Source: Eledone cirrhosa (lineage: Eukaryota). From it: DNA of 64,000 nt. Made by a program: the position numbers and the translations under genes. The stretch's first letter is position 1. Each line of letters starts with the position of its first letter. Shown here in pieces: positions 1-64,000 of this stretch. A model generated the notes under the pieces. That model did no database searches, had not been told where the DNA came from, and was given only the letters and a program-made list of their open reading frames with translations. Location of the stretch: contig OZ024742.1 in NCBI GenBank assembly GCA_964016885.1, positions 162,564,001 to 162,628,000 of the forward strand, read 5' to 3'.

Positions 1-3000
1 GTAACGGCACTCTCCTAACATAGGTAATGGCACTCTCCCAACATAGGTAACGGCCCCCCTCCTAACATAGGTAATGGCACTCTCCCAACATAGGTAATGG
101 CAGCCTCGTAACATAGGTAATGGCACCCTTCCAATATAGGTAATGGCATCCTCCTAACGTAGGTAACGGCACCCTCCTAACATAGGCAATAGCACTCTCC
201 CAACATAGGTAACGGCACTCTTCCAACATAGGTAACGGCACTCATCAATCATAGGTAATGGCACCCTCCTAACATAGGTAACGGCACCCTCCCAACATAG
301 GTAACGGCACGCTCCCAACATAGGCAACGGCACGCTCCCAACATAGGTAACGGCACCCTCCTAACATAGGTAACGTCAGCCTCCTAACATAGGTAACGGC
401 ACCCTTCCAACATAGGTAATGGCACCCTTCTAACATAAGTAACGGCACCCTCCCAACATAGGTAATGGCACTCTCCCAACATAGGTAACGGCACTCTCCT
501 AACATAGTTAACAGCACCCTCCTAACATAGGTAACGGCACCCTTCCAACATAGGTAATGGCACTCTCGTAACATAGCTAACGGCACTCTCCCAACATAGG
601 TAATGGCACTCTCACAACATAGTTAAGGGCACCCTTCGAACATAGGTAACGGCACCCACCCAACATAGGTAACGGCACCCTTACAACATAGGTAATGGCA
701 CCCTCCTAACATAGATAACGACACCCTCCCAACATAGGTAACGGCACCCTCCTAACATAGGTAATGGCATTCTCCCAACATAGGTAATGGCACCCTCCTA
801 ACATAGGTAAAGGCACACTTCCAATATAGGTAATCGCACCCTCCTAACATAGGTAACGGCACTCTCCTAACATATGAGACGGCACCCTTCCAACATAGGT
901 AATGGCACCCTCCTAATATGGGTAAAGGCACCCTTCCAATATAGGTAATGGCACCCTCCTAACATAGGTAACGGCACTCTCCTAACATAGGAAACGGCAC
1001 CCTTCCAACATAGGTAATGGCACCCTCCTAACATAGGTAACGGCACCCTCCCAACATAGGTAATGGTACTCTCCCAACATAGGTAATGGTACTCTCCCAA
1101 CATAGGTAACGGCACTCTCCTAACATAGGTAACGGCACCCTCTCTAACATAGGTAATGGGACTCTCCTAACATAGGTGACAGCACTCTTCCAACAAAGGT
1201 AACGGCACCCTTACAACACAGGGAATGGCACTCTCCTAACATAGGTAGCGACACCCTCCCACCATAGGTAATGGCACTCGCCCAACATAGGTAACGGCTC
1301 ACTTCCATCATAGGTAATGGCACCCTCCCAACATAGGTAACGGCACCCTCCTAACATAGGTAACGGCACCATCCCAACATAGTTAATAGCACTCTCCCAA
1401 CATAGGTAACTGCAGTCTCCCAACATAGGTAACGGCACCCTCCCAACATAGGTAACGGCACTCTACTAACATAGGTAACTGCACCCTCCTAACAGAGGTA
1501 ACGGCACCCTTCCAACATAGGTAATGGCACCCTCCTAACATAGGTAACGGCACCCTCCCAACATAGGTAACGGCACCCTTCCACCATAGGTAACGGCACT
1601 CTCCCAACATGTTTAATGGCAGCCTCCTTACATAGGTAACGGCACTCTTCCAATATAGGTAATGGCACCCTCCTAACCTAGGTAACGGCACCCTCCCAAC
1701 ATAGGTAATGGCACTCTCCCAACATAGGTAACGGCACCCTCCTAAAGTAGGTAACGGAACCCTTCTAACATAGGTAATGGCACCCTCATAATATAGGTAA
1801 CGGCACCCTCCCAACATAGATAATGGGACTCTCCCAACATAGGTAACGGCACCCTCCCAACAGAGGTAACGGCACCCTCACAACATAGGTAACGGCATTC
1901 TCCTAACATAGGTAATGGCACCCTCCTAACATAGGTAATGGCACCCTCCCAACATAGGTAACGCCACTCTCCTAACATAGATAACGGCACCCTCCTAAAA
2001 TAGGTAACGGCACCCTTCCAACATAGGTAATGGCACCCTCCTAACATAGGTAACGGCACCCTCCCAACATAGGTAACGGCACTCTCCCAACATAGGTAAC
2101 GGCACCCTCCCAACAGAGGTAACGGCACCCTCCCAACATAGGTAACGGCATTCTCGTAACATAGGTAATGGCACCCTCCTAACATAGGTAATGGCACCCT
2201 CCTAACATAGGTAATGGCACCCTCCCAACATAGGTAACGGCACTCTCCTAACATAGATAACGGCACCTTCTTAAAATAGGTAACGGCACCCTTCCAACAT
2301 AGGTAAGGGCACCCTCCTAACATAGGTAACGGCACCCTCCCAACATAGGTAACGGCACTCTCCCAACATAGGTGACGGCACCCTCTCAACATAGGTAACG
2401 GCACCCTCCTAACATAGGTAATGGCACTCTCCCAACATAGGTAATGGCATCCTTCTAACATAGTAATGGTACTTTCGCAACATAGGTAACGGCAACCTTC
2501 CAACATAGGTAATGGCACCCTCCTAACATATGTAATGGTACTCTCCCAACATAGGTAACGGCACTCTCCTAACATAGATAACGGCACCCTCTTAAAATAG
2601 GTAACGGCACCCTTCCAACATAGGTAATGGCACCCTCGTAACATAGCTAACTGCACTCTCCCAACATAGGTAATGGCATTCTCCCAACATAGGTACCGGC
2701 ACCCTCCCAACATAGGTAACGGCACCCTTCTAACATAGGTAACGGCACCCACCCAATATAGGTAACGGCACCCTTACAACATAAGTAATGGCACCCTCCT
2801 AACATAGGTAACGGCACCCTCCCAACATAGGTAACGGCACTCTCCCAACATAGGTAACGGCACCCTCCCAACATAGGTAACGGCACCCTCCTAACATAGG
2901 TAATGGCACTCTCCCAACATAGGTAATGTCACCCTCCTAACATAGGTAATGACACCCTTCCAATATAGGTAATGGAATCCTCCTAACGTAGGTAATGGCA

Positions 3001-4063
3001 CTCTCCCAACATAGGTAACGCCCCCCTCCTAACATAGGTAATGGCACTCTCCCAACATAGATAATGGCAGCCTCCTAACATAGGTAATGGCACACTTCCA
3101 ATATAGGTAATGGCATCCTCCTAACGTAGGTAACGGCACCCTCCTAACATAGGTAATGGCACTCTCCCAACATAGGTAACGGCACTCTTCCAACATAGGT
3201 AACGGCACTCATCAATCATAGGTAATGGCACCCTCCTAACATAGGTAACGGCACCCTCCCAACATAGGTAACGGCACGCTCCCAACATAGGCAACGGCAC
3301 GCTCCCAACATAGGTAACGGCACCCTCCTAACATAGGTAACGTCAGCCTCCTAACATAGGTAACGGCACCCTTCCAACATAGGTAATGGCACCCTTCTAA
3401 CATAAGTAACGGCACCCTCCCAACATAGGTAATGGCACTCGCCCAACATAGGTAACGGTACTCTCCTAACATAGGTAACAGCACCCTCCTAACATAGGTA
3501 ACGGCACCCTTCCAACATAGGTAATGGCACTCTCGTAACATAGCTAACGGCACTCTCCCAACATAGGTAATGGCACTCTCACAATATAGTTAAGGGCACC
3601 CTTCTAACATAGGTAACGGCACCCACCCAACATTGGTAACGGCACCCTTACAACATAGGTAATGGCACCCTCCTAACATAGGTAACGGCACCCTCCCAAC
3701 ATAGGTAACGGCACCCTCCTAACATAGGTAATGGCATTCTCCCAACATAGGTAATGGCACCCTCCTAACATAGGTAAAGGCACCCTTCCAATATAGGTAA
3801 TGGCACCCTCCTAACATAGGTAACGGCACCCTCCCAACATAGGTAATGGTACTCTCCCAACATAGGTAATGGTACTCTCCCAACATAGGTAACGGCACAC
3901 TCCTAACATAGGTAACGGCACCCTCTCTAACATAGGTAATGGGACTCTCCTAACATAGGTGACAGCACTCTTCCAACAAAGGTAACGGCACCCTTACAAC
4001 ACAGGGAATGGCACTCTCCTAACATAGGTAGCGGCACCCTCCCACCATAGGTAACGGCACTCT

Positions 4064-7000
4064 CCCAACATAGGTAACGGCACCCACCTAACATAGGTAA
4101 CGGCACCCTCCCAACATAGTTAATAGCACTCTCCCAACATAGGTAACTGCAGTCTCCCAACATAGGTAACGGCACCCTCCCAACATAGGTAACGGCACTC
4201 TACTAACATAGGTAACTGCACCCTCCTAACAGAGGTAACGGCACCCTTCCAACATAGGTAATAGCACCCTCCTAACATAGGTAACGGCACCCTCCCAACA
4301 TAGGTAACGGCACCCTCCCACCATAGGTAACGGCACTCTCCCAACATGGTTAATGGCAGCCTCCCTACATAGGTAACGGCACTCTTCCAATATAGGTAAT
4401 GGCACCCTCCTAACCTAGGTAACGGCACCCTCCCAACATAGGTAATGACACTCTCCCAACATAGGTAACGGCACCCTCCTAACGTAGGTAACGGAACCCT
4501 TCTAACATAGGTAATGGCACCCTCATAATATAGGTAACGGCACCCTCCCAAAATAGGTAATGGCACTCTCCCAACATAGGTAACGGCACCCTCCCAACAG
4601 AGGTAACGGCACCCTCCCAACATAGGTAACGGCATTCTCCTAACATAGGTAATGGCACCCTCCTAACATAGGTATTGGCACCCTCCTAACATAGGTAATG
4701 GCACCCTCCCAACATAGGTAACGCCACTCTCCTAACATAGATAACGGCACCCTCCTAAAATAGGAAACGGCACCCTTCCAACATAGGTAATGGCACCCTC
4801 CTAACATAGGTAACGGCACCCTCCCAACATAGGTAACGGCACTCTCCCAACATAGGTAACGGCACCCTCCCAACATAGGTAACGGCACCCTCCTAACATA
4901 GGTAATGGCACTCTCCCAACATAGGTAATGGCACCCTCCTAACATAGGTAATGGCACCCTTCCAATATAGGTAATGGCATCCTCCTAACGTAGGTAATGG
5001 TACTCTCCCAACATAGATAACGGCACCCTCTTAAAATTTGTAACGGCACCCTTCCAACATAGGTAAAGGCACCCTCGTAACATAGCTAACTGCACTCTCC
5101 CAACATAGGTAATGGCATTCTCCCAACATAGGTAACGGCACCCTCCCAACATAGGTAACGCCACCCTTCTAACATAGTTAACGGCACCCACCCAACATAG
5201 GTAACGGCACTCTCCCATCATGGTTAATGGCACCCTCCTTACATAGGTAACGGCACCCTTCCAACATAGGTAATGGCACCCTCCTAACATAGGTAACGGC
5301 ACCCTCCCAACATAGGTAATGGTACTCTCCCAACATAGGTAATGGTACTCTCCCAACATAGGTAACGGCACTCTCCTAACATAGGTAACGGCACCCTCTC
5401 TAACATAGGTAATGGGACTCTCCTAACATAGGTGACAGCACTCTTCCAACAAAGTTAACGGCACCCTTACAACACAGGGAATGGCATTCTCCTAACATAG
5501 GTAGCGGCACCCTCCCACCATAGGTAATGGCAGTCTCCCAACATAGGTAACGGCTCACTTCCATCATAGGTAATGGCACCCTCCTAACATAGGTAACGGC
5601 ACCCTCCCAACATAGTTAATAGCACTCTCCCAACATAGGTAACTGCAGTCTCCCAACATAGGTAACGGCACCCTCCCAACATAGGTAACGGCACTCTACT
5701 AACATAGGTAACTGCACCCTCCTAACAGAGGTAACGGCACCCTTCCAACATAGGTAATGGCACTCTCCTAACGTAGGTAACGGCACCCTCCCAACATAGG
5801 TAACGGCACCCTCCTAACGTAGGTAACGGAACCCTTCTAACATAGGTAATGGCACACTCATAATATAGGTAACGGCACCCTCCCAACATAGGTAATGGCA
5901 CTATCCCAACCTAGGTAACGGCACCCTCCCAAAAGAGGTAACGGCACCCTCCCAACATAGGTAACGGCATTCTCCTAACATAGGTAATGGCACCCTCCTA
6001 ACATAGGTAATGGCACCCTCCCAACATAGGTAACGGCACTCTCCTAACATAGATAACGGCAGCCTCCTAAAATAGTTAACGGCACCCTTCCAACATAGGT
6101 AATGACACCCTCGTAACATAGCTAACGGCACTCTCCCAACATAGGTAATGGCACTCTCCCAACATAGGTAACGGCACCCTCCCAACATAGGTAACGGCAC
6201 CCTTCTAACATAGGTAACGGCACGCACCCAACATAGGTAACGGCACCATTACAACATAGGTAATGGTACCCTCCTAACATAGGTAACGTCACCTTCCCAA
6301 CATAGGTAACGGCACTCTCCCAACATAGATAACGGCACCCTCCCAGCATAGGTAACAGCACCCTCCTAACATAGGTAATGGCACTCTCCCAACATAGGTA
6401 ATGGCACCCTCCTAACATAGGTAATGGCACCCTCCTGACATAGGTAACGGCACCTTCCCAACATAAGTAACGGCACCCTCCTAACATAGGTCATGGCATC
6501 TTCCAACATAGGTAAAGGCACCCTCCCAACATAGGTAACGGCACTCTCCTAACATAGGTAACGGCACCCTCTCTAACATAGGTAATGGGACTCTCCTAAC
6601 ATAGGTGACAGCACTCTTCCAACAAAGGTAACGGCACCCTTACAACACAGGGAATGGCACTCTCCTAACATAGGTAGCGGCATCCTCCCACCATAGGTAA
6701 TGGCACTCTCCCAACATAGGTAACGGCTCACTTCCAACATAGGTAATGGCACCCTCCTAACATAGGTAACGGCACCCTCCCAACATAGGTAATGGTACTC
6801 TCCCAACATAGGTAACGGCACTCTCCTAACATAGATAATGGCACTCTCCAATCATAGGTAACGGCACTCTCCCAACATAGGTAACGGCTCCCTTCCATCA
6901 TAGGTAATGGCACCCTCCCAACATAGGTAACGGCACCCTCCTAACATAGGTAACGGCACCCTCCCAACATAGTTAATGGCACTCTCCCAACTTAGATAAC

Positions 7001-10000
7001 TGCAGTCTCCCAACATAGGTAACGGCACCCTCCCAACATAGGTAACGGCACCCTCCTAACATAGGTAATGGCACTCTCCCAACATGGTTAATGGCACCCT
7101 CCTTACATAGGTAACGGCACTCTTCCAATATAGGTAATGGCACCCTCCTAACCTAGGTAACGGCACCCTCCCAACATAGGTAATGGCACTCTCCCAACAT
7201 AGGTAACGGCACCCTCCTAACGTAGGTAACGGAACCCTTCCAACATAGGTAACGGCACTCTCCCAACATAGGTAACGGCACCCTCCCAACATAGGTAACG
7301 GCACCCTCCTAACATAGGTAATGGCACTCTCCCAACATAGGTAATGGCACCCTCCTAACATAGGTAATGGCACCCTTCCAATATAGGTAATGGCATCCTC
7401 CTAACGTAGGTAATGGTACTTTCCCAACATAGGTAACGGCACTCTCCTCGCATAGATTATGGCACTCTCCCAACATAGGTAACGGCACCCTCCTAACATA
7501 GGTAATGGCACTCTCCCAACATACGTAACGGCACCTTCCTAACATAGGTACGGCACCCTCCTAACATAGCTAATGGCACTCTCCCGGCATATGTAACGGC
7601 ACCCTCCTAACATAGGTAACGGCACCCTTCCAACATAGGTAATGGCACTCTCCCAACATAGGTAACGGCACTCTTCCATCATAGGTAACGGCACCCTTCC
7701 ATCATAGGTAATGGCAGCCTCCTAACATAGGTAATGGCAGCCTACTAACATAGATAACGGCACTGTTCCAACATAGGTAATGGCACCCTTCTAACATAAG
7801 TAACGGCACCCTACCAACATAGGTAATGGCACTCTCCCAACATAGGTAACGGTACTCTCCTAACGTAGGTAACAACACCTTCCTAACATAGGTAACGGCA
7901 CCCTCCCAAAATAGGTAATGGCTCCCTCGTAACACAGGTAACGGCACTCTCCCAACATAGGTAATGGCACTCTCACAACATAGGTAACGGCACCCTTCTA
8001 ACATAGGTAACGGCACCCACCCAACATAGGTAACGGCACCCTTACAACATAGGTAATGGCACCCTCCTAACATAGGTAACGTGACCCTCCCAACATAGGA
8101 AACGGCACCCTCCTAACATAGGTAATGGCATTCTCCCAACATGGGTAATGGCACCCTCCTAACATTGGTAACGGCACCCTCCCAACATAGGTAATGGTAC
8201 TCTCCCAACATAGGTAACGTCACTCTCCTAACATAGGTAACGGCACCCTCTCTACCATAGGTAATGGGACTCTCCTAACATAAGTAACGGCACCCTCCCA
8301 ACATATGTAACGGCACCCTTCCAACATAGGTAATGGCACCCTCCTAACATAGGTAACGACACCCCCCAACATAGGTTACGGCACTTTCCCAACATAGGTA
8401 ACGGCACCCTCCCAACATAGGTAACGTCACCCTCCTAACATAGGTAATGGCACTCTCCCAACATAGATAACGTTATTCTCCTAACATATGTGACGGCACC
8501 CTCCTAACATAGGTAACGGGACCCTTCCAACATAGGTAACGGCACCCTTCTAACATAGGTAACGGCACCCACCCAACATAGGTAACGGCACCCACCTAAC
8601 ATAGGTAACGGCACCCTCCCAACATAGTTAATAGCACTCTCCCAACATAGGTAACTGCAGTCTCCCAACATAGGTAACGGCACCCTCCCAACATAGGTAA
8701 CGGCACTCTACTAACATAGGTAACTGCACCCTCCTAACAGAGGTAACGGCACCCTTCCAACATAGGTAATAGCACCCTCCTAACATAGGTAACGGCACCC
8801 TCCCAACATAGGTAACGGCACCCTCCCACCATAGGTAACGGCACTCTCCCAACATGGTTAATGGCAGCCTCCCTACATAGGTAACGGCACTCTTCCAATA
8901 TAGGTAATGGCACCCTCCTAACCTAGGTAACGGCACCCTCCCAACATAGGTAATGACACTCTCCCAACATAGGTAACGGCACCCTCCTAACGTAGGTAAC
9001 GGAACCCTTCTAACATAGGTAATGGCACCCTCATAATATAGGTAACGGCACCCTCCCAAAATAGGTAATGGCACTCTCCCAACATAGGTAACGGCACCCT
9101 CCCAACAGAGGTAACGGCACCCTCCCAACATAGGTAACGGCATTCTCCTAACATAGGTAATGGCACCCTCCTAACATAGGTATTGGCACCCTCCTAACAT
9201 AGGTAATGGCACCCTCCCAACATAGGTAACGCCACTCTCCTAACATAGATAACGGCACCCTCCTAAAATAGGAAACGGCACCCTTCCAACATAGGTAATG
9301 GCACCCTCCTAACATAGGTAACGGCACCCTCCCAACATAGGTAACGGCACTCTCCCAACATAGGTAACGGCACCCTCCCAACATAGGTAACGGCACCCTC
9401 CTAACATAGGTAATGGCACTCTCCCAACATAGGTAATGGCACCCTCCTAACATAGGTAATGGCACCCTTCCAATATAGGTAATGGCATCCTCCTAACGTA
9501 GGTAATGGTACTCTCCCAACATAGATAACGGCACCCTCTTAAAATTTGTAACGGCACCCTTCCAACATAGGTAAAGGCACCCTCGTAACATAGCTAACTG
9601 CACTCTCCCAACATAGGTAATGGCATTCTCCCAACATAGGTAACGGCACCCTCCCAACATAGGTAACGCCACCCTTCTAACATAGTTAACGGCACCCACC
9701 CAACATAGGTAACGGCACTCTCCCATCATGGTTAATGGCACCCTCCTTACATAGGTAACGGCACCCTTCCAACATAGGTAATGGCACCCTCCTAACATAG
9801 GTAACGGCACCCTCCCAACATAGGTAATGGTACTCTCCCAACATAGGTAATGGTACTCTCCCAACATAGGTAACGGCACTCTCCTAACATAGGTAACGGC
9901 ACCCTCTCTAACATAGGTAATGGGACTCTCCTAACATAGGTGACAGCACTCTTCCAACAAAGTTAACGGCACCCTTACAACACAGGGAATGGCATTCTCC

Positions 10001-13000
10001 TAACATAGGTAGCGGCACCCTCCCACCATAGGTAATGGCAGTCTCCCAACATAGGTAACGGCTCACTTCCATCATAGGTAATGGCACCCTCCTAACATAG
10101 GTAACGGCACCCTCCCAACATAGTTAATAGCACTCTCCCAACATAGGTAACTGCAGTCTCCCAACATAGGTAACGGCACCCTCCCAACATAGGTAACGGC
10201 ACTCTACTAACATAGGTAACTGCACCCTCCTAACAGAGGTAACGGCACCCTTCCAACATAGGTAATGGCACTCTCCTAACGTAGGTAACGGCACCCTCCC
10301 AACATAGGTAACGGCACCCTCCTAACGTAGGTAACGGAACCCTTCTAACATAGGTAATGGCACACTCATAATATAGGTAACGGCACCCTCCCAACATAGG
10401 TAATGGCACTATCCCAACCTAGGTAACGGCACCCTCCCAAAAGAGGTAACGGCACCCTCCCAACATAGGTAACGGCATTCTCCTAACATAGGTAATGGCA
10501 CCCTCCTAACATAGGTAATGGCACCCTCCCAACATAGGTAACGGCACTCTCCTAACATAGATAACGGCAGCCTCCTAAAATAGTTAACGGCACCCTTCCA
10601 ACATAGGTAATGACACCCTCGTAACATAGCTAACGGCACTCTCCCAACATAGGTAATGGCACTCTCCCAACATAGGTAACGGCACCCTCCCAACATAGGT
10701 AACGGCACCCTTCTAACATAGGTAACGGCACGCACCCAACATAGGTAACGGCACCATTACAACATAGGTAATGGTACCCTCCTAACATAGGTAACGTCAC
10801 CCTCCCAACATAGGTAACGGCACTCTCCCAACATAGATAACGGCACCCTCCCAGCATAGGTAACAGCACCCTCCTAACATAGGTAATGGCACTCTCCCAA
10901 CATAGGTAATGGCACCCTCCTAACATAGGTAATGGCACCCTCCTGACATAGGTAACGGCACCTTCCCAACATAAGTAACGGCACCCTCCTAACATAGGTC
11001 ATGGCATCTTCCAACATAGGTAAAGGCACCCTCCCAACATAGGTAACGGCACTCTCCTAACATAGGTAACGGCACCCTCTCTAACATAGGTAATGGGACT
11101 CTCCTAACATAGGTGACAGCACTCTTCCAACAAAGGTAACGGCACCCTTACAACACAGGGAATGGCACTCTCCTAACATAGGTAGCGGCATCCTCCCACC
11201 ATAGGTAATGGCACTCTCCCAACATAGGTAACGGCTCACTTCCAACATAGGTAATGGCACCCTCCTAACATAGGTAACGGCACCCTCCCAACATAGGTAA
11301 TGGTACTCTCCCAACATAGGTAACGGCACTCTCCTAACATAGATAATGGCACTCTCCAATCATAGGTAACGGCACTCTCCCAACATAGGTAACGGCTCCC
11401 TTCCATCATAGGTAATGGCACCCTCCCAACATAGGTAACGGCACCCTCCTAACATAGGTAACGGCACCCTCCCAACATAGTTAATGGCACTCTCCCAACT
11501 TAGATAACTGCAGTCTCCCAACATAGGTAACGGCACCCTCCCAACATAGGTAACGGCACCCTCCTAACATAGGTAATGGCACTCTCCCAACATGGTTAAT
11601 GGCACCCTCCTTACATAGGTAACGGCACTCTTCCAATATAGGTAATGGCACCCTCCTAACCTAGGTAACGGCACCCTCCCAACATAGGTAATGGCACTCT
11701 CCCAACATAGGTAACGGCACCCTCCTAACGTAGGTAACGGAACCCTTCCAACATAGGTAACGGCACTCTCCCAACATAGGTAACGGCACCCTCCCAACAT
11801 AGGTAACGGCACCCTCCTAACATAGGTAATGGCACTCTCCCAACATAGGTAATGGCACCCTCCTAACATAGGTAATGGCACCCTTCCAATATAGGTAATG
11901 GCATCCTCCTAACGTAGGTAATGGTACTTTCCCAACATAGGTAACGGCACTCTCCTCGCATAGATTATGGCACTCTCCCAACATAGGTAACGGCACCCTC
12001 CTAACATAGGTAATGGCACTCTCCCAACATACGTAACGGCACCTTCCTAACATAGGTACGGCACCCTCCTAACATAGCTAATGGCACTCTCCCGGCATAT
12101 GTAACGGCACCCTCCTAACATAGGTAACGGCACCCTTCCAACATAGGTAATGGCACTCTCCCAACATAGGTAACGGCACTCTTCCATCATAGGTAACGGC
12201 ACCCTTCCATCATAGGTAATGGCAGCCTCCTAACATAGGTAATGGCAGCCTACTAACATAGATAACGGCACTGTTCCAACATAGGTAATGGCACCCTTCT
12301 AACATAAGTAACGGCACCCTACCAACATAGGTAATGGCACTCTCCCAACATAGGTAACGGTACTCTCCTAACGTAGGTAACAACACCTTCCTAACATAGG
12401 TAACGGCACCCTCCCAAAATAGGTAATGGCTCCCTCGTAACACAGGTAACGGCACTCTCCCAACATAGGTAATGGCACTCTCACAACATAGGTAACGGCA
12501 CCCTTCTAACATAGGTAACGGCACCCACCCAACATAGGTAACGGCACCCTTACAACATAGGTAATGGCACCCTCCTAACATAGGTAACGTGACCCTCCCA
12601 ACATAGGAAACGGCACCCTCCTAACATAGGTAATGGCATTCTCCCAACATGGGTAATGGCACCCTCCTAACATTGGTAACGGCACCCTCCCAACATAGGT
12701 AATGGTACTCTCCCAACATAGGTAACGTCACTCTCCTAACATAGGTAACGGCACCCTCTCTACCATAGGTAATGGGACTCTCCTAACATAAGTAACGGCA
12801 CCCTCCCAACATATGTAACGGCACCCTTCCAACATAGGTAATGGCACCCTCCTAACATAGGTAACGACACCCCCCAACATAGGTTACGGCACTTTCCCAA
12901 CATAGGTAACGGCACCCTCCCAACATAGGTAACGTCACCCTCCTAACATAGGTAATGGCACTCTCCCAACATAGATAACGTTATTCTCCTAACATATGTG

Positions 13001-13100
13001 ACGGCACCCTCCTAACATAGGTAACGGGACCCTTCCAACATAGGTAACGGCACCCTTCTAACATAGGTAACGGCACCCACCCAACATAGGTAACGGCACC
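4064..13100. repeat. Tandem duplication of a 4508-bp unit (196 monomers) within Sat-A; copies about 4064-8571 and 8572-13100
   Basis: Ten ORF pairs are offset by exactly 4508 (4120/8628, 4640/9148, 4985/9493, 5901/10409, 6122/10630, 6573/11081, 6728/11236, 7056/11564, 7309/11817, 7702/12210). Rare variants are shared, e.g. CTCCTCGCATAGATTAT at about 7444 and 11952. Confidence 0.95.
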
Positions 13101-16100
13101 CTTACAACATAGGTAATGGCACCCTCCTAACATAGGTAACGGCACCCTCCCAACATAGGTAACGGCACTCTCCCAACATAGGTAACGGCACCCTCGCAAC
13201 ATAGGTAACGGCACCCTCCTAACATAGGTAATGGCACTCTCCCAACATAGGTAATGGCACCCTCCTAACATAGGTAATGGCACCCTCCCAACATAGGTAA
13301 CGGCACCGTTCCAGCATAGGTAATAGCACCCTCCTAACATAGGTAACGGCACCTTCTAAACATAGGTAACGGCACCCTCCTAACATAGGTAATGGCATCC
13401 TTCCAACATAGGTAAAGGCACCCTCCCAACATAGGTAATGACACCCTTCCAATATAGGTAATGGCATCCTCCTAACGTAGGTAACGGCACCCTCCTAACA
13501 TAGGTAATGGCACTCTCCCAACATAGGTAACGGCACTCTTCCAACATAGGTAACGGCACTCATCAATCATAGGTAATGGCAGCCTCCTAACATAGGTAAC
13601 GGCACCCTCCCAACACAGGTAACGGCACGCTCCCAACATAGGCAACGGCACCCTCCCAACATAGGTAACGGCACCCTCCTAACATAGGTAACGGCAGCCT
13701 CCTAACATAGGTAACGGCACCCTTCTAACATAAGTAACGGCACCCTCCCTACATAGGTAATGGCACTCTCCCAACATAGGTAACGGCACTCTCCTAACAT
13801 AGTTAACAACACCTTCCTAACATAGGTAACGGCACCCTCCTAACATAGGTAACGGCACCCTTCCAACATAGGTAATGGCACCATCATAACATAGCTAACG
13901 GCACTCTCCCAACATTGGTAATGGCACTCTGACAACATAGGTAACGGCACCCTCCCAACATAGGTAACGGCACCCACCCATCATAGGTAACGGCACCCTT
14001 ACAACATACATAATGGCACCCTCCTAACATATGTAATGGCACTGTCCCAACATAGGTAACGGCACTCTCCTAACATAGATAACGGCACCCTCCTAAAATA
14101 GGTAACGGCACCCTTCCAACATAGGTAATGGCACTCTCGTAACATAGCTAACTGCACTCTCCCAACATAGGTAATGGCATTCTCCCACCATAGGTAACGG
14201 CACCCTCCCAACATAGGTAACGGCACCCTTCTAACATAGGTAACGGCACCCACCCAACATAGGTAACGGCACCCTTACAACATAGGTAATGGCACCCTCC
14301 TAACATAGGTAACGGCACCCTCCCAACATAGGTAACGGCACTCTCCCAACATAGGTAACGGCACCCTCCCAACATAGGTAACGGCACGATCCTAACATAA
14401 GGAATGGCACTCTCCCAACATAGGTAATGGCACCCTCCTAACATAGGTAATGGCACCCTTCCAATATAGGTAATGGCATCCTCCTAACGTAGGTAATGGT
14501 ACTTTCCCAACATAGGTAACGGCACCCTTCCAGCATAGGTAATAGCACCCTCCTAACATAGGTAACGACACCTTCTAAACATAGGTAACAGCACCCTCCT
14601 AACATAGGTAATGGCATCCTTCCAATATAGGTAAAGGCACCCTCCCAACATAGGTAACGGCACCCTCCCAACACAGGTAACGGCACGCTCCCAACATAGG
14701 CAACGGCACCCTCCCAACATAGGTAACGGCACCCTCCTAACATAGGTAACGGCAACCTCCTAACATAGGTAACGGCACCCTCGCAACATAGGTAACGGCA
14801 CCCTCCTAACATAGGTAATGGCATTCTCCCAACATAGGTAATGGCACCCTCCTAACATAGGTAAAGGCACTCTCCCAACATAGGAAACGGCACCCTTCCA
14901 ACATAGGTAACAACACCTTCCTAACATAGGTAACGGCACCCTCCCAACATAGGTAATGGCACTCTCCGATCTTAGGTAACGGCACTCTCCCAACATAGGT
15001 AACTGCACCCTCCTAACAGAGGTAATGGCACCCTTCCAACATAGGTAATGTCACCCTCCTAACATAGGTAACGGAACCCTCCCAACATAGGTAACGGCAC
15101 CCTCCCACCATAGGTAACGGCACTCACCCATCATGGTTAATGGCACCCTCCTTACATAGGTAACGGCACTCTTCCAATATAGGTAATGTCACCCTCCTAA
15201 CCTAGGTAACGGCACCCTCCTAACAGAGGTAATGGCATTCTCCCAACATAGGTAATGGCCCCCTCCTAACATAGGTAAAGGCACCCTTCCAATATAGGTA
15301 ATGGCACCCTCCTAACATAGGTAATGGCACTCTCCTAACATAGGAAACGGCACCCTTCCAACATAGGTAATGGCACCCTCCTAATATAGGTAAAGGCACC
15401 CTTCCAATATAGGTAATGGTACTCTCCCAACATAGGTAATGGTACTCTCCCAACATAGGTAACGGCACTCTCCTAACATAGGTAACGGCACCCTCTCTAA
15501 CATAGGTAATGGGATTCTCCTAACATAGGTGACAGCACTCTTCCAACAAAGGTAACAGCACCCTTACAACACAGGGAATGGCACTCTCCTAACATAGGTA
15601 GCGGCACCCTCCCACCATAGGTAATGGCACTCTCCCAACATAGGAAACGGCTCACTTCCATCATAGGTAATGGCACCCTCCCAACATAGGTAACGGCACC
15701 CTCCTAACATAGGTAACGGCACGCTCCCAACATAGTTAATAGCACTCTCCCAACATTGGTAACTGCAGTCTCCCAACATAGGTAACGGCACTCTACTAAC
15801 ATAGGTAACTGCACCCTCCTAACAGAGGTAACGGCACCCTTCCAACATAGGTAATGGCACCCTCCTAACATAGGTAACGGCACCCTCCCAACATAGGTAA
15901 CGGCACCCTCCCACCATAGGTAACGGCACTCTTCCAATATAGGTAATGGCACCCTCCTAACATAGGTAACGACACCCTCCCAACATAGGTAATGGCACTC
16001 TCCCAACATAGGTAACGGCACCCTCCTAACGTAGGTAACGGAACCCTTCTAACATAGGTAATGTCACCCTCATAATATAGGTAACGGCACCCTCCCAACA

Positions 16101-17499
16101 TAGGTAATGGCACTCTCCCAACATAGGTAACGGCACCCTCCCAACATAGGTATGGCATTCTCCTAACATAGGTAATGGCACCCTCCTAACATAGGTAATG
16201 GCACCCTCCTAACATAGGTAATGGCACCCTCCTAACATATGTAATGGTACTCTCCCAACATAGGTAACGGCACTCTCCTAACATAGATAACGTCACCCTC
16301 TTAAAATAGGTAACGGCACCCTCCCAACATAGGTAACGGCACCCTTCTAACATAGGTAACGGCACCCACCCAACATAGGTAACGGCACCCTTACAACATA
16401 GGTAATGGCACCCTCCTAACATAGGTAACGGCACCCTCCCAACATAGGTAACGGCACCCTCCCAACATAGGTAACGGCACTCTCCCAACATAGGTAACGG
16501 CACCCTCCCAACATAGGTAACGGCACCCTCCTAACATAGGTAATGGCACTCTCCCAACATAGGTAATGGCACCCTCCTAACATAGGTAATGACACCCTTC
16601 CAATATAGGTAATGGCATCCTCCTAACGTAGGTAATGGTACTTTCCCAACATAGGTAACGGCACCGTTCCAACATAGCTAATAGCACCCTCCTAACATAT
16701 GTAACGGCACCTTCCCAACATAGGTAACGGCACCCTCCTAACATAGGTAATGGCACTCTCCCAACATAGGTAACGCCCCCCCCTCCTAACGTATGTAATG
16801 GCACTCTCCCAACATAGGTAATGGCAGCCTCCTAACATAGGTAATGGCACCCTTCCAATATAGGTAATGGCATCCTCCTAACGTAGGTAACGGCACCCTC
16901 TTAACATAGGTAATGGCACTCTCCCAACGTAGGTAACGGCACTCTTCCAACATAGGTAACGGCACTCATCAATCATAGGTAATGGCACCCTCCTAACATA
17001 GGTAACGGCACCCTCCCAACACAGGTAACGGCACGCTCCCAACATAGGCAACGGCACGCTCCCAACATAGGTAACGGCACCCTCCTAACATAGGTAACGT
17101 CAGCTTCCTAACATAGGTAACGGCACCCTTCCAACATAGGTAATGGCACCCTTCTAACATAAGTAACGGCACCCTCCCAACATAGGTAATGGCACTCTCC
17201 CAACATAGGTAATGGCACTCTCCGATCTTAGGTAACGGCACTCTCCCAACATAGGTTCCGGCTCCCTTCCATCATAGGTAATGGCACCCTCCCAACATAG
17301 GTAACGGCACCCTCCTAACATAGGTAACGGCACCCTCCTAACATAGGTAACGACACCCTCCCAACATAGTTAGTGGCACTCTCCCAACATAGGTAACTGC
17401 ACCCTCCCAACATATGTAACGGCACTCTACTAACATAGGTAACTGCACCCTCCTAACAGAGGTAATGGCACCCTTCCAACATAGGTAATGGCACCCTCC

Positions 17500-17930
17500 T
17501 AACATAGGTAACGGCACCCTCCCAACATAGGTAACGGCACCCTCCCACCATAGGTAACGGCACTCTCCCATCATGGTTAATGGCACCCTCCTTACCTAGG
17601 TAACGGCACCCTCCTAACATAGGTAATGGCATTCCCCCAACATAGGTAATGGCCCCCTCCTAACGTAGGTAAAGGCTCCCTTCCAATATAGGTAATGGCA
17701 CCCTCCTAACATAGGTAACGGCACCCTCCCAACATAGGTAACGGCACGCTCCCACCATAGGTAACGGCACTCTCCCATCATGGTTAATGGCACCCTCCTT
17801 ACCTAGGTAACGGCACCCTCCTAACATAGGTAATGGCATTCTCCCAACATAGGTAATGGCCCCCTCCTAACGTAGGTAAAGGCTCCCTTCCAATATAGGT
17901 AATGGCACCCTCCTAACATAGGTAACGGCA
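17500..17930. repeat. Local 207-bp (9-monomer) tandem duplication
   Basis: TCATGGTT occurs at 17571 and 17778; AAAGGCTCCC occurs at 17671 and 17878. Confidence 0.85.
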
Positions 17931-18417
17931 CTCTCCTAACATAGGAAACGGCACCCTTCCAACATAGGTAATGGCACCCTCCTAATATAGGTAAAGGCAC
18001 CCTTCCAATATAGGTAATGGCACCCTCCTAACATAGGTAACGGCACTCTCCTAACATAGGAAACGGCACCCTTCCAACATAGGTAATGGCACCCTCCTAA
18101 AATAGGTAACGGCACCCTCCCAACATAGGTAATGTTACTCTCCCAACATAGGTAATGGTACTCTCCCAACATAGGTAACGGCACTCTCCTAACATAGGAA
18201 ACGGCACCCTTCTTACATAGGTAACGGCACCCACCCAACATAGGTAACGGCACCCTTACAACATAGGTAATGGCACCCTCCTAACATAGGTAACGGCACC
18301 CTCCCAACATAGGTAACGGCACCCTCCTAACATAGGTAATGGCACTCTCCCAACATAGGTAATGGCACCCTCCTAACATAGGTAATGACACCCTTCCAAT
18401 ATAGGTAATGGCATCCT

Positions 18418-18444
18418 CCTATGATGGCTCACTTCCATCATAGG
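18418..18444. other. Out-of-register breakpoint: a 16-bp truncated monomer forming a perfect 10-bp inverted repeat, CCTATGATGG-ctcactt-CCATCATAGG
   Basis: The sequence reads CATCCTCCT ATGAT GGCTCACTTCCATCATAGG. The expected AACATAGGTAAC (12 nt) is replaced by ATGAT (5 nt). The arms 18418-18427 and 18435-18444 are exact reverse complements. Confidence 0.9.
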
Positions 18445-21400
18445 TAATGGCACCCTCCCAACATAGGTAACGGCACCCTCCTAACATAGGTAACGGCACC
18501 CTCCCAACATAGTTAATAGCACTCTCCCAACATAGGTAACTGCAGTCTCCCAACATAGGTAACGGCACCCTCCCAACATAGGTAACGGCACTCTACTAAC
18601 ATAGGTAACTGCACCCTCCTAACAGAGGTAACGGCACCCTTCCAACATAGGTAATGGCACCCTCCTAACATAGGTAACGGCACCCTCCCAACATAGGTAA
18701 CGGCACCCTCCCACCATAGGTAACGGCACTCTCCCAACATGTTTAATGGCAGCCTCCTTACATAGGTAACGGCACTCTTCCAATATAGGTAATGGCACCC
18801 TCCTAACCTAGGTAACGGCACCCTCCTAAAGTAGGTAACGGAACCCTTCTAACATAGGTAATGGCACCCTCATAATATAGGTAACGGCACCCTCCCAACA
18901 TAGATAATGGGACTCTCCCAACATAGGTAACGGCACCCTCCCAACGGAGGTAACGGCACCCTCACAACATAGGTAACGGCATTCTCCAAACATAGGTAAT
19001 GGCACCCTCCTAACATAGGTAATGGCACCCTCCTAACATAGGTAACGCCACTCTCCTAACATAGATAACGGCACCCTCCTAAAATAGGTAACGGTACCCT
19101 TCCAACATAGGTAATGGCACCCTCCTAACATAGGTAACGGCACCCTCCCAACATAGGTAACGGCACTCTCCCAACATAGGTAACGGCATCCTCCCAACAG
19201 AGGTAACGGCACCCTCCCAACATAGGTAACGGCATTCTCGTAACATAGGTAATGGCACCCTCCTAAAATAGGTAATGGCACCCTCCTAACATAGGTAATG
19301 GCACCCTCCCAACATAGGTAACGGCACTCTCCTAACATAGATAACGGCACCTTCTTAAAATAGGTAACGGCACCCTTCCAACATAGGTAATGGCACCCTC
19401 CTAACATAGGTAACGGCACGCTCCCAACATAGGTAACGGCACTCTCCCAACATAGGTAACGGCACCCTCTCAACATAGGTAACGGCACCCTCCTAACATA
19501 GGTAATGGCACTCTCCCAACATAGGTAATGGCATCCTTCTAACATAGTAATGGTACTTTCGCAACATAGGTAACGACAACCTTCCAACATAGGTAATGGC
19601 ACCCTCCTAACATATGTAATGGTACTCTCCCAACATAGGTAACGGCACTCTCCTAACATAGATAACGGCACCCTCTTAAAATAGGTAACGGCACCCTTCC
19701 AACATAGGTAATGGCACCCTCGTAACATAGCTAACTGCACTCTCCCAACATAGGTAATGGCATTCTCCCAACATAGGTAACGGCACCCTCCCAACATAGG
19801 TAACGGCACCCTTCTAACATAGGTAACGGCACCCACCCAATATAGGTAACGGCACCCTTACAACATAGGTAATGGCACCCTCCTAACATAGGTAACGGCA
19901 CCCTCCCAACATAGGTAACGGCACTCTCCCAACATAGGTAACGGCACCCTCCCAACATAGGTAACGGCACCCTCCTAACATAGGTAATGGCACTCTCCCA
20001 ACATAGGTAATGTCACCCTCCTAACATAGGTAATGACACCCTTCCAATATAGGTAATGGCATCCTCCTAACGTAGGTAATGGCACTCTCCCAACATAGGT
20101 AACGCCCCCCCTCCTAACATAGGTAATGGCACTCTCCCAACATAGATAATGGCAGCCTCCTAACATAGGTAATGGCACACTTCCAATATAGGTAATGGCA
20201 TCCTCCTAACGTAGGTAACGGCACCCTCCTAACATAGGTAATGGCACTCTCCCAACATAGGTAACGGCACTCTTCCAACATAGGTAACGGCACTCATCAA
20301 TCATAGGTAATGGCACCCTCCTAACATAGGTAACGGCACCCTCCCAACATAGGTAACGGCACGCTCCCAACATAGGCAACGGCACGCTCCCAACATAGGT
20401 AACGGCACCCTCCTAACATAGGTAACGTCAGCCTCCTAACATAGGTAACGGCACCCTTCCAACATAGGTAATGGCACCCTTCTAACATAAGTAACGGCAC
20501 CCTCCCAACATAGGTAATGGCACTCTCCCAACATAGGTAACGGTACTCTCCTAACATAGGTAACAGCACCCTCCTAACATAGGTAACGGCACCCTTCCAA
20601 CATAGGTAATGGCACTCTCGTAACATAGCTAACGGCACTCTCCCAACATAGGTAATGGCACTCTCACAATATAGTTAAGGGCACCCTTCTAACATAGGTA
20701 ACGGCACCCACCCAACATTGGTAACGGCAGCCTTACAACATAGGTAATGGCACCCTCCTAACATAGGTAACGGCACCCTCCCAACATAGGTAACGGCACC
20801 CTCCTAACATAGGTAATGGCATTCTCCCAACATAGGTAATGGCACCCTCCTAACATAGGTAAAGGCACCCTACCAATATAGGTAATGGCACCCTCCTAAC
20901 ATAGGTAACGGCACCCTCCCAACATAGGTAATGGTACTCTCCCAACATAGGTAATGGTACTCTCCCAACATAGGTAACGGCACACTCCTAACATAGGTAA
21001 CGGCACCCTCTCTAACATAGGTAATGGGACTCTCCTAACATAGGTGACAGCACTCTTCCAACAAAGGTAACGGCACCCTTACAACACAGGGAATGGCACT
21101 CTCCTAACATAGGTAGCGGCACCCTCCCACCATAGGTAACGGCACTCTCCCAACATAGGTAACGGCACCCACCTAACATAGGTAACGGCACCCTCCCAAC
21201 ATAGTTAATAGCACTCTCCCAACATAGGTAACTGCAGTCTCCCAACATAGGTAACGGCACCCTCCCAACATAGGTAACGGCACTCTACTAACATAGGTAA
21301 CTGCATCCTCCTAACAGAGGTAACGGCACCCTTCCAACATAGGTAATGGCACCCTCCTAACATAGGTAACGGCACCCTCCCAACATAGGTAACGGCACCC

Positions 21401-23880
21401 TCCCACCATAGGTAACGGCACTCTCCCAACATGGTTAATGGCAGCCTCCCTACATAGGTAACGGCACTCTTCCAATATAGGTAATGGCACCCTCCTAACC
21501 TAGGTAACGGCACCCTCCCAACATAGGTAATGACACTCTCCCAACATAGGTAACGGCACCCTCCTAACGTAGGTAACGGAACCCTTCTAACATAGGTAAT
21601 GGCACCCTCATAATATAGGTAACGGCACCCTCCCAAAATAGGTAATGGCACTCTCCCAACATAGGTAACGGCACCCTCCCAACAGAGGTAACGGCACCCT
21701 CCCAACATAGGTAACGGCATTCTCCTAACATAGGTAATGGCACCCTCCTAACATAGGTATTGGCACCCTCCTAACATAGGTAATGGCACCCTCCCAACAT
21801 AGGTAACGCCACTCTCCTAACATAGATAACGGCACCCTCCTAAAATAGGAAACGGCACCCTTCCAACATAGGTAATGGCACCCTCCTAACATAGGTAACG
21901 GCACCCTCCCAACATAGGTAACGGCACTCTCCCAACATAGGTAACGGCACCCTCCCAACATAGGTAACGGCACCCTCCTAACATAGGTAATGGCACTCTC
22001 CCAACATAGGTAATGGCACCCTCCTAACATAGGTAATGGCACCCTTCCAATATAGGTAATGGCATCCTCCTAACGTAGGTAATGGTACTCTCCCAACATA
22101 GGTAACGGCACTCTCCTAACATAGATAACGGCACCCTCTTAAAATAGGTAACGGCACCCTTCCAACATAGGTAAATGCACCCTCGTAACATAGCTAACTG
22201 CACTCTCCCAACATAGGTAATGGCATTCTCCCAACATAGGTAACGGCACCCTCCCAACATAGGTAACGGCACCCTTCTAACATAGGTAACGGCACCCACC
22301 CAACATAGGTAACGGCACTCTCCCATCATGGTTAATGGCACCCTCCTTACATAGGTAACGGCACCCTTCCAACATAGGTAATGGCACCCTCCTAACATAG
22401 GTAACGGCACCCTCCCAACATAGGTAATGGTACTCTCCCAACATAGGTAATGGTACTCTCCCAACATAGGTAACGGCACTCTCCTAACATAGGTAACGGC
22501 ACCCTCTCTAACATAGGTAATGGGACTCTCCTAACATAGGTTACAGCACTCTTCCAACAAAGGTAACGGCACCCTTACAACACAGGGAATGGCATTCTCC
22601 TAACATAGGTAGCGGCACCCTCCCACCATAGGTAATGGCAGTCTCCCAACATAGGTAACGGCTCACTTCCATCATAGGTAATGGCACCCTCCTAACATAG
22701 GTAACGGCACCCTCCCAACATAGTTAATAGCACTCTCCCAACATAGGTAACTGCAGTCTCCCAACATAGGTAACGGCACCCTCCCAACATAGGTAACGGC
22801 ACTCTACTAACATAGGTAACTGCACCCTCCTAACAGAGGTAACGGCACCCTTCCAACATAGGTAATGGCACTCTCCTAACATAGGTAACGGCACCCTCCC
22901 AACATAGGTAACGGCACCCTCCTAACGTAGGTAACGGAACCCTTCTAACATAGGTAATGGCACACTCATAATATAGGTAACGGCACCCTCCCAACATAGG
23001 TAATGGCACTATCCCAACCTAGGTAACGGCACCCCCCCAAAAGAGGTAACGGCACCCTCCCAACATAGGTAACGGCATTCTCCTAACATAGGTAATGGCA
23101 CCCTCCTAACATAGGTAATGGCACCCTCCCAACATAGGTAACGGCACTCTCCTAACATAGATAACGGCACCCTCCTAAAATAGTTAACGGCACCCTTCCA
23201 ACATAGGTAATGACACCCTCGTAACATAGCTAACGGCACTCTCCCAACATAGGTAATGGCACTCTCCCAACATAGGTAACGGCACCCTCCCAACATAGGT
23301 AACGGCACCCTTCTAACATAGGTAACGGCACGCACCCAACATAGGTAACGGCACCATTACAACATAGGTAATGGTACCCTCCTAACATAGGTAACGTCAC
23401 CCTCCCAACATAGGTAACGGCACTCTCCCAACATAGATAACGGCACCCTCCCAGCATAGGTAACGGCACCCTCCTAACATAGGTAATGGCACTCTCCCAA
23501 CATAGGTAATGGCACCCTCCTAACATAGGTAATGGCATCCTTTTAACGTAGGTAATGGTACTTTCCCAACATAGGTAACGGCACCGTTCCAGCATAGGTA
23601 ATGGTACCCTCCTGACATAGGTAACGGCACCTTCCCAACATAGGTAACGGCACCCTCCTAACATAGGTCATGGCATCTTCCAACATAGGTAAAGGCACCC
23701 TCCCAACATAGGTAACGGCACTCTCCTAACATAGGTAACGGCACCCTCTCTAACATAGGTAATGGGACTCTCCTAACATAGGTGACAGCACTCTTCCAAC
23801 AAAGGTAACGGCACCCTTACAACACAGGGAATGGCACTCTCCTAACATAGGTAGCGGCATCCTCCCACCATAGGTAATGG
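18428..23880. repeat. Dispersed copy of the Sat-A module at about 1298-6740 (offset 17084-17130)
   Basis: ORF pairs 1383/18513 (17130), 2647/19731 (17084), 3236/20321, 3927/21012, 4120/21205, 4640/21725 (all 17085) and 5901/23009, 6122/23230 (17108). Offsets change in steps of 23 or 46, apart from one C-run insertion. Confidence 0.85.
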
Positions 23881-24954
23881 CACTCTCCCAACATAGGTAA
23901 CGGCTCACTTCCATCATAGGTAATGGCACCCTCCCAACATAGGTAACGGCACCCTCCTAACATAGGTAACAACACCTTCCTAACATAGGTAACGACACCC
24001 TCCCAACATAGGTAATGGCACTCTCCGATCTTAGGTAACGGCACTCTCCCAACATAGGTTACGGCTCCCTTCCATCATAGGTAATGGCACCCTCCCAACA
24101 TAGGTAACGGCACCCTCCTAACATAGGTAACGGCACCCTCCTAACATAGGTAATGGCACCCTTCCAACATAGGTAATGGCACCCTCCTAACATAGGTAAC
24201 GGCACCCTCCCAACATAGGTAACGGCACCCTCCCACCATAGGTAACGGCACTCTCCCATCATGGTTAATGGCACCCTCCTTACATAGGTAACGGCACTCT
24301 TCCAATATAGGTAATGTCACCCTCCTAACCTAGGTAACGGCACCCTCCTAATATAGGTAATGGCATTCTCCCAACATAGGTAATGGCCCCCTCCTAACGT
24401 AGGTAAAGGCACCCTTCCAATATAGGTAATGGCACCCTCCTAACATAGGTAACGGCACTCTCCTAACATAGGAAACGGCACCCTTCCAACATAGGTAATG
24501 GCACCCTCCTAATATAGGTAAAGGCACCCTTCCAATATCGGTAATGGCACCCTCCTAACATAGGTAACGGCACTCTCCTAACATAGGAAACGGCACCCTT
24601 CCAACATAGGTAATGGCACCCTCCTAAAATAGGTAACGGCACCCTCCCAACATAGGTAATGGCACTCTCCCAACATAGGTAACGGCACTCTCCTAACATA
24701 GGTAATGGTACTCTCCCAACATAGGTAATGGCACTCTCCCAACATAGGTAACGGCACTCTCCTAACATAGGTAACGGCACCCTCCCAACATAGGTAACGG
24801 CACCCTCCTAACATAGGTAATGGCACTCTCCCAACATAGGTAATGGCACCCTCCTAACATAGGTAATGACACCCTTCCAATATAGGTAATGGCAACCTCC
24901 TAACATAGGTAATGGCATCCTTCCAACATAGGTAAAGGCACCCTCCCAACATAG

Positions 24955-27900
24955 GTAACGGCACTCTCCTAACATAGGTAATGGCACTCTCCCAACATAG
25001 GTAACGGCCCCCCTCCTAACATAGGTAATGGCACTCTCCCAACATAGGTAATGGCAGCCTCGTAACATAGGTAATGGCACCCTTCCAATATAGGTAATGG
25101 CATCCTCCTAACGTAGGTAACGGCACCCTCCTAACATAGGCAATAGCACTCTCCCAACATAGGTAACGGCACTCTTCCAACATAGGTAACGGCACTCATC
25201 AATCATAGGTAATGGCACCCTCCTAACATAGGTAACGGCACCCTCCCAACATAGGTAACGGCACGCTCCCAACATAGGCAACGGCACGCTCCCAACATAG
25301 GTAACGGCACCCTCCTAACATAGGTAACGTCAGCCTCCTAACATAGGTAACGGCACCCTTCCAACATAGGTAATGGCACCCTTCTAACATAAGTAACGGC
25401 ACCCTCCCAACATAGGTAATGGCACTCTCCCAACATAGGTAACGGCACTCTCCTAACATAGTTAACAGCACCCTCCTAACATAGGTAACGGCACCCTTCC
25501 AACATAGGTAATGGCACTCTCGTAACATAGCTAACGGCACTCTCCCAACATAGGTAATGGCACTCTCACAACATAGTTAAGGGCACCCTTCGAACATAGG
25601 TAACGGCACCCACCCAACATAGGTAACGGCACCCTTACAACATAGGTAATGGCACCCTCCTAACATAGATAACGACACCCTCCCAACATAGGTAACGGCA
25701 CCCTCCTAACATAGGTAATGGCATTCTCCCAACATAGGTAATGGCACCCTCCTAACATAGGTAAAGGCACACTTCCAATATAGGTAATCGCACCCTCCTA
25801 ACATAGGTAACGGCACTCTCCTAACATATGAGACGGCACCCTTCCAACATAGGTAATGGCACCCTCCTAATATGGGTAAAGGCACCCTTCCAATATAGGT
25901 AATGGCACCCTCCTAACATAGGTAACGGCACTCTCCTAACATAGGAAACGGCACCCTTCCAACATAGGTAATGGCACCCTCCTAACATAGGTAACGGCAC
26001 CCTCCCAACATAGGTAATGGTACTCTCCCAACATAGGTAATGGTACTCTCCCAACATAGGTAACGGCACTCTCCTAACATAGGTAACGGCACCCTCTCTA
26101 ACATAGGTAATGGGACTCTCCTAACATAGGTGACAGCACTCTTCCAACAAAGGTAACGGCACCCTTACAACACAGGGAATGGCACTCTCCTAACATAGGT
26201 AGCGACACCCTCCCACCATAGGTAATGGCACTCGCCCAACATAGGTAACGGCTCACTTCCATCATAGGTAATGGCACCCTCCCAACATAGGTAACGGCAC
26301 CCTCCTAACATAGGTAACGGCACCATCCCAACATAGTTAATAGCACTCTCCCAACATAGGTAACTGCAGTCTCCCAACATAGGTAACGGCACCCTCCCAA
26401 CATAGGTAACGGCACTCTACTAACATAGGTAACTGCACCCTCCTAACAGAGGTAACGGCACCCTTCCAACATAGGTAATGGCACCCTCCTAACATAGGTA
26501 ACGGCACCCTCCCAACATAGGTAACGGCACCCTTCCACCATAGGTAACGGCACTCTCCCAACATGTTTAATGGCAGCCTCCTTACATAGGTAACGGCACT
26601 CTTCCAATATAGGTAATGGCACCCTCCTAACCTAGGTAACGGCACCCTCCCAACATAGGTAATGGCACTCTCCCAACATAGGTAACGGCACCCTCCTAAA
26701 GTAGGTAACGGAACCCTTCTAACATAGGTAATGGCACCCTCATAATATAGGTAACGGCACCCTCCCAACATAGATAATGGGACTCTCCCAACATAGGTAA
26801 CGGCACCCTCCCAACAGAGGTAACGGCACCCTCACAACATAGGTAACGGCATTCTCCTAACATAGGTAATGGCACCCTCCTAACATAGGTAATGGCACCC
26901 TCCCAACATAGGTAACGCCACTCTCCTAACATAGATAACGGCACCCTCCTAAAATAGGTAACGGCACCCTTCCAACATAGGTAATGGCACCCTCCTAACA
27001 TAGGTAACGGCACCCTCCCAACATAGGTAACGGCACTCTCCCAACATAGGTAACGGCACCCTCCCAACAGAGGTAACGGCACCCTCCCAACATAGGTAAC
27101 GGCATTCTCGTAACATAGGTAATGGCACCCTCCTAACATAGGTAATGGCACCCTCCTAACATAGGTAATGGCACCCTCCCAACATAGGTAACGGCACTCT
27201 CCTAACATAGATAACGGCACCTTCTTAAAATAGGTAACGGCACCCTTCCAACATAGGTAAGGGCACCCTCCTAACATAGGTAACGGCACCCTCCCAACAT
27301 AGGTAACGGCACTCTCCCAACATAGGTGACGGCACCCTCTCAACATAGGTAACGGCACCCTCCTAACATAGGTAATGGCATTCTCCCAACATAGGTAATG
27401 GCATCCTTCTAACATAGTAATGGTACTTTCGCAACATAGGTAACGGCAACCTTCCAACATAGGTAATGGCACCCTCCTAACATATGTAATGGTACTCTCC
27501 CAACATAGGTAACGGCACTCTCCTAACATAGATAACGGCACCCTCTTAAAATAGGTAACGGCACCCTTCCAACATAGGTAATGGCACCCTCGTAACATAG
27601 CTAACTGCACTCTCCCAACATAGGTAATGGCATTCTCCCAACATAGGTAACGGCACCCTCCCAACATAGGTAACGGCACCCTTCTAACATAGGTAACGGC
27701 ACCCACCCAATATAGGTAACGGCACCCTTACAACATAAGTAATGGCACCCTCCTAACATAGGTAACGGCACCCTCCCAACATAGGTAACGGCACTCTCCC
27801 AACATAGGTAACGGCACCCTCCCAACATAGGTAACGGCACCCTCCTAACATAGGTAATGGCACTCTCCCAACATAGGTAATGTCACCCTCCTAACATAGG

Positions 27901-30900
27901 TAATGACACCCTTCCAATATAGGAAATGGAATCCTCCTAACGTAGGTAATGGCACTCTCCCAACATAGGTAACGCCCCCCTCCTAACATAGGTAATGGCA
28001 CTCTCCCAACATAGATAATGGCAGCCTCCTAACATAGGTAATGGCACACTTCCAATATAGGTAATGGCATCCTCCTAACGTAGGTAACGGCACCCTCCTA
28101 ACATAGGTAATGGCACTCTCCCAACATAGGTAACGGCACTCTTCCAACATAGGTAACGGCACTCATCAATCATAGGTAATGGCACCCTCCTAACATAGGT
28201 AACGGCACCCTCCCAACATAGGTAACGGCACGCTCCCAACATAGGCAACGGCACGCTCCCAACATAGGTAACGGCACCCTCCTAACATAGGTAACGTCAG
28301 CCTCCTAACATAGGTAACGGCACCCTTCCAACATAGGTAATGGCACCCTTCTAACATAAGTAACGGCACCCTCCCAACATAGGTAATGGCACTCGCCCAA
28401 CATAGGTAACGGTACTCTCCTAACATAGGTAACAGCACCCTCCTAACATAGGTAACGGCACCCTTCCAACATAGGTAATGTCACTCTCGTAACATAGCTA
28501 ACGGCACTCTCCCAACATAGGTAATGGCACTCTCACAATATAGTTAAGGGCACCCTTCTAACATAGGTAACGGCACCCACCCAACATTGGTAACGGCACC
28601 CTTACAACATAGGTAATGGCACCCTCCTAACATAGGTAACGGCACCCTCCCAACATAGGTAACGGCACCCTCCTAACATAGGTAATGGCATTCTCCCAAC
28701 ATAGGTAATGGCACCCTCCTAACATAGGTAAAGGCACCCTTCCAATATAGGTAATGGCACCCTCCTAACATAGGTAACGGCACCCTCCCAACATAGGTAA
28801 TGGTACTCTCCCAACATAGGTAATGGTACTCTCCCAACATAGGTAACGGCACACTCCTAACATAGGTAACGGCACCCTCTCTAACATAGGTAATGGGACT
28901 CTCCTAACATAGGTGACAGCACTCTTCCAACAAAGGTAACGGCACCCTTACAACACAGGGAATGGCACTCTCCTAACATAGGTAGCGGCACCCTCCCACC
29001 ATAGGTAACGGCACTCTCCCAACATAGGTAACGGCACCCACCTAACATAGGTAACGGCACCCTCCCAACATAGTTAATAGCACTCTCCCAACATAGGTAA
29101 CTGCAGTCTCCCAACATAGGTAACGGCACCCTCCCAACATAGGTAACGGCACTCTACTAACATAGGTAACTGCACCCTCCTAACAGAGGTAACGGCACCC
29201 TTCCAACATAGGTAATAGCACCCTCCTAACATAGGTAACGGCACCCTCCCAACATAGGTAACGGCACCCTCCCACCATAGGTAACGGCACTCTCCCAACA
29301 TGGTTAATGGCAGCCTCCCTACATAGGTAACGGCACTCTTCCAATATAGGTAATGGCACCCTCCTAACCTAGGTAACGGCACCCTCCCAACATAGGTAAT
29401 GACACTCTCCCAACATAGGTAACGGCACCCTCCTAACGTAGGTAACGGAACCCTTCTAACATAGGTAATGGCACCCTCATAATATAGGTAACGGCACCCT
29501 CCCAAAATAGGTAATGGCACTCTCCCAACATAGGTAACGGCACCCTCCCAACAGAGGTAACGGCACCCTCCCAACATAGGTAACGGCATTCTCCTAACAT
29601 AGGTAATGGCACCCTCCTAACATAGGTATTGGCACCCTCCTAACATAGGTAATGGCACCCTCCCAACATAGGTAACGCCACTCTCCTAACATAGATAACG
29701 GCACCCTCCTAAAATAGGAAACGGCACCCTTCCAACATAGGTAATGGCACCCTCCTAACATAGGTAACGGCACCCTCCCAACATAGGTAACGGCACTCTC
29801 CCAACATAGGTAACGGCACCCTCCCAACATAGGTAACGGCACCCTCCTAACATAGGTAATGGCACTCTCCCAACATAGGTAATGGCACCCTCCTAACATA
29901 GGTAATGGCACCCTTCCAATATAGGTAATGGCATCCTCCTAACGTAGGTAATGGTACTCTCCCAACATAGATAACGGCACCCTCCTAAAATTTGTAACGG
30001 CACCCTTCCAACATAGGTAAAGGCACCCTCGTAACATAGCTAACTGCACTCTCCCAACATAGGTAATGGCATTCTCCCAACATAGGTAACGGCACCCTCC
30101 CAACATAGGTAACGCCACCCTTCTAACATAGTTAACGGCACCCACCCAACATAGGTAACGGCACTCTCCCATCATGGTTAATGGCACCCTCCTTACATAG
30201 GTAACGGCACCCTTCCAACATAGGTAATGGCACCCTCCTAACATAGGTAACGGCACCCTCCCAACATAGGTAATGGTACTCTCCCAACATAGGTAACGGC
30301 ACTCTCCTAACATAGGTAACGGCACCCTCTCTAACATAGGTAATGGGACTCTCCTAACATAGGTGACAGCACTCTTCCAACAAAGTTAACGGCACCCTTA
30401 CAACACAGGGAATGGCATTCTCCTAACATAGGTAGCGGCACCCTCCCACCATAGGTAATGGCAGTCTCCCAACATAGGTAACGGCTCACTTCCATCATAG
30501 GTAATGGCACCCTCCTAACATAGGTAACGGCACCCTCCCAACATAGTTAATAGCACTCTCCCAACATAGGTAACTGCAGTCTCCCAACATAGGTAACGGC
30601 ACCCTCCCAACATAGGTAACGGCACTCTACTAACATAGGTAACTGCACCCTCCTAACAGAAGTAACGGCACCCTTCCAACATAGGTAATGGCACTCTCCT
30701 AACGTAGGTAACGGCACCCTCCCAACATAGGTAACGGCACCCTCCTAACGTAGGTAACGGAACCCTTCTAACATAGGTAATGGCACACTCATAATATAGG
30801 TAACGGCACCCTCCCAACATAGGTAATGGCACTATCCCAACCTAGGTAACGGCACCCTCCCAAAAGAGGTAACGGCACCCTCCCAACATAGGTAACGGCA

Positions 30901-31314
30901 TTCTCCTAACATAGGTAATGGCACCCTCCTAACATAGGTAATGGCACCCTCCCAACATAGGTAACGGCACTCTCCTAACATAGATAACGGCAGCCTCCTA
31001 AAATAGTTAACGGCACCCTTCCAACATAGGTAATGACACCCTCGTAACATAGCTAACGGCACTCTCCCAACATAGGTAATGGCACTCTCCCAACATAGGT
31101 AACGGCACCCTCCCAACATAGGTAACGGCACCCTTCTAACATAGGTAACGGCACGCACCCAACATAGGTAACGGCACCATTACAACATAGGTAATGGTAC
31201 CCTCCTAACATAGGTAACGTCACCCTCCCAACATAGGTAACGGCACTCTCCCAACATAGATAACGGCACCCTCCCAGCATAGGTAACAGCACCCTCCTAA
31301 CATAGGTAATGGCA
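24955..31314. repeat. Near-identical dispersed copy of positions 1 to about 6383 (offset 24954, then 24931 after loss of one monomer)
   Basis: ORF pairs 269/25223, 867/25821, 1211/26165, 1742/26696, 4120/29074 and 4985/29939 are offset 24954. Pairs 5901/30832 and 6122/31053 are offset 24931. Confidence 0.93.
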
Positions 31315-34300
31315 TTCTCCCAACATAGGTAATGGCACCCTCCTAACATAGGTAAAGGCACACTTCCAATATAGGTAATCGCACCCTCCTAACATAGGTA
31401 ACGGCACTCTCCTAACATATGAGACGGCACCCTTCCAACATAGGTAATGGCACCCTCCTAATATGGGTAAAGGCACCCTTCCAATATAGGTAATGGCACC
31501 CTCCTAACATAGGTAACGGCACTCTCCTAACATAGGAAACGGCACCCTTCCAACATAGGTAATGGCACCCTCCTAACATAGGTAACGGCACCCTCCCAAC
31601 ATAGGTAATGGTACTCTCCCAACATAGGTAATGGTACTCTCCCAACATAGGTAACGGCACTCTCCTAACATAGGTAACGGCACCCTCTCTAACATAGGTA
31701 ATGGGACTCTCCTAACATAGGTGACAGCACTCTTCCAACAAAGGTAACGGCACCCTTACAACACAGGGAATGGCACTCTCCTAACATAGGTAGCGACACC
31801 CTCCCACCATAGGTAATGGCACTCGCCCAACATAGGTAACGGCTCACTTCCATCATAGGTAATGGCACCCTCCCAACATAGGTAACGGCACCCTCCTAAC
31901 ATAGGTAACGGCACCATCCCAACATAGTTAATAGCACTCTCCCAACATAGGTAACTGCAGTCTCCCAACATAGGTAACGGCACCCTCCCAACATAGGTAA
32001 CGGCACTCTACTAACATAGGTAACTGCACCCTCCTAACAGAGGTAACGGCACCCTTCCAACATAGGTAATGGCACCCTCCTAACATAGGTAACGGCACCC
32101 TCCCAACATAGGTAACGGCACCCTTCCACCATAGGTAACGGCACTCTCCCAACATGTTTAATGGCAGCCTCCTTACATAGGTAACGGCACTCTTCCAATA
32201 TAGGTAATGGCACCCTCCTAACCTAGGTAACGGCACCCTCCCAACATAGGTAATGGCACTCTCCCAACATAGGTAACGGCACCCTCCTAAAGTAGGTAAC
32301 GGAACCCTTCTAACATAGGTAATGGCACCCTCATAATATAGGTAACGGCACCCTCCCAACATAGATAATGGGACTCTCCCAACATAGGTAACGGCACCCT
32401 CCCAACAGAGGTAACGGCACCCTCACAACATAGGTAACGGCATTCTCCTAACATAGGTAATGGCACCCTCCTAACATAGGTAATGGCACCCTCCCAACAT
32501 AGGTAACGCCACTCTCCTAACATAGATAACGGCACCCTCCTAAAATAGGTAACGGCACCCTTCCAACATAGGTAATGGCACCCTCCTAACATAGGTAACG
32601 GCACCCTCCCAACAGAGGTAACGGCACCCTCCCAACATAGGTAACGGCATTCTCGTAACATAGGTAATGGCACCCTCCTAACATAGGTAATGGCACCCTC
32701 CTAACATAGGTAATGGCACCCTCCCAACATAGGTAACGGCACTCTCCTAACATAGATAACGGCACCTTCTTAAAATAGGTAACGGCACCCTTCCAACATA
32801 GGTAAGGGCACCCTCCTAACATAGGTAACGGCACCCTCCCAACATAGGTAACGGCACTCTCCCAACATAGGTGACGGCACCCTCTCAACATAGGTAACGG
32901 CACCCTCCTAACATAGGTAATGGCATTCTCCCAACATAGGTAATGGCATCCTTCTAACATAGTAATGGTACTTTCGCAACATAGGTAACGGCAACCTTCC
33001 AACATAGGTAATGGCACCCTCCTAACATATGTAATGGTACTCTCCCAACATAGGTAACGGCACTCTCCTAACATAGATAACGGCACCCTCTTAAAATAGG
33101 TAACGGCACCCTTCCAACATAGGTAATGGCACCCTCGTAACATAGCTAACTGCACTCTCCCAACATAGGTAATGGCATTCTCCCAACATAGGTAACGGCA
33201 CCCTCCCAACATAGGTAACGGCACCCTTCTAACATAGGTAACGGCACCCACCCAATATAGGTAACGGCACCCTTACAACATAAGTAATGGCACCCTCCTA
33301 ACATAGGTAACGGCACCCTCCCAACATAGGTAACGGCACTCTCCCAACATAGGTAACGGCACCCTCCCAACATAGGTAACGGCACCCTCCTAACATAGGT
33401 AATGGCACTCTCCCAACATAGGTAATGTCACCCTCCTAACATAGGTAATGACACCCTTCCAATATAGGTAATGGAATCCTCCTAACATAGGTAATGGCAC
33501 TCTCCCAACATAGATAATGGCAGCCTCCTAACATAGGTAATGGCACACTTCCAATATAGGTAATGGCATCCTCCTAACGTAGGTAACGGCACCCTCCTAA
33601 CATAGGTAATGGCACTCTCCCAACATAGGTAACGGCACTCTTCCAACATAGGTAACGGCACTCATCAATCATAGGTAATGGCACCCTCCTAACATAGGTA
33701 ACGGCACCCTCCCAACATAGGTAACGGCACGCTCCCAACATAGGCAACGGCACGCTCCCAACATAGGTAACGGCACCCTCCTAACATAGGTAACGTCAGC
33801 CTCCTAACATAGGTAACGGCACCCTTCCAACATAGGTAATGGCACCCTTCTAACATAAGTAACGGCACCCTCCCAACATAGGTAATGGCACTCGCCCAAC
33901 ATAGGTAACGGTACTCTCCTAACATAGGTAACAGCACCCTCCTAACATAGGTAACGGCACCCTTCCAACATAGGTAATGTCACTCTCGTAACATAGCTAA
34001 CGGCACTCTCCCAACATAGGTAATGGCACTCTCACAATATAGTTAAGGGCACCCTTCTAACATAGGTAACGGCACCCACCCAACATTGGTAACGGCACCC
34101 TTACAACATAGGTAATGGCACCCTCCTAACATAGGTAACGGCACCCTCCCAACATAGGTAACGGCACCCTCCTAACATAGGTAATGGCATTCTCCCAACA
34201 TAGGTAATGGCACCCTCCTAACATAGGTAAAGGCACCCTTCCAATATAGGTAATGGCACCCTCCTAACATAGGTAACGGCACCCTCCCAACATAGGTAAT

Positions 34301-36835
34301 GGTACTCTCCCAACATAGGTAATGGTACTCTCCCAACATAGGTAACGGCACACTCCTAACATAGGTAACGGCACCCTCTCTAACATAGGTAATGGGACTC
34401 TCCTAACATAGGTGACAGCACTCTTCCAACAAAGGTAACGGCACCCTTACAACACAGGGAATGGCACTCTCCTAACATAGGTAGCGGCACCCTCCCACCA
34501 TAGGTAACGGCACTCTCCCAACATAGGTAACGGCACCCACCTAACATAGGTAACGGCACCCTCCCAACATAGTTAATAGCACTCTCCCAACATAGGTAAC
34601 TGCAGTCTCCCAACATAGGTAACGGCACCCTCCCAACATAGGTAACGGCACTCTACTAACATAGGTAACTGCACCCTCCTAACAGAGGTAACGGCACCCT
34701 TCCAACATAGGTAATAGCACCCTCCTAACATAGGTAACGGCACCCTCCCAACATAGGTAACGGCACCCTCCCACCATAGGTAACGGCACTCTCCCAACAT
34801 GGTTAATGGCAGCCTCCCTACATAGGTAACGGCACTCTTCCAATATAGGTAATGGCACCCTCCTAACCTAGGTAACGGCACCCTCCCAACATAGGTAATG
34901 ACACTCTCCCAACATAGGTAACGGCACCCTCCTAACGTAGGTAACGGAACCCTTCTAACATAGGTAATGGCACCCTCATAATATAGGTAACGGCACCCTC
35001 CCAAAATAGGTAATGGCACTCTCCCAACATAGGTAACGGCACCCTCCCAACAGAGGTAACGGCACCCTCCCAACATAGGTAACGGCATTCTCCTAACATA
35101 GGTAATGGCACCCTCCTAACATAGGTATTGGCACCCTCCTAACATAGGTAATGGCACCCTCCCAACATAGGTAACGCCACTCTCCTAACATAGATAACGG
35201 CACCCTCCTAAAATAGGAAACGGCACCCTTCCAACATAGGTAATGGCACCCTCCTAACATAGGTAACGGCACCCTCCCAACATAGGTAACGGCACTCTCC
35301 CAACATAGGTAACGGCACCCTCCCAACATAGGTAACGGCACCCTCCTAACATAGGTAATGGCACTCTCCCAACATAGGTAATGGCACCCTCCTAACATAG
35401 GTAATGGCACCCTTCCAATATAGGTAATGGCATCCTCCTAACGTAGGTAATGGTACTCTCCCAACATAGATAACGGCACCCTCTTAAAATTTGTAACGGC
35501 ACCCTTCCAACATAGGTAAAGGCACCCTCGTAACATAGCTAACTGCACTCTCCCAACATAGGTAATGGCATTCTCCCAACATAGGTAACGGCACCCTCCC
35601 AACATAGGTAACGCCACCCTTCTAACATAGTTAACGGCACCCACCCAACATAGGTAACGGCACTCTCCCATCATGGTTAATGGCACCCTCCTTACATAGG
35701 TAACGGCACCCTTCCAACATAGGTAATGGCACCCTCCTAACATAGGTAACGGCACCCTCCCAACATAGGTAATGGTACTCTCCCAACATAGGTAATGGTA
35801 CTCTCCCAACATAGGTAACGGCACTCTCCTAACATAGGTAACGGCACCCTCTCTAACATAGGTAATGGGACTCTCCTAACATAGGTGACAGCACTCTTCC
35901 AACAAAGTTAACGGCACCCTTACAACACAGGGAATGGCATTCTCCTAACATAGGTAGCGGCACCCTCCCACCATAGGTAATGGCAGTCTCCCAACATAGG
36001 TAACGGCTCACTTCCATCATAGGTAATGGCACCCTCCTAACATAGGTAACGGCACCCTCCCAACATAGTTAATAGCACTCTCCCAACATAGGTAACTGCA
36101 GTCTCCCAACATAGGTAACGGCACCCTCCCAACATAGGTAACGGCACTCTACTAACATAGGTAACTGCACCCTCCTAACAGAGGTAACGGCACCCTTCCA
36201 ACATAGGTAATGGCACTCTCCTAACGTAGGTAACGGCACCCTCCCAACATAGGTAACGGCACCCTCCTAACGTAGGTAACGGAACCCTTCTAACATAGGT
36301 AATGGCACACTCATAATATAGGTAACGGCACCCTCCCAACATAGGTAATGGCACTATCCCAACCTAGGTAACGGCACCCTCCCAAAAGAGGTAACGGCAC
36401 CCTCCCAACATAGGTAACGGCATTCTCCTAACATAGGTAATGGCACCCTCCTAACATAGGTAATGGCACCCTCCCAACATAGGTAACGGCACTCTCCTAA
36501 CATAGATAACGGCAGCCTCCTAAAATAGTTAACGGCACCCTTCCAACATAGGTAATGACACCCTCGTAACATAGCTAACGGCACTCTCCCAACATAGGTA
36601 ATGGCACTCTCCCAACATAGGTAACGGCACCCTCCCAACATAGGTAACGGCACCCTTCTAACATAGGTAACGGCACGCACCCAACATAGGTAACGGCACC
36701 ATTACAACATAGGTAATGGTACCCTCCTAACATAGGTAACGTCACCCTCCCAACATAGGTAACGGCACTCTCCCAACATAGATAACGGCACCCTCCCAGC
36801 ATAGGTAACAGCACCCTCCTAACATAGGTAATGGC
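25701..36835. repeat. Tandem pair of higher-order units of about 5.5-5.6 kb (about 25701-31291 and 31292-36835)
   Basis: ORF offsets are 5591 (25821/31412), 5545 (27601/33146), 5499 (28190/33689, 29074/34573) and 5522 (30832/36354). The differences are multiples of 23. Confidence 0.92.
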
Positions 36836-37463
36836 ACTCTCCCAACATAGGTAATGGCACCCTCCTAACATAGGTAATGGCACCCTCCTGACATAGGTAA
36901 CGGCACCTTCCCAACATAAGTAACGGCACCCTCCTAACATAGGTCATGGCATCTTCCAACATAGGTAAAGGCACCCTCCCAACATAGGTAACGGCACTCT
37001 CCTAACATAGGTAACGGCACCCTCTCTAACATAGGTAATGGGACTCTCCTAACATAGGTGACAGCACTCTTCCAACAAAGGTAACGGCACCCTTACAACA
37101 CAGGGAATGGCACTCTCCTAACATAGGTAGCGGCATCCTCCCACCATAGGTAATGGCACTCTCCCAACATAGGTAACGGCTCACTTCCATCATAGGTAAT
37201 GGCACCCTCCCAACATAGGTAACGGCACCCTCCTAACATAGGTAACAACACCTTCCTAACATAGGTAACGACACCCTCCCAACATAGGTAATGGCACTCT
37301 CCGATCTTAGGTAACGGCACTCTCCCAACATAGGTTACGGCTCCCTTCCATAATAGGTAATGGCACCCTCCCAACATAGGTAACGGCACCCTCCTAACAT
37401 AGGTAACGGCACCCTCCTAACATAGGTAATGGCACCCTTCCAACGTAGGTAATGGCACCCTCC

Positions 37464-40400
37464 TAACATAGCTAACGGCACTCTCCCAACATAGGTAATG
37501 GCACTCTCACAATATAGTTAAGGGCACCCTTCTAACATAGGTAACGGCACCCACCCAACATTGGTAACGGCACCCTTACAACATAAGTAATGGCACCCTC
37601 CTAACATAGGTAACGGCACCCTCCCAACATAGGTAAAGGCACCCTCCTAACATAGGTAATGGCATTCTCCCAACATAGGTAATGGCACCCTCCTAACATA
37701 GGTAAAGGCACCCTTCCAATATAGGTAATGGCACCCTCCTAACATAGGTAACGGCACCCTCCCAACATAGGTAATGGTACTCTCCCAACATAGGTAATGG
37801 TACTCTCCCAACATAGGTAACGGCACACTCCTAACATAGGTAACGGCACCCTCTCTAACATAGGTAATGGGACTCTCCTAACATAGGTGACGGCACTCTT
37901 CCAACAAAGGTAACGGCACCCTTACAACACAGGGAATGGCACTCTCCTAACATAGGTAGCGGCACCCTCCCACCATAGGTAACGGCACTCTCCCAACATA
38001 GGTAACGGCACCCACCTAACATAGGTAACGGCACCCTCCCAACATAGTTAATAGCACTCTCCCAACATAGGTAACTGCTGTCTCCCAACATAGGTAACGG
38101 CACCCTCCCAACATAGGTAACGGCACTCTACTAACATAGGTAACTGCACCCTCCTAACAGAGGTAACGGCACCCTTCCAACATAGGTAATGGCACCCTCC
38201 TAACATAGGTAACGGCACCCTCCCAACATAGGTAACGGCACCCTCCCACCATAGGTAACGGCACTCTCCCAACATGGTTAATGGCAGCCTCCCTACATAG
38301 GTAACGGCACTCTTCCAATATAGGTAATGACACCCTCCTAACCTAGGTAACGGCACCCTCCCAACATAGGTAATGACACTCTCCCAACATAGGTAACGGC
38401 ACCCTCCTAACGTAGGTAACGGAACCCTTCTAACATAGGTAATGGCACCCTCATAATATAGGTAACGGCACCCTCCCAAAATAGGTAATGGCACTCTCCC
38501 AACATAGGTAACGGCACCCTCCCAACAGAGGTAACGGCACCCTCCCAACATAGGTAACGGCATTCTCCTAACATAGGTAATGGCACCCTCCTAACATAGG
38601 TATTGGCACCCTCCTAACATAGGTAATGGCACCCTCCCAACATAGGTAACGCCACTCTCCTAACATAGATAACGGCACCCTCCTAAAATAGGAAACGGCA
38701 CCCTTCCAACATAGGTAATGGCACCCTCCTAACATAGGTAACGGCACCCTCCCAACATAGGTAACGGCACTCTCCCAACATAGGTAACGGCACCCTCCCA
38801 ACATAGGTAACGGCACCCTCCTAACATAGGTAATGGCACTCTCCCAACATAGGTAATGGCACCCTCCTAACATAGGTAATGGCACCCTTCCAATATAGGT
38901 AATGGCATCCTCCTAACGTAGGTAATGGTACTCTCCCAACATAGGTAACGGCACTCTCCTAACATAGATAACGGCACCCTCTTAAAATAGGTAACGGCAC
39001 CCTTCCAACATAGGTAAAGGCACCCTCGTAACATAGCTAACTGCACTCTCCCAACATAGGTAATGGCATTCTCCCAACATAGGTAACGGCACCCTCCCAA
39101 CATAGGTAACGGCACCCTTCTAACATAGGTAACGGCACCCACCCAACATAGGTAACGGCACTCTCCCATCATGGTTAATGGCACCCTCCTTACATAGGTC
39201 ACGGCACCCTTCCAACATAGGTAATGGCACCCTCCTAACATAGGTAACGGCACCCTCCCAACATAGGAAATGGTACTCTCCCAACATAGGTAATGGTACT
39301 CTCCCAACATAGGTAACGGCACTCTCCTAACATAGGTAACGGCACCCTCTCTAACATAGGTAATGGGACTCTCCTAACATAGGTGACAGCACTCTTCCAA
39401 CAAAGGTAACGGCACCCTTACAACACAGGGAATGGCATTCTCCTAACATAGGTAGCGGCACCCTCCCACCATAGGTAATGGCAGTCTCCCAACATAGGTA
39501 ACGGCTCACTTCCATCATAGGTAATGGCACCCTCCTAACATAGGTAACGGCACCCTCCCAACATAGTTAATAGCACTCTCCCAACATAGGTAACTGCAGT
39601 CTCCCAACATAGGTAACGGCACCCTCCCAACATAGGTAACGGCACTCTACTAACATAGGTAACTGCACCCTCCTAACAGAGGTAACGGCACCCTTCCAAC
39701 ATAGATAATGGCACTCTCCTAACATAGGTAACGGCACCCTCCCAACATAGGTAACGGCACGCTCCTAACGTAGGTAACGGAACCCTTCTAACATAGGTAA
39801 TGGCACACTCATAATATAGGTAACGGCACCCTCCCAACATAGGTAATGGCACTATCCCAACCTAGGTAACGGCACCCTCCCAAAAGAGGTAACGGCACCC
39901 TCCCAACATAGGTAACGGCATTCTCCTAACATAGGTAATGGCACCCTCCTAACATAGGTAATGGCACCCTCCCAACATAGGTAACGGCACTCTCCTAACA
40001 TAGATAACGGCACCCTCCTAAAATAGTTAACGGCACCCTTCCAACATAGGTAATGACACCCTCGTAACATAGCTAACGGCACTCTCCCAACATAGGTAAT
40101 GGCACTCTCCCAACATAGGTAACGGCACCCTCCCAACATAGGTAACGGCACCCTTCTAACATAGGTAACGGCACGCACCCAACATAGGTAATGGTACCCT
40201 CCTAACATAGGTAACGTCACCCTCCCAACATAGGTAACGGCACTCTCCCAACATAGATAACGGCACCCTCCCAGCATAGGTAACGGCACCCTCCTAACAT
40301 AGGTAATGGCACTCTCCCAACATAGGTAATGGCACCTTCCTAACATAGGTAATGGCATCCTTTTAACGTAGGTAATGGTACTTTCCCAACATAGGTAACG

Positions 40401-43400
40401 GCACCGTTCCAGCATAGGTAATGGCACCCTCCTGACATAGGTAACGGCACCTTCCCAACATAGGTAACGGCACCCTCCTAACATAGGTCATGGCATCTTC
40501 CAACATAGGTAAAGGCACCCTCCCAACATAGGTAACGGCACTCTCCTAACATAGGTAACGGCACCCTCTCTAACATAGGTAATGGGACTCTCCTAACATA
40601 GGTGACAGCACTCTTCCAACAAAGGTAACGGCACCCTTACAACACAGGGAATGGCACTCTCCTAACATAGGTAGCGGCATCCTCCCACCATAGGTAATGG
40701 CACTCTCCCAACATAGGTAACGGCTCACTTCCATCATAGGTAATGGCACCCTCCCAACATAGGTAACGGCACCCTCCTAACATAGGTAACAACACCTTCC
40801 TAACATAGGTAACGACACCCTCCCAACATAGGTAATGGCACTCTCCGATCTTAGGTAACGGCACTCTCCCAACATAGGTTACGGCTCCCTTCCATCATAG
40901 GTAATGGCACCCTCCCAACATAGGTAACGGCACCCTCCTAACATAGGTAACGGCACCCTCCTAACATAGGTAATGGCACCCTTCCAACATAGGTAATGGC
41001 ACCCTCCTAACATAGGTAACGGCACCCTCCCAACATAGGTAACGGCACCCTCCCACCATAGGTAACGGCACTCTCCCATCATGGTTAACGGCACCCTCCT
41101 AACATAGGTAACGGCACCCTCCTAACATAGGTAATGGCACCCTTCCAACATAGGTAATGGCACCCTCCTAACATAGGTAATGTCACCCTCCTAACCTAGG
41201 TAACGGCACCCTCCTAATATAGGTAATGGCATTCTCCCAACATAGGTAATGGCCCCCTCCTAACGTAGGTAAAGGCACCCTTCCAATATAGGTAATGGCA
41301 CCCTCCTAACATAGGTAACGGCACTCTCCTAACATAGGAAACGGCACCCTTCCAACATAGGTAATGGCACCCTCCTAATATAGGTAAAGGCACCCTTCCA
41401 ATATCGGTAATGGCACCCTCCTAACATAGGTAACGGCACTCTCCTAACATAGGAAACGGCACCCTTCCAACATAGGTAATGGCACCCTCCTAAAATAGGT
41501 AACGGCACCCTCCCAACATAGGTAATGGTACTCTCCCAACATAGGTAATGGCACTCTCCCAACATAGGTAATGGTACTCTCCCAACATAGGTAATGGCAC
41601 TCTCCCAACATAGGTAACGGCACTCTCCTAACATAGGTAACGGCACCCTCCCAACATAGGTAACGGCACCCTCCTAACATAGGTAATGGCACTCTCCCAA
41701 CATAGGTAATGGCACCCTCCTAACATAGGTAATGACACCCTTCCAATATAGGTAATGGCATCCTCCTAACATAGGTAATGGCATCCTTCCAACATAGGTA
41801 AAGGCACCCTCCCAACATAGGTAACGGCACTCTCCTAACATAGGTAATGGCACTCTCCCAACATAGGTAACGGCCCCCCTCCTAACATAGGTAATGGCAC
41901 TCTCCCAACATAGGTAATGGCAGCCTCGTAACATAGGTAATGGCACCCTTCCAATATAGGTAATGGCATCCTCCTAACGTAGGTAACGGCACCCTCCTAA
42001 CATAGGCAATAGCACTCTCCCAACATAGGTAACGGCACTCTTCCAACATAGGTAACGGCACTCATCAATCATAGGTAATGGCACCCTCCTAACATAGGTA
42101 ACGACACCCTCCCAACATAGGTAACGGCACGCTCCCAACATAGGCAACGGCACGCTCCCAACATAGGTAACGGCACCCTCCTAACATAGGTAACGTCAGC
42201 CTCCTAACATAGGTAACGGCACCCTTCCAACATAGGTAATGGCACCCTTCTAACATAAGTAACGGCACCCTCCCAACATAGGTAATGGCACTCTCCCAAC
42301 ATAGGTAACGGCACTCTCCTAACATAGTTAACAGCACCCTCCTAACATAGGTAACGGCACCCTTCCAACATAGGTAATGGCACTCTCGTAACATAGCTAA
42401 CGGCACTCTCCCAACATAGGTAATGGCACTCTCACAACATAGTTAAGGGCACCCTTCGAACATAGGTAACGGCACCCACCCAACATAGGTAACGGCACCC
42501 TTACAACATAGGTAATGGCACCCTCCTAACATAGATAACGACACCCTCCCAACATAGGTAACGGCACCCTCCTAACATAGGTAATGGCATTCTCCCAACA
42601 TAGGTAATGGCACCCTCCTAACATAGGTAAAGGCACACTTCCAATATAGGTAATGGCACCCTCCTAACATAGGTAACGGCACTCTCCTAACATATGAGAC
42701 GGCACCCTTCCAACATAGGTAATGGCACCCTCCTAATATGGGTAAAGGCACACTTCCAATATAGGTAATGGCACCCTCCTAACATAGGTAACGGCACTCT
42801 CCTAACATAGGAAACGGCACCCTTCCAACATAGGTAATGGCACCCTCCTAACATAGGTAACGGCACCCTCCCAACATAGGTAATGGTACTCTCCCAACTT
42901 AGGTAATGGTACTCTCCCAACATAGGTAACGGCACTCTCCTAACATAGGTAACGGCACCCTCTCTAACATAGGTAATGGGACTCTCCTAACATAGGTGAC
43001 AGCACTCTTCCAACAAAGGTAACGGCACCCTTACAACACAGGGAATGGCACTCTCCTAACATAGGTAGCGACACCCTCCCACCATAGGTAATGGCACTCT
43101 CCCAACATAGGTAACGGCTCACTTCCATCATAGGTAATGGCACCCTCCCAACATAGGTAACGGCACCCTCCTAACATAGGTAACGGCACCCTCCCAACAT
43201 AGTTAATAGCACTCTCCCAACATAGGTAACTGCAGTCTCCCAACATAGGTAACGGCACCCTCCCAACATAGGTAACGGCACTCTACTAACATAGGTAACT
43301 GCACCCTCCTAACAGAGGTAACGGCACCCTTCCAACATAGGTAATGGCACCCTCCTAACATAGGTAACGGCACCCTCCCAACATAGGTAACGGCACCCTC

Positions 43401-43860
43401 CCACCATAGGTAACGGCACTCTCCCAACATGTTTAATGGCAGCCTCCTTACATAGGTAACGGCACTCTTCCAATATAGGTAATGGCACCCTCCTAACCTA
43501 GGTAACGGCACCCTCCCAACATAGGGAATGGCACTCTCCCAACATAGGTAACGGCACCCTCCTAAAGTAGGTAACGGAACCCTTCTAACATAGGTAATGG
43601 CACCCTCATAATATAGGTAACGGCACCCTCCCAACATAGATAATGGGACTCTCCCAACATAGGTAACGGCACCCTCCCAACAGAGGTAACGGCACCCTCA
43701 CAACATAGGTAACGGCATTCTCCTAACATAGGTAATGGCACCCTCCTAACATAGGTAATGGCACCCTCCCAACATAGGTAACGCCACTCTCCTAACATAG
43801 ATAACGGCACCCTCCTAAAATAGGTAACGGCACCCTTCCAACATAGGTAATGGCACCCTC
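37464..43860. repeat. Dispersed copy of about 20621-26994 (offset 16820-16866)
   Basis: ORF pairs 21012/37855, 21205/38048, 22024/38867, 23009/39852 (16843); 23817/40637 (16820); 24463/41329, 25223/42089, 26337/43203 (16866). The rare variant CCAATATCGG is shared at about 24532 and 41398. Confidence 0.9.
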
Positions 43861-46800
43861 GTAACATAGCTAACTGCACTCTCCCAACATAGGTAATGGC
43901 ATTCTCCCAACATAGGTAACGGCACCCTCCCAACATAGGTAAAGACACCCTTCTAACATAGGTAACGGCACCCACCCAATATAGGTAACGGCACCCTTAC
44001 AACATAGGTAATGGCACCCTCCTAACATAGGTAACGGCACCCTCCCAACATAGGTAACGGCACTCTCCCAACTTAGGTAACGGCACCCTCCCAACATAGG
44101 TAACGGCACCCTCCAAACATAGGTAATGGCACTCTCCCAACATAGGTAATGGCACCCTCCTAACATAGGTAATGACACCCTTCCAATATAGGTAATGGCA
44201 TCCTCCTAACGTAGGTAATGGTAATTTCCCAACATAGGTAACGGCACCGTTCCAGCATATCTAATAGCACCCTCCTAACATAGGTAACGGCACCTTCCCA
44301 ACATAGGTAACGGCACTCTCCTAACATAGGTAATGGCACTCTCCCAACATAGGTAACGCCCCCCTCCTAACATAGGTAATGGCACTCTCCCAACATAGGT
44401 AATGTCAGCCTCCTAACATAGGTAATGGCACACTTCCAATATAGGTAATGGCATCCTCCTAACGTAGGTAACGGCACCCTCCTAACATAGGTAATGGCAC
44501 TCTCCCAACATAGGTAACGGCACTCTTCCAACATAGGTAACGGCACTCATCAATCATAGGTAATGGCACCCTCCTAACATAGGTAACGGCACCCTCCGAA
44601 CATAGGTAACGGCACGTTCCCAACATAGGCAACGGCACGCTCCCAACATAGGTAACGGCACCCTCATAACATAGGTAACGTCAGCCTCCTAACATAGGTA
44701 ACGGCACCCTTCCAACATAGGTAATGGCACCCTTCTAACATAAGTAACGGCACCCTCCCAACATAGGTAACGGCACTCTCCCAACATAGGTAACGGCACT
44801 CTTCCAACATAGGTAACGGCACTCATCAATCATAGGTAATGGCACCCTCCTAACATAGGTAACGGCACCCTCCCAACATAGGTAACGGCACGCTCCCAAC
44901 ATAGGCAACGGCACGCTCCCAACATAGGTAACGGCACCCTCCTAACATAGGTAACGTCAGCCTCCTAACATAGGTAACGGCACCCTTCCAACATAGGTAA
45001 TGGGACTCTCCTAACATAGGTGACAGCACTCTTCCAACAAAGGTAACGGCACCCTTACAACACAGGGAATGGCACTCTCCTAACATAGGTAGCGGCACCC
45101 TCCCACCATAGGTAACGGCACTCTCCCAACATAGGTAACGGCACCCACCTAACATAGGTAACGGCACCCTCCCAACATAGTTAATAGCACTCTCCCAACA
45201 TAGGTAACTGCAGTCTCCCAACATAGGTAACGGCACCCTCCCAACATAGGTAACGGCACTCTACTAACATAGGTAACTGCACCCTCCTAACAGAGGTAAC
45301 GGCACCCTTCCAACATAGGTAATGGCACCCTCCTAACATAGGTAACGGCACCCTCCCAACATAGGTAACGGCACCCTCCCACCATAGGTAACGGCACTCT
45401 CCCAACATGTTTAATGGCAGCCTCCTTACATAGGTAACGGCACTCTTCCAATATAGGTAATGGCACCCTCCTAACCTAGGTAACGGCACCCTCCCAACAT
45501 AGGGAATGGCACTCTCCCAACATAGGTAACGGCACCCTCCTAAAGTAGGTAACGGAACCCTTCTAACATAGGTAATGGCACCCTCATAATATAGGTAACG
45601 GCACCCTCCCAACATAGATAATGGGACTCTCCCAACATAGGTAACGGCACCCTCCCAACAGAGGTAACGGCACCCTCACAACATAGGTAACGGCATTCTC
45701 CTAACATAGGTAATGGCACCCTCCTAACATAGGTAATGGCACCCTCCCAACATAGGTAACGCCACTCTCCTAACATAGATAACGGCACCCTCCTAAAATA
45801 GGTAACGGCACCCTTCCAACATAGGTAATGGCACCCTCGTAACATAGCTAACTGCACTCTCCCAACATAGGTAATGGCATTCTCCCAACATAGGTAACGG
45901 CACCCTCCCAACATAGGTAAAGACACCCTTCTAACATAGGTAACGGCACCCACCCAATATAGGTAACGGCACCCTTACAACATAGGTAATGGCACCCTCC
46001 TAACATAGGTAACGGCACCCTCCCAACATAGGTAACGGCACTCTCCCAACTTAGGTAACGGCACCCTCCCAACATAGGTAACGGCACCCTCCAAACATAG
46101 GTAATGGCACTCTCCCAACATAGGTAATGGCACCCTCCTAACATAGGTAATGACACCCTTCCAATATAGGTAATGGCATCCTCCTAACGTAGGTAATGGT
46201 AATTTCCCAACATAGGTAACGGCACCGTTCCAGCATATCTAATAGCACCCTCCTAACATAGGTAACGGCACCTTCCCAACATAGGTAACGGCACTCTCCT
46301 AACATAGGTAATGGCACTCTCCCAACATAGGTAACGCCCCCCTCCTAACATAGGTAATGGCACTCTCCCAACATAGGTAATGTCAGCCTCCTAACATAGG
46401 TAATGGCACACTTCCAATATAGGTAATGGCATCCTCCTAACGTAGGTAACGGCACCCTCCTAACATAGGTAATGGCACTCTCCCAACATAGGTAACGGCA
46501 CTCTTCCAACATAGGTAACGGCACTCATCAATCATAGGTAATGGCACCCTCCTAACATAGGTAACGGCACCCTCCGAACATAGGTAACGGCACGTTCCCA
46601 ACATAGGCAACGGCACGCTCCCAACATAGGTAACGGCACCCTCATAACATAGGTAACGTCAGCCTCCTAACATAGGTAACGGCACCCTTCCAACATAGGT
46701 AATGGCACCCTTCTAACATAAGTAACGGCACCCTCCCAACATAGGTAACGGCACTCTCCCAACATAGGTAACGGCACTCTTCCAACATAGGTAACGGCAC

Positions 46801-47340
46801 TCATCAATCATAGGTAATGGCACCCTCCTAACATAGGTAACGGCACCCTCCCAACATAGGTAACGGCACGCTCCCAACATAGGCAACGGCACGCTCCCAA
46901 CATAGGTAACGGCACCCTCCTAACATAGGTAACGTCAGCCTCCTAACATAGGTAACGGCACCCTTCCAACATAGGTAATGGGACTCTCCTAACATAGGTG
47001 ACAGCACTCTTCCAACAAAGGTAACGGCACCCTTACAACACAGGGAATGGCACTCTCCTAACATAGGTAGCGGCACCCTCCCACCATAGGTAACGGCACT
47101 CTCCCAACATAGGTAACGGCACCCACCTAACATAGGTAACGGCACCCTCCCAACATAGTTAATAGCACTCTCCCAACATAGGTAACTGCAGTCTCCCAAC
47201 ATAGGTAACGGCACCCTCCCAACATAGGTAACGGCACTCTACTAACATAGGTAACTGCACCCTCCTAACAGAGGTAACGGCACCCTTCCAACATAGGTAA
47301 TGGCACCCTCCTAACATAGGTAACGGCACCCTCCCAACAT
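43171..47340. repeat. Tandem duplication of a 1978-bp unit (86 monomers) within Sat-A
   Basis: ORF pairs 43203/45181, 43562/45540, 43870/45848 and 44850/46828 are all offset 1978 = 86x23. Shared private variants include ATAGGGAATG, GGTAATTTCCC, CAGCATATCTAATAGC and CTCCGAAC. Confidence 0.95.
44490..45000. repeat. Local 276-bp (12-monomer) duplication, itself copied by the 1978-bp duplication
   Basis: CTCATCAATC occurs at 44546 and 44822, each followed by the same CACG.. / GTCAGCC monomer series. The pair recurs at +1978. Confidence 0.8.
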
Positions 47341-50059
47341 AGGTTACGGCACCCTCCCACCATAGGTAACGGCACTCTCCCAACATGGTTAATGGCAGCC
47401 TCCCTACATAGGTAACGGCACTCTTCCAATATAGGTAATGGCACCCTCCTAACCTAGGTAACGGCACCCTCCCAACATAGGTAATGACACTCTCCCAACA
47501 TAGGTAACGGCACCCTCCTAACGTAGGTAACGGAACCCTTCTAACATAGGTAATGGCACCCTCATAATATAGGTAACGGCACCCTCCCAAAATAGGTAAT
47601 GGCACTCTCCCAACATAGGTAACGGCACCCTCCCAACAGAGGTAACGGCACCCTCCCAACATAGGTAACGGCATTCTCCTAACATAGGTAATGGCACCCT
47701 CCTAACATAGGTATTGGCACCCTCCTAACATAGGTAATGGCACCCTCCCAACATAGGTAACGCCACTCTCCTAACATAGATAACGGCACCCTCCTAAAAT
47801 AGGAAACGGCACCCATCCAACATAGGTAATGGCACCCTCCTAACATAGGTAACGGCACCCTCCCAACATAGGTAACGGCACTCTCCCAACATAGGTAACG
47901 GCACCCTCCCAACATAGGTAACGGAACCCTCCTAACATAGGTAATGGCACTCTCCCAACATAGGTAATGGCACCCTCCTAACATAGGTAATGGCACCCTT
48001 CCAATATAGGTAATGGCATCCTCCTAACGTAGGTAATGGTACTCTCCCAACATAGATAACGGCACCCTCTTAAAATAGGTAACGGCACCCTTCCAACATA
48101 GGTAAAGGCACCCTCGTAACATAGCTAACTGCACTCTCCCAACATAGGTAATGGCATTCTCCCAACATAGGTAACGGCACCCTCCCAACATAGGTAACGG
48201 CACCCTTCTAACATAGGTAACGGCACCCACCCAACATAGGTAACGGCACTCTCCCATCATGGTTAATGGCACCCTCCTTACATAGGTAACGGCACCCTTC
48301 CAACATAGGTAATGGCACCCTCCTAACATAGGTAACGGCACCCTCCCAACATAGGTAATGGTACTCTCCCAACATAGGTAATGGTACTCTCCCAACATAG
48401 GTAACGGCACTCTCCTAACATAGGTAACGGCACCCTCTCTAACATAGGTAATGGGACTCTCCTAACATAGGTGACAGCACTCTTCCAACAAAGGTAACGG
48501 CACCCTTACAACACAGGGAATGGCATTCTCCTAACATAGGTAGCGGCACCCTCCCACCATAGGTAATGGCAGTCTCCCAACATAGGTAACGGCTCACTTC
48601 CATCATAGGTAATGGCACCCTCCTAACATAGGTAACGGCACCCTCCCAACATAGTTAATAGCACTCTCCCAACATAGGTAACTGCAGTCTCCCAACATAG
48701 GTAACGGCACCCTCCCAACATAGGTAACGGCACTCTACTAACATAGGTAACTGCACCCTCCTAACAGAGGTAACGGCACCCTTCCAACATAGGTAATGGC
48801 ACTCTCCTAACATAGGTAACGGCACCCTCCCAACATAGGTAACGGCACCCTCCTAACGTAGATGACGGAACCCTTCTAACATAGGTAATGGCACACTCAT
48901 AATATAGGTAACGGCACCCTCCCAACATAGGTAATGGCACTATCCCAACCTAGGTAACGGCACCCTCCCAAAAGAGGTAACGGCACCCTCCCAACATAGG
49001 TAACGGCATTCTCCTAACATAGGTAATGGCACCCTCCTAACATAGGTAATGGCACCCTCCCAACATAGGTAACGGCACTCTCCTAACATAGATAACGGCA
49101 CCCTCCTAAAATAGTTAACGGCACCCTTCCAACATAGGTAATGACACCCTCGTAACATAGTTAACGGCACTCTCCCAACATAGGTAATGGCACTCTCCCA
49201 ACATAGGTAACGGCACCCTCCCAACATAGGTAACGGCACCCTTCTAACATAGGTAACGGCACGCACCCAACATAGGTAACGGCACCATTACAACATAGGT
49301 AATGGTACCCTCCTAACATAGGTAACGTCACCCTCCCAACATAGGTAACGGCACTCTCCCAACATAGATAACGGCACCCTCCCAGCATAGGTAACGGCAC
49401 CCTCCTAACATAGGTAATGGCACTCTCCCAACATAGGTAATGGCACCCTCCTAACATAGGTAATGGCATCCTTTTAACGTAGGTAATGGTACTTTCCCAA
49501 CATAGGTAACGGCACCGTTCCAGCATAGGTAATGGCACCCTCCTGACATAGGTAACGGCACCTTCCCAACATAGGTAACGGCACCCTCCTAACATAGGTC
49601 ATGGCATCTTCCAACATAGGTAAAGGCACCCTCCCAACATAGGTAACGGCACTCTCCTAACATAGGTAACGGCACCCTCTCTAACATAGGTAATGGGACT
49701 CTCCTAACATAGGTGACAGCACTCTTCCAACAAAGGTAACGGCACCCTTACAACACAGGGAATGGCACTCTCCTAACATAGGTAGCGGCATCCTCCCACC
49801 ATAGGTAATGGCACTCTCCCAACATAGGTAACGGCTCACTTCCATCATAGGTAATGGCACCCTCCCAACATAGGTAACGGCACCCTCCTAACATAGGTAA
49901 CAACACCTTCCTAACATAGGTAACGACACCCTCCCAACATAGGTAATGGCACTCTCCGATCTTAGGTAACGGCACTCTCCCAACATAGGTTAAGGCTCCC
50001 TTCCATCATAGGTAATGGCACCCTCCCAACATAGGTAACGGCACCCTCCTAACATAGGT

Positions 50060-50760
50060 AACGGCACCCTCCTAACATAGGTAATGGCACCCTTCCAACA
50101 TAGGTAATGGCACCCTCCTAACATAGCTAACGGCACTCTCCCAACATAGGTAATGGCACTCTCACAATATAGTTAAGGGCACCCTTCTAACATAGGTAAC
50201 GGCACCCACCCAACATTGGTAACGGCACCCTTACAACATAAGTAATGGCACCCTCCTAACATAGGTAACGGCACCCTCCCAACATAGGTAACGGCACCCT
50301 CCTAACATAGGTAATGGCATTCTCCCAACATAGGTAATGGCACCCTCCTAACATAGGTAAAGGCACCCTTCCAATATAGGTAATGGCACCCTCCTAACAT
50401 AGGTAACGGCACCCTCCTAACATAGGTAATGGCACCCTTCCAACATAGGTAATGGCACCCTCTTAACATAGCTAACGGCACTCTCCCAACATAGGTAATG
50501 GCACTCTCACAATATAGTTAAGGGCACCCTTCTAACATAGGTAACGGCACCCACCCAACATTGGTAACGGCACCCTTACAACATAGGTAATGGCACCCTC
50601 CTAACATAGGTAACGGCACCCTCCCAACATAGGTAACCGCACCCTCCTAACATAGGTAATGGCATTCTCCCAACATAGGTAATGGCACCCTCCTAACATA
50701 GGTAAAGGCACCCTTCCAATATAGGTAATGGCACCCTCCTAACATAGGTAACGGCACCCT
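50060..50760. repeat. Local 345-bp (15-monomer) tandem duplication, with a further copy at about 51900-52234
   Basis: CTCACAATATAGTTAAGGG occurs at 50161, 50506 and 51956. Confidence 0.85.
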
Positions 50761-50959
50761 CCCAACATAGGTAATGGTACTCTCCCAACATAGGTAATGG
50801 TACTCTCCCAACATAGGTAACGGCACACTCCTAACATAGGTAACGGCACCCTCTCTAACATAGGTAATGGGACTCTCCTAACATAGGTGACAGCACTCTT
50901 CCAACAAAGGTAACGGCACCCTTACAACACAGGGAATGGCACTCTCCTAACATAGGTAG

Positions 50960-51235
50960 CGGCACCCTCCCACCATAGGTAACGGCACTCTCCCAACATA
51001 GGTAACGGCACCCACCTAACATAGGTAACGGCACCCTCCCAACATAGTTAATAGCACTCTCCCAACATAGGTAACTGCAGTCTCCCAACATAGGTAACGG
51101 CACCCTCCCACCATAGGTAACGGCACTCTCCCAACATAGGTAACGGCACCCACCTAACATAGGTAACGGCACCCTCCCAACATAGTTAATAGCACTCTCC
51201 CAACATAGGTAACTGCAGTCTCCCAACATAGGTAA
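50960..51235. repeat. Local 138-bp (6-monomer) tandem duplication
   Basis: CCCACCTAAC occurs at 51011 and 51149. A 46-aa block is repeated twice in ORF 50855..51586. Confidence 0.88.
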
Positions 51236-52229
51236 CTGCACCCTCCTAACAGAGGTAACGGCACCCTTCCAACATAGGTAATGGCACCCTCCTAACATAG
51301 GTAACGGCACCCTCCCAACATAGGTAACGGCACCCTCCCACCATAGGTAACGGCACTCTCCCAACATGGTTAATGGCAGCCTCCCTACATAGGTAACGGC
51401 ACTCTTCCAATATAGGTAATGGCACCCTCCTAACCTAGGTAACGGCACCCTCCCAACATAGGTAATGACACTCTCCCAACATAGGTAACGGCACCCTCCT
51501 AATGTAGGTAACGGAACCCTTCTAACATAGGTAATGGCACCCTCATAATATAGGTAACGGCACCCTCCCAAAATAGGTAATGGCACTCTCCCAACATAGG
51601 TAACGGCACCCTACCAACAGAGGTAACGGCACCCTCCCAACATAGGTAACGGCATTCTCCTAACATAGGTAATGGCACCCTCCTAACATAGGTATTGGCA
51701 CCCTCCTAACATAGGTAATGGCACCCTCCCAACATAGGTAACGCCACTCTCCTAACATAGATAACGGCACCCTCCTAAAATAGGAAACGGCACCCTTCCA
51801 ACGTAGGTAATGGCACCCTCCTAACATAGGTAACGGCACCCTCCCAACATAGGTAACGGTACTCTCCCAACATAGGTAACGGCACCCTCCCAACATAGGT
51901 AATGGCACCCTCCTAACATAGCTAACGGCACTCTCCCAACATAGGTAATGGCACTCTCACAATATAGTTAAGGGCACCCTTCTAACATAGGTAACGGCAC
52001 CCACCCAACATTGGTAACGGCACCCTTACAACATAAGTAATGGCACCCTCCTAACATAGGTAACGGCACCCTCCCAACATAGGTAACGGCACCCTCCTAA
52101 CATAGGTAATGGCATTCTCCCAACATAGGTAATGGCACCCTCCTAACATAGGTAAAGGCACCCTTCCAATATAGGTAATGGCACCCTCCTAACATAGGTA
52201 ACGGCACCCTCCCAACATAGGTAATGGTA

Positions 52230-52240
52230 CTCTCTTTTAA
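52230..52240. other. Abrupt Sat-A/Sat-B junction at 52234/52235
   Basis: ...GGTAATGGTACTCTC|TTTTAAGAATTTTAGGAATC...; the last 23-mer is cut mid-monomer, with no spacer and no degenerate zone. Confidence 0.95.
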
Positions 52241-53690
52241 GAATTTTAGGAATCTTAGGAATTTTAGGAATTTTTGGAATTTTAGGAATTTTGAGGAATT
52301 TTTTTGAATTTTCGGAATTTTATGTATTTTTAGGAATTTTAGGAATTTTAGGAATTTTTTGGAATTTTAGGAATTTTATGAATTTTAAGAATTTTATGAA
52401 TTTTTATGAATTTTAGGAATTTTATGAATTTTATGAATTTTACAATTTTACGAATTTTAATTTTAGGAATTTTATAAATTTCATGAATTTTATGAATTTT
52501 CGGAATATTATGTATTTTTAGGAATTTTATGAATTTTAGGAATATTATAAATATTAGGAATTTTAGGAATATTAAGAATTTTAGGAATTTTAGGAATTTT
52601 TAGGAATTTTAGGAATTTTAGGAATTTTATGAATGTTATGAATTTTATGAATTTTATGAATTTTAGGAATTTTAGGAATTTTAGGATTTTTATGAATTTT
52701 TGGAATTTTATGAATGTTAGGACTTTTAGGAATTTTTTGGAATTTTATGAATTTTATGAATTTTAGAAATATTATGAAATTTAGGAATTTTAGGAATTTT
52801 TGGAATTTTGGGAATTTTAGGAATTTTAGGAATTTTAGGAATTTTGGAATTTTAGGAATTTTAGGAATTTTTTGAATTTTAGGAATTTTAGGAATTTTAG
52901 GAATTTTTATGTATTTGAGGAATTTTAGGAATTTTAAGAATTTTTTTGAATTTTTTGAATTTTATGAATCTTTAGGAATTTTCTGAATTTTATGAATTAT
53001 ATAAATTTTAAGAATTTTAGGAATCTTAGGAATTTTAGGAATTTTTGGAATTTTAGGAATTTTGAGGAATTTTTTTGAATTTTCGGAATTTTATGTATTT
53101 TTAGGAATTTTAGGAATTTTAGGAACTTTTGGAATTTTAGGAATTTTATGAATTTTAAGAATTTTATGAATTTTTATGAATTTTAGGAATTTTATGAATT
53201 TTATGAATTTTACAATTTTACGAATTTTAATTTTAGGAATTTTATAAATTTCATGAATTTTATGAATTTTCGGAATATTATGTATTTTTAGGAATTTTAG
53301 GAATTTTAGGAATATTATAAATATTAGGAATTTTAGGAATATTAAGAATTTTAGGAATTTTAGGAATTTTTAGGAATTTTAGGAATTTTAGGAATTTTAT
53401 GAATGTTATGAATTTTATGAATTTTATGAATTTTAGGAATTTTAGGAATTTTAGGATTTTTATGAATTTTTGGAATTTTATGAATGTTAGGACTTTTAGG
53501 AATTTTTGGAATTTTATGAATTTTATGAATTTTAGAAATGTTATGAAATTTAGGAATTTTAGGAATTTTTGGAATTTTGGGAATTTTAGGAATTTTAGGA
53601 ATTTTAGGAATTTTGGAATTTTAGGAATTTTAGGAATTTTTTGAATTTTAGGAATTTTAGGAATTTTAGGAATTTTTATGTATTTGAAGA
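52235..53690. repeat. Higher-order unit of about 770 bp in Sat-B, roughly two copies, starting at the junction
   Basis: TTTTAAGAATTTTAGGAATCTTAGG at 52235 and 53006; TACAATTTTACG at 52441 and 53211; GACTTTTAGG at 52721 and 53491. Confidence 0.88.
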
Positions 53691-54699
53691 ATTTTATGAA
53701 TTTTATGAATTTTATGAATTTTAGGAATTTTAGGAATTTTATGAATTATATGAATTTTTGGAATTTTAGGAATTTTGAGGAATTTTAGGTATTTAAGGAA
53801 TTTTTTTAATTTTAGGAATTTTAGGAATTTTAGGGATTTCTATGAATTTTAGGAATTTTAGGAATTTTAGGAATTTTAAGAATTTTAGGAATTTTATGAA
53901 TTTTATGAATTTTTGGAATTTTAGGAATTTTAGGAATTTTCAGGAATTTTTTTGAATTTTCGGAATTTTATGTATTTTTAGGAATTTTAGGAATTTTAGG
54001 AATTTTAGGAATTTTAGGAATTTTTCCGAATTTTCGTAATTTTATGAATTTTTATGAATTTTAGGAATTTTATGAATTTTACAATTTTACGAATTTTAAT
54101 TTTAGGAATTTTATAAATTTTATGAATTTTAGGAATTATAGGAATTTTATGAATTTTGTAAATTTTATGAATTTTATGAATTTTAGGAATTTATGAATTT
54201 TAGGAATTTTCAGGAATTTTTTTGAATTTTCGGAATTTTATGTATTTTTAGGAATTTTAGGAATTTTAGGAATTTTAGGAATTTTAGGAATTTTTCTGAA
54301 TTTTCGTAATTTTATGAATTTTTAGGAATTTTAGGAATTTTACAATTTTACGAATTTTAGTAATTTTAGGAATTTTAGGAATTTTATGAATTTAGGAATT
54401 TTAGGAATTTTAGGAATTTAAGGAATTTTAGTAATTTTAGGAATTTTAAGAATTTTAGGAATTTTAGGAATTTTACTAATTTTAGGAATTTTAGGAATTT
54501 TATGAATGTTATTAATTTTATGAATTTTATGAATTTTAGGAATTTTAGGATTTTTATGAATTTTTGGAATTTTAGGAATTTTAGGAATTTTAGGAATTTT
54601 ATGAATTTTATGAATTTTATGAATTTTTCGAATTTTAGAAATGTTAGGAATTTTAGGAATTTTAGGAATTTTAGGAATTTTAGGAATTTTAAGAATTTT

Positions 54700-57600
54700 A
54701 GGAATTTTAGGAATTTTTTTGAATTTTTTGAATTTTATGAATTTTTAGGAATTTTCTGAATTATATAAATTTTAGGAATTTTAGGAATCTTAGGAATTTT
54801 AGGAATTTTATGAATTTTAGTAATTTTAGGAATTTTAAGGATTTTAGGAATTTTAGGAATTTTTTGGAATTTTTGGAATTTTAGGAATTTTAGGAATTTT
54901 AGGAATTTTAGGAATTTTAGGAATTTTAGGAATTTTATAAATTTTATGAATTTTATGAATTTTATGAATTTAGGAATTTTAGGAATTTCAGGAATTTTTT
55001 TGAATTTTCGGAATTTTATGTATTTTTAGGAATTTTAGGAATTTTCGGAATTTTAGGAATTTTCGGAATTTTTCCGAATTTTCGTAATTTTATGAATTTT
55101 TATGAATTTTAGGAATTTTATGAATTTTATGAATTTTACAATTTTACGAATTTTAATTTTAGGAATTTTATAAATTTTATGAATTTTATGAATTTTCGGA
55201 ATTTTATGAATTTTAGGAATTTTAGGAATTTTAGGAATTTCTATGAATTTTAGGAATTTTAAGAATTTTTTTGAATTTTTTGAATTTTATGAATTTTTAG
55301 GAATTTTCTGAATTTTATGAATTATATAAATTTTAGGAATTTTAGGAATCTTAGGAATTTTAGGAATTTTTGGAATTTTAGGAATTTTGAGGAATTTTTT
55401 TGAATTTTCGGAATTTTATGTATTTTTAGGAATTTTAGGAATTTTAGGAATTTTAGGAATTTTTCCGAATTTTCGTAATTTTATGAATTTTTATGAATTT
55501 TAGGAATTTTATGAATTTTATGAATTTTACAATTTTACGAATTTTAATTTTAGGAATTTTATAAATTTTATGAATTTTATGAATTTTCGGAATTTTATGA
55601 ATTTTAGGAATTTTAGGAATTTTAGGAATTTCTATGAATTTTAGGAATTTTAAGAATTTTTTTGAATTTTTTGAATTTTATGAATTTTTAGGAATTTTCT
55701 GAATTTTATGAATTATATAAATTTTAGGAATTTTAGGAATCTTAGGAATTTTAGGAATTTTTGGAATTTTAGGAATTTTGAGGAATTTTTTTGAATTTTC
55801 GGAATTTTATGTATTTTTAGGAATTTTAGGAATTTTAGGAATTTTAGGAATTTTAGGAATTTTTGGAATTTTAGGAATTTTATGAATTTTAAGAATTTTA
55901 TGAATTTTTATGAATTTTAGGAATTTTATGAATTTTATGAATTTTACAATTTTACGAATTTTAATTTTAGGAATTTTATAAATTTTATGAATTTTATGAA
56001 TTTTCGGAATATTATGTATTTTTAGGAATTTTAGGAATTTTAGGAATTTTATAAATATTAGGAATTTTAGGAATATTAAGAATTTTAGGAATTTTAGGAA
56101 TATTTAGGAATTGTAGTAATTTTAGGAATTTTATGAATGTTATGAATTTTATGAATTTTAGGAATTTTAGGAATTTTAGGAATTTTAGGATTTTTATGAA
56201 TTTTTGGAATTTTATGAATGTTAGGACTTTTAGGAATTTTTGGAATTTTATGAATTTTATGAATTTTAGAAATGTTATGAAATTTAGGAATTTTAGGAAT
56301 TTTTGGAATTTTGGGAATTTTATGAATTTTTATGAATTTTATGAATTTTGGAATTTTAGGAATTTTGAGGAATTTTTTTGAATTTTCGGAATTTTATGTA
56401 TTTTTAGGAATTTTATGAATTTTATGAATTTTATGAATTTTAGGAATTTTAGGAATTTTATGAATTATATGAATTTTTGGAATTTTAGGAATTTTGAAGA
56501 ATTTTTTTGAATTTTCGGAATTCTATGTATTTTTAGGAATTTTAGGAATTTTAGGAATTTTAGGAATTTTTCCGAATTTTCGTAATTTTATGAATTTTTA
56601 GGAATTTTAGGAATTTTATGAATTTTAGGAATTTTACAATTTTACGAATATTAGTAATTTTAGGAATTTTAGGAATTTTATGAATTTAGGAATTTTAGGA
56701 ATTTTAGGAATTTTAGGAATTTTAGGAATTTTAGGAATTTTAAGAATTTTAGGAATTTTAGGAATTTTGGGGATTTTATGAATGTTATTAATTTTATGAA
56801 TTTTAGGAATTTTAGGAATTTTAGGAATTTTAGGAATTTTAGGAATCTTACGAATTTTAGAAATGTTATGAATTTTAGGAATTTTAGGAATTTTAGGAAT
56901 TTTAGGAATTTTAGGAATTTTTTTGAATTTTTTGAATTTTATGAATTTTTAGGATTTTTCTGAATTATATAAATTTTAGGAATTTTAGGAATCTTAGGAA
57001 TTTTAGGAATTTTATGAATTTTAGGAATTTTAGGAATTTTAAGGATTTTAGGAATTTTAGGAATTTTTTGGAATTTTTGGAATTTTCGGAATTTTCTGAA
57101 TTTTCTGAATTTTAGGAATTTTAGGAATTTTAGGAATTTTAGGAATTTTTATGTATTTTAGGAATTATAGGAATTTTATGAATTTTATAAATTTTATGAA
57201 TTTTATGAATTTTCGGAATTTAGGAATTTTAGGAATTTTCAGGAATTTTTTTGAATTTTCGGAATTTTATGTATTTTTAGGAATTTTAGGAATTTTCGGA
57301 ATTTTAGGAATTTTAGGAATTTTTCCGAATTTTCGTAATTTTATGAATTTTTATGAATTTTAGGAATTTTATGAATTTTATGAATTTTACAATTTTACGA
57401 ATTTTAATTTTAGGAATTTTATAAATTTTATGAATTTTATGAATTTTCGGAATTTTATGAATTTTAGGAATTTTAGGAATTTTAGGAATTTCTATGAATT
57501 TTAGGAATTTTAAGAATTTTTTTGAATTTTTTGAATTTTATGAATTTTTAGGAATTTTCTGAATTTTATGAATTATATAAATTTTAGGAATTTTAGGAAT

Positions 57601-59270
57601 CTTAGGAATTTTAGGAATTTTTGGAATTTTAGGAATTTTGAGGAATTTTTTTGAATTTTCGGAATTTTATGTATTTTTAGGAATTTTAGGAATTTTAGGA
57701 ATTTTAGGAATTTTTCCGAATTTTCGTAATTTTATGAATTTTTATGAATTTTAGGAATTTTATGAATTTTATGAATTTTACAATTTTACGAATTTTAATT
57801 TTAGGAATTTTATAAATTTTATGAATTTTATGAATTTTCGGAATTTTATGAATTTTAGGAATTTTAGGAATTTTAGGAATTTCTATGAATTTTAGGAATT
57901 TTAAGAATTTTTTTGAATTTTTTGAATTTTATGAATTTTTAGGAATTTTCTGAATTTTATGAATTATATAAATTTTAGGAATTTTAGGAATCTTAGGAAT
58001 TTTAGGAATTTTTGGAATTTCAGGAATTTTGAGGAATTTTTTTGAATTTTCGGAATTTTATGTATTTTTAGGAATTTTAGGAATTTTAGGAATTTTAGGA
58101 ATTTTAGGAATTTTTGGAATTTTAGGAATTTTATGAATTTTAAGAATTTTATGAATTTTTATGAATTTTAGGAATTTTATGAATTTTATGAATTTTATGA
58201 ATTTTCGGAATATTATGTATTTTTAGGAATTTTAGGAATTTTAGGAATTTTATAAATATTAGGAATTTTAGGAATATTAAGAATTTTAGGAATTTTAGGA
58301 ATATTTAGGAATTGTAGTAATTTTAGGAATTTTATGAATGTTATGAATTTTATGAATTTTAGGAATTTTAGGAATTTTAGGAATTTTAGGATTTTTATGA
58401 ATTTTTGGAATTTTATGAATGTTAGGACTTTTAGGAATTTTTGGAATTTTATGAATTTTATGAATTTTAGAAATGTTATGAAATTTAGGAATTTTAGGAA
58501 TTTTTGGAATTTTTGGAATTTTATGAATTTTTATGAATTTTATGAATTTTGGAATTTTAGGAATTTTGAGGAATTTTTTTGAATTTTCGGAATTTTATGT
58601 ATTTTTAGGAATTTTATGAATTTTATGAATTTTATGAATTTTAGGAATTTTAGGAATTTTATGAATTATATGAATTTTTGGAATTTTAGGAATTTTGAAG
58701 AATTTTTTTGAATTTTCGGAATTTTATGTATTTTTAGGAATTTTAGGAATTTTAGGAATTTTAGGAATTTTTCCGAATTTTCGTAATTTTATGAATTTTT
58801 AGGAATTTTAGGAATTTTATGAATTTTAGGAATTTTACAATTTTACGAATATTAGTAATTTTAGGAATTTTAGGAATTTTATGAATTTAGGAATTTTAGG
58901 AATTTTAGGAATTTTAGGAATTTTTGGGAATTTTCGGAATTTTATGAATTTTTAGGAATTTTAGGAATTTTAGGAATTTTATGAATGTTATTAATTTTAT
59001 GAATTTTAGGAATTTTAGGAATTTTAGGAATTTTATGAATTTTATGAATTTTACGAATTTTAAAAATGTTATGAATTTTAGGAATTTTAGGAATTTTAGG
59101 AATTTTAGGAATTTTAGGAATTTTTTTGAATTGTTTGAATTTTATGAATTTTTAGGATTTTTCTGAATTATATAAATTTTAGGAATTTTAGGAATCTTAG
59201 GAATTTTAGGAATTTTATGAATTTTAGGAATTTTAGGAATTTTAAGGATTTTAGGAATTTTAGGAATTTT
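54700..59270. repeat. Higher-order unit of about 2.2-2.25 kb in Sat-B (two copies), each containing a 391-bp tandem pair
   Basis: The marker CCGAATTTTCGTAAT occurs at 55074/55465 and 57325/57716 (391 apart; the pairs are 2251 apart) and at 56572/58773 (2201). ORF pairs 56133/58334 (2201) and 56778/58981 (2203) agree. Confidence 0.82.
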
Positions 59271-62200
59271 CGGAATTTTTAGGAATTTTAGGAATTTTAT
59301 GAATTTTATGAATTTTAGGAATTTTAGGATTTTTATGAAGTTTTGGAATTTTGGAATATTAGGAATTTTTGGAATTTTGGGAATTTTAGGAATTTTAGGA
59401 ATATTAGGAATTTTGGAATTTTAGGAATTTTATGAATTTTAGGAATTTTATGAATTTTATGAATTTTAGGAATTTAGGAATTTTAGGAATTTTCAGGAAT
59501 TTTTTTGAATTTTCGGAATTTTATGTATTTTTAGGAATTTTAGGAATTTTATGAATTTTATGAATTTTACAATTTTACGAATTTTAATTTAAGGAATTTT
59601 ATAAATTTTATGAATTTTATGAATTTTATGAATTTTAGGAATTTTAGGAATTTAGGAATTTTAGGAATTTCTATGAATTTTAGGAATTTTAATAATGTTT
59701 TTGAATTTTTTGAATTTTATGAATTTTTAGGAATTTTATGAATTTTATGAATTATATAAATTTTAGGAATTTTAGGAATCTTAAGAATTTTAGGAATTTT
59801 ATGAATTTTAGTAATTTTAGGAATTTTTTGGAATTTTTGGAATTTTCGGAATTTTCGGAATTTTAAGGAATTTTAGGAATTTTATGAATTTTATGAATTT
59901 TATGAATTTTAGTAATTTTAGGAATTTTTTGGAATTTTTGGAATTTTCGGAATTTTCGGAATTTTAAGGAATTTTAGGAATTTTATGAATTTTATGAATT
60001 TTATGAACTTTATGAATTTTAGGATTTTTATGAATTTTTGGAATTTTATGAATTTTAGGAATTTTTTAAATTTTAGGAATTTTAGGAATTTTAGGAATTT
60101 TTATGTATTTTAGGAATTTTAGCAAGTTTATGAATTCTATGAATTTTAGGAATTTTATGAATTTTATGAATTTTAGGAATTTAGGAATTTTAGGAATTTT
60201 GAGGAATGTTTTTGAATTTTCGGAATTTTATGTATTTTTAGGAATTTTAGGAATTTTAGGAATTTTTGGAATTTTAGGAATTTTAGGAATTTTAAGAATT
60301 TTAGGTATTTCGAGGAATTTTTTTGAATTTTCGGAATTTTATGTATTTTTCGGAATTTTATGAATTTTAGGAATTTTAGGAATTTTATGAATTTTGGTAA
60401 TTTTAGGAATTTTAAGAATTTTAGGAATTTTAGGCATTTTTTGGAATTTTAGGAATTTCAGGAATTTTAGGAATTTTAGGAATTTTAGGAATTTTTTTGA
60501 ATTTTTTGAATTTTATGAATTTTTAGGATTTTTCTGAATTATATAAATTTTAGGAATTTTAGGAATCTTAGGAATTTTAGGAATTTTATGAATTTTAGGA
60601 ATTTTAGGAATTTTAAGGATTTTAGGAATTTTAGGAATTTTTTGGAATTTTTGGAATTTTCGGAATTTTCTGAATTTTAGGAATTTTAGGAATTTTAGGA
60701 ATTTTAGGAATTTTAGGAATTTTTATGTATTTTAGGAATTATAGGAATTTTATGAATTTTATAAATTTTATGAATTTTATGAATTTTCGGAATTTAGGAA
60801 TTTTAGGAATTTTCAGGAATTTTTTTGAATTTTCGGAATTTTATGTATTTTTAGGAATTTTAGGAATTTTCGGAATTTTAGGAATTTTAGGAATTTTTCC
60901 GAATTTTCGTAATTTTATGAATTTTTATGAATTTTAGGAATTTTATGAATTTTATGAATTTTACAATTTTACGAATTTTAATTTTAGGAATTTTATAAAT
61001 TTTATGAATTTTATGAATTTTCGGAATTTTATGAATTTTAGGAATTTTAGGAATTTTAGGAATTTCTATGAATTTTAGGAATTTTAAGAATTTTTTTGAA
61101 TTTTTTGAATTTTATGAATTTTTAGGAATTTTCTGAATTTTATGAATTATATAAATTTTAGGAATTTTAGGAATCTTAGGAATTTTAGGAATTTTTGGAA
61201 TTTTAGGAATTTTGAGGAATTTTTTTGAATTTTCGGAATTTTATGTATTTTTAGGAATTTTAGGAATTTTAGGAATTTTAGGAATTTTTCCGAATTTTCG
61301 TAATTTTATGAATTTTTATGAATTTTAGGAATTTTATGAATTTTATGAATTTTACAATTTTACGAATTTTAATTTTAGGAATTTTATAAATTTTATGAAT
61401 TTTATGAATTTTCGGAATTTTATGAATTTTAGGAATTTTAGGAATTTTAGGAATTTCTATGAATTTTAGGAATTTTAAGAATTTTTTTGAATTTTTTGAA
61501 TTTTATGAATTTTTAGGAATTTTCTGAATTTTATGAATTATATAAATTTTAGGAATTTTAGGAATCTTAGGAATTTTAGGAATTTTTGGAATTTCAGGAA
61601 TTTTGAGGAATTTTTTTGAATTTTCGGAATTTTATGTATTTTTAGGAATTTTAGGAATTTTAGGAATTTTAGGAATTTTAGGAATTTTTGGAATTTTAGG
61701 AATTTTATGAATTTTAAGAATTTTATGAATTTTTATGAATTTTAGGAATTTTATGAATTTTATGAATTTTATGAATTTTCGGAATATTATGTATTTTTAG
61801 GAATTTTAGGAATTTTAGGAATTTTATAAATATTAGGAATTTTAGGAATATTAAGAATTTTAGGAATTTTAGGAATATTTAGGAATTGTAGTAATTTTAG
61901 GAATTTTATGAATGTTATGAATTTTATGAATTTTAGGAATTTTAGGAATTTTAGGAATTTTAGGATTTTTATGAATTTTTGGAATTTTATGAATGTTAGG
62001 ACTTTTAGGAATTTTTGGAATTTTATGAATTTTATGAATTTTAGAAATGTTATGAAATTTAGGAATTTTAGGAATTTTTGGAATTTTTGGAATTTTATGA
62101 ATTTTTATGAATTTTATGAATTTTGGAATTTTAGGAATTTTGAGGAATTTTTTTGAATTTTCGGAATTTTATGTATTTTTAGGAATTTTATGAATTTTAT

Positions 62201-64000
62201 GAATTTTATGAATTTTAGGAATTTTAGGAATTTTATGAATTATATGAATTTTTGGAATTTTAGGAATTTTGAAGAATTTTTTTGAATTTTCGGAATTTTA
62301 TGTATTTTTAGGAATTTTAGGAATTTTAGGAATTTTAGGAATTTTTCCGAATTTTCGTAATTTTATGAATTTTTAGGAATTTTAGGAATTTTATGAATTT
62401 TAGGAATTTTACAATTTTACGAATATTAGTAATTTTAGGAATTTTAGGAATTTTATGAATTTAGGAATTTTAGGAATTTTAGGAATTTTAGGAATTTTTG
62501 GGAATTTTCGGAATTTTATGAATTTTTAGGAATTTTAGGAATTTTAGGAATTTTATGAATGTTATTAATTTTATGAATTTTAGGAATTTTAGGAATTTTA
62601 GGAATTTTATGAATTTTATGAATTTTACGAATTTTAGAAATGTTATGAATTTTAGGAATTTTAGGAATTTTAGGAATTTTAGGAATTTTAGGAATTTTTT
62701 TGAATTGTTTGAATTTTATGAATTTTTAGGATTTTTCTGAATTATATAAATTTTAGGAATTTTAGGAATCTTAGGAATTTTAGGAATTTTATGAATTTTA
62801 GGAATTTTAGGAATTTTAAGGATTTTAGGAATTTTAGGAATTTTCGGAATTTTTAGGAATTTTAGGAATTTTATGAATTTTATGAATTTTAGGAATTTTA
62901 GGATTTTTATGAAGTTTTGGAATTTTGGAATATTAGGAATTTTTGGAATTTTTGGAATTTTAGGAATTTTAGGAATATTAGGAATTTTGGAATTTTAGGA
63001 ATTTTATGAATTTTAGGAATTTTATGAATTTTATGAATTTTAGGAATTTAGGAATTTTAGGAATTTTCAGGAATTTTTTTGAATTTTCGGAATTTTATGT
63101 ATTTTTAGGAATTTTAGGAATTTTATGAATTTTATGAATTTTACAATTTTACGAATTTTAATTTAAGGAATTTTATAAATTTTATGAATTTTATGAATTT
63201 TATGAATTTTAGGAATTTTAGGAATTTAGGAATTTTAGGAATTTCTATGAATTTTAGGAATTTTAAGAATGTTTTTGAATTTTTTGAATTTTATGAATTT
63301 TTAGGAATTTTATGAATTTTATGAATTATATAAATTTTAGGAATTTTAGGAATCTTAAGAATTTTAGGAATTTTATGAATTTTAGTAATTTTAGGAATTT
63401 TTTGGAATTTTTGGAATTTTCGGAATTTTCGGAATTTTAAGGAATTTTAGGAATTTTATGAATTTTATGAATTTTATGAATTTTAGTAATTTTAGGAATT
63501 TTTTGGAATTTTTGGAATTTTCGGAATTTTCGGAATTTTAAGGAATTTTAGGAATTTTATGAATTTTATGAATTTTATGAACTTTATGAATTTTAGGATT
63601 TTTATGAATTTTTGGAATTTTATGAATTTTAGGAATTTTTTAAATTTTAGGAATTTTAGGAATTTTAGGAATTTTTATGTATTTTAGGAATTTTAGCAAG
63701 TTTATGAATTCTATGAATTTTAGGAATTTTATGAATTTTATGAATTTTAGGAATTTAGGAATTTTAGGAATTTTGAGGAATGTTTTTGAATTTTCGGAAT
63801 TTTATGTATTTTTAGGAATTTTAGGAATTTTAGGAATTTTTGGAATTTTAGGAATTTTAGGAATTTTAAGAATTTTAGGTATTTCGAGGAATTTTTTTGA
63901 ATTTTCGGAATTTTATGTATTTTTCGGAATTTTATGAATTTTAGGAATTTTAGGAATTTTATGAATTTTGGTAATTTTAGGAATTTTAAGAATTTTAGGA
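56887..64000. repeat. 3574-bp tandem duplication in Sat-B (about 56887-60460 and 60461 to beyond 64000)
   Basis: ORF pairs 57151/60725, 58334/61908, 58981/62555 and 60103/63677 are all offset 3574. CCG markers agree at 57325/60899, 57716/61290 and 58773/62347. Confidence 0.94.

What the first reader, a model, noticed from the sequence alone, without database searches (positions are those of the whole stretch)
18418..18444. Hairpin-forming templated insertion at the one grossly out-of-register breakpoint I found in a 52-kb array
Seen: elsewhere in Sat-A, monomers I checked are 22-25 bp and blocks join in register. Here one monomer is 16 bp, with 12 nt replaced by ATGAT. ATGAT is the reverse complement of ATCAT at 18437-18441. 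With the flanking GG/CC and CCT/AGG it makes a perfect 10-bp stem with a 7-nt loop. The site is exactly where a patchwork region (13100-18420) switches to a long module copy (18428 corresponds to 1298). Established: deletions with short inverted insertions templated from the flank are the signature of snap-back synthesis-dependent microhomology-mediated end joining (polymerase theta). Inference: a break end folded back (CC pairing with GG), copied ATCATAGG, and the newly made CCT served as microhomology to join the left block. This would be a single end-joining event remodelling a satellite otherwise shaped by homology-based exchange.
Basis: partly seen in the sequence, partly recalled or inferred. 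Interest (0 to 1): 0.75.

Follow-up and report, generated by a model that had tools for sequence, protein, structure and literature searches.

The report
Fold-back repair scar in satellite DNA
In a long array of a 23-base repeat, two normally distant pieces are joined through four extra bases that are a back-to-front copy of the neighbouring sequence, likely the scar of one ordinary DNA-break repair event of a kind already well known.

Summary
The hairpin junction is in the assembled sequence and is not chance. It is the only register shift over 2 nt among 2,271 window monomers, single-copy in the genome, and the only perfect 10-bp stem in 336 kb of this satellite. The filler is 4 nt (18422-18425), with a 2-bp primer and 4-bp microhomology. 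Random fillers match this well in 1-3 of 144 cases at these breakpoints, or 1-4 in 10,000 with random breakpoints. The two flanks lie at least 541 bp apart in all other copies, so this is a rearrangement junction. It meets the published SD-MMEJ criteria and a POLQ-like gene is present, but replication template switching leaves the same scar. Corrections: the upstream 'patchwork' is mostly a copy of DNA outside the window, and about a dozen other gross register shifts exist in this family. No reads confirmed the junction, and my positive control failed. No other in-array junction had an inverted filler, so no enrichment test was possible. The scan has noted similar scars on other DNA of this genome. 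Verdict: a neat, ordinary example of a known scar.

The parts
1..52224 (+). 23-bp satellite array (Sat-A); right-hand third of a 158-kb array that starts 105,880 bp upstream of the window
   Evidence: TRF; monomer segmentation
18278..18421 (+). Left parental block; best copy ends at window 41768 (144 of 144 identical)
   Evidence: contigs in runs X4 and X5 follow this flank to 18421 and then continue as the normal monomer
18418..18421 (+). 4-bp microhomology on the left end (CCTA), complementary to 18441-18444
18422..18425 (+). 4-nt filler (TGAT), reverse complement of 18437-18440; this 4-mer occurs once on the + strand of the 64-kb window
18426..18427 (+). 2-bp primer repeat at the start of the right parent (GG), complementary to 18435-18436
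18428..18434 (+). 7-nt loop of the hairpin
18435..18444 (+). Template arm: primer partner (CC), copied bases (ATCA, a minority monomer variant) and microhomology partner (TAGG)
   Evidence: 28 copies of this 10-mer in the window; ATCA is 160 of about 3,060 CC-n4-TAGG words listed for the C3 stretch
18426..18826 (+). Right parental block; best copy starts at window 43116 (401 of 401 identical), 1296 has 2 mismatches
   Evidence: contigs in runs X3 and X5 start at 18426 with the normal preceding monomer
52235..64000 (+). Neighbouring 9-bp satellite, not part of the event

Best explanation
The site joins two satellite positions that lie at least 0.5 kb apart in every other copy through a 4-base inverted copy of the adjacent monomer, and it was likely made in one repair event by fold-back (snap-back) synthesis followed by microhomology joining, probably by polymerase theta. 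Inferred steps: the 3' end of the bottom strand of the right-hand piece, ending in CC, would fold onto its own GG across a 7-nt loop, copy eight bases (ATCA then TAGG), unfold, and anneal the new TAGG to the CCTA end of the left-hand piece. The 0.5-kb-or-larger displacement would come from resection or from an aborted homology-directed step that end joining then finished. Shown: the sequence geometry, its uniqueness and the separation of the parents. Inferred: the break, the strand, the enzyme and the order of events. No function is suggested.
For: Only 1 of 144 (20-bp range) to 3 of 144 (50-200-bp range) possible 4-nt fillers give a templated repeat of 10 bp or more at these breakpoints; with random breakpoints in the array 8e-5 to 3.8e-4 of 100,000 trials per setting. 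Only perfect 10-bp stem (loops 3-50 nt) in 336 kb of the satellite. The filler copies a minority variant present in the very next monomer, not the canonical word (160 vs 2,436 on C3). All 42 other copies of the right-hand 7-mer on C3 are preceded by AAC and none by the left monomer; left and right words are at least 541 bp (downstream) or 977 bp (upstream) apart elsewhere. Meets the three SD-MMEJ criteria: 10-bp motif, far end 19 bp from the join, primer 2 and microhomology 4 (PMC5728401 passages). Exons of an A-family polymerase on C23 match polymerase theta best (E 4e-20 and 1e-27). TMEJ can finish aborted HR and give 0.1-10-kb tandem duplications (PMC8654963 passages).
Against: The sequence cannot separate this from a replication template switch; in human-chimp data the authors concluded that such switches are inter-strand, with no evidence for intra-strand fold-back (PMC5453318 passages). 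Four block boundaries fall within about 630 bp (near 18198, 18280, 18421 and 18827) against one per 1.8 kb on average, which suits serial template switching. The 2-bp primer is minimal. It is one event picked after the fact. No read or contig spanning the junction was seen in runs X3-X6, though the control junction was also missing.
Confidence: 0.5

Rival explanations
1. Replication-linked template switching (MMBIR/FoSTeS or a 1-4-3-2 four-point switch with a long jump): the nascent top strand ending in CCTA paired with TAGG on the opposite template, copied six bases backwards and returned at GG, without polymerase theta end joining.
For: Gives exactly the same product; type 1-4-3-2/3-2-1-4 was 31% of high-confidence human-chimp events (PMC5453318 passages); MMBIR insertions are inverted copies of nearby templates flanked by microhomology (PMC8421209 passages); the first primer would be 4 bp rather than 2; clustered block boundaries around the site; BIR is a proposed driver of satellite arrays (PMC8997354 passages).
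Against: The MMBIR survey defined its events at 10 bp or more and assigns shorter, simpler insertions to TMEJ; a 4-nt filler with 2-4-bp microhomologies is in the SD-MMEJ range.
Confidence: 0.34
2. Assembly or library artefact: a chimeric read or polishing error placed in the assembly.
For: Single copy in the assembly; no spanning contig in 3 runs of one other sample, and no reads at all from 1 RAD-seq run.
Against: Base accuracy around the site is high (1 mismatch in 4,508 bp and 4 in 3,682 bp between paralogous blocks); both flanks keep one orientation, unlike fold-back read chimeras (general knowledge); the absence is uninformative because a second single-copy junction of the same array was also absent from those runs; the nearest gap is 117 kb away.
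Confidence: 0.08
3. Two separate events: an ordinary in-register exchange first placed the two monomers side by side, then a local quasi-palindrome template switch removed 11 nt and added 4.
For: In-register exchanges are common: 29 blocks in 52 kb.
Against: The exchange would have to fall in a roughly 16-bp interval between the last left-diagnostic and first right-diagnostic base: about 1% at average density and 5% at local density (my arithmetic); no such adjacent allele among the 53 other left-word copies on C3 or 12 on C21.
Confidence: 0.05
4. Chance: untemplated bases added in classical end joining, or a blunt 7-nt loss followed by two substitutions in TAAC.
For: Six of the ten stem pairs come free from the satellite's own CCTA/TAGG and GG/CC; the filler differs from the parental TAAC by only two transitions.
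Against: 1-3 of 144 fillers do as well; 0 of 42 other right-word copies carry either substitution and the following 401 bp have no mismatch to their best copy.
Confidence: 0.03

Closest known systems
Snap-back SD-MMEJ junctions (Yu and McVey 2010, PMC2943611; Khodaverdian 2017, PMC5728401; passages read)
   Same: Insertion plus flanks on both sides form half of an inverted repeat within 20-30 bp of the join, with a primer repeat and a microhomology repeat.
   Different: Those were induced two-ended breaks with known cut sites and genotypes; here the break, parent allele and enzyme are unknown and the flanks are displaced by at least 0.5 kb inside a tandem array.
Four-point template switch, type 1-4-3-2 / 3-2-1-4 (Loytynoja and Goldman 2017, PMC5453318; passages)
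   Same: Creates a new perfect inverted repeat and hairpin from a short reverse-copied fragment.
   Different: That model is short-range with contiguous flanks; here the flanks are never adjacent in other copies.
TMEJ scars in germline evolution (van Schendel 2015, PMC4490562) and TMEJ-finished tandem duplications (Kamp 2021, PMC8654963); passages
   Same: Heritable junctions with flank-templated inserts; 0.1-10-kb rearrangements closed by TMEJ.
   Different: Shown genetically in C. elegans; not reported there for satellite arrays in the passages I read.
MMBIR templated insertions (PMC8421209; passages) and microhomology-mediated events in maize centromere 10 (as reviewed in PMC8997354; passages)
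   Same: Inverted local templates flanked by microhomology; microhomology repair already invoked for satellite arrays.
   Different: MMBIR calls were 10 bp or longer; the maize passage lists inversions, deletions and insertions, not a base-level snap-back filler.

Membership tests
SD-MMEJ-consistent junction | Repeat motif of at least 4 bp that contains the junction | tested here: met
   10-bp inverted motif; criterion from PMC5728401
SD-MMEJ-consistent junction | Far end of the motif within 30 bp of the join | tested here: met
   Motif ends at 18444, 19 bp from the filler
SD-MMEJ-consistent junction | Primer repeat and microhomology repeat of at least 1 bp each | tested here: met
   Primer 2 bp, microhomology 4 bp
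SD-MMEJ-consistent junction | More frequent than chance across many junctions | tested here: inconclusive
   This junction beats its null but it is the only one with such a filler among 15 distinct gross events
Polymerase theta-mediated end joining | POLQ gene present in the organism | tested here: met
   Two of the C23 exons tested, both best match polymerase theta structures; completeness of the gene not checked
Polymerase theta-mediated end joining | Genetic dependence on POLQ | not testable with these tools
   Needs mutant lines
Polymerase theta-mediated end joining | Excess microhomology at insert-free junctions | tested here: inconclusive
   6 of 9 parsed events have apparent overlap of 4 or more vs 35% in 3,000 random deletions; binomial p about 0.05 by hand; slippage predicts the same
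Short-range four-point template switch | Reverse-complement copy of a nearby fragment creating an inverted repeat | tested here: met
Short-range four-point template switch | Flanks contiguous in the parent (same fork, local event) | tested here: not met
   Flank words at least 541 bp apart in all other C3 copies
Real genomic variant | Independent reads span the junction | tested here: inconclusive
   None in X3-X6; control junction also absent; raw reads of the assembled individual not identified

The most novel reading that the evidence does not exclude
The monomer carries its own short inverted words (CCTA/TAGG and GG/CC), so every broken end in this satellite has a built-in fold-back primer and landing site; such repair would then be a recurrent source of register shifts, inversions and array boundaries. 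A second inverted piece (about 26 bp) at the array's left edge overlaps the forward array at the same TAGG word. With population long reads the array would become a natural recorder of polymerase-theta repair in germline satellite DNA.
Probability: 0.15. Interest if true: 0.45.

Novelty: new member of a known kind. Interest (0 to 1): 0.2.

Why it matters
It shows at single-base resolution that non-homologous, microhomology-primed repair acts inside a satellite array that otherwise keeps its register, and the many paralogous copies let both parental flanks be read without an outgroup. That supports views already in print (PMC8997354) rather than changing them. One unamplified scar without read support or enzyme assignment does not open a new question.

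Tried and rejected
Read support: 8 runs listed, 5 holding part of the stretch, none above 0.46 of the words. Contigs of X3-X5 (one sample) carry both parental flanks but none spans the junction; X6 (RAD-seq) laid 0 reads. The control, the array's single-copy left boundary, also had zero cover in X3, X4, X5 and X1, so the absence is no evidence either way. In one search I left out three poly-C events and one complex multi-deletion event; with the stricter vocabulary four of the ten other events parse as 'fillers' made of rare variants, which were not tested for templates in that call. The 'filler 2' for this site is a script artefact (unverified seed), corrected. Direct-repeat source for the filler: the 8-mer and 10-mer across the junction occur forward only here in both arrays. 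Size and direction of the rearrangement could not be fixed: a 1,347-bp deletion from a 41768-43116-like parent and duplication-type joins both fit; the upstream paralogue lacks 18198-18466 altogether, so it does not give the parent. One long pattern search returned nothing. Other arrays of the family with different monomer variants may exist beyond C3 and C21 (one search used one exact 48-mer). Literature: 7 searches; the search for satellite + centromere + polymerase theta + templated insertion + array listed 3 papers, which I saw only as listings; I saw passages only of seven papers and no supplements, so I make no claim that this is absent from print.

Full report
Setting. The window is G000:C3:162564001-162628000 of a 3.0-Gb assembly. 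Bases 1-52224 are a 23-bp tandem array and 52235-64000 a 9-bp array. With 200 kb upstream and 100 kb downstream fetched, the 23-bp array spans 158 kb between a 24-bp and the 9-bp satellite, with a 5.3-kb island further on. A second array of the family lies near the end of C21.

Observation. Wrap-around alignment gives 2,271 monomers in the window: 2,222 of 23 nt, 30 of 24, 16 of 22, 1 of 25, the truncated last one, and one of 17 at 18405 which, with its 22-nt neighbour, makes a 7-nt loss of register. 18418-18427 and 18435-18444 are perfect reverse complements around a 7-nt loop; the strand folds at -12.3 kcal/mol (z -4.4), the parental context at -1.9. The junction 21-mer is single-copy in the assembly.

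Anatomy. The paralogous copies give both parents. All 53 other copies of the 17-nt left word on C3 end in CCTA and continue with AC; all 42 other copies of the right 7-mer are preceded by AAC. Contigs of an independent sample break off at the same two places, 18421 and 18426, and continue as normal monomers. So the filler is the four bases 18422-18425, the left microhomology is 4 bp and the right primer 2 bp. Six of the ten stem pairs are thus supplied by the satellite itself and four by the filler.

Chance. At these breakpoints 1 of 144 admissible 4-nt fillers gives a templated repeat of 10 bp or more within 20 bp, 2 within 30 bp and 3 within 50-200 bp. With random breakpoints and fillers the rate is 8e-5 to 3.8e-4, and any templated match occurs in 0.5-1.8% (100,000 trials per setting). 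The stem is the only perfect 10-bp stem with a 3-50-nt loop in 336 kb of the family; the only 9-bp stem is at the array's left edge. The filler copies a minority variant (160 against 2,436 canonical words on C3) that sits in the adjacent monomer, which points to a local template. Two later substitutions in a blunt join are unlikely because the next 401 bp are identical to their best copy. The test is post hoc and on one event.

A rearrangement, not a local mutation. Left and right words are never adjacent elsewhere; the shortest distances are 541 bp downstream and 977 bp upstream. The best left match ends at 41768 (144 of 144) and the best right match starts at 43116 (401 of 401), which would fit a 1,347-bp deletion, but duplication-type joins also fit. 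An independent in-register exchange would have to land in about 16 bp: roughly 1-5% given 29 blocks in 52 kb and the denser local spacing (arithmetic).

Context. Against that paralogue, the junction lies in a 269-bp extra segment (18198-18466), with another extra segment of about 276 bp soon after. The difference between the two copies is therefore younger than a duplication of about 0.1% divergence, but whether the junction arose in one copy or was deleted from the other cannot be told.

The family. Across about 14,600 monomers there are 36 gross sites that collapse to 15 events: this one, 3 poly-C slips, 1 complex multi-deletion and 10 others. Nine of those ten parse as overlap joins of 1-7 bp under the permissive vocabulary; 6 of 9 have 4 bp or more against 35% of random deletions, a weak excess (p about 0.05 by hand) that slippage would also give. 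Several were later amplified up to 9 copies; this junction was not. No other in-array event has an inverted filler. At the array's left edge an inverted piece of about 26 bp overlaps the forward array at TAGG and is single-copy; its nearest forward matches have 3 mismatches and are not adjacent, so it is older or came from elsewhere.

Mechanism. The junction meets the three SD-MMEJ criteria (PMC5728401, passages) and the snap-back geometry described in PMC2943611 (passages). Exons on C23 match polymerase theta best. TMEJ leaves templated inserts in germline evolution (PMC4490562, passages) and can close aborted homologous repair to give 0.1-10-kb duplications (PMC8654963, passages), which would explain the displacement. 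But a 1-4-3-2 template switch (PMC5453318, passages) or MMBIR (PMC8421209, passages) yields the same letters, and the cluster of four block boundaries within 630 bp suits serial switching. I put snap-back end joining at 0.5, replicative switching at 0.34, artefact at 0.08, a two-step local route at 0.05 and chance at 0.03.

Is it real? Unresolved. No contig spans the junction in three runs of one sample and a RAD-seq run laid nothing; the control junction was also uncovered, so this says nothing. High identity between paralogous blocks (1 mismatch in 4,508 bp) argues for an accurate assembly.

Novelty. Microhomology-based repair in satellite arrays has been invoked before (PMC8997354, passages), and this scan has noted a 119-bp inverted scar and a 69-bp templated patch in other satellites of this genome (unchecked AI notes; nothing noted near this site). 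This is a clean new instance of a known scar, with no sign of function or amplification. Interest 0.2.

Noticed in passing
L011:4098-4123 (C3:162458098-162458123), left edge of the 158-kb array: About 26 bp of the 23-bp satellite in inverted orientation between the 24-bp satellite and the forward array, overlapping it at TAGG; single copy in the assembly; not covered in four runs.
   Followed up: partly
L022, C3:162629913-162635189: A 5.3-kb island of the 23-bp satellite inside the 9-bp array ends with the same junction as window 52221-52234, so the array end was duplicated together with its boundary.
   Followed up: partly
window 13102-30296 and C3 about 24.3-25 kb upstream: A recent higher-order duplication of the array with an offset of about 24-25 kb and about 0.1% divergence; also a 4,508-bp tandem duplication (4086-13101) with one mismatch.
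   Followed up: partly
L050, C21:35279112-35279247: A roughly 120-bp non-satellite insert flanked by a duplicated target of about 14 bp; it looks like a SINE fragment (recalled resemblance to a mollusc SINE, untested).
   Followed up: no
L015, C3 about 162496183-162496423 and 162496926-162499188: Two non-satellite inserts in the array: about 240 bp, and about 2.2 kb ending in a 44-bp tandem repeat.
   Followed up: no
C21:35136584-35156606 (L036-L038): Two outlying blocks of the satellite (about 5.1 and 4.2 kb) with identical start and end junctions in an AT-rich repeat: a segmental duplication.
   Followed up: no
C21:35342345, 35325307, 35317169: A complex register break made of several short deletions within two monomers, present in three copies.
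   Followed up: partly
L062-L064, C23:21159745-21166969: Exons of a polymerase-theta-like gene; a second A-family polymerase locus lies near C3:372-374 Mb.
   Followed up: partly
C3:162364001-162728000: At least six unrelated satellites (463, 24/50, 23, 44, 9 and 25-28 bp units) abut within 364 kb, with a 200-N gap after the 9-bp array.
   Followed up: no
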